Positions 1 to 44,142 of a stretch of DNA of 44,142 nucleotides are shown here, piece after piece. The number at the start of each line of letters is the position of its first letter. Position 1 is the stretch's first letter. Origin of the DNA: a virus; IMG/VR virus record IMGVR_UViG_3300009702_000004, positions 1 to 44,142 of that record; one strand, written 5' to 3'. The translations under genes were made by a program, and so were the position numbers. Below the pieces are notes generated by a model, which worked only from the letters and a program-made list of their open reading frames with translations, had not been told where the DNA came from and ran no database searches.

Positions 1-123
1 AAGATACTAGCAGTCGTAATAGAAGCAGACCCCACTGTGGCGTCTACTGACAAGGAGCCATAGAATAACTCTACGCTAGTCTGCGTGATTGAACCGCCAT
101 TTATATTCGGACCCCACTTTGGC
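1..123. repeat. Terminal overlap: nt 1-123 are identical to nt 44020-44142. The window is therefore one closed (circular or terminally redundant) 44,019-bp genome.
   Basis: Compared directly. Both copies begin aagatactagcagtcgtaat and end accccactttggc, with no mismatch. Confidence 0.97.
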
Positions 124-926
124 TGGGCTCGAATGGCATTGTGCTGTGTACAGGTTCTTGAGCCACCATCAGCATAGGTCTTATATTGATCAAGAAACAA
201 ATAGAGTGGGCCAACGGTATTTGTTGCGACTTCTACTGCTACTGCAGCATTGATGAGAAGCTGCGCGGCGAAAAGAAAGCCAGTATCCTCGAAACGCATT
301 GTATGCTGGAAATTTATACCCCCGACAGCCTGATCGTTACCAAGGCCGCCGCCACCCGGTATGTTTGTCGTGATCGTTCGCCCGGAAGAACTGAAGAATG
401 CAGAAGCTGAGGGGCCTGTATCTGTCGTGATGGTGAAATCATCAGGCCACAATTCAATGGCCATCTTGCCAGTAACATCTGGCTGTGAGAATTTCAGCAG
501 CCTCCGACTTCCGTGCCCCATACTCAACGAACCATCACCAACTGCTCGAAGGATGTCGAGGCTGCTCGCATCGCGGACAGCAAAGATGTCCCCCACGCCA
601 GACGCCAGATCAATTGTCAATGGAGCGCCAGCGGCTATTGTGAGCTGTGGGACCGCTGTCGCTGCGTCATAGACGGTCTGCAGCGTCTCTACGGTGGGGG
701 TTACCCATGTCGGTATCCCAGCGACTACTTCCAGCGCATCGCCGACACTTCCTACGGGAAGGCGGGCAGTTGCTCCTGCGATCTGTATCACCATGTCTCC
801 ATCAGTGCTCAATGGATCAACATATCCACCGCCTGTTCCCGAGCCGCCTCCGACGGGCGTTACAGCCGCGCCTGATGAGATGAATCGGGGCCGTGGGGTG
901 GCCCGACCGGGGATATTGAACGGCAC
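1..926 (-). CDS. Tail-fibre-like protein, 5' part. It runs off the left edge and continues in frame at 44019->43683, about 420 aa in total.
   Basis: I checked every triplet of the minus frame from 926 to 1 and found no stop. It is in frame with track ORF 43683..44072 through the 123-nt overlap. GTG at 926 follows GAGGAG by 9 nt and sits just after the terL stop. The segment GDMVIQIAGATARLPVGSVGDALEVVAGIPTWV resembles a motif common in phage fibre proteins. The ORF is missing from the track because it has no stop inside the window edge. Confidence 0.75.
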   Translation of the reverse strand, partial: MPFNIPGRATPRPRFISSGAAVTPVGGGSGTGGGYVDPLSTDGDMVIQIAGATARLPVGSVGDALEVVAGIPTWVTPTVETLQTVYDAATAVPQLTIAAGAPLTIDLASGVGDIFAVRDASSLDILRAVGDGSLSMGHGSRRLLKFSQPDVTGKMAIELWPDDFTITTDTGPSASAFFSSSGRTITTNIPGGGGLGNDQAVGGINFQHTMRFEDTGFLFAAQLLINAAVAVEVATNTVGPLYLFLDQYKTYADGGSRTCTQHNAIRAQPKWGPNINGGSITQTSVELFYGSLSVDATVGSASITTASI

Positions 927-927
927 T

Positions 928-2763
928 CTACTTCACTCCTCGCGGTTTGCGGCGCCAGATTCTGCTGGCTATCCGCTTGCGGTTTGCTATATGCTTCTCA
1001 AGGCCCAGCGTTACTGATCTTCCGGGCACTTCTTTCATCCACGATTTGATCTCCTTGTCCATCTCCTTCTTCCGATGTCGCTCGACTCCCTTGTTGGTCT
1101 CGATCTTCACTCGATCCTCGAAGAAGCTCGCGGCCATCTGTATCGTCTCTATTCGGTCATCATGCGCTAGAGCGCCCCTGTTCCGAGTCATTCGCGTGAG
1201 CTGATAGAGGAGGGAATATATGGTGGTTCCCTTCGCCTGAGCCTCTCTGGTATCATTCTCGATCACTTCTCGGGAGAAGATAAGCCGATGAGAGCCCATC
1301 AAGGGCTCCAACACGTCGCATATGCGGCGTTCCTTCTGCGCATGGCCCGCAACCGGGTCATGTACCGCGGCTTTGCAGCCCGCGGCCCGCAGTTTGGGCA
1401 TCAGAAGGGCTGTGAACATGCCGCCGCCATAGTTGGCCTCGGCCACAACGTCATGGACTCCCCAAAAGACGGCACGTTCTGCGAGGCCCTGAAGGGTGCT
1501 CTCAGCGAAGCCATCCTGAAATCCGCCGACCTCCATCACGAACAGATACCCATATAGGGCCTTCATGACGGTATAGGCGGTCTCATCCTTGCCCTTACCC
1601 GAAGGATCAATGACCATGACCGTTCCAGTGTACTTAGTCATGTCATTAGAGCGCCAGACCGGGTGATAACAGCGATCTCCCTCGAAACCGAGAGGGCTGT
1701 CGTGCATCACAGACTCAGACTGGTTGCCCCACACATACTTCACATGGGCCATCTCATGGTCGAGAGAGTCGACGATTAGATTCCGCAGCTTCAACGGGTG
1801 CTGTTCGGCCGAGGCGGCCTGTGTGTTGAGCATGAATTGCAGCTGAAAGCCAGCGCGTCCATATTCCAGCTCACGCCCCGATAGCTCGTGTTCATCGAAC
1901 CGCGGCACAGCGTGGCCCTGTTGGTCTATGACCGTGGGCTCAGTGGGAGTGCCCACGAGAACATCGGGGTCATCTATCATCCGCTGGATCATGGGAGCCA
2001 GAGCACAACGCATTTCGCGGTTGCGCCCACGGGTGTCACCAAATTCCAGACGGTCTTCTCTGTTCTCTAAGACGGTGAATTCCTTCATCCATTCATCTCG
2101 TGACCCGGGAACCCGGGCGGGCCAAATCTGGAGATCATAGCCCAGCCGTGGCAGCTCATTATAGAGCGTATCCTCAAGCTGTGGCGTACCAAGATACTTG
2201 ATCTTGCCATGCGGCTTCAGGACGGACCGAAACTCCTTGACACGATTCCGCGTGTCTTCGCGCATGTGCTGTGTCAGTGAGTTGGTCGGTACTTCAATGT
2301 CGTCGGGAACAATAAGGTCGGCCCGCGAGCCGGTCAGCTGGCCCTTCAGTCCGACAGACTTGACGGATGGAGAGGGATCAAACTGACAGCCCCGCACGTC
2401 AAACTTATCGTTCGCCCATCGCCTGCCCCCTGCTAGATGCTGTAACACATCCACTTCCTCCAACATCCCCTTGATGAACAAGGAGAGGCCATCTGCATGG
2501 CCCTGAGAAGCGGAGACAAGCATGATTTTCATTTCAGGGTTCCAGAGGAGCGACCAGCCGACATAGGCTCCAGTGAGCCATGTCTTGGCCGCTCCACGGA
2601 ACGCTTGGATCATACTGAAATCCGGCCCGTGTTGCAGGTAGTGCGCCATATTGAGCTGTAGCGCGGTCGGCTTGGGCAGACCAAGATGACGCCAGAGCAT
2701 TCCCACGAATACGCGGAAATCCACCAGCCCCATCCGGGTCAGTTCCTCCTTGTTTACAGCCAC
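928..2763 (-). CDS. terL: Terminase large subunit (T7 gp19-like)
   Basis: 611 aa with a Walker-A-like FRGAAKTW. Size and position after the internal virion proteins are typical of T7-like maturase B. GTG start overlaps the upstream small ORF. Confidence 0.93.
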   Translation of the reverse strand: MAVNKEELTRMGLVDFRVFVGMLWRHLGLPKPTALQLNMAHYLQHGPDFSMIQAFRGAAKTWLTGAYVGWSLLWNPEMKIMLVSASQGHADGLSLFIKGMLEEVDVLQHLAGGRRWANDKFDVRGCQFDPSPSVKSVGLKGQLTGSRADLIVPDDIEVPTNSLTQHMREDTRNRVKEFRSVLKPHGKIKYLGTPQLEDTLYNELPRLGYDLQIWPARVPGSRDEWMKEFTVLENREDRLEFGDTRGRNREMRCALAPMIQRMIDDPDVLVGTPTEPTVIDQQGHAVPRFDEHELSGRELEYGRAGFQLQFMLNTQAASAEQHPLKLRNLIVDSLDHEMAHVKYVWGNQSESVMHDSPLGFEGDRCYHPVWRSNDMTKYTGTVMVIDPSGKGKDETAYTVMKALYGYLFVMEVGGFQDGFAESTLQGLAERAVFWGVHDVVAEANYGGGMFTALLMPKLRAAGCKAAVHDPVAGHAQKERRICDVLEPLMGSHRLIFSREVIENDTREAQAKGTTIYSLLYQLTRMTRNRGALAHDDRIETIQMAASFFEDRVKIETNKGVERHRKKEMDKEIKSWMKEVPGRSVTLGLEKHIANRKRIASRIWRRKPRGVK

Positions 2764-3014
2764 GAGTCTTCCTCGGATTCCGCGAGCTCTACCGCGGTGA
2801 GTCCGGTCTCGACTTTGCGTTCTACTGGTATGGTGGTGAGATCGGCGTTGAAGCCGTTCTGCTGGAGCATCTTACCGATGTGTCCCCGAGAAGTGTCGGT
2901 GATCATCGATTCTCCAGTCTGCATGTATGCTTCGAGATCTCTGAGATAGAGCTCTTCGATTCGGGCGAGCGCAGCGGCATTACGCCGGATGCGCTCCTGT
3001 TCTTTCTGGTTCAT
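2754..3014 (-). CDS. Putative terminase small subunit (gp18-like), 86 aa
   Basis: Sits immediately upstream of terL and overlaps it. I chose the internal ATG at 3014 (MNQKEQERIRR...), which overlaps the stop of the preceding ORF (TAATG). The call rests on synteny only. Confidence 0.5.
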   Translation of the reverse strand: MNQKEQERIRRNAAALARIEELYLRDLEAYMQTGESMITDTSRGHIGKMLQQNGFNADLTTIPVERKVETGLTAVELAESEEDSWL

Positions 3015-3232
3015 TATCTGAGTACCGCCAGAGCTATTGTGAGAAGTAAGGCACCCAAAGCTGCGATCCCTTTTGCCCATGCCCGAGACTGCTTGAGAGA
3101 GTCGATGTCATTCTGTTGAGCCTTCGTATCTCCCTTCATCTCCTTGATGTCTTGCGCCATCAGCATCGTCCTCTCGTCAATTCGTGCTACCGTCGATGCT
3201 ACGGTGTCGTTTGGTGCTATCGGTGCTGTCAT
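3014..3232 (-). CDS. Small membrane protein with a C-terminal TM helix (holin or spanin-class candidate)
   Basis: 72 aa. Hydrophobic tail GIAALGALLLTIALAVL. ATGA overlap with the upstream 1465-aa gene. Occupies the position of T7 gp17.5/18.5. Confidence 0.5.
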   Translation of the reverse strand: MTAPIAPNDTVASTVARIDERTMLMAQDIKEMKGDTKAQQNDIDSLKQSRAWAKGIAALGALLLTIALAVLR

Positions 3233-6200
3233 GGAGATGATTGCCGCCGGGTAAAGGATTCTTGGAGTGCGTCTGTCGCGGGGCGTCCGCCAAACCGGCC
3301 GACAGAACGTAGGATCTTCTCCTGCATGTCGGCTTGGGCCAGATCCGGGAATGCTCCCAGCATCTGTACTTCCGCGAGATCTTGATATTGCTGGATGATG
3401 GCTGCCGCGGCCTCATAGCGAGGCCCTCCGGGGAAGTCCTCGGAGCCGGGCGGCATGCGTGCCCACGCCGTGCTGTGGATCAATCTGCTGAGGGCAGACT
3501 TCAGAGAAGGCGTATTGGCGCTGGGGTGGGCCGTCTTCTCCTGCCAGAATTCGTAAGGAGACATGCCGTTTACCTTACCAAACCTGTTGGTGTCTCTGAG
3601 ATCGAGACGCCCGTCATATTTCAGATGGTCTGGCAGCGCCATATTCTTGCCGAGTCTATAGAGAGAGAGGGCCAGAGCATTGTCCTTTGTCGGGCCGACC
3701 TGTGTGAACGGGTTGAAAGTCCGGTCGAAGCTGCCAGCGGCCTTGAACACGGGCTCGCGGAAGATGTTTCGCCGGGCGGGCAGGTTGTCTGACAGTCCGG
3801 GAGTCAGCTTCATCAGATTCTGTACGAAGCCGTCTGCTTCCCGCATCTGATCATCGAATCCGGTAAACTGTGAAACAGCCACAGGGACCGCCATGGTCGC
3901 AGCGACTCTCTCAGTGAAATCCACCATTGCATGAGGATCTCCGTCAAACAACACATTCATCATCTCACCTGCATTGCCAATCCATGAGTTGTCAGACACA
4001 TAATTCAGCAGTGAGGCGGTGACGCCCATCATTGCTTCATTGATGGTTTCGCCGTCCTTGATCGAGCCTGAGGCCTGCCATATATCCGCCACCATGGCCA
4101 TCGGTCCAAAGAGCGAAGACAGGCGGTTGTAGTTGACCAGAGTGTTGCCCATTCTGATCGTATAGGGGCGAAAGCCAGCGTCCATCCACCGTTTCCTAAC
4201 AGCCGGGTTCTGCGGACCACCGCCAGTGATCCTGCCAGCAGCCGCCAAGAGCCCCGCGGTTCCAGTCAGCGCGGCCGCTGTGGCCAGTCGACCTTGCGCC
4301 GACGCCGCCCGGGCGCCACCAGCAAGAAAGTCTGCTTGCAGCGACTTGACAGAAAGAGCGGCCAGCGGAGATCGCATAACGATGTTCTTCATGACGTTGT
4401 GCGGTGTCCGGAGGAAGGGGATGAACAGCTGTCCCGCGGTTCCTAGCGCGTCGTCTCCCTGTATAAGACTCGCGATTCTCTTCACTTTTGGCCCGAGATC
4501 GTCGGTAAACGTCGCATTTCGCGCATATTCCAAGGCGTCTGTATTCAGACCGTGGCCGTCGGCGGCGATGCTGGCATCGAGATCATCGGCCATTCGACGG
4601 GCTGAAGTTGCCGCATCAAGGCCTTCTCTTGCAGAAGACAAAAGAGATCTGGAGCGAATCCTCGCTCGATAATTCAAGACCTTGAAGAATTCGTCGGAGG
4701 CAGTCAGGAAATCCATGGGGATGTTCATGAACGAGAGCATGCCACCAAACCGTCCGGCGTCGATCTCTCTGGTCATGAAGGCAGGATCAAGAGCCCCCTG
4801 TTTGACTTTCAGTGCTCTGCCCACAGCTCTCCACGCATCACCCTGTTCGGTGAGAAGAGCATAGAGTGCATGGGCGCCTTGCCGAAGAGAGCCGGGCTCA
4901 TTCTTCAGCACGCCGCCAATCATCAGCTCAGCGGGCAGCAGCGCCGTCTGGATGCCGGTAGAGATGGTATTCACGGCCTGTGTAGAGAAGCCTGACAGCA
5001 TGCCAGACAGTCTCCATCTGATCAATGTGCTTCTGATTCCGGGGCGGTCTGAGCCTACCATGGCCTCCAGCTTTGTAGCCTTGAGAGATGTGAGTATTCC
5101 CCGAGGGTCACCATCAGCTAATGCTACAAAGCGGCCCAAGCGCTGGATCTCGTTCTTAGACAGATTTCTCACAGAACGCGGTCCGGGAGAGACACCCGCA
5201 TCGAGACGCTGGAAAGCGCTCCGGGGTATCTTCAGCTGTGCCCCCTCTTCGACCCCCGCGGCAGCCGCTGCAGAAGCCTTCGGTGCGGCCTCTGGGACAG
5301 GAGAAACGGCTTGCGCGGTCTCCTTGGCTGCATTGGGATTCGGCCCGTCGAGCGGTCCCGGCGTCGGCGCGTCGAGATTTGCATGCGTGCCCTGTACATC
5401 GGGATTGCGTGGGCGTCCGCCCTTGAACAGCCGATTCGATCTATCCAGCCAAACGGCGGGTCTGCCGGTTACCAGCTCTTCGACATGAACCATCTGATCC
5501 ATGGCCCGAGCCATCTGAACATAGGTCAGATCGCTGGCTCCCTGAGTGATCCTGATGGAATATCTCGCTACGTCTTGGCCGAGAGACTGAAGCACCAGTC
5601 CAGCTGCGCGACGTAGCGCTACCGGATCGATGTCTGCGAAGTCTTCGACCGCGGACAGGCCAGAAGTGCCGCTGCCCTTGAACAGGCCCAGCGCATCATT
5701 AGCTCTCAGAGTCATTATCTTGCGACTGCCTTTGCCAGCAGACTCTAGGATGTGTGCCAGAGAAGCGATCTGCTTGCCTATGGCTTTCTTGTTGGCCCCG
5801 AGGTTGGTTCGATTGGTCTTGATCCACGCCTGTTCCAGCCGTCGGATGGTCTGACCAGAGCGGTTTGTCCGATAGGCCGTTGCCAGATCTTCCGCCGCCT
5901 TGGTGGAGGCCTCTGAGAAGCCACCCATCGGTATAGCATTCTGGATCTTGCCATCGGCCATGGCCAGCGCCTCATTCGCGGCATCGCCTCTTGAAGCAAA
6001 GACTTCTTGTCTCAGGCGTGTCGTCGGGATAGACGCGGGCTTGCCGGACTTAAGCCGGAAGCCGACAATCTCGTTCGCCGTGGGGAATTCCGCGGACAAC
6101 TCGGTCCCGATGATGCTCAGCTTATCTCGTCCGACCGCACCTTGGAAGGCGGGGTCTATTGGCAGGTCGCCACTCAGGCCACCGGCGCGCCGGATCATTC

Positions 6201-7626
6201 GGGCGCTGCCCGGAGAGACCTGTTGGAAACCGAAGCCCTCATAGAATTTGACCAGCTGCTCCTTGGTCAGGGTGTTGTCACCAAACGGAGAAGCATTCAG
6301 TTCTATGTTTACGCCGTGTTGATCCGCGGCTGCCACGATCTTATTCATGGCTCGCGTCCCAGCACCCTCGCCCGGCTTCAGCGCCTGAAGAGTCCTGAGT
6401 TTTACAATGTCCTCACCTTCGAGAGAAAACTCGATCTTGGCGCCATCGACGATGGTCTCGCCGTTCTCACCCACTTTGAACTCGTCGCTAAATGCGCGAG
6501 CTGCTGGACTCGGCCTTCCTCGCTCTGCCCGAGGTGCAAAGTCTTGGACCGGCTGCTGATCCTTTACGACTTGGATTCGTCCAGTCTCAGGATCGAGCTT
6601 GCCCATAGATTCGACAACGATCTGGTCATTCTCCAGCCGTGCGCGGATTCCTCCCTTGCCTTGTGGAGTATCGAATTCAAAGAGGCGGAGCTCATCGCCG
6701 CGGAGACCCGCGTCGGCTCCCGCCATCGCTTCTGCCTTGACTTCTGTCAATACTGGCTTGGTGTCACCCGCCCCACGAGACAGCCGAGCGCCGCCGCTGG
6801 GGAGATCTATGACCTCAGGAGTCTGTGGCGCTTTGAAGCCCGCTACCTCTTCGGCAGCCGCGGCCAGATTACCGCGTGCAGCGGCCCGCCAAACCTTAGC
6901 GCCAGCAGCCAGCGTGGCTATGGTGCCCCCGAGCAACAAACCTTCGAGAGAATTCTTGAAGCGCCCTTCTGCTTCCCCGTCACCCGGCTTTGCCGCGAGA
7001 AAGTCAAACAGAGGATTCTGGAGCCATGATGGCCCATTCTGTACCAGATTAGAGAGCCGGTCGGTGACAGGATCTAAGAAGATCGCATCGGCCACAGCGC
7101 CCTGTGTGAGTCCCCGAGCTAAGGTGGAAAACTTCTTGAGCTTCAAGAGTTTGCCGACCCCGAGAAGACCAACTCCAATTTGTACGATGCCCTCAGTGAG
7201 AGAGCCGGTAACCGAAGTGGGTGCGGTGATCGCATCCTTGCCGATATGCAACGGATTCCGATCATCAGAGCTTTGAGACCACCAGTCTAGGAAGTCCTGT
7301 CCTCCGAAGAATTCTCCGGCTCCAGTGATCTTCGCCGCGCCGCCGCCGATGCTGGTGGCAACATCTCCCAGCTCGTCTACAGCGCCGATGACTCCCCGCA
7401 CGCCACCACGCCGAATTTGGGCGTTGAAGTCGCTGAAGGGATTCAAGGCATCGATAAACATCCTTCCGAGGCCGGCACGCTCTTGCGGGTCAGACCGAAG
7501 GGCCTGAGACGGTCCTGTCAGGGAAACACCCTGCGGATTGGTGGCGCGAGCGCTGTCTGCTGCGAGAAAGCTCTTCCGCTCACGGCGAGCTGCTCTCAGG
7601 CGCTGCGTTCTACTCTGATCTTGCAC
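3229..7626 (-). CDS. Internal virion (ejection/core) protein, gp16-like, with an embedded GNAT-like acetyltransferase segment
   Basis: 1465 aa, the last of three ORFs after tail tubular B as in T7 gp14-16. Residues about 312-475 carry GNAT-type motifs (LKPGEGAGTRAMNKIV ... LVKFYEGFGFQQV). Confidence 0.7.
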   Translation of the reverse strand: MQDQSRTQRLRAARRERKSFLAADSARATNPQGVSLTGPSQALRSDPQERAGLGRMFIDALNPFSDFNAQIRRGGVRGVIGAVDELGDVATSIGGGAAKITGAGEFFGGQDFLDWWSQSSDDRNPLHIGKDAITAPTSVTGSLTEGIVQIGVGLLGVGKLLKLKKFSTLARGLTQGAVADAIFLDPVTDRLSNLVQNGPSWLQNPLFDFLAAKPGDGEAEGRFKNSLEGLLLGGTIATLAAGAKVWRAAARGNLAAAAEEVAGFKAPQTPEVIDLPSGGARLSRGAGDTKPVLTEVKAEAMAGADAGLRGDELRLFEFDTPQGKGGIRARLENDQIVVESMGKLDPETGRIQVVKDQQPVQDFAPRAERGRPSPAARAFSDEFKVGENGETIVDGAKIEFSLEGEDIVKLRTLQALKPGEGAGTRAMNKIVAAADQHGVNIELNASPFGDNTLTKEQLVKFYEGFGFQQVSPGSARMIRRAGGLSGDLPIDPAFQGAVGRDKLSIIGTELSAEFPTANEIVGFRLKSGKPASIPTTRLRQEVFASRGDAANEALAMADGKIQNAIPMGGFSEASTKAAEDLATAYRTNRSGQTIRRLEQAWIKTNRTNLGANKKAIGKQIASLAHILESAGKGSRKIMTLRANDALGLFKGSGTSGLSAVEDFADIDPVALRRAAGLVLQSLGQDVARYSIRITQGASDLTYVQMARAMDQMVHVEELVTGRPAVWLDRSNRLFKGGRPRNPDVQGTHANLDAPTPGPLDGPNPNAAKETAQAVSPVPEAAPKASAAAAAGVEEGAQLKIPRSAFQRLDAGVSPGPRSVRNLSKNEIQRLGRFVALADGDPRGILTSLKATKLEAMVGSDRPGIRSTLIRWRLSGMLSGFSTQAVNTISTGIQTALLPAELMIGGVLKNEPGSLRQGAHALYALLTEQGDAWRAVGRALKVKQGALDPAFMTREIDAGRFGGMLSFMNIPMDFLTASDEFFKVLNYRARIRSRSLLSSAREGLDAATSARRMADDLDASIAADGHGLNTDALEYARNATFTDDLGPKVKRIASLIQGDDALGTAGQLFIPFLRTPHNVMKNIVMRSPLAALSVKSLQADFLAGGARAASAQGRLATAAALTGTAGLLAAAGRITGGGPQNPAVRKRWMDAGFRPYTIRMGNTLVNYNRLSSLFGPMAMVADIWQASGSIKDGETINEAMMGVTASLLNYVSDNSWIGNAGEMMNVLFDGDPHAMVDFTERVAATMAVPVAVSQFTGFDDQMREADGFVQNLMKLTPGLSDNLPARRNIFREPVFKAAGSFDRTFNPFTQVGPTKDNALALSLYRLGKNMALPDHLKYDGRLDLRDTNRFGKVNGMSPYEFWQEKTAHPSANTPSLKSALSRLIHSTAWARMPPGSEDFPGGPRYEAAAAIIQQYQDLAEVQMLGAFPDLAQADMQEKILRSVGRFGGRPATDALQESFTRRQSSP

Positions 7627-7663
7627 ATTATCCTCACAAGGATAGATGGGGGACTATTGTCAG

Positions 7664-9580
7664 TTAACGTCCTAGTCCTTTGCGGACGTTGTTGGCTTCT
7701 TGTGTGCGGAGCATCTCTTCCTTCAGCTTGTCTACCTGCTTGCGAAAGCTGGAGTCATTGATCTTGACGCCGTTCCGAATGAGCTGCGACTGCAGCCCGG
7801 TGAGATAGGTCAGCGGATCACTCGCTGCCTGTTCTGAGACAGACCGCCCCGGTGTGGCGAAGAAAGCATCGAGCCCGTCTGAAATGAAACTCCCCTGTGT
7901 CTGAGGGTCCATCTCAAGCTCTACCTCTGCAACCCACTGAGCGAGAGTGTCGGTATTGGTGATGTAGGTATTGTCCTCATACTGTTGAGTGGCGAAGGTG
8001 GCCTCTTGCTGCCGGGCCTGATCCTCGATCAACAGTCGTTCTGTGGGACTCATGAACTGATGCTGCATCGCCACAAGCGCATTGGACTTCCAATCCACAA
8101 ACTCCGGTGACGTTATGGTCGCGTCTGGATTCGCCGTTATGAATTGCTGAAAAGAGTCTCGCAAGACAGGCGTAGCATCAATGGTTCGACGGGTGGTAAT
8201 GGCGCTGGGAGAGAAACCCCCCATTGCCATATCCAGCTCTCTTGCTGCCTGTGCCCACATGCGCCCCTGAGGAGCCTGTGAAGCATTATCGTTCTGTATC
8301 TGCCGAAGCTGGCCCCTAAGAAAGCTCGCGTCTCTTGGATTCAATTGACCCACATTGATCTGGCGAGAAATGTCTCTCATACTGGTCTGTCCGCCCTGAA
8401 GGATGTCGGTCCAGAGCGAATTTTTCAGATCAATATTGCTCTCATAGTCAAGAGCTTTAGCATTCTGCAGATTCGTTGCCAGCCGCACCAATTCGCCCGT
8501 GAAATCGGGACTAAACGTCCCCGGATCAGCTTGGGCTATCTGGTCGATGACGCTCGTGAGGTCTACTCGGCCATCTTTCTCAAACTGTTCAAACACTCCT
8601 TGTCTAACTTCACTCTCTGCGGTTCTCTGTTTGTTGAGGAGCGACAGTTGCTGGTCGGCATTCATGCTCTGATTGAACGAGGCTCGCCGCTGTGCGGCTT
8701 TCAGGATGGCATCGGAATGACGCGGAACCGAAAAGAGACTGTTTGTCCCTGACTTGATTCCGCGGAGGATGTCTTTGCCTTGCTCGCCGGTCAGCGTGCC
8801 GTCGTCGATTCCAGAGACAACCGCCCGAACCAGCGCATCATTCATCTTGGTTCTATCTTGTGCCGTCGCGGTTCTCCCGAGGGTCTCCAGCCATGAATCT
8901 GACTGTGCCTTCAAGCCTTCAGAGATATTCTGAACATAGACCTTTGCCGGTACGTTGGCCTCAGCATTGATGATCACACCACGATAGGCGGTGGCGAGAG
9001 CCTCGTCGCCCTTCTTCGTAATGTTGCTCGCTACCATGGTGGCATGTTTCTGCCGCATGGAGTTGAGATATTGATCGGCCCGCTCCGCGAACCCGTCGCT
9101 CAAGGCGGCGTTGTCGGGAACTGGATTGTCTGCGTTGAATTTCGCAGCGAAGTCTGCCGCAAACGTGTCGAAGTCAGACTCACTGACACTATCTTGTAGT
9201 CCAGCTTCGGCAGCAGCGACGGTCAACTCAGCGCCAAACTTGTCGGCTCTCGCCTGTCCCAGCATGGCGAACACTCCATCCCTGAAGAATGGATTGTCGC
9301 CGCGGCTTATGATGCCGTCATTGACTAGCGCTTCTATCGTGTTCTTGCCTTCTGCGATAGCAGCGGCTGCTTGGGCTCTGCCTTTCTCTTCTTGCGCCTT
9401 GGCGGCCTGCTGGGTCCGCTGGACTGTCGTCACAGTAACCTTCTGGCCGAACTCTTTGAGAGATTGCGCCAGCTTGAGCGTCTTAGAAACATCAGGTGAG
9501 GCGAGCCGGGGAGCGCTGGCTGTGGCTACAGGCGTGAGGGGCTGTGGCCCCAGCTTGTTAGAAAATCCGTTGTTTGCCAT
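7664..9580 (-). CDS. Internal virion protein, gp15-like
   Basis: 638 aa, alanine/glutamine-rich, at the syntenic position between the gp14-like and gp16-like genes. Confidence 0.6.
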   Translation of the reverse strand: MANNGFSNKLGPQPLTPVATASAPRLASPDVSKTLKLAQSLKEFGQKVTVTTVQRTQQAAKAQEEKGRAQAAAAIAEGKNTIEALVNDGIISRGDNPFFRDGVFAMLGQARADKFGAELTVAAAEAGLQDSVSESDFDTFAADFAAKFNADNPVPDNAALSDGFAERADQYLNSMRQKHATMVASNITKKGDEALATAYRGVIINAEANVPAKVYVQNISEGLKAQSDSWLETLGRTATAQDRTKMNDALVRAVVSGIDDGTLTGEQGKDILRGIKSGTNSLFSVPRHSDAILKAAQRRASFNQSMNADQQLSLLNKQRTAESEVRQGVFEQFEKDGRVDLTSVIDQIAQADPGTFSPDFTGELVRLATNLQNAKALDYESNIDLKNSLWTDILQGGQTSMRDISRQINVGQLNPRDASFLRGQLRQIQNDNASQAPQGRMWAQAARELDMAMGGFSPSAITTRRTIDATPVLRDSFQQFITANPDATITSPEFVDWKSNALVAMQHQFMSPTERLLIEDQARQQEATFATQQYEDNTYITNTDTLAQWVAEVELEMDPQTQGSFISDGLDAFFATPGRSVSEQAASDPLTYLTGLQSQLIRNGVKINDSSFRKQVDKLKEEMLRTQEANNVRKGLGR

Positions 9581-9588
9581 GATCGTTA

Positions 9589-10110
9589 TTATCCTCCCCT
9601 TGGCTTAGGCAGGGCAGCAAAAGCATTGGCAGTATCCAAAGCGATGCTTGAGAAATCCAGAAGATCCTGTAATGGTCCGCCGCCCTGTCCGGCTCTCGCA
9701 GCTTGCAGTGCCGAGCTAAACTCTGAACGAGCCGCTCGCCGCTGTGTTTCTAGCTGTCGCCGGACTTCCCGAAGCTGGAGATTGATCGAACCAAGAAATT
9801 CTTGGCCGCCCTGAAACACGTCTTGCACCTGTGTGGCCGACCCGACTCCCCGAGAGGCCCCGGCCGCCTTAGCGCGGGCCGCCTGAACGACAGTCTGTCG
9901 CCGTCCTTGCCTGCGGGCTTGTGCTGCGCTGATGAGCTCTTGACGCTGGCGTGTCGCCAGCCCCGAGAGCTGGGCGGTGAGACGAACCAAGGCATTCTGT
10001 TCGAGTAGCTTGGCTCTGTCTCTTTCCGCCTTATTGCCGCTGAAGATGCCAGCTACCTTGGAAAGGGCGCCGACTCCTATGGCAACAGCAGGAAGTACAG
10101 GAAGCGGCAT
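9589..10110 (-). CDS. Internal virion protein, gp14-like
   Basis: 173 aa. Hydrophobic N-terminus, R/Q/A-rich helical remainder. Lies directly after tail tubular B. Confidence 0.55.
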   Translation of the reverse strand: MPLPVLPAVAIGVGALSKVAGIFSGNKAERDRAKLLEQNALVRLTAQLSGLATRQRQELISAAQARRQGRRQTVVQAARAKAAGASRGVGSATQVQDVFQGGQEFLGSINLQLREVRRQLETQRRAARSEFSSALQAARAGQGGGPLQDLLDFSSIALDTANAFAALPKPRGG

Positions 10111-13100
10111 TTAGCTGGATCTCCTTGTTCTGTTGTAATACATCCCTTCCCAATCGAAACCTGCGATTTTGAAAGAGACTGCGGTGTCACTTCTGATGGT
10201 GATTGTGGTTTCGGTGTTTCGTCCGCCGACCACAACATGCATGTATTCTGCATCCAGAGACCGTCTCTCCACCAAGTCTTGAGTAAAGAGCAGCGATCCG
10301 ATGACCTGTACATCAGCCGACAGAGCCGATGTATCCTGAATGCCGATCTGTAGATTGTTGATATAGGTATTGCCTCGAATCTCCGGCTGTCCCGCGAATG
10401 GTCCGAAGTCTTTCTTGTGAAAGAGCGGAGACAACACGATACGAGACTTCACTGGCAATCCGATATAGACGTTTATGCCTGTCTTATCGTCAGTTGGCCA
10501 AGTGACCGTGCCATCACCATTGTCAACCAAGATAACCTCTTCACCAGTGTTCGGATCAATTCCGATGATGATGGGGAAGCTGCCATTGATCGGTACTGTA
10601 TAGGTAGTACCGGGAGTGGCATTGCCAGAGGAATAGCTGAAGTTGTCGAGATAGGCAGTCTGGAAAACGGTAGCAGACGGCTTACACCCATAATAGGTAT
10701 ATAGTGCCGTTCTGTAGGCCGTCTTCCATAGAGCCACAAGGGTTCCGGTATAGAGAGTTACCTCGTTTGCGCCCGTCACGGCATCAGCCGCAAAGACTGT
10801 CAAGATGTCTCCGGCAACACGCATGCCGTAGCGAGCAGGCACTGTGATGTCTCCAGTGGCATGCGCACGGCTCGCAGAAACTGTTATGATCCCGCCCACA
10901 GCATCTGCTGTAGGAAAGTTGGTAGTTTCTGTCGCGCCTGTAGCTGTGGCGGCATCGACGGCTATTGAAACATTGGTCGAAGAAATATCTGCGACTCTGA
11001 GCCGAAGACCGGCTTCAAGATCCGCTGTAGCTGCAAGACAATGAACCATGAGCTCATTGTTATTGTTCTGATTGGCAGACCAGCTGAAGTCTGCAAAGAC
11101 CTCCAGATCTGTTCCGCCTCCTGCAAGATATGTGTCGGCAGCATTTATGCGGATCTGTGGGATGCCCGCAGATGCGGCATTGTTTGCCCGTAGTCTGTCT
11201 AACGGTCCATCGATATAGATGCCGCCCGAGCCGATGAGATCTTGTGCAGCATTGATCAGCCAGCCCACCCCGCCCGGCGAAGTGTCGGGAGTGTGAGCAG
11301 ATACTTTGGCATTGGCTGCTTCTGTGAAGGTGTCCAGAGCTCGCAGACTCAGCGAGGTCGGATTGAATACTGGCGGCGTGAGGTCGTTGCTCTGAACCTG
11401 ACCGTCAACAGTGAGATCTGATAGTTCCCAAACGTCAAGCACTTCGAGAGTGACCGTGCCATCGTCGCGCTCAAAGATGAGCGAAACCTCATTATCGATG
11501 GAGCCTATTCCGAGAATGTTCGTCACCCCATCGAAACTCCACTCATGCCACCCCGCCATGAGATTCTTCTCATCAACGCGGAGATGCGAATAGACGTAGA
11601 GCTTATCGGGATTTGTATCGGTAAGGACCAACACAATTTCAGGATCACTTACTGCAAGGAGGCCCCGAGCCGCACCCGGCATGAACCGAGGCACCTTTAT
11701 CGACAGTCGGTCAGCTTCCGCTGATGTGGCGTCGTTCGAGGTCGGCCTATATCTCCAGAGTTGTACAAACTCTTTTCCTTCTGAAAGGAAATAGACTGCC
11801 CGCTCTGAGGAGACCGGCTTGACCTTGCGGGTGTTGACATAGGAAGTGGTAGCTTCCCGACGCACAGTGTTGGGGCTGAGGAACGGCTCGCCGTTTACGA
11901 CAAACTGTCCCAGCTCGCTCCACGTCAGCAGCGTCTCATTCCACTCGAAAGCAGAGTGAAGGCTGGAGGTCTTCGAGCCCGAGAGTGACACGTCGATGCG
12001 ATCACTGTCGAGCACGTCGATGGTGGAAGTGCGAAAGAAGTTGAAGAACGAGTCTACTTCGCTCATCGCGACGTTCTCGTCTGAGAGGAAGATGAGGCGG
12101 TTCTTCAGGAAGGCCACTTCGTTGATCTTCTCATCATCAAACGAGGGCCACTTGTTGGTATCTTCGGTGCCGACAGTTCTCTTGGCCCAATCTGCTTGTC
12201 GGCAGGAGAAGGTCTGAGAAGCATTCTTCACATCAGCATTGTCACCATTCGACCACAGATCATTCACGCCGCCGCTTAGAGCGCCATGAGTAATGACGGT
12301 GGTCGCTACGACAGTGACGGTGGCGCTAGATCTGTCGGTAGTGTTGCGTATGGTATCACTGACGCTGACCCCGAGAGTCACAAAGTCTACGCCGCCATTG
12401 AAGAGCTGTGTGGTCTCATCAATCGCATTGTCGAAAGTGAATGCTGTCAGGGTAGGTTCGGAGCCGTCGTTGTTCGCTATGGTGATGAAGCCCAGCTGTT
12501 TATTTGTGACAGGATCGAGCTTAATCGTCACGGTGACAGCTTTCGGGCCTCCATAGGCTTCGATGACGGTCTTCAGATTCGTCATATATGCTGACTGGTC
12601 CCCGCCCGCCACGAAAGTATCCGAGAAAGCAGTACCATTCAGCGTGAAGCTCATGGCTGTGTTCGGAGCATAGTGAGGAGAGAGGGTATTGATCCGGGTC
12701 TCATTGACGGTGCTGAACGTCATGCTCAGATCATAGGTCATGATCAAAGCGCCCAAGTTTCCTGCCGCAGAAGACAGCCGGAACCGAAGGTCTGAGTTTG
12801 CCGGCACGGAAGAGAGGCTGATCGTCTTATTGAATCTCCGAGCAGCCGGAGCCCAATCAAAAAACGGCAACGTGTCCACCACTACAAAGCCAGCTCCAGT
12901 GTCGAGCGCCACTTCGAGGGTATAGCTATCTCCCCCGTAATAGCCACCGGCTGGATCAGTCGGGTCGATACCCGCAGCGATAACCCTAGTTTCATCAAGA
13001 TTCATCGAGAGATGGAAATTGATGTCTGAGGAATTCGCAGAAGCCAGATTCATGAATCGATCTATAAAGGCCCCCGGTGCCGCTTCCACCTTAGCTTCTG

Positions 13101-14214
13101 CTGCAGTGGAGGGCGTACCATCGAGGGTCTGTAAGAGTACATCTGAAGAGTCGTTGGCCTGAGCTGCCTGCAAGGTGGCCACAGGAACTTGTGCCTCAAT
13201 GCCCTCAACGAAGTTGGGATCGAGCGTAAGCTCTAGGGGCAGTGTGGCGGGATCAAGAGCAATGGGGATGTTGTCCGCAGTCGTCTCCCGCCACGTCTTC
13301 GTATCAGTGAATTCATAGAACACATCGTCCAGCTTCTTGTCTGGATCTCCTTCGATCTTGATACGAAAGCCGACCGGCGCTTCCGTGGGCAGCTCAGAGA
13401 TGCTCTGCACTGAACCCTGTATCACACGAGAGCCAAGATTGGCGAGACCGTCGAAGGTCCGCATCCAAAATCTTGCCCCAGCCTGAAGGTTCGGGCCGGG
13501 CGTGATGTGAATCACGGAGCCGAAGCGACGGACTGTCAGGAGGTTCTGATTTCCGGTGCCATCGCCCCACTTATCATTGATGGCGGTGGCCAGATTCTTT
13601 GCGATCTCGGTGGTATTGATCTCGAATTGGTTTTCTGGCGCCGCGTTTGGTGTCAGATATTCTGCGATAGGCAGCCCTGTAGACTGCTGTCCGAAGGGCG
13701 GGCCATAGAATACGATCTGAGCCTGATACAGCGTGGCAAAGTCGCCCTGCTGGATCACGATCAAACCCTCTTCGCCCCGAGTATCAGACAGCTCTGCCGA
13801 TCTTCCCACCGTTATCTCACGGTTCACAATGACCGTGGTCTGATTGAAGGTCGCCAGCCGGAACGATTCGTTCGGCGTGCCAGTGACGTTCAGATAGCTC
13901 TTCCCATCAGGGAAGGTGACTGTGGCCTCCACGCCGGTTACAGCATCGAAGACCTTCAAATCGCCATCCAATACGATCACCCAAAATCGTTCATTCACGT
14001 TCTTGTTGATCGGATGGACGAAGGCGCCGCTGAACGGGGTAGCTGACGGAGCGACCTGTGCGACGAAGACCGTCGGGGGTCGCTTCACTACGCCCTCTGC
14101 AGGACGCAGCATGCAGTTGACCATCTCCTCGACCTCATTCGCCTCTCGCCGCTGTGGTGCAAGCTGGCTCACACCCCCGAGCAGGTCAGGGATTGATTCC
14201 GAGACATAGGACAT
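10111..14214 (-). CDS. Tail tubular protein B (nozzle, gp12-like), strongly expanded
   Basis: The N-terminus MSYVSESIPDLLGGVSQLAPQRR...VKRPP parallels T7 gp12 (...LKGGISQQPD...QKRPP). It is 1367 aa against about 800 aa in T7. Confidence 0.9.
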   Translation of the reverse strand: MSYVSESIPDLLGGVSQLAPQRREANEVEEMVNCMLRPAEGVVKRPPTVFVAQVAPSATPFSGAFVHPINKNVNERFWVIVLDGDLKVFDAVTGVEATVTFPDGKSYLNVTGTPNESFRLATFNQTTVIVNREITVGRSAELSDTRGEEGLIVIQQGDFATLYQAQIVFYGPPFGQQSTGLPIAEYLTPNAAPENQFEINTTEIAKNLATAINDKWGDGTGNQNLLTVRRFGSVIHITPGPNLQAGARFWMRTFDGLANLGSRVIQGSVQSISELPTEAPVGFRIKIEGDPDKKLDDVFYEFTDTKTWRETTADNIPIALDPATLPLELTLDPNFVEGIEAQVPVATLQAAQANDSSDVLLQTLDGTPSTAAEAKVEAAPGAFIDRFMNLASANSSDINFHLSMNLDETRVIAAGIDPTDPAGGYYGGDSYTLEVALDTGAGFVVVDTLPFFDWAPAARRFNKTISLSSVPANSDLRFRLSSAAGNLGALIMTYDLSMTFSTVNETRINTLSPHYAPNTAMSFTLNGTAFSDTFVAGGDQSAYMTNLKTVIEAYGGPKAVTVTIKLDPVTNKQLGFITIANNDGSEPTLTAFTFDNAIDETTQLFNGGVDFVTLGVSVSDTIRNTTDRSSATVTVVATTVITHGALSGGVNDLWSNGDNADVKNASQTFSCRQADWAKRTVGTEDTNKWPSFDDEKINEVAFLKNRLIFLSDENVAMSEVDSFFNFFRTSTIDVLDSDRIDVSLSGSKTSSLHSAFEWNETLLTWSELGQFVVNGEPFLSPNTVRREATTSYVNTRKVKPVSSERAVYFLSEGKEFVQLWRYRPTSNDATSAEADRLSIKVPRFMPGAARGLLAVSDPEIVLVLTDTNPDKLYVYSHLRVDEKNLMAGWHEWSFDGVTNILGIGSIDNEVSLIFERDDGTVTLEVLDVWELSDLTVDGQVQSNDLTPPVFNPTSLSLRALDTFTEAANAKVSAHTPDTSPGGVGWLINAAQDLIGSGGIYIDGPLDRLRANNAASAGIPQIRINAADTYLAGGGTDLEVFADFSWSANQNNNNELMVHCLAATADLEAGLRLRVADISSTNVSIAVDAATATGATETTNFPTADAVGGIITVSASRAHATGDITVPARYGMRVAGDILTVFAADAVTGANEVTLYTGTLVALWKTAYRTALYTYYGCKPSATVFQTAYLDNFSYSSGNATPGTTYTVPINGSFPIIIGIDPNTGEEVILVDNGDGTVTWPTDDKTGINVYIGLPVKSRIVLSPLFHKKDFGPFAGQPEIRGNTYINNLQIGIQDTSALSADVQVIGSLLFTQDLVERRSLDAEYMHVVVGGRNTETTITIRSDTAVSFKIAGFDWEGMYYNRTRRSS

Positions 14215-15219
14215 TTATGCGGTTCCTCCGCGAGGCGCGGCGCTGTCGATCTGACTATTGACCACGAAACGATTACGGCCGTGTGCCAGTCGCGTGTTTG
14301 GATTGTTCAGAAAGTTGAGTTTGCGGTTAGGCTTCTGGTCGCGCCGCAATGATCTGCGAGCGAGGTTCTCGTCGAATGCAGTGAATCTGGCCATGTCTGG
14401 CGAGCCTACCACTTGCTGAGCGAATCGCCGTGCGGCCCGCTTAGTGATATAGTCCCGCGCCGTCTGCGGCATATCAACGAAATCCACTGCCCATGTTGCG
14501 TCGATATAGAGGGCGTCCCGCTCACTGAGCGCGAAGCCGTCCCGACCCAGCCGAGTGTCATAGAAGATCAGCTGTGGCGTCTCATTGGTCGCCGTGCCGG
14601 TGGTCCCCGCGCCAGTCGTGGTGACTGGCACCGAGAAAGTATCACTGTCGATCACTGTGATCTTCTGGGTTCCGTCGATGACTGGCGTGGAATCGGTGCC
14701 AGCGATGACTACCGACTGTCCGTCGATGTATCCGTGGCCAACTACGGTAACTACTGCCGCCGCTGCCGCGCTGATGTTGGTGATGGCCTGTGGTGCGCCG
14801 TCAACCAGCTCATTAGAAGTGGGCGACTGGAGAGCTACAGCAATGTTCTGCATGAAGCCGACGCCGAGAATATTCGCGAAATTTGCTGGTTCCCAACGGA
14901 GCAACGAGCGTTGCTTGGTGCTGCTCTGTCCGCGGACAGGAACCTCGAAGACGTTCAGCTCCGTAGTGGTGCCATCTATGTCGTCGATCCAAGTGATCTT
15001 CTGAGAAGGTAGCACCTGCACGCCGAATTCACTGTTGAATCTCCACCGCTCCAAGAGTACCTCTCTGGCCACATTGAAAATCACACTCTTTGCCAAGATG
15101 GCATCTCGACTTGTGGTGGTAGTGAGGTCGGTTACTGGAGCAACGCCGATAGCTGCGAGCATATCGTTGACCGCCTCCAGCTCTGTGCTGGGAACGATGT
15201 TGACTATGAAGTCTGCCAT
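14215..15219 (-). CDS. Tail tubular protein A (adaptor, gp11-like) with a central insertion
   Basis: N-terminal ELEAVNDMLAAIGVAPV matches T7 gp11 ELSAVNDILASIGEPPV. It is 334 aa against about 196 aa. Confidence 0.9.
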   Translation of the reverse strand: MADFIVNIVPSTELEAVNDMLAAIGVAPVTDLTTTTSRDAILAKSVIFNVAREVLLERWRFNSEFGVQVLPSQKITWIDDIDGTTTELNVFEVPVRGQSSTKQRSLLRWEPANFANILGVGFMQNIAVALQSPTSNELVDGAPQAITNISAAAAAVVTVVGHGYIDGQSVVIAGTDSTPVIDGTQKITVIDSDTFSVPVTTTGAGTTGTATNETPQLIFYDTRLGRDGFALSERDALYIDATWAVDFVDMPQTARDYITKRAARRFAQQVVGSPDMARFTAFDENLARRSLRRDQKPNRKLNFLNNPNTRLAHGRNRFVVNSQIDSAAPRGGTA

Positions 15220-15322
15220 TCGATGCTGTCCTATATGTGATTAGAAGGATGATGTGCTGCGAATTTGGCCCGGAGTCGTGAGCTCCGCGGCGGACACATC
15301 CCATGGGGACGTTCCCGCGGCC

Positions 15323-15369
15323 AAAAAGGAAAAAACCGGCGAGCAAATAGCGTCCCATTTGCTCACCGG
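15323..15369 (-). terminator. Rho-independent terminator downstream of the major capsid gene
   Basis: The minus strand reads CCGGTGAGCAAAT-GGGACGCT-ATTTGCTCGCCGG followed by TTTTTTCCTTTTT. It starts 33 nt after the capsid stop, the same position as T7 T-phi. Confidence 0.85.
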
Positions 15370-15401
15370 AGATATACTACGTAGAGGGTTGCTGCTCCCG
15401 C

Positions 15402-16352
15402 TTACGGGATGAGCAGCTCGACCGAAGACTCGGGCCGCAGGATGCCATGACCGATGGCATACTTCGCCACCAGCAAGGTGCCCTGTCGCCGAATATCATA
15501 GCCCATCTCGGTCCGCAGATCGATCAACCTGACCGTACCGGCAGCGGAGGGATGTGAAACGAGCGCAACAGTCTTGGTGAAGTCGCCCTGATAGGCCGTG
15601 GGGCCAGTGACGACATTGGTGCTGGGGATGTTGTTCGTCTTCACGACATCCAAGCCAGCGATGCGGAAGATGGTCCCCTGTGCGATGGAGCCCTCGCCAG
15701 AGAAGTCGCGATTGATCGCGGTCGCCTGCTGGACGAGGTTGTAATACTGCGCGGGCCGAACGAAGAGAGTCCGTCCGTTGGCGGGGCCGTTGGGGAACCC
15801 ACCCTGCGGAACATCCTTCTCATCGAGAGCCTGTGACGCGCTGAACGCGCCAGCCAACAGGACAGAACCATCGGTGTCCATGAGGGCGGTGGTGATCTGC
15901 GTCCCACCGGACAGGCCGGTGACGGTCGCGGCACTACGAGCAGCCAGAGCCATCACCTGAGCGATGTTTTGGTCGGCAGTCACGGCAAGGGCCTCGCCCA
16001 TCTGCTTCGAGTAGATCTGCCGGACTTCGTAGTGATTCATGGCCTCGTCGATGAGGGCCACAAAGTGATCGGAGACCAAGAGATCATCGATGCTGATGTT
16101 TCTCTCGGCGTGGTTGAGTACCTGACCCGTCAGCTCGACGCCGGGGGTGTGGTAGCTCGCGCTGGACTTACCAGACGCAGGGAACTGAGCCGTTTTTCCG
16201 AAACTGATGTTTCGGTTCATGGTCCGCGGGATGAACTGTGTGGTCTCGTTGAACGCTACCAACACCTCACCGCTGAAGACCTTGAGGAACAACGCCTGAG
16301 GGTCACCTGCAGCATTGATCTGTCCAATACGCGAGACAGTGGCATTAGCCAT
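15402..16352 (-). CDS. Major capsid protein (T7 gp10-like)
   Basis: LFLKVFSGEVLVAF...FGKTAQFP...IDEAMNHYEVRQIYSKQMGEALA aligns with T7 gp10 LFLKLFSGEVLTAF...SGKSAQFP...IEDAMNHYDVRSEYTSQLGESLA. I set the start at ATG 16352, preceded by AAAGGAAC. Confidence 0.96.
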   Translation of the reverse strand: MANATVSRIGQINAAGDPQALFLKVFSGEVLVAFNETTQFIPRTMNRNISFGKTAQFPASGKSSASYHTPGVELTGQVLNHAERNISIDDLLVSDHFVALIDEAMNHYEVRQIYSKQMGEALAVTADQNIAQVMALAARSAATVTGLSGGTQITTALMDTDGSVLLAGAFSASQALDEKDVPQGGFPNGPANGRTLFVRPAQYYNLVQQATAINRDFSGEGSIAQGTIFRIAGLDVVKTNNIPSTNVVTGPTAYQGDFTKTVALVSHPSAAGTVRLIDLRTEMGYDIRRQGTLLVAKYAIGHGILRPESSVELLIP

Positions 16353-16478
16353 TGTATCGTTCCTTTGTTCAGATGCGAGTGCAAAACAAAACACGCATCC
16401 TTCCCTTCCGCCTCACTCCACACGAGATTGTCCGTCGTAACGGGTCAAGGATTCGATTGGGGTTGGTCGGATGCTTCC

Positions 16479-16532
16479 CGCCACGGAGATGTGGCGTAGA
16501 AGCGTGGCCGGGGAAAGGAGGGAAACCCGGCC
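16479..16532 (-). promoter_or_regulatory. Two stem-loops in the capsid-gene leader (processing site or leader structure)
   Basis: CGCCAC/GTGGCG at 16479-16496 and GGCCGGG/CCCGGCC at 16506-16532, within a 240-nt non-coding leader. Confidence 0.4.
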
Positions 16533-16591
16533 AGCTACCTCCGGCATAACCATAAGGCTATGTCGAAGGGGGGATCTACTGCATCATTCTT

Positions 16592-17017
16592 TTATCTGTG
16601 CTTCAATGCATCGACGATGCCCGGAGAGATCTTCTCTATGGTGCGTCCGCCAATATATCCACCAATGCCCAGCTTCAAGAGCGCCCACATATCAGGAACG
16701 ATAGTGAGTGCTGTCATGCTGAACAACGGGGAGATGATGTAGTTGAAGAAGATGATACCAACAAAGGTCATCATCGTCATAGGCCGCCAGTTGCGGGCGA
16801 GCCATGACTGACTCTGAGCCTCCGCGATGACTACTCTGCTCTGAACCTCTGCGAATTCTGATTCGATCTTCGCGAGGTCGAGCCGTAGCTGGTTGGCGAG
16901 GCTATTGATCTCGACCTGCTTTGCCAGCTTCTCTTCGTCTGTGGTGGTGACTTCATCGACAAGACCCGCTAGAGCCTTGATGCCACTGACCACAGTGCCG
17001 ATAATGGGAAGTCCCAT
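16592..17017 (-). CDS. Putative holin (resembles the GTA-type 3-TM holin family)
   Basis: 141 aa with a coiled N-terminal half followed by AEAQSQSWLARNWRPMTMMTFVGIIFF and further hydrophobic helices. The family assignment is from memory. Confidence 0.5.
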   Translation of the reverse strand: MGLPIIGTVVSGIKALAGLVDEVTTTDEEKLAKQVEINSLANQLRLDLAKIESEFAEVQSRVVIAEAQSQSWLARNWRPMTMMTFVGIIFFNYIISPLFSMTALTIVPDMWALLKLGIGGYIGGRTIEKISPGIVDALKHR

Positions 17018-17022
17018 CGTCT

Positions 17023-17673
17023 CTACTGCGCCGGATATGGCGGAGAGATCGCTATGCGGTCCTCCACCTGCTTACGGAAGGCCGAATCGGTGTAATACTT
17101 CTCGTCTTTCTGAGCAGCGAGCTGCTGCGCCAAGCTCTCGAACGGCTTGGTGCCTGCGGGAACCGTCATGGTTGCGCTGGCTCCGGCGACAACATTCTTC
17201 GCTGGCACAAGCTCACCATTGGCGGCCTCATAGTGGGCCACAACCAGATTGAAGTTGGCGTCTATGAGCGCCTCGTTTCCAGAGGCAAGGGCGGCTTCAT
17301 ATCCGGCCTTTACGTCAGCGGGGATGGTGGCCCCGCCAATAAACTCATTGACTGCCTTCAGCCCGTCTGCGCCCACCTTCTCAGTGAGACGAGAGATCCG
17401 CTGTGCGACGTTGAAGTCTGCGATGGTGCGGAGAGCGGCCTGCTGCTCCGGAGGGAGCTTACTTATCACATCGTCGTCAGCAGTGCTCGCTGGCTTGGGC
17501 TTCTGCTCCTGCTGCTGCTGCTGAGTCGATGACTGCTGGCTCAACTCGGTGATCTTAGCCTCTGCCGCGCTGTAGGCGGCCACCATATCCTTGATGGTCG
17601 CAAACTTCTCGGGGAGGTCGACGGGGCGAGTCCCGTCTTCCGTCAACTGAACCTGTATGATTTCGTCAGGCAT
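17023..17673 (-). CDS. Scaffolding protein (gp9-like)
   Basis: 216 aa, acidic and helical, with a poly-Q tract. It lies between the portal and capsid genes. Confidence 0.7.
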   Translation of the reverse strand: MPDEIIQVQLTEDGTRPVDLPEKFATIKDMVAAYSAAEAKITELSQQSSTQQQQQEQKPKPASTADDDVISKLPPEQQAALRTIADFNVAQRISRLTEKVGADGLKAVNEFIGGATIPADVKAGYEAALASGNEALIDANFNLVVAHYEAANGELVPAKNVVAGASATMTVPAGTKPFESLAQQLAAQKDEKYYTDSAFRKQVEDRIAISPPYPAQ

Positions 17674-17678
17674 CGCGT

Positions 17679-17945
17679 CTATCGATCCGTCCGAATTTGG
17701 CCCTCGACCACCTTGATGCCCTCAGAGGTCGAGACCGAACGAGGGGGCAGCGCATAGGTGCCGGGACCAAAGACCTGCGACCGACCATCGAGACCGACCA
17801 CGAGGTTTGGACCTTTGATCTTCTTGGGAGGGCTGTCGTTATTGCGATCAGCCTTTTCGGTATAGGCCTGATTCATCGATCCCTGTGAGAGTGCCTCTGC
17901 GGGGATCGCCGGGCCGTGGGTTCCTTCGATTCCTTCTCCTGCCAT
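17679..17945 (-). CDS. Hypothetical protein, 88 aa
   Basis: Tightly packed ORF between the portal and scaffold genes. No recognisable motif. Confidence 0.5.
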   Translation of the reverse strand: MAGEGIEGTHGPAIPAEALSQGSMNQAYTEKADRNNDSPPKKIKGPNLVVGLDGRSQVFGPGTYALPPRSVSTSEGIKVVEGQIRTDR

Positions 17946-17957
17946 GTTTGATGCTCC

Positions 17958-19622
17958 TTATTGTTGAGCGGGTGGGGCTTGTGCTGCTGCTGCGGGTGGG
18001 CCGCTCTGCTGTGGCGCTCCCGGCTGCTGATTCTGTGCTTGTGCAGCGATAGTGGGACCAACAGAGGCTTCCGCCATCCGGCGTTTGAACGCCATTTCGT
18101 CTTGAGCAGCAATCTCTTCATCAGTGCGGAACAGATCCTTGAGGACCAGACCCAGCTCTGCGCCTCTCAGCGAGATCAGAGTATCGAGTTTGATCTTCTT
18201 GGCTGCGGCCTCTTGGCCAACGAGCTCCGCTATCCCCTGAACCAGAACGTCATATTTCTGGAGTTGTGCAAATCTGCCTAGTGCAGGAAGTCCAGTCGTA
18301 ACCTCGGGGGATACAATTTCCTTAGGCAAGTCGGGAAGTCGGCCTTTCCTCTTGAGGATGGCCATATACCGACGGGCGAGCGGAGTTTGGAGCTCCACCG
18401 CCAAACGCGAAAATACCCCACCGAGAGCTTGTTCGAGCTCTTGCGCGATGAGGCGAATTTCCTCGGCTGTTACTCGCTCAGCTTTGCGGATGTTGTCCGA
18501 AGTGAGCAAGAAGATTGAAGCCAGACCGCGCTGGATATTCTCCTGCACAGACTTCGCGACCGATAGGTCTGAAGCCTTGTCTACCTTCAAGGTGCCTACA
18601 TCCTCTTCGCGGCCGTCGATCACATCGCCGTTGTCGGCTTCTGCGACCTCTTCCGCTTGCGTCAGTCCGCCCTCATTGACGAGCCAAAGGACTCGTGCTG
18701 AGGCGGCGGCGCCTGTGATGAGGCTATCCTGTAATGACTCGTTTGAATCTAGGTCGCCCTGAAACTCTTCTCCGAGTCCGCGACCATAATTCTCTCCAGC
18801 TATGAGCTGCCACGTCAGAGGTATCCAAGCCGGTGAATCGAGTGGCCTAGAGGCGCGAGTGCCCGGAAGCTCTCCGAGGCCCTCCATCTCTTGCCACGAG
18901 ATCCATCTGTTTTCTTTTCGGATAGTCCGCGTGAAGACATCCACCGAATCTTCGGCGGGCTGCTGCTGGCCGTTGGGCAGGTTGCGCGGCTCTGTGTCCG
19001 CTAAGAACCTTTGGATCTCTCGGGGTAGGGTACGGGCCGAGACCGACTGCCGGAGAATGATCTCTAACACGGAGCCCATGGCATCTCGCTGCACCACATA
19101 TTGGTTTAGGCGGAAGAAGGTTCCCACGCCATCATCGTCAATGTGCAACAGCCCATTCCCGGTGATGATCATGGAGCGCATGGCGTCCACCAGTGGGGCT
19201 CTGAGCCCCGACCGTTCCATCTCTATCCGGGTGGTCTGCTCTACGTTGGAGAGGCCTTCCTCTATCTCTCCGCGAGTGTCGTCTGGCAAGTCCTGAAGGT
19301 CAAGCGGCGATATACTGAGCTTGAAAAATGGCTGGCCGGGCGGCATGATGGCTAGCGTCAGCTTGTTGGCCAGATTGTTTACGCCGCGGGCTCCGATACT
19401 AGACTTCGGAGTCATATATTGCTCCGACGCCGTGCTGGTCCCCTCCTCGAAGGGGATCAGATATGGAATCGTTACCTCGCCCACGAGCCGTCCACGCCAG
19501 ATATACTGCGAGCGATCCGTCTGGAGCTGTGCATATCTGTCAAAGGCACTGATTCCCAGCTCACCCTGTGCGAGTGTCTCGGGGGTAGTCCCCGCGCCGG
19601 GGAAGCTCGTGCTGATGCTCAT
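17958..19622 (-). CDS. Portal (head-tail connector, gp8-like)
   Basis: 554 aa, first large gene of the structural block, upstream of scaffold and capsid. Confidence 0.85.
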   Translation of the reverse strand: MSISTSFPGAGTTPETLAQGELGISAFDRYAQLQTDRSQYIWRGRLVGEVTIPYLIPFEEGTSTASEQYMTPKSSIGARGVNNLANKLTLAIMPPGQPFFKLSISPLDLQDLPDDTRGEIEEGLSNVEQTTRIEMERSGLRAPLVDAMRSMIITGNGLLHIDDDGVGTFFRLNQYVVQRDAMGSVLEIILRQSVSARTLPREIQRFLADTEPRNLPNGQQQPAEDSVDVFTRTIRKENRWISWQEMEGLGELPGTRASRPLDSPAWIPLTWQLIAGENYGRGLGEEFQGDLDSNESLQDSLITGAAASARVLWLVNEGGLTQAEEVAEADNGDVIDGREEDVGTLKVDKASDLSVAKSVQENIQRGLASIFLLTSDNIRKAERVTAEEIRLIAQELEQALGGVFSRLAVELQTPLARRYMAILKRKGRLPDLPKEIVSPEVTTGLPALGRFAQLQKYDVLVQGIAELVGQEAAAKKIKLDTLISLRGAELGLVLKDLFRTDEEIAAQDEMAFKRRMAEASVGPTIAAQAQNQQPGAPQQSGPPAAAAQAPPAQQ

Positions 19623-19820
19623 TTACACCCTCTTTTTGGGTTTTCGACGAAGCTCGCGCTCCAGTCGTGAGATGATGTCTTGCTGTCCCGCGGTATAGGC
19701 GACCTGTTCTAAGGTCGTCATCCCCGGCTTATACTCCAGCTTGGGGACTGCCCGGTTCAGCCAGTCGATGGTCTGTTGATTGATGAGGGGCTTCGGCTTT
19801 TCTTCGTTGTTCATCGGCAT
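19623..19820 (-). CDS. Hypothetical small protein, 65 aa
   Basis: I chose the internal ATG at 19820, preceded by AGGAAGG. The 5' extension in the track would cover the promoter-like motif. Confidence 0.5.
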   Translation of the reverse strand: MPMNNEEKPKPLINQQTIDWLNRAVPKLEYKPGMTTLEQVAYTAGQQDIISRLERELRRKPKKRV

Positions 19821-19825
19821 CCTGC

Positions 19826-19848
19826 CCTTCCTAAGGGTAGAGTTTGTT
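19826..19848 (-). promoter_or_regulatory. Candidate phage-RNAP promoter, copy 1 (AACAAACTCTACCCTTAGGAAGG)
   Basis: 21 of 23 nt are identical to 32763-32785. It sits at the start of the structural gene block. Confidence 0.45.
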
Positions 19849-19860
19849 CGGAAGAGAGAC

Positions 19861-20439
19861 CTAAACCCCTGCCTCATATAGACTTAGAGTCTCTGCGTGA
19901 CGCAGTATCAAACGCAGGGCCTCAACATAGTTGTGTGCCCGCGGATGATTGTCTGGATCGTCTCGATTCCAAGGTTGATCATAGACAATGGCCGCTCCTT
20001 TGAATGCCTTGACATTGTGCAGGCCATCGTCGAGCAATATATCAACCGGGGCGTCGTCCTTCTCTCTTCCCGGAATGAATTCATCACCATTTCGGGCTAT
20101 GTAGTGGCGCCGGAGACAGTCTATTTTCGCCTCGGCGATGATGGCTTCATCCGGGCCACCTGTGGGACCGCAAGAGGAAACGAAGACTGGTGTGTGGCCC
20201 ATATTTCTGAGAGCAGTCACAAAGTGTGATGCGAACCAGAAAGGACGAACCTCCTTATAGATGTCAGGAGTTAGAAAGTCATAGATCTTCTCTCCGCACG
20301 CTGGCACCGTATGCTGAGAAAACTTCCAGCTCGTAATGTCTTCCCTAATCAGGGCATCATGATACTTCTTGTTGTAGAGCCCTAACCAATGATCTACAAG
20401 ATTCAACAGAACATCGTCTACATCGAGTCCTACTCTCAT
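19861..20439 (-). CDS. HAD-family 5'(3')-deoxyribonucleotidase-like protein
   Basis: N-terminal DVDDVLLNL (DxDxV nucleophile motif), with FVSSCGP and ILLDDG motifs further on. Confidence 0.65.
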   Translation of the reverse strand: MRVGLDVDDVLLNLVDHWLGLYNKKYHDALIREDITSWKFSQHTVPACGEKIYDFLTPDIYKEVRPFWFASHFVTALRNMGHTPVFVSSCGPTGGPDEAIIAEAKIDCLRRHYIARNGDEFIPGREKDDAPVDILLDDGLHNVKAFKGAAIVYDQPWNRDDPDNHPRAHNYVEALRLILRHAETLSLYEAGV

Positions 20440-20777
20440 GCGCGGAGCCCTCCATGTCGAAATGGACGAGTCTTGTTGAATTCGATCTTCTCAAGAAACG
20501 CGGCTTCTAAGTCGATGCCTAGAGTATGACAGAAGTGCAGCAACCTGATGAACAAGTCGGCGCACTCAATGGGGATGCCTTCTGGCTTTCCATCTTTGTG
20601 ATAGACCAGCGCCGGGCTGCCCCACGGATCGAGTCTGCGATATTCCTCCATGATCTCACTGATCTCAGTCACCATCAGCATGAGCTTCTCAGGAATTTCG
20701 TCCTCTTTGAAACTCCACCCCTTTTCGGCATTTATCGCGCCGACCGCTTCCCCCATCTCAGATAGGCTCATCCTCAT
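20436..20777 (-). CDS. MazG-like nucleoside triphosphate pyrophosphohydrolase
   Basis: 113 aa, all-alpha, with an acidic EISEIMEEYR-type metal-binding helix. Confidence 0.55.
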   Translation of the reverse strand: MRMSLSEMGEAVGAINAEKGWSFKEDEIPEKLMLMVTEISEIMEEYRRLDPWGSPALVYHKDGKPEGIPIECADLFIRLLHFCHTLGIDLEAAFLEKIEFNKTRPFRHGGLRA

Positions 20778-21262
20778 TGTACCGGCCGATCATCAAAGTG
20801 TGAATAGCGCTCATCATTCACCATGTGGGTGAGGAACGCCAGACATGCTACCGCATGGTCGAGATGGCTGAGGCCAGAACCGCCGGATTCAACCGGATCA
20901 AGGTCTTCTCCCTCCAGCCATGCCGTCATGTGTCTCAGCAGAGCGCTCGCGGGCTCCGTCCACTTCATCCCACGGCGCCAATTGTTGGGCGCATACTTCG
21001 CCGCGCCATAGCCGAGAGCTCTTCCAGCCGCATAAAGCAGAGCTCTGGGGACCAACGCGAGGGGTGGCTTCTCCCGGTAGCTCTGAAACATCGAATTCTT
21101 TATGCCATGGCCGTCGATCTTCCCGGAGAAGTCCTCGACCTCTTCAGGAAGCTGTTTGACGTCGGCCATGATTTTCGCATCTTCCTTCATGGCTGCAAAG
21201 AGAGATAGCTGCTGATCGATCTCTCTCTTCTTGTCAAGTGAATCTGCAAATTCTCTCATCAT
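20774..21262 (-). CDS. All-alpha NTP-pyrophosphatase-like protein (dATP/dGTP diphosphohydrolase N-terminal-like)
   Basis: YGAAKYAPNNWRRG...ALLRHMTAWLEGED pattern recalled from that family. The start at 21262 overlaps the exonuclease stop. Confidence 0.4.
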   Translation of the reverse strand: MMREFADSLDKKREIDQQLSLFAAMKEDAKIMADVKQLPEEVEDFSGKIDGHGIKNSMFQSYREKPPLALVPRALLYAAGRALGYGAAKYAPNNWRRGMKWTEPASALLRHMTAWLEGEDLDPVESGGSGLSHLDHAVACLAFLTHMVNDERYSHFDDRPVQ

Positions 21263-22047
21263 CAGATTGTCACCTTTCGTTCCGTCTCCACAGGTGCCCA
21301 TAGTTTGATTTCCCCCGAATGGATGTTGTAGTCTTCAAAGCGGAGTATACGTGCGAGTTGGGCTTGTAACAACGCATCAGCCTCCGTCTTCTCCTTCTTC
21401 AGATACTGTTGGACTACCGCAGTCCACATGTTACTGGCGTTCGCCAAGATCCGCGGCGCCGTTACCTTTCCTACTCCCGGACAGCCGGGATAACCATCAC
21501 TCGTATCCCCGGTGAGGGTCTGGAGCATGTGGTAATAATCTGCGGTGGCCACATGCTGAGGAGGCGTGAGCTCTTCTTTCATGGTGTTATAGAGCGAAGT
21601 GGCGGGGATGGTCTTCATATCCTTGTCCACAGACACGATGTTCTTTTCGCCTTCTATGTTTGGATTGGTGGCTAACCATCCTAACACGTCGTCTCCCTCC
21701 AGCCGCGGGAAGTGTACAGTATCCCATTGCTCCGCAATGACGCTCAGGAGCGAGCTGTAACATATCGGTTTGCGCATGCCCAGCCGTCGGCGGTGTGCCT
21801 TGTATGCGGGATACATATCTACCCGCCAATTCCGCTGATTGGGATCGGACAGGGCGATGATGATCTTGTCTGCTTCCAATTCACGCTTGAGGCGAATCAT
21901 CAGAGAATTGAATGATGCGATGGCCATCCCTATATCTGAGTGCAAGGTCATAAGCTGGGGCTTGTTCTCCCAATGGATGACCTCCTCTACCCCGATGCTC
22001 TCTTGATAAGCATACAGGTCGCCGTCCACCAAGAGTATCCTACTCAT
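21262..22047 (-). CDS. 5'-3' exonuclease / flap endonuclease (T7 gp6 analogue)
   Basis: PIN-like ILLVDGDLYAY and H3TH LTGDTSDGYPGCPGVGKVTA. The ATG at 22047 overlaps the upstream stop (ATGAGTAG). Confidence 0.85.
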   Translation of the reverse strand: MSRILLVDGDLYAYQESIGVEEVIHWENKPQLMTLHSDIGMAIASFNSLMIRLKRELEADKIIIALSDPNQRNWRVDMYPAYKAHRRRLGMRKPICYSSLLSVIAEQWDTVHFPRLEGDDVLGWLATNPNIEGEKNIVSVDKDMKTIPATSLYNTMKEELTPPQHVATADYYHMLQTLTGDTSDGYPGCPGVGKVTAPRILANASNMWTAVVQQYLKKEKTEADALLQAQLARILRFEDYNIHSGEIKLWAPVETERKVTI

Positions 22048-22312
22048 CGAGGATCGTTCCCTGCGCGCCCACCGCATCTCGTGCTGCTTTGTCGGCAAGG
22101 AATGCAGCGGTAGCGGCCTTGCGGTAGCGTCTCCAAGCCCTGCCGCTGCGAACGTCTACGCCAGCTTCAATGAGCTTTCGACGCAGAGATCGCTTGGGGT
22201 TCCGCCACTTCGCATATTCGTTGTTCTGGTTGTGGCCCCGCGGTCCCTCCGGGTCTCGCCGGGGCGACCGGAGGAACAGAATCGTGTTCGTCAGCTCCTT
22301 TTTCTTAGGCAC
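22040..22312 (-). CDS. Hypothetical basic protein, 90 aa
   Basis: The GTG at 22312 overlaps the phosphoesterase stop. K/R-rich. Confidence 0.4.
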   Translation of the reverse strand: MPKKKELTNTILFLRSPRRDPEGPRGHNQNNEYAKWRNPKRSLRRKLIEAGVDVRSGRAWRRYRKAATAAFLADKAARDAVGAQGTILDE

Positions 22313-23282
22313 TATATTTCCTCCCTCTGAAGAGCGCCTTGCCGTCCTGAATGCGGACTGGCTCAGCATATCGAGTGCCTTCTTCCAGATCATGGGTGAA
22401 GAACCAGAAGCCATTCTGCCACGAGGGGTGACAGTCATATTCGGGGTTCAACGTACCCATGGTGGGACAAGTGAACCACTCCAGCTGCTCGACCACCGAC
22501 CGGCGGGTCCGCATATCAAACTTGTGTATGTGGCCAGAGATTCCCGAGACACCAAACTTCAGAAACGGATCTCCCTTTACGTCTCCATGATGGCCGTAGA
22601 ATCCCGGCGCTATTTCTGCGATGGTGCCTGTTGGATGCCACTTGATGGCCAGCCCTTCGAGGTCCAATAACACCGGCCACGTCAGCTCCCGCCTCACGCT
22701 GGTGAGATTGAAGAGGACTTGGCTGGTCTTCGCAGCACGCCACAGAGTACGACGGAGCCGCTCTTCATGGTTTCCCTCGAACTGTTGTATGTCGGCGGTG
22801 GGAGCCGCCAAGCGCAGCTTCTTGAGGAAGACCCGAGTGATATTGATCTCGTCCTCGAACGTCTCCTTGCGGTTTGGATCTTTCATGAAGTCACTCAGCG
22901 CGTAGGCATCCTGTTGGTCGCCCAAGTTGATGATACTTTGTGGCTGATGATCTTCGATGATCTGCAGCATGATGGCAACAGACTGTTCACACATGTAGGG
23001 GACGTGCATGTCGCCAAACACGAGCTGGGTATATGTCTTGTCATGTCCCTTCCAGGGCTCTGTCTGCACCGGAGGAAGAGCAATGTCCAGATCAAAGGGA
23101 CGCACATGGTCTGGTAACACTCCATCCCATATGGTCTGTTTGTTCCGTCTCTTCCACCGACGAAAGCCAGATCGAAGCTGTTCTTCATGGAGCCCATAAC
23201 GCCAAGCGATTAGCCGCCACGGCATCTGCTCCGATCTAAGCTTTTGAACATTCTCCATCATTGTGTCAGGATAGGTTTCCAT
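22305..23282 (-). CDS. Calcineurin-like metallophosphoesterase
   Basis: Motifs GDMHVPY, GDQQD, GNHE, GHHGD and GHIH occur in the canonical order. Confidence 0.8.
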   Translation of the reverse strand: METYPDTMMENVQKLRSEQMPWRLIAWRYGLHEEQLRSGFRRWKRRNKQTIWDGVLPDHVRPFDLDIALPPVQTEPWKGHDKTYTQLVFGDMHVPYMCEQSVAIMLQIIEDHQPQSIINLGDQQDAYALSDFMKDPNRKETFEDEINITRVFLKKLRLAAPTADIQQFEGNHEERLRRTLWRAAKTSQVLFNLTSVRRELTWPVLLDLEGLAIKWHPTGTIAEIAPGFYGHHGDVKGDPFLKFGVSGISGHIHKFDMRTRRSVVEQLEWFTCPTMGTLNPEYDCHPSWQNGFWFFTHDLEEGTRYAEPVRIQDGKALFRGRKYSA

Positions 23283-23421
23283 TTCTCTCCCTAATAGGTG
23301 TGTTGGGATAATTCATGTGTCTCCTCAAGTCACGAGCCAAGTGTTTGGATCGTAGGTCTTGGAGAAAATATGCTGCTGCAGCATATTCAGACACTGTACC
23401 AGAGATGTGTCGTGTGTTCAT
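23266..23421 (-). CDS. Possible small ORF, 51 aa
   Basis: ATG preceded by GAGGAG, in the 150-nt gap after the DNA polymerase gene. It contains a 21-nt palindrome and is below the track threshold. Confidence 0.3.
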   Translation of the reverse strand: MNTRHISGTVSEYAAAAYFLQDLRSKHLARDLRRHMNYPNTPIRERNGNLS

Positions 23422-23433
23422 TCTCTCCTCAAA

Positions 23434-25278
23434 TCAATGCGTTTCTGCCCAAGACTGGCCAACCTTGGCCTCGCCGGTAATGGGACAGCGTAAGTTGAAT
23501 TGTTCACCCGTAAGAGCAATGAGCTCTACTCCGCGGTGGACTAAGAAATCGGTCACTTCTGCATCTCTGCTTGCGATCTGAGTCTCGTCATGAGACCAAG
23601 ACAGCGGGGACCACCGGCCATCCCATCCGGGAGGACCAAACTTCTCCAGCAACTCCTCATATAGGGCGACGATCCAATACTTCACGAACACGGACCCGCT
23701 TCCCTGCAGAAGAGTATTGAGTGCTGAATGAGCAGAACGGCATGAGACCATCCTCCTATCGAGGAGCCTGAACCAGCCCTTCTTGGCTATGCGCTGCAGA
23801 TCATTGATCAGTTTGCCGATGCCTTTCATCCCTGCTTGAAACTTTGCCCGGCTCCGACGGCCGGTCTTCTCGTCGCCGCCAAGAATCTTGCCGAGCTTTG
23901 GATCGCCTGCGCCATAGATGAAAGCATACCACCATGTCTTGAATATGTCACGCTTATCGGTGAACCCTCCCGCCTTCATGCCAGCGGTGTGGGTGTCTCC
24001 CTCCTCGACGTAGCGAGCGAATTCTCCGCCATCGAAGCGTGCCGCATAGTGTGCCAGCATGACATTTTCCAAACCGGAGATGTCTATGCCGACCTGTCCC
24101 CATCCCGACGGCGGGCCGAACAGTGAACGGCACCGCGATCCATATTTAGGATCTTTGGAGGCGGATGGCACCTGTGACATGTTAGGACTGGAGTGTGTCG
24201 CTCGATGGGTGATGGTGCCAGACTGTTTCACCCGTCCATGTATGTGTCCGTCGGCGCCTACCATCTTCATCCATGAAGTCTTCCCGCCCTCTAGCATCGA
24301 TTTGATCTTCTTGATCTTCGCCCACTCAAGGAGAGGCTCGCGCTCCGGAAATTCCAGTGTCTTGATTATCGGTTCATCAAATTTCGGATTGCCTTTTTCG
24401 GTGAATACTGTAGGCTCCCACCCATACTTCCGGTTGAGGGCTGCGATAACATGTTGATCACTGCCCGGGTTGAAGTCTACCACCTTTATCTTGCAGTATT
24501 CGGCGCCTTTGGTAATGAGCCCATCTTTCCGATTCATGGTACGCTTCGGTATCAGATTCTTGCCGTTGCGCTGGACCGTCAATCGGCCGAAGGAGTCTCG
24601 CAATGCTTTCGCCACCGGCTCTAACTCTTGCTCCAATTCTATGCTCAACTGTTGAGCTTTCTTCACATCGAAGGGGAATCCATTGATCTGTTGATGATGC
24701 AGATACTCAGCCAATCGCATCTCCATGCGAGCCGCCGACTCGACGAACCCCACAGAGTAGATGTAGCGCCAGAGGTGGCATAGAACACCAACGTCACCCT
24801 CGCAATAAGTCTGCATCTCCTCATTCCACTCTTCCCATCCCCCTTCATATTCTATCTTGTGATACCCTAGTCGGTATCCCCACGCTTTCAGCGAGTGTGA
24901 TCCTATCAGGTTCCCCGGTAGCTTGCCCTTGCGAAACAGGCCGAAGTCCCGGTCCTTCTGGTCAGTGAAGCGATGTTCTGCCAACGTCTCCGAGTCCCAC
25001 TTAGCTTCCTTGCGGGGCTTCCATCCGTCGAGTTTCTCTAACACCGGATAGTCATAGCCGATGCCGTTGTGAGCCAGCAGGATGTCTGCCTCATCGAGGA
25101 CCGCGAAGCCCTCCCGGTAGTTGGGCCTCGTGGGGTCTGCGTCCGACGAGCCGCTGAAGAGCAGCTCCCCGGTCCATGCGTTCTTGATGACCAGCGAATG
25201 GATCTTCGTCACCTTTGCCAACAGCTCATCGGCTTCGATGTCGAAGGTATAGACCTTATTGGTCGTCTTCTTCATCAC
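23434..25278 (-). CDS. Family A DNA polymerase with 3'-5' exonuclease domain (T7 gp5-like)
   Basis: FDIEAD exonuclease motif, DISGLE (motif A), KTWWYAFIYGAG (motif B) and SHDE (motif C). Confidence 0.95.
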   Translation of the reverse strand: MMKKTTNKVYTFDIEADELLAKVTKIHSLVIKNAWTGELLFSGSSDADPTRPNYREGFAVLDEADILLAHNGIGYDYPVLEKLDGWKPRKEAKWDSETLAEHRFTDQKDRDFGLFRKGKLPGNLIGSHSLKAWGYRLGYHKIEYEGGWEEWNEEMQTYCEGDVGVLCHLWRYIYSVGFVESAARMEMRLAEYLHHQQINGFPFDVKKAQQLSIELEQELEPVAKALRDSFGRLTVQRNGKNLIPKRTMNRKDGLITKGAEYCKIKVVDFNPGSDQHVIAALNRKYGWEPTVFTEKGNPKFDEPIIKTLEFPEREPLLEWAKIKKIKSMLEGGKTSWMKMVGADGHIHGRVKQSGTITHRATHSSPNMSQVPSASKDPKYGSRCRSLFGPPSGWGQVGIDISGLENVMLAHYAARFDGGEFARYVEEGDTHTAGMKAGGFTDKRDIFKTWWYAFIYGAGDPKLGKILGGDEKTGRRSRAKFQAGMKGIGKLINDLQRIAKKGWFRLLDRRMVSCRSAHSALNTLLQGSGSVFVKYWIVALYEELLEKFGPPGWDGRWSPLSWSHDETQIASRDAEVTDFLVHRGVELIALTGEQFNLRCPITGEAKVGQSWAETH

Positions 25279-25630
25279 ATTCTTTCAGTGTTTCTATGTA
25301 GACCCGCTTCCTATTGAACCCCGGCAGTTCTATCGAAGGATAGAGGTCGAGGATTGTGATAGGAAAAAACTTAGTCCTGTGGGGGAGCCCCATCCGCATC
25401 TTGATATACTGGAACCAACCATCAGGATATTTCACTTCGATGCGGGCGACCTCTTTCTGCGCTATCATGGCAATGAGATTCATCCACAACCCTCTGCGCG
25501 AGGCGTCGTAATAAGCCTCCATTCTTGCGTTTGAAAACTCACAATTATCACCAATGAATTGTGTAGAGACCCACTGGTGAAACTCCAGCTTCACAGAATC
25601 GGTTTCTACGATGTTGTCGTCATTAGCCAT
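25256..25630 (-). CDS. Hypothetical protein, 124 aa
   Basis: Packed between the primase-helicase and polymerase genes. Confidence 0.55.
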   Translation of the reverse strand: MANDDNIVETDSVKLEFHQWVSTQFIGDNCEFSNARMEAYYDASRRGLWMNLIAMIAQKEVARIEVKYPDGWFQYIKMRMGLPHRTKFFPITILDLYPSIELPGFNRKRVYIETLKECDEEDDQ

Positions 25631-27297
25631 CAGTAATCCTCCTTCTTGGTCAGGTCGTCGAACGAGCCCGCCTCGCTGTCGACTACGACGGGCGGGGCGT
25701 CAAAGGAATCGAGACCCAGGTCCGCGAGCATACCAGATGCGTGATCGTATCTGATCTTGAAGGTCTTGCCGGTGGCTCGTCCTGTATACCGATCCTTGAG
25801 GCAGCGGATCGTGGAAGTTCGACGCTCGATGGGGTTTTCGGCCTGCTGGTCCCGCTCGATACCCCACGCATAATGCGCCCAAATGCCGATGCTGTGCGAG
25901 CCTCGCATATGACGCAACTGCACTCGCCCGCCTTCTTCGTGAGGCGTTCCTTCAGGACGTGAGAGATGAGACACGGCAATGATAACGCAATCCAGCTCCT
26001 TAACTAGCCCGCCCATCTCTGCAAGGATAGTGTCGAGCTCTTTCCGCTCGTCATGTGTCGCAGCAGCTAGGGCGGTGATGTGATCGAGAATGAATACCTT
26101 GACCCCGCCTTGGTGGACGAGGAACCGCATGCGTTCTTGTAGCACGGCCCACTCGTTTATGCCAAAGCTGTCATAAAGATACAGCTTACCGGGGCTATTC
26201 TTGAGTCTTTCGATGCCGAGAGCTCTCTGTTCTCCCGTCCAGTCTCCCTTGTCTGTCGGGATATGGAGAGGCTTGCCGACAAATTTTCCGGCGAGTCTTA
26301 TCCCCGTCTCCTGCGGCGCCTGTTCAAGAAAGAAGGTACCAACATTCACGCCATTGATCAGACAGTTCTGCACGATCTGTAGCATGAAGTCTGTCTTGCC
26401 TGACGCTGTTCCGCCGCCAACAAGATGAATCTCTCCCATCCTCAAGCCCAGACATAACTCGTCAAGGCTGTCGAATCCAGTTGCGAGGCCTTCCTCAGGC
26501 TCTCTATCGAAATCGATGTCGGCCAGAGTGATGATAGCGTCAGGTGTATACCGCTTGGCGTTGTAGATGCAGCCCCGGAATTCGCCGCGCAGCCCAGCCT
26601 TGAGCATGTCGCTGGCATCCTTCTCAGGAATCGAAGCAATCTTGGCCTTGTCGTGGCCAATGATCTCTGCTGCCACTTCGGCTGCCCTTTCTCCTTGCGC
26701 ATCGCTATCAAAGCAGACAACGATTTCCTCGAAGCGTCGAAATAATTCTCGATGCTTGCTGATGTATTTCTTGATCTGTGGCCCGGCTCCGCAACCGATA
26801 GACCATACCGGCCACGTATAGTCAAACATCTGATACGCGGCCAGAGCGTCTAGCTCTCCTTCCGTTATGATCAGCCGCTTGCCCGTGTCGCTCCGAACGC
26901 GAGACCCGAAGGGCACAGCGTCCGCGCTCTTTCCCTTCCAAGGAAACTCTTTGTCCCTTGTACGGAGATGCTGCGCGACCAGACGTTTGCTGCTATCATA
27001 ATAGGGATAGACCTGCACGGTTCCAAGCCGGGGATCTCTCGCCACTACCACGCCATAGTCCTGCATGGCTCGGGCGCTAATGCCTCTGCTCTGGAGTCCT
27101 TCGTCGGGAACATCGCCCTTTAGCGGTGTCCAATTCTGTTCCGTCTCTTTCCTCACTATCTCTTTGCCCCCCTCTCCGTCGGTATGATTGCCGCATGAGA
27201 AACAGAAGGTGTGACCATCGGAATAGACAGCACACGCATCATGGCTTCCACACTCATTGCATGGACCTTTGTAGAGAAAGCTGCTCTCACCCGCCAT
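25630..27297 (-). CDS. Bifunctional primase-helicase (T7 gp4-like)
   Basis: Zinc finger CNECGSHDACAV...CFSCG, a TOPRIM region, and a DnaB-type Walker A GGGTASGKT. Confidence 0.95.
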   Translation of the reverse strand: MAGESSFLYKGPCNECGSHDACAVYSDGHTFCFSCGNHTDGEGGKEIVRKETEQNWTPLKGDVPDEGLQSRGISARAMQDYGVVVARDPRLGTVQVYPYYDSSKRLVAQHLRTRDKEFPWKGKSADAVPFGSRVRSDTGKRLIITEGELDALAAYQMFDYTWPVWSIGCGAGPQIKKYISKHRELFRRFEEIVVCFDSDAQGERAAEVAAEIIGHDKAKIASIPEKDASDMLKAGLRGEFRGCIYNAKRYTPDAIITLADIDFDREPEEGLATGFDSLDELCLGLRMGEIHLVGGGTASGKTDFMLQIVQNCLINGVNVGTFFLEQAPQETGIRLAGKFVGKPLHIPTDKGDWTGEQRALGIERLKNSPGKLYLYDSFGINEWAVLQERMRFLVHQGGVKVFILDHITALAAATHDERKELDTILAEMGGLVKELDCVIIAVSHLSRPEGTPHEEGGRVQLRHMRGSHSIGIWAHYAWGIERDQQAENPIERRTSTIRCLKDRYTGRATGKTFKIRYDHASGMLADLGLDSFDAPPVVVDSEAGSFDDLTKKEDY

Positions 27298-27814
27298 AAT
27301 GCTGCTTCAACATGTTATTGAATTTCTTTGAGCTGAATGCTTCGCCCGGATCTGGCTTGCGTCCCTTCGACTGGACAGAGTGCCGCTGCCATGAATGTTC
27401 TGCTGGGTTCCCGGTGACATATCCATCTTTGACAAGATAGTCCATGACTGTCAACAGACCATCATATTGTCTCGCGGTATAGACACCTGCCTCTGGCATT
27501 TGTTGAATGACCGGCAACCACTGGTCCCATGTGAACACACCGGGGACTAGCAATTCCACTCCGACCGAAGTGAAGTTGGCGCCCTTGGCATGCCAGAAAA
27601 CATCCCGCGGTTCTCCATGCTTCACCACTTGTCCGCATGGAAGTATCGTAAAGTGTACGCTTCGCCCGATGTGTCGAAGGAATTCTGAGGCAGGCCGTAG
27701 CCTTCCTTCGTACCACAGATATTCTGCCATCGAGTGAACCGTCAAAACTCCTGTGTTCCTGCCAGTGCCATTAGATCGGAAAGGCAGCCCCTGCATGATC
27801 ACTGGAGTATCCAT
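27287..27814 (-). CDS. N-acetylmuramoyl-L-alanine amidase (T7 lysozyme gp3.5-like)
   Basis: Amidase_2/PGRP-like pattern (VHS..., WHAKGANFTSVGVELL, RHSV...KPDPG) in the syntenic position. Confidence 0.75.
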   Translation of the reverse strand: MDTPVIMQGLPFRSNGTGRNTGVLTVHSMAEYLWYEGRLRPASEFLRHIGRSVHFTILPCGQVVKHGEPRDVFWHAKGANFTSVGVELLVPGVFTWDQWLPVIQQMPEAGVYTARQYDGLLTVMDYLVKDGYVTGNPAEHSWQRHSVQSKGRKPDPGEAFSSKKFNNMLKQHYGG

Positions 27815-28053
27815 AAGATCCCCCTAACAAGAAACACGCTGCCGCCTGCTGCGAGCGTAGCCGTCATTCCGAGCAGCAGCAAGAACAGGAGGATAGCCCT
27901 GAAATAGTCGGCCCGGGTTGCCTTTGTGCTTTTGGACAGAAGAACGATCCCCGCCATGATTGGGAGCCTTCCTGCCAGACTGATGGAAAAATCCAAAAAC
28001 GCGAATCCCAAAAGCGTGAAAAATACGCCGAAGAAAAAATCGAGTGAAATCAA
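27799..28053 (-). CDS. Small 3-TM membrane protein (alternative holin candidate)
   Basis: 84 aa with three hydrophobic helices, directly upstream of the amidase gene. Confidence 0.5.
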   Translation of the reverse strand: MISLDFFFGVFFTLLGFAFLDFSISLAGRLPIMAGIVLLSKSTKATRADYFRAILLFLLLLGMTATLAAGGSVFLVRGILWILQ

Positions 28054-28451
28054 AATGTAACTCCTAGTTCTGCGAGGATGGCGAGGCTCTCTTTGAAAGG
28101 AGGTTCACCATACCAGTCTCTCGGGATGGAGCGGTTAGCCCAAAGAAAACCCTTGGTGTCCGCCCATCTCGCATACGATGTGTGGCTTCTCTTGTTGAGC
28201 CGGTTGGCGGCTCGACCAAAGACGAATCGGATCTCCAAGTTGGGATATTGCTCTTTGACCACACGCATCTTTCGACGATCCGTGCTGGTGAAATATCCCT
28301 TTGCCTCAATGACTATGCCATTCGGAAGCACATAGTCCGGCACATAGTGACATGCCAACGAGTAAGGAATGCGGACGGGTTCATATAATGCCTCGAACCC
28401 GCCCTCCTCTATCTCGATGTCAAGTCGTCGCTCTAGGCTTGATCGTGACAT
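28050..28451 (-). CDS. Endonuclease I (Holliday-junction resolvase, T7 gp3-like)
   Basis: The YVPDYVLPNGIVIEAKGYF motif corresponds to the T7 endonuclease I catalytic core. Confidence 0.85.
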   Translation of the reverse strand: MSRSSLERRLDIEIEEGGFEALYEPVRIPYSLACHYVPDYVLPNGIVIEAKGYFTSTDRRKMRVVKEQYPNLEIRFVFGRAANRLNKRSHTSYARWADTKGFLWANRSIPRDWYGEPPFKESLAILAELGVTF

Positions 28452-28459
28452 GATGGCGG

Positions 28460-28672
28460 CTACCGCCTTCCGTTGGGAAGCTGCGAATCGGGAGTCCGTT
28501 CTCGCTGTTGCTGCCGATGAAAAGGATAGCCGAGGGTCTCGACCAGCTTGTGAACGTCATGGACCCCTATGGAGCGGCCTGCACTTATCCGCTCTGCTCC
28601 GACCCACAACTCAAACCAGTCTCTTTCAAGGCCCACGTCAACGTAGATGATTGCTACGTCGTCACGATCCAT
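28460..28672 (-). CDS. Hypothetical protein, 70 aa
   Basis: Compact ORF with no recognisable motif. Confidence 0.45.
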   Translation of the reverse strand: MDRDDVAIIYVDVGLERDWFELWVGAERISAGRSIGVHDVHKLVETLGYPFHRQQQRERTPDSQLPNGRR

Positions 28673-29382
28673 TAGTAGTCGCCGTCGCGGCTGTCTCCGT
28701 CCGCATCATCATCTTCCATCACTGGTGGTGCAGCAGCCGGTGTGGCTGGTGACTCGAACGTATCTGCCGAGAAGTCGCCCTCGATGACATCGAAGCCCGC
28801 ATCCTCCGCGGTCTGTATGCCACCGCCAAAGCGTACCAGATTGGCGATCTGTACGCCGATCATACGCATTGACAGCCCGACTCCGCTCTGTACGTTGAAG
28901 TAGGGACGAACCTCAAGCGCGACCTTCAAGGTAGTGCCGCTGCCAGCGCCGAGCGCTCCAGTGACCCGCTTCCCTTCGGCGTCGAATACCGGAATATGAC
29001 GCTCCCACTTCTGCCCCTCTCGCGTCATGCCGGAGGCTATCGACTTGGGATTCATGTAGATCTTGCCGGTTTCCTTGCCGTCCTCGTCTTCCTCATAGTA
29101 GTATGGGGTGTTCTCGGAGGCGCGGACCTTTTTGCGTTCCCGGTCGTTCTTGGCGTTGTCTGAGAAATACATCACAGCCTCTTCAAGAAGACCGTCCAGC
29201 TCTTCCATTAGATTCTGCACCGGGATCTGTTGCGGGTCCAAGAATAGCTTCATTTTGAAGTCGCCATTCTTGTTGAATTCGTAGTCGGGAGTGTCGAGGT
29301 AGATATACTTCGCCACGCCAACAGGGGTGTTGATCTTGCGGACAAGGCCCGCATCCCGCATGGGGTCAGATCTTTTAGCCAT
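28672..29382 (-). CDS. T7 gp2.5-like single-stranded DNA-binding protein
   Basis: GSGTTLKVALEVRPY...VQIANLVRFGGG parallels gp2.5. The acidic C-terminal tail ends in an aromatic residue (DDDADGDSRDGDY). Confidence 0.8.
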   Translation of the reverse strand: MAKRSDPMRDAGLVRKINTPVGVAKYIYLDTPDYEFNKNGDFKMKLFLDPQQIPVQNLMEELDGLLEEAVMYFSDNAKNDRERKKVRASENTPYYYEEDEDGKETGKIYMNPKSIASGMTREGQKWERHIPVFDAEGKRVTGALGAGSGTTLKVALEVRPYFNVQSGVGLSMRMIGVQIANLVRFGGGIQTAEDAGFDVIEGDFSADTFESPATPAAAPPVMEDDDADGDSRDGDY

Positions 29383-29917
29383 TTGCTTGTGTCTCCTTTA
29401 GTTTGTTGTTTACCAGCCGAACGTAACGCGCACCGGCGAGTCGCAAGCGCAAGGAGCCGTTGTACGCCCGCAAGGCTTGGTCTTGGGTATGATGTCGAGT
29501 GAGATAGTCACGGAGTATAGCGACTCCGAAACAAATGTTGATTTGTGGATCTCGAAGTTCTCTACCACCACAATAGGCGGAAAGGGATTCATTGGCGGTC
29601 CAGAAAGGCATGACCTGCATGAGACCCACTGCTCCTGCCTTGGAAATGGCAGCAGTATCCGCCCCCCAATTTTCAACTTGGCTAACAGCGAGCGCAAGCT
29701 CTGGCGAAATCCCTTGTCGTCGAGCTTCTGCATAAACCAAGCGGGTACGCAGTTGTTGTGGCGTCTCGCGGAGGCGTGCAAGTAATGATTCATCCGGTTC
29801 TCCTTGTATTGCGGGCGACTCATTCATTCCGAGTCGATCCTCCAGCTTGTCAATACAATAGTTAGTAACTAACAATGTGACAGTGAGCAAGAGAATGATC
29901 TTCAACCACTTTATCAA
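29375..29917 (-). CDS. Membrane-anchored lytic transglycosylase (SLT domain)
   Basis: N-terminal TM helix, then VSQVEN, GLMQVMP and AYNGS motifs. Confidence 0.8.
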   Translation of the reverse strand: MIKWLKIILLLTVTLLVTNYCIDKLEDRLGMNESPAIQGEPDESLLARLRETPQQLRTRLVYAEARRQGISPELALAVSQVENWGADTAAISKAGAVGLMQVMPFWTANESLSAYCGGRELRDPQINICFGVAILRDYLTRHHTQDQALRAYNGSLRLRLAGARYVRLVNNKLKETQANG

Positions 29918-29926
29918 AGTGATCTC

Positions 29927-32422
29927 CTAGCTGAAGAAGTAGCGCGAAGTCCGCACCTGTTGAACATTGAAGGTGCCCTTTGGGGGTGGCAATGGGACTT
30001 CCGCCTGTGATGAAAAACTTCGATATAGCAGATCAATCACATCGCGTCCATCATAGAGAGAGATGAACGCTTCCCGAGTCGCCTCTGCCATAGTTGAGGC
30101 GTCACAGGCATGAGTACTGTAGCTGTCGTGAACCATTCCGAAGGCGTCGATACCTCCGCGAGAAGCAAGCACTAGAGTCATCATCATTGCCGCCGCATCC
30201 AATGAATGGATGACATTCGGAGCGATGCTGTTTTTATGCTTGATGCGGAGCGCCTTTTTGGTCTTGCGCCATGTTGAGAGCGTGACAATGGAGCCGCATA
30301 GAATTGTCTGTACACGGTGTCTCTTCATGTTCCAATATTCTTGTCGAGCAGGAAAGCCCGTTACCGGGACTGTCCATTCGACGAAGCCCCGTTCGTCACA
30401 CACAGCGCCCGCGCATTCCGCGAGCCACTCCATGCCGCCGAACGCGGCGACTACTACATCCTCTAGCGCTGTCCAGATAAGACCAGCCAAATATCGGCAT
30501 AGAGGGCCGATATAGGATGATCCGTTGTCCAGTTCAAAGGTGGACTGGTTGATCTCCTGCCAGTTGTCTTCCCCCACGAGCGATTCCTCGATCTGTCGGG
30601 CCATGCCGAAAGTCTTGGACCCGTAGGCAAAGGTCATAGTGGGCCGTTTGAACAAAGACCTGCTCAGGAGTCCACTGTGAAGCCACCACTTAGCTGTATC
30701 CATTCCAGTAGCAGCGTCCCGAGCGACAAGCGTGCGGACTGCAGAGTGGATGGCGTCATATACATCGCGAGGTAGGCTTTCTTCTGTGAGGTTGACTTCC
30801 CGCGCCCCTCTAGGATCGCGCAGCAATGCCGCGAAGTGTTGTAGCCCGTTGCATGTACCATCTTGCGCGATGGGGAGACTACTGCGAAAGCGCTCCCCGT
30901 TCCCCACCGCGTCAGCCTCCATGTAGGCATTCCATTCGATTGCGAACGCAAGAAACTGAAACGGTTTATCGGCTTCAGACCACCATGTGATTCCAGCAGG
31001 ATCTTTCGCCACTGCTCGAATTGCCTCTGTGTTAGCCCTGATCCATTGAGCCCTTTGCTCGAAGGATTCTTTGCTGAATTTGTGTCCATCAAACTCTCCT
31101 AGTGTATTAGCCCCGTGTATAGCAAGCCAAGTAGCACCAGTAGTATTGAGGGGCTTAGAAGCAGAAAAACAAAGAAGCCCACGCTGCAGGTCTGAACCTT
31201 GCGGTTGAAGACCTGAACAGATCGGATAGGCTCTTCCTCGGAAGTCGAGATTATGCGGAAACCAGATTCGATCATATTGAGCAAATTGCTCAGCGAGCTC
31301 GATGGCCGTAAACCATTCGATGAGTCTGCTCGCTCGGAGATTGTTCCGCTCTTTGATTTCCGACGCGGCCCGCTTCCATTCTCTGAGTTGTTTCTGTTGC
31401 TCTTCTGTCTGACGATGGCGCTGTATTCCTTTCTTCATCCACGGATGCTTGGGCGGCATGGGCTCTGGCTCAGCGTCAGGAAGACCGCCAAGAGAGCTTC
31501 CTCTCTCGCGGAGATCCAATACCACGTCGAGCACGCGCTGATTGACCCGCCAAGCGGTGGACTGCATTCTGTTGAGCCCCTCATAGACGAAAGGCATGTC
31601 GACCTGTCGGACCCGAGCGTTGCTGGTCTTGCGAACAAGCGGATATTTGTCACGCAACGCATAGCGATACCCGCCGTTCGTCTCCTGTGTCCACGGCAGC
31701 GGCTCTTCGACCATCGGCAGGGCCTGCGGCCGATGCCACTGCATTATGTCATTGGTGTCTTCGAGGAGCTGCTGTGTCTCTTCAGTGAGAGCGAAGGTCT
31801 TGACCTCAGACCATTTCTGTCCCTTCTTCCTCTTCTTGTTTGTGAGACGACCGATGCCGGTTGTGTCAAGGCACACATTGATCAACTTGAGGCCGAGGAG
31901 CATAGCTTCCCGGTCAGTCAGATTCGCGTCGTCCTCGACCCCTGCGTATCGAGCTGCTTGGTTCAGAGAATGTGCTCTATGCTTGTAGTTGGACGTGTTG
32001 AATTGCCGCATGCGGTATTCAAACAATCCCCGAGCCTCTGTCCGCAGCTTCCGATAGCGTAGCTCGTCATTCAGCAGTCTCGCGATGGTCGGAGCGAGTT
32101 TGGAGATGTTGCTCTCGATGTGAGGATGCCCCAACAGTGTCCTGATGGTGATGTAGGCTGCCACATCCGTGCCGACCAACTGAAGCCACCGGATCAAAGT
32201 GCCATAGCCCCGCCGATCCTTCTTAACGAGTATCTCGTCAAAGGCCTTTTTGGTCGGTGACAATACCTTCTGCAGCAGCTTGCGGGCGGCGCCCTCAGCT
32301 GTCGCATCTCCTTCTTGAGATAACTCTTCGAGTCTCTTCCTGAAGCGGAGAGCCCCGTTGGCCAATGCTGCATCTTCCAGCTCTGTTTGACGCTGGTGCA
32401 TCGCTAAGGAATCATCGTTCAA
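29927..32422 (-). CDS. Single-subunit DNA-directed RNA polymerase (T7 gp1-like)
   Basis: 831 aa with FRGRAYP, DGTCNGLQHFAALLRD and HDSYSTH motifs. TTG start follows AAGGAG by 9 nt. Confidence 0.96.
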   Translation of the reverse strand: MNDDSLAMHQRQTELEDAALANGALRFRKRLEELSQEGDATAEGAARKLLQKVLSPTKKAFDEILVKKDRRGYGTLIRWLQLVGTDVAAYITIRTLLGHPHIESNISKLAPTIARLLNDELRYRKLRTEARGLFEYRMRQFNTSNYKHRAHSLNQAARYAGVEDDANLTDREAMLLGLKLINVCLDTTGIGRLTNKKRKKGQKWSEVKTFALTEETQQLLEDTNDIMQWHRPQALPMVEEPLPWTQETNGGYRYALRDKYPLVRKTSNARVRQVDMPFVYEGLNRMQSTAWRVNQRVLDVVLDLRERGSSLGGLPDAEPEPMPPKHPWMKKGIQRHRQTEEQQKQLREWKRAASEIKERNNLRASRLIEWFTAIELAEQFAQYDRIWFPHNLDFRGRAYPICSGLQPQGSDLQRGLLCFSASKPLNTTGATWLAIHGANTLGEFDGHKFSKESFEQRAQWIRANTEAIRAVAKDPAGITWWSEADKPFQFLAFAIEWNAYMEADAVGNGERFRSSLPIAQDGTCNGLQHFAALLRDPRGAREVNLTEESLPRDVYDAIHSAVRTLVARDAATGMDTAKWWLHSGLLSRSLFKRPTMTFAYGSKTFGMARQIEESLVGEDNWQEINQSTFELDNGSSYIGPLCRYLAGLIWTALEDVVVAAFGGMEWLAECAGAVCDERGFVEWTVPVTGFPARQEYWNMKRHRVQTILCGSIVTLSTWRKTKKALRIKHKNSIAPNVIHSLDAAAMMMTLVLASRGGIDAFGMVHDSYSTHACDASTMAEATREAFISLYDGRDVIDLLYRSFSSQAEVPLPPPKGTFNVQQVRTSRYFFS

Positions 32423-32444
32423 TATACTGTACTCCTTTGTGTGT

Positions 32445-32760
32445 GGAGCTGTGTGTCCTCGGGTTACCCCTCAGGTTGCTACCCTATACCCTCCTTGGTT
32501 ACTATCCCCTCATTGGGTTACCCTCAGGTAGCTTCCCTATCTCTCCTACGTACCTCCTTGCGTTACCTCATTGGGTTACTCTCCTTAGGTAAGGAACAAC
32601 AATGAATAACTCTCCTAGGGGTATATACCCAATAGACCTCTTTGCGTACCTCCTTGCGTTACCTCATTGGGGTGCAGGTCATAGAGGATAGACCTCAGGT
32701 GCTCATGGGGAAGACTCCTAAGGTATACCTATATACAGTCTTTTTCTTCTTTTTTTTCTC
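32445..32760 (-). repeat. Array of imperfect direct repeats with Shine-Dalgarno-like cores in the RNAP leader
   Basis: Exact 27-mer cgtacctccttgcgttacctcattggg at 32549-32575 and 32645-32671. Four copies of cctc(att)gggtta. At least eight AGGAG/AAGGAGG cores on the minus strand without start codons. Confidence 0.85.
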
Positions 32761-32762
32761 CT

Positions 32763-32785
32763 CCTTCTTAAGGGTAGACTTTGTT
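32763..32785 (-). promoter_or_regulatory. Candidate phage-RNAP promoter, copy 2 (AACAAAGTCTACCCTTAAGAAGG)
   Basis: 21 of 23 nt are identical to 19826-19848. It lies at the head of the RNAP leader. Confidence 0.45.
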
Positions 32786-32828
32786 GTAGAAAACCCGAAC
32801 AAAACATTACAAAGGTCGTAACCCGTTG

Positions 32829-33155
32829 CTAGAAGCGCACTTGTACGCTGCGTCGGGCGGTCGCTTCGTGGTCGGGCGGCAGGGCATCCATCAGGGCTGC
32901 GATATACCTGACCAGCCGTCCCTTGGCTTTGATCATCCTGCCGTAGGCGTCCCCTGTATAGGACACCGCCCCGTCTCTTCCGTCGCTCACTTCTCTGAGC
33001 GCCACCTCAAAGTCCGCGGAGGTCTCCATCAGCTCATCAACGAGGGTCATTGCTTTCGGTGTCACCCGGATCACTGGAAAAAATTTCCCCTTATCCCCCC
33101 CTCGATTGCGCTTAGGAGGTTCTGGCAGGAATGGTCCATCTGATAGGATTGACAA
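32829..33155 (-). CDS. Hypothetical early protein, paralogue of 37885..38106
   Basis: TLVDELMETSADFEVALREV...GRLVRYIAAL aligns with TLIDELIRTSANLKMRLREA...TRVMDYIEAL. TTG start. Confidence 0.6.
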   Translation of the reverse strand: MSILSDGPFLPEPPKRNRGGDKGKFFPVIRVTPKAMTLVDELMETSADFEVALREVSDGRDGAVSYTGDAYGRMIKAKGRLVRYIAALMDALPPDHEATARRSVQVRF

Positions 33156-33183
33156 GATGTGTCGCCTTTCTGTGTGTTTGTGA

Positions 33184-33263
33184 TGGAGGCGCAGGGAATC
33201 GAACCCTGGTCCGGGCAGCTCGCCACTGTTGGGTCTTTGCTCCCGTCAAACCCATTCGCCCCC
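33184..33263 (-). ncRNA. Minimal tmRNA-like RNA (tRNA-like domain only)
   Basis: Acceptor helix GGGGGCG/CGCCUCC with G3:U70. T-arm CAGGG-UUCGAUU-CCCUG. The 5' string GGGGGCGAAUGGGUUUGACGGGA resembles the tmRNA 5' end. No D-stem or anticodon arm. It fills a 119-nt intergenic gap. Confidence 0.65.
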
Positions 33264-33274
33264 TTCTTTTTTTC

Positions 33275-33433
33275 CTATCCTTCTCTTCTTTCAAGCTCTG
33301 TTATGATCGCTATGGATTCTTCTCTTTCGATTCCTCCTCGGTTTCTCTGCGCCAGCTTGATGAGACGTTCTTGGAGCCACTCGTTCGGCCAGTTCTCGAA
33401 GCCTGTCGGTTGCTCATTATCATCAGGATGCAT
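33275..33433 (-). CDS. Possible small ORF, 52 aa
   Basis: The ATG overlaps the end of the upstream ORF. Below the track threshold. Confidence 0.4.
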   Translation of the reverse strand: MHPDDNEQPTGFENWPNEWLQERLIKLAQRNRGGIEREESIAIITELERREG

Positions 33434-33695
33434 CTTTCAGCATCTTTCTGAGCTCTGCTTTGATTCGTCTTGCGTCTGCTCCTCTGAAGTGTGCTGCGTT
33501 TCCGAGGAATCGATACAGGATTCCGACTGCGCTGTCGTAGCCATAGTAGTCATTGACTGTGTTCAATTCTTGCATGGCTCTCAGATAGGGCTCTGCCGCG
33601 AAATTTACCTTTGGGCGCCCGTTCTTGTCAACCCACTTCTGTCTGATCTCTCTGGCTATTGTTGAGATCGGCCGCTGTTCCGGTGGTGATGTCAT
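33423..33695 (-). CDS. Hypothetical early protein, 90 aa
   Basis: ATGA overlap with the upstream ORF. Confidence 0.6.
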   Translation of the reverse strand: MTSPPEQRPISTIAREIRQKWVDKNGRPKVNFAAEPYLRAMQELNTVNDYYGYDSAVGILYRFLGNAAHFRGADARRIKAELRKMLKDAS

Positions 33696-33934
33696 TTTCG
33701 TTTTGTCTCCTTTTTCTTTCGTAGTCTGGTGACTTCTGTCTTTCCTGATAGATTGATCCGTCCTGTGTAGTTTCCTGAGATTTCTTCTTTGTCATCATCC
33801 GGTCTGTTCGGCGTGTCGAGTTTCACTGTTACTCCGCTGAGTGTCGAGAATTTGATTGTTCCCTTCAGCCACGGACAGTTGGTTACTCGAAACCTTGCTT
33901 CCTCACACTTCTCCGCCAACTTCCTTAGGAACAT
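33692..33934 (-). CDS. Hypothetical early protein, 80 aa
   Basis: ATG 6 nt after GAGGAG. Basic C-terminus. Confidence 0.6.
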   Translation of the reverse strand: MFLRKLAEKCEEARFRVTNCPWLKGTIKFSTLSGVTVKLDTPNRPDDDKEEISGNYTGRINLSGKTEVTRLRKKKETKRK

Positions 33935-34130
33935 TCGATTCTCCTCTGTAGGCTGCGAGGTTGAGTCCCCAATGCCTTTTCAGCTCTCCGAGTTCATCAT
34001 CTACTGCGAGGATGTTGTCGTACCAGCCGGTGAGTATCTCACCATCGATTGGGTCTATGGCACAGTACATCATGTTGTCGTCGGAGTCCTCGAAGTCCAT
34101 CTTGAGTCTGCACAGCTCTGCTATGAGCAT
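33903..34130 (-). CDS. Hypothetical early protein, 75 aa, acidic
   Basis: Compact ORF in the early operon. Confidence 0.5.
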   Translation of the reverse strand: MLIAELCRLKMDFEDSDDNMMYCAIDPIDGEILTGWYDNILAVDDELGELKRHWGLNLAAYRGESNVPKEVGGEV

Positions 34131-34132
34131 TT

Positions 34133-34312
34133 TCAGATCCTCATCTTTCTTGATTGCGCTCTTTTGCGCTTTTCTGCCACGCGGTGGGCTCTGGCATATA
34201 GGATGCCTTTTTGGCCCCGCTTTGGTCGGAGGCCTCTCTTATCGAGGAGGCTTTTGAGTAGTTTCTGCAGATTGTAATCGCTGATGCTCTGCAGGAGTGC
34301 GATTGTGCTCAT
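34133..34312 (-). CDS. Possible small basic protein, 59 aa
   Basis: Fills the gap between two ORFs exactly (stop, 2 nt, next ATG). K/R-rich. One codon below the track threshold. Confidence 0.45.
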   Translation of the reverse strand: MSTIALLQSISDYNLQKLLKSLLDKRGLRPKRGQKGILYARAHRVAEKRKRAQSRKMRI

Positions 34313-34316
34313 CGGT

Positions 34317-34607
34317 TTATATCATCCCTTCTATGTCGAAGTCTTCGATCATGTCTTTGATCTCTGTCAGCAGCTCTGCTGTATTTTCTGTTTCTTGCAG
34401 AGCTGATTCGACATCGCTCATCATGTTGCTCATCGTCTCTTCGATTTCAGTTTGAATCTTCTGCTTCACTTCATCTCGGATTTCGTCTTCGATTTCTTCT
34501 TTGATGCTATCTCGAAACTGATCTTCCAGTTCTGACGGAAGTTTGCTGATGTCGTAGAGTTCTCTGATGGTTTCTGTGTTTACGTCTGCTAAGTAGTAGC
34601 GTGACAT
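34317..34607 (-). CDS. Highly acidic early protein, 96 aa (DNA-mimic candidate)
   Basis: About one third of residues are D or E (EIEDEIRDEVKQKIQTEIEE...). Confidence 0.6.
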   Translation of the reverse strand: MSRYYLADVNTETIRELYDISKLPSELEDQFRDSIKEEIEDEIRDEVKQKIQTEIEETMSNMMSDVESALQETENTAELLTEIKDMIEDFDIEGMI

Positions 34608-34611
34608 GGAG

Positions 34612-35187
34612 TTACGTGCTCCTTATCTGCAACCAAATGGTCGCTTGGAATTGGGCGACGGACTGTCCGACCATCTTTGAGGCCACTTCGAGGGCCTTTG
34701 TGATGCGCCCATATTGTTTCTGTGTTGGTGCTATCTTCTTGCTGTTTCGTCCGTTCACAATTCGCATGATCCATCGATCTATGACTGCTGCACTCATGTC
34801 TCCTGTGAGTGCTAGCGCGAAGGCATTGACTTTCGGGCCTTTTAGCGCATCTAGTTCTCCTCTGAGACATGCTTTCGCCTTATCTATTGGGTCTTTCATT
34901 CCTACGGCGTTATTGCCGTTGGCGAGTTGTCGCACTACTTCGATGTTTCTGCTCCATTGCATTTGGTTGCTCAGTGCTGCGACGGCATATGCAATGTTGT
35001 GGAACGGCTTGTTTAGTTCTTCGGCCAGTTCTCTGATGTCATGCTGTGCTTCCCAATACCACATGGTGCCTTCTCCTACTTGTTCTGCTGTTGCTCGTCT
35101 CCAGCTCGCTAGGAACTTGTTGACGTAGCCGAGGTTTAGCGGTGCTCGCTTTCCCCGCTCGATGGCTTTCTTGTCGTATTTTGGCAC
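34612..35187 (-). CDS. Hypothetical early protein, 191 aa
   Basis: Largest early ORF. No motif I can name. Confidence 0.65.
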   Translation of the reverse strand: MPKYDKKAIERGKRAPLNLGYVNKFLASWRRATAEQVGEGTMWYWEAQHDIRELAEELNKPFHNIAYAVAALSNQMQWSRNIEVVRQLANGNNAVGMKDPIDKAKACLRGELDALKGPKVNAFALALTGDMSAAVIDRWIMRIVNGRNSKKIAPTQKQYGRITKALEVASKMVGQSVAQFQATIWLQIRST

Positions 35188-35193
35188 TTATCG

Positions 35194-35448
35194 TTAGCCA
35201 TCCAGTTCAGCATAGAATTCATCGCGCTCTGCAGTTGTGTCGAATCTGCAGTCGTCTTCTGGGTCGTCGTCGGGCTCTTCTTCGTCGAAGACTCCGTAGG
35301 CGACCGCCCATTGATAGAGGGATTCGTCGTTCTTGATCCAGTCTTCTCGGTCTTTGTCGTCGAGGCTGAAGTTTGGTTCATTCAGCGCTTCTCGAATTAT
35401 TTTATCGAGTTCTCCTCGATTCTTGTCGAGGAATTGTTGTAAGGTCAT
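35194..35448 (-). CDS. Hypothetical early protein, 84 aa
   Basis: I chose ATG 35448, 8 nt after AGGAGG. The longer GTG start in the track lacks an RBS. Confidence 0.55.
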   Translation of the reverse strand: MTLQQFLDKNRGELDKIIREALNEPNFSLDDKDREDWIKNDESLYQWAVAYGVFDEEEPDDDPEDDCRFDTTAERDEFYAELDG

Positions 35449-35540
35449 CTGCTGCAGCCTCCTAGATCTCTGCAATGTTCCCATGAAATTATCACAATGC
35501 CGTAGATGATGATCGCCCATTGTATTGCGATCAAGAACAT
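35445..35540 (-). CDS. Possible 31-aa hydrophobic peptide
   Basis: MFLIAIQWAIIIYGIVIISWEH... Its TGA overlaps the next ATG (ATGA). Confidence 0.3.
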   Translation of the reverse strand: MFLIAIQWAIIIYGIVIISWEHCRDLGGCSR

Positions 35541-35575
35541 TGTGATCTTTCAGTTGTGCCACCAGCTCTTCATCT

Positions 35576-35812
35576 CTATTTCTTGATGATCTTTATCCAG
35601 TTGGTTTTGTGTTGCTTGAGGGTGAGGCTTTTGTCTGACGATATTCCTGCGTCGTGCAGAGCATCGAAGATTTTGATTGTTGCGCTATGCCCATACATGT
35701 GTCCTATGATTCTTTGTAGGACTCTTGCGGTTTCTATGGACATTTTCAGATGGACAGTCTTTTCGATTCTTTGTTCGATTCTTGCTTCACATCTTTCTTT
35801 GATAGGCACCAT
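35576..35812 (-). CDS. Hypothetical early protein, paralogue of 36401..36646
   Basis: MSIETARVLQRIIGHMYG...DALHDAGI aligns with LSVENAQVLRQIMQHIGG...VALSEAGI. Confidence 0.55.
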   Translation of the reverse strand: MVPIKERCEARIEQRIEKTVHLKMSIETARVLQRIIGHMYGHSATIKIFDALHDAGISSDKSLTLKQHKTNWIKIIKK

Positions 35813-35833
35813 CTGTTGTTGTTCTCCTTTCTT

Positions 35834-36385
35834 TTAGTAGTCGTAGAGCGTTGCTGGGCTTCCAAAATCGAAACAGTAGAGTTCTCCGTTGTAGGTTCCT
35901 ACATTTCCGATGTGGATGTCCTCGAAGGCCATTTGCTCGAATTGATTTCTCCACTTCTTGTTATCTTTCCAAAACTCTTCTACTTCTTCTCTGTTTGCGC
36001 TGTAGGCTAGGTCTAGGGGTTCTACTGTGAGTTGCAGGCAGCCTGTCTGGCCAACTCTAACCGTCGGTACGCAGTATTTCTGCAGGCCATAGTCTTTCAT
36101 TTTCTTGTATAGCTCTGCCTCGTCTACTGCGTTTTCTCCGAGCTTCAGCGTCCACTGTTTGTTGATGAACACTATTGGCTTGCAGATTCCTTCTTTTGCG
36201 GTTTTGGCTTGGAAGGCTTTTCGCATTTCTTTGATCAGCCTTTTTATCTCTACATCCTTTGATATTCTCCAGTGTATGTCCGTGTCAGCCAGCATCTTGA
36301 ATTTGGTTCTCCAGCCGCTATTGAGATGCTTGGCTATTTTCTTCAGCCTTTTGATGATCTCTTTTCTCTCTGTCTCGGCCATCAT
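35834..36385 (-). CDS. Early protein with a kinase-like catalytic segment (possible gp0.7 analogue)
   Basis: FEDIHIGNVGTYNGELYCFDFG resembles the HxGN...DFG catalytic/Mg loop of atypical kinases. This is a weak call. Confidence 0.35.
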   Translation of the reverse strand: MMAETERKEIIKRLKKIAKHLNSGWRTKFKMLADTDIHWRISKDVEIKRLIKEMRKAFQAKTAKEGICKPIVFINKQWTLKLGENAVDEAELYKKMKDYGLQKYCVPTVRVGQTGCLQLTVEPLDLAYSANREEVEEFWKDNKKWRNQFEQMAFEDIHIGNVGTYNGELYCFDFGSPATLYDY

Positions 36386-36400
36386 GATGATTCTCTCGTA

Positions 36401-36646
36401 TTAGAGGTCTGAGAAGTAGATTGAGCCGCTGAATTCTGTCAGCTTCTTGGTCGCGATCTCGATTCCTGCCTCACTTAGTGCTACGTCGAGTTCTCCTATC
36501 ATTCCTCTTGCCGTTGTTCTTGGGCTTCCTCCAATGTGTTGCATGATCTGTCTCAGCACTTGTGCGTTTTCTACTGAGAGTTCTACTATCACGCGTCCTT
36601 CTGCTATTACCACTGGTTCGGTGATTCTTGCTGTTGGCTTTGACAT
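36401..36646 (-). CDS. Hypothetical early protein, paralogue of 35576..35812
   Basis: See 35576..35812. Confidence 0.55.
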   Translation of the reverse strand: MSKPTARITEPVVIAEGRVIVELSVENAQVLRQIMQHIGGSPRTTARGMIGELDVALSEAGIEIATKKLTEFSGSIYFSDL

Positions 36647-36669
36647 TAGGTTTGGTTTCTCTCTTTCTT

Positions 36670-36912
36670 TTATTTCTTTTGGGCGATTGTGATCGTGACG
36701 ACACCGTTTCGGAATTTCTTTCCGAAGTGTCGTTCAAAATCCTTTGGACAGAATTCGAAGAGGACTTCGTTTGTCTTGTAGTCTCTGAGTCTGTAGTTTG
36801 TTGCTTCTGGCGGCTCGTTTCTTACTTGGTCGCAGATGCTGCAGCCGCGGTCCATGCACAGCTCATCGTGTGTCGTTCTGATGCTTAGCCGGAATCGTCG
36901 CGTTTTCTTCAT
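36670..36912 (-). CDS. Hypothetical early protein, 80 aa
   Basis: Compact ORF containing a CxxC pair. Confidence 0.5.
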   Translation of the reverse strand: MKKTRRFRLSIRTTHDELCMDRGCSICDQVRNEPPEATNYRLRDYKTNEVLFEFCPKDFERHFGKKFRNGVVTITIAQKK

Positions 36913-36918
36913 CTTGTG

Positions 36919-37239
36919 CTATTCTCCTGTGAGCAGATTGACTCCGCAGTAGTTACATGTTGCGGAATCTGAGCAAGAATGTGCTCTAATCTCAGTTTGT
37001 ATCAGATGTTCGGCGACGCCTCGGAATTTGTGTTGGAGCTCTCCGTTGCATTGATCGCAGAAGGATAGCCCCCAATCATTCCAATGTGCGCCCACGATCT
37101 GTTCAAGTGGGTGTTTGTTTCTGCACTCACTTGAGCAGAATCCGGGTCTTGCTGGGCTTCGTGGTCCTTCTGCCTCCATGCGGAAGTCTTTTCCACATGA
37201 TAGGCAGAAGAACTCTACGTCGCTTGTTCTGATGATCAC
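36919..37239 (-). CDS. Cysteine-rich zinc-finger-like early protein
   Basis: CLSCG, CSSEC, CDQCNG and CNYCG pairs. Confidence 0.55.
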   Translation of the reverse strand: MIIRTSDVEFFCLSCGKDFRMEAEGPRSPARPGFCSSECRNKHPLEQIVGAHWNDWGLSFCDQCNGELQHKFRGVAEHLIQTEIRAHSCSDSATCNYCGVNLLTGE

Positions 37240-37640
37240 TCTGCTGATGCTTCCGCGTAGTCAGCAGCATCAGGCTTCTCTTCCTGCTGCTGCTCTTGCG
37301 GGCTTCCTACGCCATCAAGCATGGTGATCTCGGAGGCCACGATCTCGGTCGTGTACCGAGTGTTGTTCTCCTTGTCCGTCCACTTGCGGTATTGGAGGCG
37401 GCCCTCTACGTAGACCTTGGAGCCCTTCTTCAGGTACTTCTCCGCGATCTCTGCCAGTCCGCGCCACACGACGACCCGATGCCACTCGGTCTTCGTGATC
37501 TTGTCGCCCGCGGCGCTCTTGTAGGTGAAGTTTGTTGCCACTGACAGCGTGGCTACGCTGTCGCCGTTGTTGGTCATGTTGATCTCGGGGTGCATTCCGA
37601 GGTTACCGATGAGCATGACTTTGTTGAGTCCACGAGACAT
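37236..37640 (-). CDS. ssb: Bacterial-type OB-fold single-stranded DNA-binding protein
   Basis: LNKVMLIGNLG...TEWHRVVVWRGLAE...VYVEGRLQYRKW is a canonical SSB core. The C-terminus lacks the usual DDDIPF tip. Confidence 0.9.
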   Translation of the reverse strand: MSRGLNKVMLIGNLGMHPEINMTNNGDSVATLSVATNFTYKSAAGDKITKTEWHRVVVWRGLAEIAEKYLKKGSKVYVEGRLQYRKWTDKENNTRYTTEIVASEITMLDGVGSPQEQQQEEKPDAADYAEASAE

Positions 37641-37644
37641 GATA

Positions 37645-37878
37645 TTATTCCTTTTCGTTATCGCTCAGACGTAGCGATTGGTTGATGAGCATGCTTGTGG
37701 CGATGTTGCCCAAGTTGCTCAGATGGTCACTTAGCATTGAGTGGCGGTCTTCGGCTTCGTTGCCGCCTCTGCTCTGCTCTATTGCGTCGTTTGCATGACG
37801 CTGTACTGCTGTCAGGCCTTCGATGACTTCTGTCAAGAGCCTGACGTCTTCGAGGAAGCCTCTGGTCGTGTCTAGCAT
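37645..37878 (-). CDS. Hypothetical early protein, 77 aa
   Basis: Compact ORF. Confidence 0.5.
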   Translation of the reverse strand: MLDTTRGFLEDVRLLTEVIEGLTAVQRHANDAIEQSRGGNEAEDRHSMLSDHLSNLGNIATSMLINQSLRLSDNEKE

Positions 37879-37884
37879 GATGGT

Positions 37885-38106
37885 TTAGCTCTCCTCTGTT
37901 AGGGCTTCGATGTAGTCCATCACCCGCGTCTTCGCTTGGGCCGCTTGGATGTAGGCGGTTGCTGCGCGTTCGAACCTGCCTTCTTCTACGCGGTCATCCT
38001 TTGCTTCTCTGAGCCTCATCTTCAAGTTGGCTGACGTTCTTATCAGCTCATCAATGAGGGTATTTCCATCTACTGGTGGGCACGAGATGTAGGTGCTTTT
38101 CATCAT
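37885..38106 (-). CDS. Hypothetical early protein, paralogue of 32829..33155
   Basis: See 32829..33155. Confidence 0.55.
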   Translation of the reverse strand: MMKSTYISCPPVDGNTLIDELIRTSANLKMRLREAKDDRVEEGRFERAATAYIQAAQAKTRVMDYIEALTEES

Positions 38107-38111
38107 TTTGG

Positions 38112-38486
38112 CTATCTCCTATCTGTGTGGTGGTACTGGTGAACATAGACTTTGAGCCCGGAGGCCGTGGCCAGGTTTATCATGTGTTTCGTTCCGCGGC
38201 TCTTTCCATCCCAAATTGCGATGAGTGCGTCGGCATATTTTGCCATTTTCGCGTTTCGCTTGTAGCCTGCACTTCTTCCGAAGCGTTCCCATTGAGCAGG
38301 GAATCTCTTGATCGGTATGCCGTAGAACTTGGCCAGTTGTTCGCCTATTTGGTCAACGCCGCGAGCACATCCTGACACTATTTCTGTGATGTGAATGCTG
38401 TGAGGTGGTAGGTCGGCTATGTTCATGGCGTCTTGTACAGTCTTGTTGTCGTTGATGTTTCGAGAACCTGCAATGATTGTCTTCAT
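38112..38486 (-). CDS. SLOG/DUF2493-like Rossmann-fold protein, first gene of the early block
   Basis: MKTIIAGSR...IVSGCARGVDQIGE...YKRNAKMAKYADALIAIWDGKSRGT pattern. RBS GAGGAG. Confidence 0.55.
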   Translation of the reverse strand: MKTIIAGSRNINDNKTVQDAMNIADLPPHSIHITEIVSGCARGVDQIGEQLAKFYGIPIKRFPAQWERFGRSAGYKRNAKMAKYADALIAIWDGKSRGTKHMINLATASGLKVYVHQYHHTDRR

Positions 38487-38519
38487 GAGCTGGCTATCTC
38501 CTCGGTGCGGGTGGTGATA

Positions 38520-38624
38520 ATGCCTCGACGGGACTCGAACCCGTTACGTTTGACCGACTCAAGGCACATCAGCTGGGAGCGCCCAACTGACTATTACTGG
38601 TGCTGCATCCCCATACTCGGGGCA
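38520..38624 (-). ncRNA. tRNA-like element (T-arm plus acceptor helix, no anticodon arm)
   Basis: ACGGG-UUCGAGU-CCCGU followed by CGAGGCA. That pairs 6 of 7 with UGCCCCG 97 nt upstream. An internal 8-bp hairpin CAGUUGGG-CGCU-CCCAGCUG is present. The element ends 33 nt before the first early gene. Confidence 0.4.
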
Positions 38625-39584
38625 GGTATATGCATCGTGATCTAGTGGTCTTCTTCAGGTCGGAGGTTCGCTCTTTATCGCGCTCTACTACCGATGAATG
38701 GGGCGCCACACCCAATCTCCCAACCTGTCTCTCCCGGTCATCTGCTACTTCTGATGTCCGGCACCGCCCTGAGTACGAGAGGGCACGACATGACCTAACC
38801 ACTCGCTGCTGCTTGGGGATCAAAGGTCTCCACAAGATACCAGTGCCGAGCTTCGCTACAAGGCCAAGATGCCTCATTCCTCGTTCGCCTCATCAGAGGG
38901 CGTCTATGGTTCGGGCGCTGTACTCAGGGGTCCAACACTCACTGAGCCCTAGCCTGACGGGGTGCCCCGCCGTCTCCCTAGTCGCCAGTGCTGCTCGCGT
39001 AGTGCCTCCGACGACAGCATAAGGTCAGCGAAGGAGGCGCATAGGAGCGTAGCGACGATTAGCGCTGACTGGTCCTCCAGAGCGAAGCGCAAGGGTCTGC
39101 CCAGAGGGCCGAGGAGCGTAGCGACGAGCCCTTGCGTGTAGCGAAGAGGGCGCTACCGTTGTGCTGTCTAGGGGGCACCCAGCGAGCCACGTCGGCGGCG
39201 CAGGGTTAAGACGTCGAGGGCACCCCGATGCTAGGAATGCTCCGGGACGTGGACCTAGAGGACAGTGTTCGGACCATGGTCGATGCCGAGGCGGGCGTGG
39301 AGTGTGACATTGGCGCTCCGAAGCTCGGTCATCGATTGTGGAGGCCCGCACAAGCGAAGCGATGGACTTGGACGGTCGCTCCTCATTAGGTGTCTGCTGT
39401 ATGCTGCGCCGCCCCGCGCACGTAGGGGCCACACCGAAGGTGTGTCATAGATGCCACCGCACGCTGTTATGCGGTAGGCATCATGATGCTCGTGGGTATT
39501 GAAAAAGACCGATCCTTCGTGCAACTATGTGCATCTCAAGAAGCGCTGTGTGCCATCGGCTTGGTCGGGCAAAAGGAGGGCCCG
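38625..39584. ncRNA. Candidate large structured non-coding RNA (class and strand unresolved)
   Basis: About 1 kb with only junk ORFs on both strands. GC is visibly higher than in the flanks. It contains many local GC-rich helices and internal repeats. Confidence 0.4.
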
Positions 39585-39636
39585 CCGAGGTCACCAAAGG
39601 AGACACCCCAAGTGTCTCCTTTTGGGGACACCTCGG
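39585..39636. terminator. Long imperfect hairpin with a bidirectional intrinsic-terminator appearance
   Basis: AAAGGAGACAC-CCCAA-GTGTCTCCTTT (39596-39622) is flanked by CCGAGG/CCTCGG. It is followed by TTTT on the plus strand and TTTGG on the minus strand. Confidence 0.5.
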
Positions 39637-39748
39637 GAACCGTATGGTGGCCCTCGGCCGGAACCGGATGCGGTGGTAGTGGGGCCGCGCCGGGAGGCTC
39701 CGAAGGAGCCCCCCGGGGGGGACCGCCCGAGCGACAGCGAGGGGGGGG

Positions 39749-39866
39749 AGGCGCTCGGGTCTGACCCAAAAAATTCGAGTGGAGGCGCGCTCGGGTCTGA
39801 TGACCCAAAAAATTCGAGTGGTGGAATACCATCGTCGGAATGCCTCCTGTGTGACCCAAAAAATTC
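39749..39866. repeat. Three direct repeats containing GACCCAAAAAATTC
   Basis: Copies start at 39763, 39802 and 39853. The first two extend to about 34-39 nt (aggcgc(gc)tcgggtctga(tg)cccaaaaaattcgagtgg). Confidence 0.9.
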
Positions 39867-39978
39867 CGGCGAGGCGCTGTACGCCCTCCTAAGGCCCGAC
39901 CCCAAATAAAAGGGCCTGGGAGTCGTACATCATACCGTTTGCGGCCCCTGCTCGGGCTGGAGTGGGCCCGTGTCCGTT

Positions 39979-40545
39979 TTATCGGATGCCAAGGACGGCT
40001 ATGTACGCCGAATGCGTCATAGCAAGCCCAAAAGCGGATGTGACGTGCCAGAGGCCGTGATTGACCCACTTTCGGATGCCCAAAGCCGCCACGAGGGCCA
40101 AGGTGGCCCATGAGAGGCTCATGAGGGGGGCCGGATAGAGGCTGACTACCGAGATCCCCGAACAAAACCCGAAGAGGAGAGGCGGAATGCCAAGAAATGC
40201 CACCTTGTGCTCCATCTTCATGTGTTGGAGCTTACGGCTCACTCGAAGCCGCCATCCGAGGGGTACAGCCGTGATGGGGGCGAAGATGAGGGGGAAGCCG
40301 AATACCAGCAGACCGAGATAGAGGAGGACGGCATAGATCATCCCCACATCCCAGCTGTTGCCGTTTCTGCCCCCGGCGTGGTAGTAGGCGGAGGTGAGGC
40401 CAAGGCCGGTCATCATTCCCGCCCACAGCGGGTCTCCGGAAAGGAGGCCCACCGCGGGATAGGCGAGACTGGTCAGGACTTCCCACCGGAGGAAATGCTT
40501 AGCGGGGGGAAACGTCACCACGATCCGTCTCCTCGTCGTCCCCAA
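39979..40545 (-). CDS. Multi-pass membrane protein (weak ceramidase/PAQR-like His motifs)
   Basis: About five hydrophobic helices, with YYHAG...SWDVGMIY and GLWHVTSAFG. The start is uncertain because the 5' end overlaps the upstream gene. Confidence 0.55.
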   Translation of the reverse strand: MGTTRRRIVVTFPPAKHFLRWEVLTSLAYPAVGLLSGDPLWAGMMTGLGLTSAYYHAGGRNGNSWDVGMIYAVLLYLGLLVFGFPLIFAPITAVPLGWRLRVSRKLQHMKMEHKVAFLGIPPLLFGFCSGISVVSLYPAPLMSLSWATLALVAALGIRKWVNHGLWHVTSAFGLAMTHSAYIAVLGIR

Positions 40546-40801
40546 GGCCGAGCTGGCGAAGGAAATCGAGAGACATGATGTCCTCCGGGGCTACGCCCTT
40601 CGGCAGAGTCAGAACTACGCCCTCTTTCAGGAACCCACTGATCTTGCCGGCAGCGTCGAGCGCTATGGCGCCATTGCGGGCCGCCTGAGCGACGGTGTGG
40701 CGATAGTTGGTTCTGATCTCGGCGCCCATGGGGGTCCGGGTCACGGCATAGTATGCGACTTCGGTGGTCTTGCCCGACTGAGCGGGGGTAGCATCAGCCA
40801 T
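40499..40801 (-). CDS. Hypothetical protein, 100 aa
   Basis: I chose ATG 40801, preceded by AAGGAAGG. Confidence 0.55.
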   Translation of the reverse strand: MADATPAQSGKTTEVAYYAVTRTPMGAEIRTNYRHTVAQAARNGAIALDAAGKISGFLKEGVVLTLPKGVAPEDIMSLDFLRQLGLGDDEETDRGDVSPR

Positions 40802-40926
40802 TTTTGGTCCCTTCCTTTTCTTGTGATACGGCGCATTCATTGCACCAGATGAGTTGAAGACGCCCGATCTTGCGGACGTGGCATTTCTTACACAGCATAT
40901 GCTCCGGCACTGTCGTCGGTTTACTG

Positions 40927-41199
40927 CTACCCTTCGAGGTCACGGAGCCATCCGGGGCGGTCGTCTTTCTTACCTGGGTCGGCCCCGGCGGTCGCCGATT
41001 CGACCCAGCCCACCAGATAGGCCATCATATGAGATTCAGCAAACTGTAGGGCATGACTCCTCAGCTCTACCTCGCTCGCCTCTGGCATCCGCACGCGGAG
41101 GAGAGTGAGGAAGTTGGCCACGCTTGGAGTTGATTCCCATCTCTGATAGAGAGAGATCAAGGCTCCCGGGGTGGGATCGTGTTCGATATTGCTACCCAT
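40927..41199 (-). CDS. Hypothetical protein, 90 aa
   Basis: The internal ATG 41199 overlaps the upstream stop (ATGGGTAG). Confidence 0.5.
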   Translation of the reverse strand: MGSNIEHDPTPGALISLYQRWESTPSVANFLTLLRVRMPEASEVELRSHALQFAESHMMAYLVGWVESATAGADPGKKDDRPGWLRDLEG

Positions 41200-41488
41200 C
41201 GATCTTTTTTCCCTCCTTCTCTTCTTTCCACCGGCGCCGACAGTCTGGCCGATCACAGGGGCACAGGTCGGGCCGATTGCAGCCGAAGCTGCGGTAGTAG
41301 GATTCATCAAACTGCATTTTGTTTCCCATGGGCCGCGGGGTGTCGCCTTTGCCGCTATTCTGCTGCTGCCGCGCCATGGCTCTCTTAGACGACCGAGAGA
41401 TCGGCATCCCGAGATGAGCCGCGACCTCTTCTTTGGAGAAATCGACTACCGGCCTCCCGCTGGACGGATCTGTGTATTTTTGGGGCAT
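41192..41488 (-). CDS. Hypothetical protein, 98 aa, with a Cys cluster
   Basis: Carries CNRPDLCPCDRPDC. Basic. Confidence 0.5.
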   Translation of the reverse strand: MPQKYTDPSSGRPVVDFSKEEVAAHLGMPISRSSKRAMARQQQNSGKGDTPRPMGNKMQFDESYYRSFGCNRPDLCPCDRPDCRRRWKEEKEGKKIDG

Positions 41489-41510
41489 ATTGCCGCAAAA
41501 TCCTTCCTTT

Positions 41511-42032
41511 TTAGGCTATTAGAGCCCGTATGGTGGGAATTTTCAAACTGAAATTGCTGAACCAAACCTGTTCGACGGCAACGCCGAAGTCCTGAGTCTG
41601 TTCATCAGCCAGTCGGGCGAGCTCCCGGAGAAAGTTGCGGCGTCTGGCGACGGTCTCGAAGCGATCTATGTCTACCTCAGCCAGTCGCTCCGCGAGGACG
41701 GCCTCCAGGATCTCTGTCATGCTCTCTTCATAATCGTCAACTTTGAAGAGAGCCGCGGTGGCGTCGATTACTTGCACCCAAGCGCTGGCCTCGAAGTTGA
41801 GGGTCGTCCCATCTTTCAGAGTGATGTCTTGGCGTGAACCAACGATCACGAATGGCACTGTGGTCACAGGGAGCACGTCTCCCAATATCGGGCAGACGAG
41901 ATAGATCCCGGGCCCTTTCTCTTTCCGCGGTCTGTTGAACCACGTCCTGATGCCGGTCTCCCAGCCTTGGACGTGCCTGACCGGGAACAATTCTGTCATT
42001 ATGTCTACCAGAAACTCCCATAATACACCCAT
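41511..42032 (-). CDS. SPFH/Band-7 (stomatin-prohibitin) domain protein
   Basis: VRHVQGWETGIRTWFNRP...GPGIYLVCPILGDVLPVTTVP...DITLKDGTTLNFEASAWVQVID follows the SPFH pattern. Confidence 0.55.
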   Translation of the reverse strand: MGVLWEFLVDIMTELFPVRHVQGWETGIRTWFNRPRKEKGPGIYLVCPILGDVLPVTTVPFVIVGSRQDITLKDGTTLNFEASAWVQVIDATAALFKVDDYEESMTEILEAVLAERLAEVDIDRFETVARRRNFLRELARLADEQTQDFGVAVEQVWFSNFSLKIPTIRALIA

Positions 42033-42083
42033 TTCTAATTGTTCTCCTTCGTGGTGGATTTGCGTTGATTTTGAATACTAGAG

Positions 42084-42156
42084 CTGGGACACAGGGGGTC
42101 GAACCCCGAACCTTCCGGGTAACAGCCGGACGCTCTGCCAGTTGAGCTACATCCCA
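42084..42156 (-). tRNA. tRNA-Asn (anticodon GTT)
   Basis: I folded it by hand. Acceptor UGGGAUG/UGUCCCA, D-arm GCUC-AACUGGCA-GAGC, anticodon arm UCCGG-CUGUUAC-CCGGA, T-arm CGGGG-UUCGACC-CCCUG. CCA is not encoded. Confidence 0.9.
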
Positions 42157-42174
42157 TCGTTGTTGTGAATACAG

Positions 42175-42215
42175 CCTATAGCTTGTAGACATGTGAGTTT
42201 GCAACAAGCTATAGG
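42175..42215. repeat. Perfect 12-bp inverted repeat with a 17-nt spacer
   Basis: CCTATAGCTTGT ... ACAAGCTATAGG, between the stop of the 149-aa gene and the tRNA. Confidence 0.9.
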
Positions 42216-42238
42216 TTGTATTTACACAGCAGCGCCTA

Positions 42239-42688
42239 CTAGGCGTCCCAAACGGCGACGAGACCCTCGGTGCCGTCTTCCTTCTGGACCCGCATCCAGC
42301 CGCTTGAGGCGGCGGTCATTCCAGCAGGGCCGTTCGCTGAGAGCGAGGCGGCTACGGCGCCATTGGCGGGCTGCGCAGAGGCCTTGCCGAGAATCTCGGG
42401 TAGAGCCACTTCGAGCCACCGTCCGTTGTTGACATCACCGACTGCGGCGAGCATCTTGGACTGACCGCGCCGCACAGTGGCGACTCTGCGGCCAAACACG
42501 TCCACCAACTCCACATCGCCATCGGCGTTGGCCTCGACGGATACGGCGTAGCCTTCGGCCACGGTCGCACCAGTGCCATCATCGACGGCGGGCAGGAACG
42601 CTTTGACCTTGAAGGCCAGTGCTGAGGTCACTACGGTGTCCGTGTTGGCGATCTGTTCGCCATCCGCGGCCAATACTTTCAGAGCCAT
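42239..42688 (-). CDS. Hypothetical virion-associated protein, 149 aa, sharing a C-terminal motif with the tail fibre
   Basis: The C-terminus GWMRVQKEDGTEGLVAVWDA parallels the fibre C-terminus QWVEIDINGVAHWIPVWT. Confidence 0.6.
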   Translation of the reverse strand: MALKVLAADGEQIANTDTVVTSALAFKVKAFLPAVDDGTGATVAEGYAVSVEANADGDVELVDVFGRRVATVRRGQSKMLAAVGDVNNGRWLEVALPEILGKASAQPANGAVAASLSANGPAGMTAASSGWMRVQKEDGTEGLVAVWDA

Positions 42689-42767
42689 CTGTACTTCTCC
42701 TCTATGGAAAGGGGTGCTGCAAGAAGCCCTCCACGCCGGGATTTACCGACCTCGGGGGCGGGGGTTA

Positions 42768-42926
42768 CTACTCTTCCTCTTCGCCGCCATCTCCTTCTTC
42801 GAGCGGCTGTAGCGCATTCAACTCATTGACAAGCTGAAACACTTCTCCGAACGGCTGCAGCGCCAGATACTCAAAGATCTTCTGAGCTAGGCCCTGTGTG
42901 ATTACCAGCTTTCTATCAGAGTTCAT
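42768..42926 (-). CDS. Small protein, 52 aa, with an acidic tail
   Basis: ATG 7 nt after AAGGAG. Ends in EEGDGGEEEE. Below the track threshold. Confidence 0.5.
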   Translation of the reverse strand: MNSDRKLVITQGLAQKIFEYLALQPFGEVFQLVNELNALQPLEEGDGGEEEE

Positions 42927-42938
42927 CGGTGTCTCCTT

Positions 42939-43667
42939 TTAGGGATCTCGGGTTTCTACTCGGACTTGAAACTCGCGGACCTGTGCTGTGTTGGTGGCAT
43001 GGGCTGATGTGAATTCCAATTTGATATATCGTGCATTGCTTTTCTTTGAAGCGAGAACATGTTCGACCCAAGTACCGCCAAGTCCAGTCCAAACAATGGT
43101 GATTCCGCTTTCCAATAGATTCGCGGCGTCATCAATCTTTCTCAGATTCTGCGCTGCACGAACTGTGATATTGGCAAGTTGTTCTGTGACAGGTTCCGCA
43201 GTATTGTATCTGAAACGGATCTTACTGATCTTCTTGGGATAAGATCGAATTCGATAGACGATGTGATGTGTCTCGTTTACAGCATGGCGCCATGAGGTTC
43301 CATTGTCACCATCAATACTATTGGTAGCAACATTGGTACCAGTCTCTCCACAGAAGGATTCTATAGCTTCTGGTGTGAACCACGCTCCGTCACGGACCGA
43401 AAAGTTTTCGGTGCGATTGTCATAGGCATAATAATCCACACGATCCTTCAACATATCAGATTCTTCTTGCAGGGCTGTGTCGAAGGAAGCCAGATCAGGA
43501 AAATCATAGCACATCGCTACATCGGCTCTCACAGAATCAGACAGAGACTGAAGTTCTACAAGCTTCAGAATGCGGGCATCGTCGTCTACCTTAACGAATG
43601 TCTGCGGGTCGATGTAAAGATCTAACTCAGTTCCCGCATTCTGGGGACGATAAAAACGAATGGGCAT
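42939..43667 (-). CDS. Discoidin (F5/8 type C)-like carbohydrate-binding protein
   Basis: SIDGDNGTSWRH ... ARYIKLEF ... VREFQV pattern in the C-terminal half. Adjacent to the fibre gene. Confidence 0.5.
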   Translation of the reverse strand: MPIRFYRPQNAGTELDLYIDPQTFVKVDDDARILKLVELQSLSDSVRADVAMCYDFPDLASFDTALQEESDMLKDRVDYYAYDNRTENFSVRDGAWFTPEAIESFCGETGTNVATNSIDGDNGTSWRHAVNETHHIVYRIRSYPKKISKIRFRYNTAEPVTEQLANITVRAAQNLRKIDDAANLLESGITIVWTGLGGTWVEHVLASKKSNARYIKLEFTSAHATNTAQVREFQVRVETRDP

Positions 43668-43682
43668 ATTATTGACGGCTCC

Positions 43683-44142
43683 TTATGTCCACACTGGAAT
43701 CCAGTGTGCAACGCCGTTGATGTCGATCTCCACCCACTGTGCCTGTGCGGCAACAGTTGGGCCGGAGCCTCCGATTGTTCCCAGCGTGGCGGCTGCGCCC
43801 GCGCCGAGGGCTATTCCCCTATTGATGTCCAAACGGCCATTCACAACTACATCACCGCCAAAGATACTTCCTGCTGTTCCTGTGTGGTTGATAAAGGTAC
43901 CGTTGTTCATTGCAGAGTTGATTCCGCGGATAGTGGTCGGTCCTGAGATATTCGCTATATCAATTCCATTGAAGGTGCCAATAGTTCCGCCAGCCGTCAG
44001 AGTCACCGCTTTTACAGCGAAGATACTAGCAGTCGTAATAGAAGCAGACCCCACTGTGGCGTCTACTGACAAGGAGCCATAGAATAACTCTACGCTAGTC
44101 TGCGTGATTGAACCGCCATTTATATTCGGACCCCACTTTGGC
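43683..44142 (-). CDS. Tail-fibre-like protein, 3' part (same gene as 1..926; nt 44020-44142 duplicate nt 1-123)
   Basis: In frame with the open minus frame of 1..926. The start at 44072 in the track is an internal TTG. Confidence 0.75.
   Translation of the reverse strand, partial: PKWGPNINGGSITQTSVELFYGSLSVDATVGSASITTASIFAVKAVTLTAGGTIGTFNGIDIANISGPTTIRGINSAMNNGTFINHTGTAGSIFGGDVVVNGRLDINRGIALGAGAAATLGTIGGSGPTVAAQAQWVEIDINGVAHWIPVWT
44020..44142. repeat. Second copy of the 123-nt terminal overlap
   Basis: Identical to nt 1-123. Confidence 0.97.

Follow-up and report, generated by a model that had tools for sequence, protein, structure and literature searches.

The window, which is the whole stretch of 44,142 nucleotides analysed here (IMG/VR virus record IMGVR_UViG_3300009702_000004), comprises an entire phage genome (about 44.0 kb), the first and last 123 nt of which (positions 1-123 and 44020-44142) are identical and are either direct terminal repeats or a circular assembly overlap. 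All genes are on the minus strand, and the gene set includes a T7-type RNA polymerase (RNAP), a T7-type SSB, an endolysin, a primase-helicase, a DNA polymerase, a Gp10A-like capsid protein, a tail tube protein, and a T7-type terminase. No GenBank phage has an RNAP more than 40% identical to that of the window, and the lineage is therefore deep-branching. No integrase was found among the window ORFs scanned, and no early ORF is longer than 242 aa. The element described below lies between small ORFs in the early region of this lytic T7-like genome (Table 1), and the part of the early region upstream of the RNAP gene is, by analogy with T7, presumably transcribed by the host polymerase.

An earlier note, which was made from the sequence alone, had placed the element in a 119-nt gap between a 52-codon ORF and a 108-aa ORF. 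Both ORFs were confirmed (52 aa at 33275..33433 and 108 aa at 32829..33155) and the gap stands as far as these coordinates are concerned. A 73-aa paralogue located upstream of the SSB gene (37885..38106) aligns only to the C-terminal 73 residues of the 108-aa ORF, the true start of which, judging from the sequence, is probably the ATG at 33050. With this start, taken from the paralogue, the non-coding gap would be about 224 nt rather than 119 nt, and about 133 nt would be left untranslated 3' of the element. A scan for sigma-70 promoters and terminators around the element found nothing beyond chance on the coding strand. Searching the GenBank phages by blastn returned no match for the surrounding 2.5 kb and T-arm matches only for the element itself.

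In the 400-nt non-coding stretch that immediately precedes the RNAP gene, a perfect 27-nt repeat, CCCAATGAGGTAACGCAAGGAGGTACG, occurs twice on the minus strand (32549-32575 and 32645-32671; none expected by chance), and a third, partial copy, ACCCAATGAGG, lies near position 32520; these repeats may be a promoter/operator array governing the RNAP gene. A 24-nt unit, TGACCCAAAAAATTCGAGTGGAGG, occurs three times in tandem in the early region (39762-39875) with spacings of 39 and 51 nt. Between positions 32000 and 38000 the G+C content is 0.47-0.51 as compared to about 0.55, and the AT skew of the plus strand goes down to -0.38; because of this strongly negative skew the coding strand of the segment is A-rich relative to the rest of the genome.

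Structure and identity of the element

On the minus strand the element reads, in this order, GGGGGCG / AAUGGGUUUGAC / GGGAGC / 19 nt / GCUGCCC / GGAC / CAGGG-UUCGAUU-CCCUG / CGCCUCC / A. The reading of 33184-33263 given in the earlier note matches the sequence exactly, and the 7-bp acceptor helix with G3:U70 and the perfect T-arm that it described are both seen there. The features of a tmRNA tRNA-like domain (TLD) are present, namely G3:U70, A73, the T-arm, a D-loop analogue without a D-stem, and the GAC...GGAC junction; in the consensus structure of the tmRNA model the linker GAC makes non-standard pairs with the 5' GAC. The D-stem, the anticodon, and a 5-bp/7-nt anticodon arm are all absent, and in the per-sequence fold the interior is predicted to form a 7-bp helix that has a bulge and carries a small cap. 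The mRNA-like domain (resume codon, tag reading frame, and stop codon) is absent as well, with 19 nt between the two strands of helix P2, and so are the pseudoknots PK1-PK4, for which no sequence is left; the 19-nt interior stands in place of PK1-PK4 and the tag ORF. Since A73 is followed by UCA, the CCA is not encoded, and post-transcriptional CCA addition is therefore needed. The unencoded CCA and the bulged G in P2 are minority features of this copy, as is the U instead of C before GAC (found in seven of the 125 distinct sequences among the matches listed) and an MFE fold in favour of an alternative helix.

Table 1. Coordinates of the mini-tmRNA, its parts, and the RNAP gene in the window, and of mini-tmRNAs in cultured phages.
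Feature	Sequence	Positions	Strand	Basis or remark
Complete mini-tmRNA (TLD only), G1 to discriminator A	Window	33184..33263	-	80 nt; Rfam tmRNA 61.3 bits, model R1 65.3 bits
Acceptor helix 5' strand GGGGGCG, holds G3 of G3:U70	Window	33257..33263	-	Sequence
D-loop analogue AAUGGGUUUGAC, without D-stem	Window	33245..33256	-	Rfam alignment; tmRNA consensus GGaUUCGAC
Helix P2 5' strand CGGGAGC	Window	33239..33245	-	Rfam alignment, fold, covariation
19-nt interior AAAGACCCAACAGUGGCGA	Window	33220..33238	-	Per-sequence fold: A-rich internal loop and small capping hairpin CCA/UGG
Helix P2 3' strand GCU(G)CCCG, single bulged G	Window	33212..33219	-	Sequence, fold, covariation
GAC linker of conserved GGAC motif, 5' of T-arm	Window	33209..33211	-	Rfam consensus structure
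T-arm CAGGG-UUCGAUU-CCCUG, perfect 5-bp stem	Window	33192..33208	-	Sequence, Rfam; T-stem pairs 1-2 covary
Acceptor helix 3' strand CGCCUCC, contains U70	Window	33185..33191	-	Sequence
Discriminator A73	Window	33184..33184	-	Sequence; next bases UCA
T7-type single-subunit RNA polymerase (PF00940)	Window	29927..32422	-	0.76 kb downstream of the element, same strand
Mini-tmRNA, mycobacteriophage DS6A	JN698994	28478-28557		R1 66.1 bits; no RNA annotation
Mini-tmRNA, Stenotrophomonas phage Jojan60	ON045087	37725-37804		R1 66.5 bits; no RNA annotation
Mini-tmRNA, Streptomyces phage Shaeky	MT701595	~42932-43010		R1 69.5 bits; no RNA annotation
Mini-tmRNA, Streptomyces phage LuckySocke	OR725497	~17977-18054		R1 65.6 bits; no RNA annotation
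Mini-tmRNA, phage GiJojo	PP725410	17035-17102		blastn only; 'hypothetical protein' CDS overlies; no RNA annotation

The Rfam model for tmRNA (RF00023) matched the element above its gathering score (61.3 bits versus 47, E-value 1.1e-21) over model positions 1-374, with 316 internal positions covering the pseudoknots and the tag frame deleted and 26 nt in their place. RF00023 was the best model within the tRNA clan (CL00001), in which overlapping matches are reduced to the best one; RF02544 (mt-tmRNA) was not reported at the gathering threshold. ARAGORN called neither a tRNA nor a tmRNA at 33184-33263. Its sole call in the window was an ordinary tRNA-Asn (GUU) gene at 42083-42156 on the minus strand, near the start of the early region, which was also recovered by Rfam. 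The earlier note had considered that an ordinary tRNA might fit the locus. This possibility, tRNA-Ala included, was rejected in view of the silence of ARAGORN, the better match of the tmRNA than of the tRNA model within the clan, and the lack of a cloverleaf interior. tRNA-Ala is alike in its 7-bp acceptor helix with G3:U70, discriminator A, and canonical T-arm, and presumably in the enzymes that process and charge it, whereas the D-stem, anticodon arm, and anticodon of tRNA-Ala are all three missing from the element.

Two further candidates were rejected. The acceptor piece of a two-piece (permuted) tmRNA (RF01849-51, RF04321) does not fit, the 5' acceptor strand preceding the 3' strand in one 80-nt unit, and an attP site or ssrA 3' fragment does not fit either, both TLD halves being present and no integrase being found in the ORFs scanned. 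The MFE fold of the element favours an alternative helix of the D-loop analogue with the interior loop, which was discarded as a feature of the family (mean complementary run of 4.71 versus 4.47 with shuffled D-loops). The folding stability compared to shuffles is unremarkable (z = -0.62), and the support for the element therefore comes from homology and covariation and not from folding energy.

Because of the Rfam alignment, a dedicated covariance model, the covariation (both described below), and the equivalence to the element of mycobacteriophage DS6A, we conclude that the window element is very probably a TLD-only tmRNA. The same evidence supports the proposal of the earlier note, namely a TLD that is closed at helix 2 and lacks both the pseudoknots and the tag ORF. 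With bacterial one-piece tmRNA (SsrA, RF00023) the element shares the whole TLD and the start of helix 2, the AlaRS pair, and the SmpB-site motifs, whereas the PK1-PK4, resume codon, tag ORF, and stop of the bacterial molecule (316 of the 374 model positions) are lacking. With the mRNA-like part missing, the messenger half of trans-translation is out of reach for the window element.

CDS-less tmRNAs are known from mitochondria and some plastids (PMC11915505). Those of jakobid mitochondria (RF02544) and the ~65-bp plastid genes of Mallomonadaceae resemble the element in that they have little beyond the TLD and apparently no tag frame (PMC11915505). The organellar forms differ in being usually circularly permuted (in mitochondria) and in co-evolving with a dedicated imported SmpB, whereas the window has a viral gene of standard order that depends on the SmpB of the host. 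The full-length or two-piece tmRNAs of phages (for example Bxz1-type mycobacteriophages, Cellulophaga phage Calle_1, and OM43 phage Melnitz) are likewise phage ssrA-type genes that are sometimes near tRNAs. They keep the tag ORF (Calle_1's 360 nt) and are detected by ARAGORN, whereas the mini form is 74-82 nt long, has no ORF, and escapes ARAGORN.

The earlier note knew of full-length phage tmRNAs only and of no domain-only phage gene. Mycobacteriophage DS6A, listed as 'TLD only' by Hudson, Lau and Williams in 2014 (PMC4131195), carries one, and the novelty of the window element had therefore been overrated. The DS6A tmRNA (tmID 11587 / Phage__Mycobacterium.9) is alike in being phage-encoded and ~80 nt long, in having G3:U70 and a D-loop analogue that ends in GAC followed by the T-arm, and in its P2, which is closed by an A-rich loop and a small hairpin. 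The two sequences are unalignable outside the conserved core (DS6A has GCAC and the window GGAC), and the DS6A element is below the Rfam gathering score, whereas that of the window is above it. The phages differ as well, DS6A being a temperate Mycobacterium siphovirus with an integrase and the window phage a lytic-type T7-like podovirus. The tmRNA database holds nine 'Standard, no CDS' entries among 97,179, and its 79 phage sequences are from RefSeq viruses only (PMC11915505); the supplementary tables of that paper contain nothing on phage no-CDS forms. Our literature search found no survey of TLD-only phage genes and no report of such a gene in T7-like phages. The kind is thus already known from DS6A, and the window copy is, within the literature searched, the first found in a T7-like phage.

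Distribution and covariation of mini-TLDs in phages

Scanning IMG/VR with a sequence pattern yielded at least 24 distinct complete mini-TLDs, alongside other tmRNA 3' ends, and a covariance model (R1) was built from nine of them. Members score 58-90 bits with R1 and non-members at most 43 (window 65.3, DS6A 66.1). Position 70 was left free as C or T in a second viral scan, after which the tally, earlier loci included, stood at at least 119 viral contigs with at least 89 distinct sequences of 74-82 nt. Among the matches listed, U70 is present in all 90 distinct sequences (window included) even though C or T was allowed, and CCA is encoded by only 29 of the 90. Of the D-loop analogue the pattern search forced only the GAC, and in the preceding part of the motif GGUUUC|GAC a U at -5 is found in 123 and a C at -4 in 105 of the 125 distinct sequences among the matches listed. 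In total, the family comprises at least 187 loci and at least 125 distinct mini-TLD sequences of 74-82 nt.

The 5' ends were out of register in a MAFFT alignment, and base pairs were counted in model-based alignments instead. In the model alignment of 30 diverse sequences standard pairs fill 96.7% of the pair cells; shuffling lowers this share to 74%, and sliding the register to 57% or less. Changes on both sides are seen at 12 of the 19 pairs, and none of 500 shuffles reaches the observed values. Helix P2 changes on both sides at six of its seven pairs, and the acceptor pairs are paired in 100% of the sequences, with positions 5-7 covarying. The structure is conserved across many phages. Integration remnants normally retain just the 3' end of ssrA. 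One could suspect a relic, either the decaying remnant of a once full-length tmRNA gene of phage or host or an attP or ssrA fragment left by integration, because integration often targets tmRNA genes, prophages contain fragments of ssrA (PMC9004378), and MW202733, the nearest GenBank relative of the window phage, has an integrase. Against such an origin stand the two TLD halves in standard order, the compensatory changes across the 125 distinct sequences among the matches listed, the tight lengths, and a window that is a complete lytic T7-like unit in which no integrase was found. With the conservation across the family excluding the relic that the earlier note had allowed for, we consider this explanation highly improbable.

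The interiors of the family members are 7-13-bp bulged hairpins, mostly capped by tetraloops (among the matches listed). In one of them (L044) the Rfam model aligns the cap to tmRNA helix P2b, and mini-TLDs therefore look like tmRNAs closed off at helix 2. Among the matches listed, 120 of the 133 pattern matches at viral-contig loci plus the window are stand-alone. The same pattern applied to bacterial genomes gave one clear stand-alone case among the 120 matches listed, the rest being inner parts of normal tmRNAs, which ties the stand-alone form strongly to viruses. The single mini-TLD of the bacterial scan sits on a short contig (L333) and is uninformative. One metagenome contig (L409) has two identical mini-tmRNA copies 2.1 kb apart (971-1050 and 3062-3141), which are a duplication or an assembly repeat.

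Relatives of the window phage were found via the protein database, a single-sequence RNAP search of viral contigs having given nothing, and RNAP homologues 59-66% identical led to contigs of the same gene order. A mini-TLD lies ~0.9 kb upstream of the RNAP gene in L219 (63.6 bits) and directly after the SSB gene in L217/L218 (57.2 bits). In both the acceptor stem is identical to that of the window, and P2 with its cap is wholly different in sequence with the pairing retained; the T-stem A-U pair of the window is U-A in L219 and L217, and the T-loops differ too. The copies of these two relatives are divergent, with compensated helices. A metagenome scan fixed on the acceptor and T-stem of the window recovered at least 60 contigs with at least 31 distinct sequences, and in the alignment of this acceptor class six of the seven pairs of P2, which was left unconstrained, change on both sides, and 94% of the cells are paired. 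L221, L222, and L223, of which only part of the early region is covered, gave no mini-TLD, and neither did a clade of 42% identity (L224, L225) or MW202733. The gene is patchy within its clade and therefore accessory and dispensable. Its position in the early region also varies, being beside SSB in some phages and near RNAP in others.

These comparisons bear on the suggestion, also made in the earlier note, that the element might be punctuation only, i.e., a tRNA-shaped RNase P/RNase Z signal that parts early cistrons and whose excised RNA is idle. RNase P requires just the acceptor and the T-arm. The element fits tightly between ORFs in a polycistronic early region, and L217 has an ordinary tRNA-Cys(GCA) at 7357-7431, upstream of its RNAP gene (product 66% identical), at the site corresponding to that of the window's mini-tmRNA, its own mini-tmRNA being located 5.6 kb upstream of the RNAP gene beside SSB. 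Punctuation would leave the conserved tmRNA-specific and AlaRS identity features unexplained: it accounts neither for G3:U70 in all 90 distinct sequences among the matches listed, the tmRNA-type D-loop, and the GAC/GGAC motifs, nor for the narrow range of 74-82 nt and the maintained P2 and cap, and the position of the element differs among relatives. This explanation is accordingly regarded as quite improbable.

Mini-TLDs are treated as tRNA-type genes, as is apparent from their tRNA neighbours and from gaps in annotated arrays. Among the matches listed, a tRNA lies no more than 300 nt from the mini-TLD in 17 of the 119 viral contigs, always on the same strand, and in 11 of them the distance is at most 20 nt. 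Three of the four cultured phages besides DS6A carry copies in or beside tRNA clusters: that of Jojan60 is located downstream of four tRNAs and partly beneath a 'hypothetical protein' CDS, and those of Shaeky and LuckySocke fill gaps of annotated tRNA arrays. A 30-bit R1 match in Gordonia phage GMA2 (KR063281, ~60.4 kb; L348 1451-1529) lies just upstream of an annotated tRNA array and probably stems from the 3' end of a full-length tmRNA that lacks annotation. ARAGORN misses family members and miscalled two, taking one for a permuted tmRNA of 652 nt whose tag is implausible (L064 9391-10042) and the other for tRNA-Pyl(CUA) (L105 6659-6748). No translation- or RNA-repair-related protein family recurs within 3 kb of mini-TLDs; because of this lack of a recurrent protein neighbour, the mini-TLD presumably works via host factors.

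Possible action on host trans-translation

The sequence determinants for alanylation and for binding of SmpB and EF-Tu are present in the window element. U70 and GGUUUC|GAC are conserved in the family without having been forced by the searches, and they are needed for charging and SmpB binding and not for mere RNase P cleavage. Isolated TLD fragments reportedly bind SmpB and enter the ribosomal A site with EF-Tu, as is said of the work of Bessho in 2007 and Neubauer in 2012. Two papers that cite Mao et al. 2009 (PMC4131195 and PMC11915505) say of DS6A that its TLD-only form inhibits the endogenous tmRNA of E. coli; in the wording of the former it is 'perhaps acting by titrating SmpB'. The two papers differ on the molecule tested, which was either DS6A's own or 'a similar molecule'.

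We lean, at somewhat better than even odds, towards a functional CDS-less mini-tmRNA of the DS6A type that competes with host tmRNA as an early decoy. This reading is favoured because the universal G3:U70 and A73 and the SmpB-side motifs are needless for a processing signal and because of the published result for DS6A. The alanine-chargeable SmpB/EF-Tu decoy put forward in the earlier note is the same idea as that given for DS6A in the relevant passages of PMC4131195 and PMC11915505. For the inhibitory-decoy mechanism specifically the chances seem evenly balanced. Host RNA polymerase would transcribe the element, which precedes the phage RNAP gene, as part of the early polycistronic RNA. The tRNA-processing enzymes would excise it, with RNase P generating the 5' end and the 3' end being trimmed and given its CCA. 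AlaRS would then charge the mini-TLD with alanine through G3:U70 and A73, and the alanylated molecule would be bound by host SmpB and EF-Tu. It would compete with host tmRNA for SmpB and stalled ribosomes, and trans-translation would not be completed because there is no resume codon, tag ORF, or stop codon. Acting as a dominant-negative decoy, it would stop or redirect both ssrA tagging and the rescue of ribosomes at an early stage of infection.

Some phages, namely lambda-immP22 hybrids and Mu, need host tmRNA. Besides this need, the minority features of the window copy and its patchy occurrence within the clade speak against a decoy, as do the full-length tmRNAs encoded by other phages (PMC9004378). 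The last point would also suit a tag-less rescue helper, in which the alanylated mini-TLD enters stalled ribosomes with host SmpB and accepts the nascent chain, the complex being resolved through drop-off with Pth, through ArfA/ArfB, or in further rounds, with more rescue and no proteolysis tag as the result; a role of this kind was suggested for the CDS-less tmRNAs of mitochondria. The conserved charging and SmpB-type features would serve a helper as well as a decoy, many copies belong to the tRNA arrays of large phages, and such arrays are commonly taken as translation support, and jakobid mitochondria keep CDS-less tmRNAs with SmpB that are thought to aid incomplete mRNAs (PMC11915505). The sole experiment cited for a TLD-only molecule reports inhibition of tmRNA, however, no Pth-, ArfB-, or release-factor-like gene recurs beside mini-TLDs, and there is no stop codon for releasing the chain. 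A rescue helper is therefore seen as possible, if unlikely.

A decoy directed not at trans-translation but at host defence could bind the SmpB-like OB-fold domains of CoCoNuT types II and III-A or soak up tmRNA/tRNA nucleases. The SmpB-like domains of these predicted defence systems were proposed to bind tmRNA, and SsrA was reported as the commonest substrate of RtcB (PMC11090510). An RtcB-like ligase is encoded by DS6A, and the virus-enriched, accessory, and patchy distribution of mini-TLDs is typical of counter-defence genes. This case is purely circumstantial, no defence or repair gene is found near the window element and none recurs near the others, and the universal G3:U70 implies charging, which a passive decoy would not need. 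We consider a defence decoy improbable, and the competitor of host tmRNA remains the preferred reading.

In the literature searched, CDS-less phage tmRNA is a single curiosity (DS6A), and the family described here is far larger and under-annotated. The same architecture is shared by an early-region element of a T7-like phage and by copies in two relatives of that phage; at least four further cultured phages and well over 100 metagenomic phage contigs have it as well. ARAGORN-based annotation pipelines overlook mini-tmRNAs, and some records overlay them with 'hypothetical protein' CDSs. That mini-TLDs are widespread, largely unannotated phage effector RNAs going beyond SmpB titration is a doubtful but conceivable extension; they may, for example, be decoys for CoCoNuT-type SmpB-like proteins or for tmRNA/tRNA nucleases, or may provide tag-less or alanine-only rescue. 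If this is true, the T7-like early copy would be a host-takeover factor of the first minutes of infection. Since cultured phage-host pairs carry a mini-TLD, the question of why phages manipulate ribosome rescue is directly testable by deletion and complementation. The compensatory changes in the helices and the universal alanine pair point to a common, selected route by which phages may interfere with or exploit host trans-translation.

Follow-up and report, generated by a model that had tools for sequence, protein, structure and literature searches.

A giant strand-asymmetric hairpin at the late/early gene junction of a T7-like phage genome, a candidate for a rod-shaped non-coding RNA

Why does a tightly packed viral genome carry more than a kilobase of GC-rich DNA without genes between its late and early modules, and what does this DNA encode? 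The window analysed here, a stretch of 44,142 nt (IMGVR_UViG_3300009702_000004), represents a genome assembled as a circle of 44,019 nt, in which positions 1-123 are repeated at 44020-44142 as a 123-nt overlap of the contig ends. By its gene content the source phage is a T7-like podovirus: the primase/helicase is ~44% identical to its counterparts in Autographiviridae of Bordetella, Rhizobium and Ralstonia, the terminase contains a T7-type RNase-H-like domain, and all long ORFs lie on the minus strand, as the original prediction had stated for the genes. An ORF of 831 amino acids (29927-32422) probably encodes the single-subunit RNA polymerase, as judged from its position and size in comparison with the related phage MW202733.1. 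On the basis of the primase/helicase match, the gene order, the terminase domain and the confinement of genes to one strand, the segment 38487-39978, at the junction of the last late and the first early gene, is placed in the position of a T7-type genome-end region. The original prediction, a large structured non-coding RNA at 38520-39584, had noted the lack of a credible coding sequence; the gap proved to be even larger (Table 1), and its GC content (0.59-0.63, ~0.62) indeed exceeds that of the adjacent early genes (0.42-0.55), which include SSB downstream of the gap.

ORFs within the gap match neither Pfam nor PHROG and lose their frame through 1-nt indels relative to the homologous region described below, which excludes protein coding. 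An assembly artefact is likewise excluded by the imperfect arms of the structure and by JGI, ENA (MEGAHIT) and Logan assemblies, three assemblies that are identical in sequence and broken at different points. We also rejected a remnant of an attP site, as no integrase is found among the Pfam-annotated called genes in 34112-42486. A stretch of 1.3-1.5 kb without genes at the late/early junction is in itself ordinary for a T7-like phage; T7 has ~1.3 kb of comparable gene-free region, and the junction probably also holds genome-end signals. The alternative raised with the original prediction, that genome ends and promoters account for the region, hence explains the missing genes but leaves over a structure that is not ordinary.

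Table 1. Features of the late/early junction and its borders (window coordinates).
Feature	Position	Strand	Basis or remark
First early gene, SLOG/YAcAr	38112-38486	-	Borders the gap
Non-coding junction	38487-39978	.	ORF list and gene calls on source contig
tRNA-like minihelix	38521-38566	-	7-bp acceptor stem and consensus T-arm GGGTTCGAGTCCC; 34 nt upstream of SLOG gene
Outer closing helix, 5' half	38548-38573	+	Predicted only (minimum-free-energy fold of 38487-39660)
Rod 5' arm, gene-proximal	38779-39031	+	80.6% identical to L039; best-conserved part
Conserved blocks of 5' arm	within 38779-39031	+	GAGAGGSCACGACATG, GCTGCTTGG, CAAGATGCC, GGCGTYTATGGTTCGGGCGC, TCCCTAGTCG, CCGACGACA
Rod tip, three-way junction	39032-39151	+	Predicted fold; same tip in L039
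Tip branch 1, hairpin	39032-39070	+	Predicted fold
Tip branch 2, conserved helix GCGCAAGGG/CCCTTGCG	39087-39096/39128-39137	+	Bears two small hairpins
Rod 3' arm, gene-distal	39152-39384	+	79% complementary to 5' arm; 73% identical to L039
Outer closing helix, 3' half	39545-39570	+	Predicted only; partner of 38548-38573
Long hairpin, core GGAGACAC/GTGTCTCC (39599-39619)	39576-39655	.	Predicted fold
Three direct repeats TGACCCAAAAAATTC	39751-39875 (copies at 39762, 39801, 39852)	.	First two preceded by GCGCTCGGGTCTGA
Last late-side gene, membrane protein	39979-40521	-	Borders the gap; L039 homologue at 1321-1821

In the predicted fold, 38779-39384 is one giant imperfect hairpin, hereafter termed the rod, with arms of ~250 nt and a three-way junction at its tip. 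The arms of this 606-nt core, 38779-39031 and 39152-39384, are complementary at 176 of 222 positions and are interrupted by many short indels. The region had been described as an array of many independent local helices; instead, the helices listed at 38956-38974 and 39138-39156 are alternatives to the minimum-free-energy fold, which prefers long-range pairs. Long-range complementarity of the GGGUGCCC type, by contrast, was correctly seen: 38958-38967 pairs with 39218-39227 and 39002-39009 with 39171-39178 within one structure, to which the equally real GCAAGGG/CCCUUGC pairing also belongs. The tip contains two copies of a 16-nt direct repeat, AGGAGCGTAGCGACGA, at 39043 and 39112. A predicted outer helix surrounds the rod together with local hairpins at 38575-38777 and 39389-39544, and analogous outer helices are present in the related phage introduced below. 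GCGNAGC mini-hairpin motifs are mildly enriched.

Comparison with shuffled controls, a check suggested at the outset, yielded folding energies far beyond chance. The plus strand of the core reaches -321.1 kcal/mol against -255.2±6.3 kcal/mol for the shuffles (z -10.4), and the minus strand -271.1 kcal/mol (z -7.3); for the 1065 nt initially delimited, z is -7.4 (plus) and -2.9 (minus). With DNA parameters the core has z values of -6.0 (plus) and -4.9 (minus). Its centroid lies near the minimum-free-energy fold. When all 600-nt segments of the genome were scanned with GC content regressed out, the plus-strand rod was the strongest outlier, with a residual of -58.7 kcal/mol, and the minus-strand rod fell outside the top 8.

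T7-like phages are among the best-understood viruses, and to our knowledge nothing beyond repeats, promoters and packaging signals is known from the non-coding ends of their genomes. Against this background, a hairpin 600-750 nt long that is both conserved and strand-asymmetric stands out, and it is also unexpected because long inverted repeats are normally unstable. The left end of T7 (terminal repeat, A0, phiOL and A1-A3) shares with the present locus its genome position and a gene-free length of ~1.3-1.5 kb. It is, however, AT-rich and unstructured (924 nt before gene 0.3: z -1.5/-1.3, GC 0.44), whereas here the GC content is 0.62 and the 606-nt hairpin is dominant (z -10). The left end of Mesorhizobium phage Lo5R7ANS (1117 nt) is unstructured too, the z values of both controls lying between -1.5 and +1.6. 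Therefore, the rod is no generic property of T7-like end regions, and a T7-like junction does not account for it.

Does the rod belong to a known class of RNA? Rfam searches of the whole window at gathering thresholds gave nothing relevant, and at E<=10 both strands of 38300-40200 yielded only noise and the sub-threshold minihelix. In particular, tmRNA, RNase P, 6S RNA, group I/II introns and self-cleaving ribozymes have no Rfam match in 38300-40200; the window's only tmRNA-like match lies elsewhere, at 33181-33263. The corresponding region of the related phage L039 gave no match at E<=5, and its whole locus at gathering thresholds only a tRNA. The size of ~1 kb, the phage context and the proximity of a tRNA-like element and a tRNA gene would suit a GOLLD/ROOL-type or other known large RNA (HEARO, OLE, raiA, 6S, RNase P, tmRNA, group I/II intron); GOLLD and ROOL resemble the rod as non-coding elements of >0.5 kb in phage genomes with tRNA-like sequences nearby. 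However, GOLLD and ROOL have many junctions and pseudoknots, whereas the rod is a single hairpin in both phages, not a multi-domain fold, and lacks any covariance-model match, so that we regard this assignment as extremely unlikely. Thus the initial suggestion of a GOLLD/ROOL likeness falls away, while that of a new class appears tenable, the rod fitting no known RNA family by sequence and model comparison. A literature search found no description of such an element.

A homologue could be reached through the SLOG protein. The proteins of the related phage L039 (ENA ERZ27250004) are 62-79% identical to those of the window, and its sequence is also present in two JGI contigs (L041/L045 and L049), of which L049 differs from L039 at one unpaired base of the rod and thus adds no information. 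At the same place L039 has a gene-free gap of 1704 nt (1822-3525), which contains at the same position a homologous, longer and better paired rod (2585-3337, 753 nt), with a three-way tip, 88% complementarity between the arms and perfect helices as long as 30 bp. Its strand opposite the genes folds with -510.5 kcal/mol (z -32) and its sense strand with -453.7 kcal/mol (z -24). Between the two rods, identity amounts to 80.6% in the proximal arm, 80% in the tip and 73% in the distal arm, and a BLAST comparison of the two intergenic regions gives a significant match in the proximal arm alone. The gene-proximal arm is under sequence constraint beyond pairing, which may come from overlap with the promoter or leader of the early genes on the opposite strand. 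The two rods differ in their internal loops, and an outer 5' arm has been kept in the window rod while its partner has been lost.

Further relatives were sought by several routes. Among 50,697 phage records, blastn found no match to the region; the neighbours of SLOG genes in IMG/VR (36 loci) belong to unrelated phages without similarity, and other SLOG matches (P0003, P0005, P0020, P0025, P0094) are non-syntenic. Alignment of the RNA polymerase and Band_7 proteins against IMG/VR indicated that the clade is absent there. A two-block DNA pattern had 0 matches in IMG/VR and 9 in JGI metagenomes, two of these nine being true and both of the L039 type; a pattern for the apex helix proved too generic, its 17 and 120+ matches in IMG/VR and GTDB genomes all being due to chance. 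Relatives detected by Band_7 (73-79% identity) or by the membrane protein number at least 12, and their contigs end before the rod. MW202733.1, which alone among the records of the phage collection has the Band_7 gene in common with the window, is without a comparable gap, and its BLAST self-comparison displayed no long inverted repeat, in a screen that misses even the window's own rod and is therefore unusable on other phages. The rod is thus recoverable in two lineages, both uncultured.

Covariation between homologues was examined by aligning the arms separately by sequence and comparing the 149 pairs of the window fold that could be aligned with L039. Among these, 102 are identical and 23 are broken; in 14 a change of one partner has left the pairing intact, and in 10 both partners have changed in a compensatory way. 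If the distal-arm changes are randomly reassigned among pairs (5000 runs), only 2.8±1.5 compensatory pairs are expected and 0/5000 permutations reach 10; the number of pairs kept, 126, likewise exceeds the permuted 109.9±2.6. These correlated changes imply that complementarity has been maintained since the two phages split. A MAFFT alignment misplaced the distal arm, so that RNAalifold returned the rod from it in fragments only.

Correlated change by itself is compatible both with selection for the folding of one strand and with gene conversion between the halves of a DNA inverted repeat. The rod could be a functionless inverted duplication, subject to occasional gene conversion between its arms and tolerated in non-coding DNA. 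The restriction to two known lineages, the unconserved internal loops, the loss of the partner of the outer 5' arm and the shorter, more decayed rod of the window (79% versus 88% arm complementarity) are in line with this explanation. Yet the structure has been retained at the same site although the proteins are only 62-79% identical, its identity of 73-81% matches that of coding genes, the compensatory excess is significant, and long inverted repeats are normally selected against. Moreover, a strand asymmetry that is consistent in both lineages is unexpected under neutral decay, and we consider a functionless duplication quite unlikely.

This asymmetry concerns the plus strand, which is antisense to all genes and serves as their template. 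The original prediction had placed the strong helices on the minus strand; folding energy, G·U versus A·C oppositions and A-rich unpaired bases all favour the plus strand as the one that folds. The energy gap in its favour is 50-57 kcal/mol in both phages. Oppositions between the arms that are G·U on the plus strand outnumber A·C by 14:6 in the window and 15:3 in L039 (p 0.0075), and substitutions since the split exhibit a weak excess of the same kind (10-11 G·U versus 7 A·C). In the plus-strand fold 40-47% of the unpaired bases are A compared with 18-19% U, and the 1x1 mismatches are mostly purine-purine. The asymmetry between strands is larger with RNA than with DNA parameters.

The fold is thus exceptional in energy, strand-asymmetric and kept with compensatory changes in a second lineage. 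Because the plus strand is the strand selected to fold, we tentatively favour a leftward non-coding RNA as the most likely product, although we hold this reading with less than full conviction; it is somewhat more likely wrong than right. In this model, a non-coding RNA of ~0.9-1.1 kb would be transcribed away from the early genes towards the left end of the genome, and its 5' and 3' ends would pair and close a long rod resembling double-stranded RNA. The functional feature would then be the duplex shape and not an ornate tertiary fold; for example, the RNA might act as a substrate or decoy for a host double-stranded-RNA-binding protein such as RNase III. What stands of the initial idea of a large structured non-coding element is therefore an element of ~0.6-1.1 kb with conserved structure, whose action as RNA is predicted.

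We infer transcription of the rod, and promoter-like sites in L039 are consistent with it. On the strand antisense to the genes, L039 has a TATAAT and an extended -10 site (TGgTACAAT, with TAAACA 18 nt upstream), both directed into the rod; transcription is predicted to begin ~2 nt ahead of the outermost helix. There is precedent in the T7 record, where the leftward E. coli promoter A0 is located in the equivalent region and A0-A3 all lie within the 924 nt before gene 0.3. The non-coding nature of the region, the compensatory pairs and the asymmetries of both phages further argue for a leftward RNA. Against it, the plus strand of the window has no promoter-like site and no comparable counterpart to the leftward candidates of L039, and arm compensation would be equally expected from gene conversion. 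In addition, the G·U excess among post-split substitutions is weak, and the unconserved loops and perfect helices of up to 30 bp in L039 look like a generic duplex rather than a typical structured RNA; such perfect helices would also be expected targets of RNase III. No A1-A3-like promoter array was recognized in the window, and genome-wide neither a repeated phage-promoter motif nor a second copy of the conserved arm blocks was found.

The hairpin that follows the rod bears on the direction of transcription as well. Downstream of it comes UUUUGGGG when the plus strand is read and UUUGGUGA when the sense strand is read. The cleanest terminator had been assigned to the plus strand at 39596-39623, but there the hairpin carries only four U and is absent from the terminator scan, which also weighs against a leftward RNA. 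The sense strand of L039 carries a GC-rich hairpin plus UUUGGUAG at the corresponding site. What the two phages share, reading along the sense strand, is a hairpin with UUUGGU immediately before the rod, so that the conserved form reads sense.

This arrangement would suit an RNA of the opposite polarity, in which the rod forms a structured 5' leader or insulates the early genes from read-through late transcripts. Processing by RNase III, together with RNase P or Z at the minihelix, would then release the early mRNA. In agreement, the sense fold is significant (z -7.3), the minihelix immediately precedes the first gene on the sense strand, and T7 early RNA is cut by RNase III upstream of gene 0.3. 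The minihelix corresponds to the tRNA-like element with which the block had been said to end: an acceptor stem and a T-arm are present, but it is a minihelix only. It reaches no family threshold, scoring 20.7 bits against mascRNA-menRNA (E 0.41; gathering threshold 42.5), neither ARAGORN nor RF00005 matches it, and no counterpart was found in the L039 region. The window's single promoter-like candidate, a weak TGgTATCTT at 38839, is also on the sense strand, but as it sits inside the proximal arm, a transcript from it would lack the rod. Since energy, G·U and unpaired-base asymmetries all favour the opposite strand and the minus-strand rod is no outlier in the genome scan, we judge a sense-strand RNA improbable.

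Unlike these two models, a third one assigns the function to DNA. Here, the long inverted repeat would lie at a genome end and form a hairpin whenever the plus strand becomes single-stranded. This strand is the template of the early genes, with its 3' end at the left end of the genome, and might be exposed as an unreplicated 3' tail or after 5'-3' resection by a phage exonuclease during concatemer formation. The hairpin could then have a part in replication, in packaging or in duplicating the terminal repeat, or act as an Frpo-like duplex promoter on single-stranded DNA. Several observations agree with such an element: the late/early junction is where T7-like genome ends lie, the contigs of the relatives break just past the last late gene, both strands beat their shuffles also with DNA parameters, and L039 has perfect stretches of 23-30 bp, as might be expected of a DNA repeat in concerted evolution. 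The more conserved proximal arm is situated ~300-430 nt upstream of the first early gene, in the zone where a promoter would be expected. On the other hand, the hairpin does not sit at a mapped terminus, T7 and Lo5R7ANS do without such a structure, no reason is known why DNA should have A-rich unpaired bases or purine-purine mismatches, and the strand asymmetry is greater with RNA parameters. We consider a DNA element unlikely, yet the foremost rival of the leftward RNA.

The Frpo variant can be compared with a known system. Frpo/ssi single-stranded-DNA promoters were reportedly described by Masai and Arai in 1997 in the leading regions of conjugative plasmids. Like these, the rod forms a long, imperfect hairpin on the strand from which the first-expressed genes are read, tolerates G·T-type wobble on that strand, and is positioned just upstream of early genes that include SSB, as in Frpo-driven leading regions (PMC11541004). 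However, Frpo elements measure 50-350 nt and reconstitute -35/-10 hexamers in their stem (PMC11541004), whereas the rod, with 606 nt (753 nt in L039), is 2-3 times as long and has no sigma-70-like pair in its distal arm or stem. Furthermore, plasmid DNA enters the cell single-stranded, while podoviruses of this type deliver, and this genome is expected to enter as, double-stranded DNA. It is very unlikely that the giant hairpin acts in an Frpo-like manner on a transiently single-stranded template at the leading end of the genome, either for the expression of early genes (SLOG, SSB and others) ahead of complete duplex formation or for priming DNA synthesis at the end; were it to do so, a plasmid-type 'leading-region' strategy would operate in a double-stranded-DNA podovirus.

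Among RNAs, the leftward product predicted here would resemble viroids, Obelisks, 6S RNA and long hairpin RNAs, with which it shares an unbranched imperfect duplex of several hundred nucleotides, A- and purine-rich internal loops and paired 5' and 3' ends. Unlike viroids and Obelisks, the rod is DNA-encoded at a fixed syntenic site in the DNA assemblies of two lineages; it also differs from these RNAs and from 6S RNA in having no ribozyme or 6S match, no conserved ORF and unconserved internal loops. An autonomous circular RNA replicon of the viroid or Obelisk type was rejected in view of the syntenic DNA site, the missing ribozyme match and the missing conserved ORF.

The element is small and well delimited, and is known from two uncultured lineages. 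If it acts as RNA, it would be a new class among the large non-coding RNAs of phages, one whose architecture is very simple and duplex-like, and would point to an interplay with host double-stranded-RNA-binding factors as infection begins. Should it act as DNA instead, it would bear on how genome ends are replicated, packaged or first expressed. A separate candidate for a genome-end or concatemer-junction signal, proposed from sequence, is the triple repeat between the long hairpin and the last late-side gene (Table 1). It occurs nowhere else in the genome, and its sense reading CCACTCGAATTTTTTGGGTCA resembles CCCACTCGATTTTTGAGGTGA of L039.

The first and last 123 nt of the window (1-123 and 44020-44142) are identical, which gives a unit length of 44,019 nt. 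The window is thus an assembly that is either circularised or terminally redundant. Neither the ENA contig (44,160) nor the Logan contig (44,029) breaks where the window does, and the end of the Logan contig corresponds to window position 39780, inside the three direct repeats of the non-coding junction. Contigs from relatives that carry a homologue of the membrane-protein gene bordering this junction end 32 nt (L054, SDBT01172437.1) and 181 nt (L056, SDBT01117078.1) past that gene, where the equivalent non-coding junction begins. These assembly breaks may be caused either by the inverted repeat or by a physical genome end.

The early-gene block (33000-38500) stands in sharp contrast to the GC-rich junction and the remaining genome. 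Its GC content is low (0.42-0.50) and its AT skew on the plus strand is very strong (-0.35 to -0.43), so that the mRNAs are A-rich. Among the repeats and tRNA listed in the table below, the 58-nt repeat may mark paralogous small early genes. The 27-nt repeat is located just upstream of the 831-aa open reading frame 29927-32422, the putative RNA polymerase gene, and may represent a duplicated regulatory or ribosome-binding region.

On the minus strand, 83 nt at 33181-33263 match the tmRNA model with a score of 61.3 bits, against a gathering threshold of 47, and an E-value of 1e-21. The match covers the tRNA-like domain only, with 26 nt in place of 316 model positions that include the tag reading frame and the pseudoknots. 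Its acceptor stem contains a G3·U pair, the identity element of alanine, and its 3' end reads CCAUCA. In contrast to this tmRNA-like element, the early region of the related metagenomic phage L039 harbours an ordinary tRNA (L039 9869-9940).

Repeats, palindrome and tRNA in the window and in L039
Feature	Genome	Coordinates	Strand	Remarks
Perfect direct repeat, 27 nt, CGTACCTCCTTGCGTTACCTCATTGGG	window	32549-32575; 32645-32671	+	96 nt apart
Direct repeat, 58 nt	window	32990-33047; 38004-38061		76% identity; both copies in early region
tRNA-Asn (GTT)	window	42083-42156	-	among genes after terminase
Imperfect palindrome, 63 nt	window	42164-42226		76% self-complementary; directly adjoins tRNA-Asn (GTT)
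Hairpin-containing repeat GGGCAGCAGTTGGCTGCCACGCTGTC, two copies	L039	2229-2255; 2318-2344		late-side spacer

The hairpin-containing repeat of L039 has no counterpart in the window. Both of its copies lie within a longer local inverted repeat (L039 2251-2394).

What the first reader, a model, noticed from the sequence alone, without database searches (positions are those of the whole stretch)
38520..38624. Second tRNA-like element, placed immediately upstream of the first early gene
Seen: the minus strand has a textbook T-arm (ACGGG-UUCGAGU-CCCGU) followed by CGAGGCA. That pairs with UGCCCCG 97 nt upstream, with one C/A mismatch. Between them lie an 8-bp hairpin with a tetraloop and a 4-bp hairpin, but no anticodon-type loop. 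The element ends 33 nt before the SLOG gene start. Together with the tmRNA-like element at 33184-33263, tRNA-shaped RNAs sit near both ends of the early gene block. A member of the same small-protein paralogue pair follows each within about 400 nt (37885..38106 and 32829..33155). Inference: these may be RNase P/Z processing punctuation, 3' caps that stabilise RNAs, or decoys. A fragment of a host tRNA used as an attachment site is an alternative, but no integrase is present.
Basis: partly seen in the sequence, partly recalled or inferred. Interest (0 to 1): 0.6.

Follow-up and report, generated by a model that had tools for sequence, protein, structure and literature searches.

The report
Armless tRNA-like minihelix before early gene
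A T7-like phage carries, 33 bases ahead of its first early gene, a tRNA-derived remnant of about 47 bases that keeps only the acceptor stem and T-arm; it is real and is probably cut by the host's tRNA-processing enzymes, but it was found only in this phage and its function is unproven.

Summary
The T-arm (ACGGG-UUCGAGU-CCCGU) and the 3' acceptor strand CGAGGCA are present on the minus strand at 38544-38521. They are not chance: simulated genomes give 0.007 such T-arm plus acceptor combinations, and the real genome has three. A nearer 5' strand, UGCCUUG (38566-38560), pairs perfectly. It gives a 46-48 nt "top-half" minihelix that is 3.9 kcal/mol more stable than the 105-nt form, with pair probability 0.94-0.99 against 0.01. 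A distal 6-of-7 match is expected by chance.

The element is not a tRNA by ARAGORN (relaxed settings) or Rfam. It is not a TLD-only tmRNA: it scores 9.6 bits where true members score 78-100. It does not look like an att relic: there is no integrase, and its 3' 22-24 nt have no match in viral, genome or metagenome collections. Its acceptor is of the Gln/Asn type (U1:A72).

In the closest relative that has the SLOG gene, the same slot holds a TLD-only tmRNA. In unrelated phages the slot holds real tRNAs.

Best reading: a tRNA-derived element processed by RNase P and RNase Z, like plant-mitochondrial t-elements, that sets the 5' end of the SLOG mRNA. A functionless relic is the main rival. No homologue was found, so there is no covariation evidence.

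The parts
38528..38544 (-). T-arm: 5-bp stem ACGGG/CCCGU with canonical 7-nt T-loop UUCGAGU. G53, U54, U55, C56, R57, A58 and C61 equivalents are all present.
   Evidence: Sequence read. Canonical-T-arm scan against simulated genomes. Aligned as the T-arm by Rfam mascRNA and by model R1.
38520..38527 (-). 3' acceptor strand CGAGGCA (38527-38521) plus discriminator U38520. The next bases are UAU, so no CCA is encoded.
   Evidence: In IMG/VR this acceptor 3' strand belongs mostly to tRNA-Gln, tRNA-Asn and CUA-suppressor tRNAs.
38560..38566 (-). Proximal 5' acceptor strand UGCCUUG, pairing 7/7 with CGAGGCA. This is the preferred partner. G38567 can add a G-U pair with U38520.
   Evidence: MFE fold. 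Pair probabilities 0.94-0.99 and constrained energy -40.3 kcal/mol. Used in the alignments.
38545..38559 (-). 15-nt connector AGUCGGUCAAACGUA that takes the place of the D-arm, anticodon arm and variable region.
   Evidence: ARAGORN finds no tRNA even at 50-60% thresholds or in intron and armless-tRNA modes.
38568..38591 (-). 10-bp hairpin GUCAGUUGGG-CGCU-CCCAGCUGAU. It lies upstream of the minihelix in the preferred fold.
38603..38625 (-). 5' hairpin that sequesters the distal candidate strand UGCCCCG (38624-38618).
   Evidence: Distal constrained fold -36.4 kcal/mol and pair probability 0.01.
38487..38519 (-). 33-nt spacer, the predicted leader of the SLOG mRNA after 3' processing. It carries the Shine-Dalgarno sequence GAGGAG at 38503-38498.
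38112..38486 (-). First early gene: SLOG-family protein (PF10686 YAcAr, 36.6 bits against a cut-off of 28.2).
   Evidence: It is 65% identical to the L039 homologue, which is preceded by a mini-tmRNA.

Best explanation
The element is a tRNA-derived 'top half'. It has a 7-bp acceptor helix stacked on a canonical T-arm, joined by a 15-nt connector, and spans about 47 nt (38567-38520, minus strand). It has no D-arm and no anticodon arm.

It sits in the leader of the early operon, in a slot directly 5' of the SLOG/YAcAr gene. A related phage fills that slot with a TLD-only tmRNA, and unrelated phages fill it with ordinary tRNAs.

Inferred mechanism: the element is co-transcribed with the early genes and folds as soon as it is made. 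Host RNase P cuts at its 5' end (38566 or 38567). RNase Z, or RNase E followed by exonucleases, cuts after U38520. This would release a small RNA that can receive a CCA tail, separate the SLOG mRNA from the long GC-rich structured upstream RNA, and leave that mRNA a defined 33-nt leader. That is the way plant-mitochondrial t-elements and mascRNA work.

Shown: the motif, its best fold, its non-random nature, what it is not, and the slot equivalence.

Inferred: co-transcription, cleavage, and any benefit to the phage.
For: T-arm and acceptor are present and far above chance. The proximal fold is the MFE with pair probability 0.94-0.99.

The only Rfam near-hit is the RNase P/Z-processed mascRNA architecture, at 20.7 bits and E=0.055, which is below the gathering score.

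Hairpins made of acceptor stem, T-stem and T-loop are efficient RNase P substrates (PMC11143913). t-elements recognised by the GGTTCRANYCC motif define mRNA ends in plant mitochondria (PMC1920247).

All three tRNA-shaped RNAs of this phage lie on the coding strand, 25-51 nt upstream of the next start codon.

Relative L039 (RNA polymerase 66% identical, SLOG 65%) has a TLD-only tmRNA 43 nt upstream of its SLOG gene, although the gene order around it differs.

Seven of 116 SLOG homologue loci have a real tRNA within 250 nt upstream, some within 3-28 nt.

The D-arm and anticodon arm are absent rather than mutated, while every T-arm invariant and all 12 stacked pairs are intact.
Against: No homologue of the element was found anywhere, and it is not conserved in L039. 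There is therefore no covariation and no evidence of selection.

The 7/7 5' strand has roughly a 6% chance of arising at random next to an orphan tRNA 3' fragment (my estimate from base composition).

No promoter was identified upstream, so co-transcription is assumed from gene orientation only. No RNA data could be obtained.

Other relatives (L044, L045, L046, L206, L207) have no tRNA-like RNA in the early regions fetched, so such elements are dispensable cargo.
Confidence: 0.45

Rival explanations
1. Functionless relic. The element is the remains of a phage tRNA gene of Gln/Asn type. It was truncated by deletion or by recombination within a tRNA gene when the tRNA+SLOG cassette moved. It is still intact only because it is young. 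Any processing is incidental.
For: It is unique to this phage and not conserved in L039. Orphan T-arms that ARAGORN does not call are common in phage tRNA regions: 75 of 471 canonical T-arms in 1.16 Mb of fetched loci. One example is a bare tRNA 3' fragment about 33 nt upstream of the SLOG gene in L160. SLOG genes often sit next to tRNAs in other phages. tRNA-like RNAs are present only sporadically among the relatives.
Against: Decay should scatter mutations. Here the two recognition helices and all T-loop invariants are perfect, and the rest has been removed cleanly. A perfectly complementary 5' strand at a workable distance is not expected for a simple 3' fragment (about 6% by chance). Only 2 of the 75 orphan T-arms have a 7/7 5' strand within 30 nt.
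Confidence: 0.3
2. Trans-acting decoy. After excision and CCA addition the minihelix accumulates and titrates a host factor that reads the tRNA top half. Candidates are RNase P, the CCA-adding enzyme, EF-Tu, or a defence toxin that acts on tRNA 3' ends. This would parallel the TLD-only tmRNA, which is thought to titrate SmpB.
For: The same genome encodes a TLD-only tmRNA. A similar TLD-only molecule is reported to inhibit tmRNA strongly, perhaps by titrating SmpB (PMC4131195). The mini-tmRNA occupies the equivalent slot in L039. Both RNAs keep exactly the acceptor/T-arm module.
Against: No conservation was found. No known aminoacylation identity set is present: there is no G3:U70, and U1:A72/G2:C71/C3:G70 with U73 matches no synthetase's minihelix rules that I know of. 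No partner protein is encoded nearby apart from an uncharacterised SLOG protein. All of this is inference.
Confidence: 0.1
3. One reading: a 105-nt, four-way-junction tRNA-like RNA (38624-38520) closed by the distal strand UGCCCCG, with the 10-bp hairpin in the anticodon-arm position.
For: A cloverleaf-like fold exists at -36.4 kcal/mol. The two 5' strands share UGCCYYGAGU, which may reflect duplication or an alternative pairing. A 140-nt tRNA-shaped RNA with the same acceptor type exists in another viral contig (L090).
Against: The fold has a C/A mismatch in the acceptor and is 3.9 kcal/mol less stable, with pair probability 0.01. A 6/7 match is expected by chance. The distal strand is sequestered in its own hairpin, which forms first during transcription.
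Confidence: 0.1
4. Attachment-site relic: the 3' part of a host tRNA gene retained from a temperate ancestor.
For: The closest GenBank relative (MW202733, RNA polymerase 40% identical) has an integrase at the start of its early region. Contig-end tRNA-Gln 3' fragments with this acceptor occur in IMG/VR.
Against: There is no integrase or remnant of one (PF00589 six-frame search). The 22-24-mer has no match in 185,579 species genomes or 241 million metagenome records. A complementary 5' strand is not part of an att core.
Confidence: 0.03

Closest known systems
Plant-mitochondrial t-elements (Forner et al. 2007, PMC1920247)
   Same: They are non-decoding tRNA-like structures recognised by a conserved GGTTCRANYCC T-arm plus an acceptor-like stem. 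They lie in mRNA leaders or trailers and act as cis signals for RNase P and RNase Z that set mRNA ends. The present element has GGTTCGAGTCC and lies 33 nt before a start codon.
   Different: They belong to organelles, not phages. Their ends were mapped experimentally, and here nothing is mapped. Many t-elements keep a degenerate cloverleaf, whereas this one has only a 15-nt connector.
mascRNA / MEN-beta tRNA-like (Rfam RF01684)
   Same: The architecture is the same: an acceptor helix, a short central region and a T-arm, excised by RNase P and RNase Z from a longer transcript. It is the only Rfam model that comes near (20.7 bits).
   Different: It is a vertebrate family. The score is well below the gathering score of 42.5, so there is no homology claim. 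mascRNA marks the 3' end of a long non-coding RNA, whereas this element precedes an mRNA.
TLD-only (tag-less) tmRNA of phages, e.g. mycobacteriophage DS6A (PMC4131195); copies at window 33181-33263, L039 4367-4445 and L042 1203-1281
   Same: It is a phage-encoded RNA reduced to the acceptor and T-arm. It occupies the same slot 5' of SLOG in L039.
   Different: The element lacks G3:U70, the GGGGGCG/CGCCUCCA acceptor, the D-loop analogue and helix P2. It scores 9.6 bits on the clade model where members score 78-100.
Model hairpin substrates of bacterial RNase P (acceptor stem, T-stem and T-loop; McClain, Guerrier-Takada and Altman 1987, as reviewed in PMC11143913)
   Same: The same 12-bp coaxial helix capped by a T-loop, which is sufficient for accurate cleavage.
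   Different: Those are synthetic and carry a 3' RCCA. This element is natural, has a 15-nt bulge at the helix junction, and encodes no CCA.
Phage tRNA-Gln and tRNA-Asn genes
   Same: The acceptor 3' strand CGAGGCA (a U1:A72 start) and the T-loop UUCGAGU are typical of them in IMG/VR.
   Different: The element has no D-arm, no anticodon arm and no anticodon. It is not detected by ARAGORN or by the Rfam tRNA model.

Membership tests
tRNA (Rfam RF00005 / ARAGORN) | Cloverleaf with a D-arm and an anticodon arm carrying a 7-nt anticodon loop | tested here: not met
   ARAGORN default found nothing here. Thresholds relaxed to 50-80% and the armless (-mt) mode also found nothing. Only intron mode at ps70 returned poor models with mismatched acceptor stems, which I discarded. 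Rfam has no tRNA hit even at E<=10 on 251 nt.
tRNA (Rfam RF00005 / ARAGORN) | 7-bp acceptor stem contiguous with a 5-bp T-stem and a canonical T-loop | tested here: met
TLD-only tmRNA | G3:U70 alanine identity pair and the GGGG...CCUCCA-type acceptor | tested here: not met
   The acceptor is U1:A72, G2:C71, C3:G70.
TLD-only tmRNA | A match to a tmRNA covariance model (Rfam RF00023, or clade model R1 built from three phage mini-tmRNAs) | tested here: not met
   No RF00023 hit here. R1 gives 9.6 bits against 78-100 for members.
mascRNA-menRNA (RF01684) | Score at or above the gathering score of 42.5 bits | tested here: not met
   20.7 bits, E=0.055 on 251 nt and 0.73 on 3.4 kb.
t-element-type processing signal | GGTTCRANYCC T-arm motif with an acceptor-like helix, outside a functional tRNA | tested here: met
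   GGTTCGAGTCC at 38541-38531 with a 7-bp acceptor.
t-element-type processing signal | Transcript 5' and 3' ends that coincide with the ends of the element (RNase P and RNase Z cleavage) | not testable with these tools
attP / tRNA 3' fragment | An integrase gene in the genome | tested here: not met
   PF00589 six-frame search of the complete 44,142-bp record gave no match at E<=10.
attP / tRNA 3' fragment | Identity of the 3' part to a bacterial tRNA gene | tested here: not met
   Zero matches in genome contigs and metagenome contigs. The true host is unknown, so this is strong but not absolute.

The most novel reading that the evidence does not exclude
The minihelix is deliberately kept as one of two 'tRNA top-half' decoys made early in infection; the other is the TLD-only tmRNA. 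Once excised and given a CCA tail, it would soak up a host factor or an anti-phage toxin that recognises the acceptor/T-arm end of tRNAs, while the mini-tmRNA disables ribosome rescue. The fact that a tRNA, a mini-tmRNA and a minihelix can each occupy the same slot across relatives would then reflect a modular set of tRNA mimics.
Probability: 0.07. Interest if true: 0.8.

Novelty: new variant of a known kind. Interest (0 to 1): 0.35.

Why it matters
T7 early mRNAs are classically separated by RNase III sites. If this clade uses tRNA-shaped RNAs instead (a true tRNA, a tag-less tmRNA or a bare minihelix), that would be a different route to early mRNA maturation. It would be the phage counterpart of organellar tRNA punctuation. 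It would also show that the acceptor/T-arm module alone is worth keeping.

In practice, such elements are invisible to tRNA finders and to Rfam, so phage annotation misses them.

If the element is only a relic, it still marks a recombination scar. That scar links SLOG/YAcAr genes to tRNA cassettes, which is a lead to the unknown function of that protein family.

Tried and rejected
1. Homologue searches for the element all came back empty. These were the exact 24-mer in IMG/VR, a 23-mer with one N in 185,579 species genomes, a 22-mer in 241 million metagenome records, and blastn of 501 nt against GenBank phages.

2. A looser acceptor pattern in IMG/VR gave 70 loci. None has a SLOG, RNA polymerase or SSB homologue nearby. 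They only showed that the acceptor is of the Gln/Asn type.

3. A single-protein scan of IMG/VR with the RNA polymerase found nothing. Relatives had to be reached through the protein database and contig look-ups.

4. The nearest SLOG homologues (59-66% identity) lie in unrelated phage contexts with no tRNA-like RNA upstream.

5. Alignment of the element with the mini-tmRNAs showed no credible homology.

6. I looked for a repeated phage-promoter motif near the element and found none. The sigma-70 scan found no promoter-like site upstream of the element.

8. A tblastn with the integrase of MW202733 added nothing.

9. A hammerhead-like CUGAUGA in the upstream block was rejected because it is not conserved in L039.

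10. The records behind L039-L044 could not be searched whole.

Full report
**Context.** The window is a complete 44,142-bp IMG/VR virus record. Its 123-nt identical ends are an assembly overlap. All genes are on the minus strand. The 831-aa protein at 29927-32422 is a T7-type single-subunit RNA polymerase; the best GenBank match is 40% identical. This is therefore a T7-like podovirus. Read in the direction of transcription, the element lies at the end of a stretch of about 1.36 kb with no credible ORF (38625-39980) and 33 nt before the first gene of a low-GC early block. That first gene is a SLOG-family protein (PF10686 YAcAr, above the cut-off). ORFs that overlap the element have no Pfam or PHROG match.

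A second 5' strand, UGCCUUG at 38566-38560, pairs 7 of 7. It is the partner in the unconstrained MFE structure, in the only Rfam near-hit and in my covariance-model alignment. With the T-arm enforced, the proximal fold reaches -40.3 kcal/mol and the distal fold -36.4. Ensemble pair probabilities are 0.94-0.99 against 0.01. From base composition I estimate that a 6/7 complement within 140 nt is expected about 1.7 times by chance, and a 7/7 complement about 0.06 times. The distal strand is also sequestered in its own hairpin (38625-38603), which forms first during transcription. The most likely unit is therefore a 46-48-nt minihelix (38567-38520) made of a 7-bp acceptor, a 15-nt connector and the T-arm. 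Two hairpins precede it, including the 10-bp stem with the CGCU loop at 38591-38568. The two 5' strands share UGCCYYGAGU, so a duplication or an alternative pairing cannot be excluded. I give the long fold about 10%.

**What it is not.**
- It is not a tRNA. ARAGORN finds nothing at default settings, at 80, 60 or 50% thresholds, or in armless mode. Only intron mode at a relaxed threshold returns poor models with mismatched acceptors. Rfam's tRNA model gives no hit at E<=10.
- It is not a tmRNA tRNA-like domain. There is no G3:U70 and no RF00023 hit. A model built from the three mini-tmRNAs of this clade scores them at 78-100 bits and this element at 9.6 bits.
- It is not a member of mascRNA-menRNA: 20.7 bits against a gathering score of 42.5.
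- It does not look like an att relic. There is no integrase or fragment of one in six frames. Its 3' 22-24 nt are absent from IMG/VR, from one genome for each of 185,579 species, and from 241 million metagenome records.

A looser pattern that keeps only the T-loop core and CGAGGCA found 70 IMG/VR loci. These are overwhelmingly tRNA-Gln (about 40), tRNA-Asn (9) and CUA-suppressor tRNAs (5). The acceptor is therefore of the U1:A72 Gln/Asn type, and a phage tRNA gene is the most plausible ancestor.

**Relatives.** RNA polymerase homologues at 59-66% identity led to contigs L039-L046, and two at 41-42% led to L206 and L207.
- L039, a 46.8-kb contig, is the only one that also has the SLOG gene (65% identity). 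Forty-three nt upstream of that gene it carries a TLD-only tmRNA (4367-4445).
- L039 also has a tRNA-Cys just upstream of the homologue of our 108-aa gene, where our phage has its mini-tmRNA.
- L042 has a mini-tmRNA two genes upstream of its RNA polymerase gene.
- L044, L045, L046, L206 and L207 have none in the stretches available.

The gene order around SLOG differs between our phage and L039: SLOG then SSB in ours, SSB then SLOG in L039. Even so, a tRNA-shaped RNA stays directly 5' of SLOG in both.

The element itself does not align with L039. What is conserved upstream is a non-coding block of about 300 nt (window about 38680-38985, L039 about 2565-2870), with indels that are not multiples of three.

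In unrelated phages, SLOG homologues sit directly after real tRNAs in 7 of 116 loci: L010, L012, L016, L033, L173, L186 and L191. From the tRNA density of the flanks I expect about 3, so this is a weak enrichment that array clustering inflates.

**Paralogue claim.** The 73-aa and 108-aa proteins are paralogues (41% over 56 aa, E=2e-9). However, the 108-aa gene is the conserved gene just upstream of the RNA polymerase gene in L039, L044, L045 and L046 (L042 has only a weak, partial match), and L044-L046 have no tRNA-like RNA in front of it. The pairing of a tRNA-like RNA with a paralogue is therefore probably coincidental.

**Mechanism.** All that remains is the 12-bp acceptor/T-stem stack capped by a T-loop. 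Hairpins of exactly this composition are efficient and accurate substrates for bacterial RNase P (PMC11143913). From established knowledge, not tested here, RNase Z and the CCA-adding enzyme also read this half of a tRNA. In plant mitochondria, degenerate tRNA-like t-elements found by the same GGTTCRANYCC motif define mRNA 5' and 3' ends (PMC1920247). All three tRNA-shaped RNAs of this phage lie on the coding strand, 25-51 nt before the next start codon. Their excision must therefore cut the polycistronic RNA at those points.

I infer that this element is excised by RNase P at 38566/38567 and by RNase Z or RNase E after U38520. No CCA is encoded, and the trailer UAUCA is A/U-rich. This would free the SLOG mRNA, with its 33-nt leader carrying the Shine-Dalgarno sequence, from the long structured upstream RNA. 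None of this is shown. No promoter was located, and RNA data were unobtainable.

**Rivals.** The main rival is a functionless relic of a tRNA that travelled with the SLOG cassette. Orphan T-arms are common in phage tRNA regions (75 of 471 in 1.16 Mb), and L160 has a bare tRNA 3' fragment before its SLOG gene. Against it, the missing arms were removed cleanly, every recognition feature is intact, and only 2 of those 75 orphans have a perfect 5' strand within 30 nt. A trans-acting decoy role is attractive but unsupported. It would parallel the TLD-only tmRNA; a similar molecule inhibits tmRNA, perhaps by titrating SmpB (PMC4131195).

**Novelty and score.** tRNA-like processing elements, TLD-only phage tmRNAs and degenerate phage tRNAs are all known. 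A bare acceptor/T-arm minihelix in the early leader of a T7-like phage, occupying a slot that relatives fill with a mini-tmRNA or a tRNA, did not turn up in the literature I could search. I class it as a new variant of a known kind. It is a singleton without comparative or expression support, so interest is moderate to low (0.35).

Noticed in passing
window ~38680-38985 (minus) and L039 ~2565-2870: A non-coding block of about 300 nt just upstream of the element is conserved between this phage and L039. Islands include GCGCCCGAACCATA, GGCATCTTG, CCAAGCAGC, CATGTCGTG.CCTCTC and GGTGCCG. Indels are not multiples of three. There is no Rfam hit at E<=1. It could be a structured leader RNA or an early promoter/regulatory region.
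   Followed up: partly
L039 4367-4445 and 9357-9431; L042 1203-1281: Relatives swap the type of tRNA-shaped RNA between fixed slots. L039 has a TLD-only tmRNA before SLOG and a tRNA-Cys before the homologue of the 108-aa gene. This phage has the minihelix and a TLD-only tmRNA in those two slots. The Rfam tmRNA model missed the L039 copy at the gathering score.
   Followed up: yes
L010, L012, L016, L033, L173, L186, L191: SLOG/YAcAr (PF10686) genes of unrelated phages sit inside tRNA arrays or directly after a tRNA (3-28 nt in L010, L016, L033, L186 and L191). L200 has an RtcB RNA ligase about 1.2 kb upstream of its SLOG gene. This may point to a tRNA-related function for this uncharacterised family.
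   Followed up: partly
L090 ~300-455 (+); L052 ~5260-5195 (-): Other IMG/VR contigs hold non-canonical tRNA-shaped RNAs that ARAGORN does not call. One is a 140-nt RNA with a UGCCUCG/CGAGGCA-ACCA acceptor, a T-arm and three internal hairpins (L090). Another is a 58-nt RNA without a D-arm that has a Cys-like GCA loop (L052).
   Followed up: no
IMG/VR loci L047-L116: Five phage tRNAs with a CUA (amber-reading) anticodon share the Gln-type acceptor UGCCUCG/CGAGGCA. This is consistent with Gln-derived suppressor tRNAs in phages that reassign TAG.
   Followed up: no
window 39762-39875: Three direct repeats of TGACCCAAAAAATTC(G/C) lie 39 and 51 nt apart, next to G/C homopolymer runs in the ORF-free stretch. 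They may mark the physical genome end or terminal-repeat region of this T7-like phage.
   Followed up: no
window 1-123 and 44020-44142: The record's 'direct terminal repeat' is a 123-nt exact overlap that falls inside a tail-fibre-like ORF (926->1 continuing from 44142->43683). It is an assembly circularisation, not the true phage end.
   Followed up: partly
window 32001-38000 versus 38001-42000: There is a sharp compositional step at the element. The early block has 47-51% GC with a strongly negative AT skew on the + strand. The upstream non-coding and accessory region has 58% GC.
   Followed up: no
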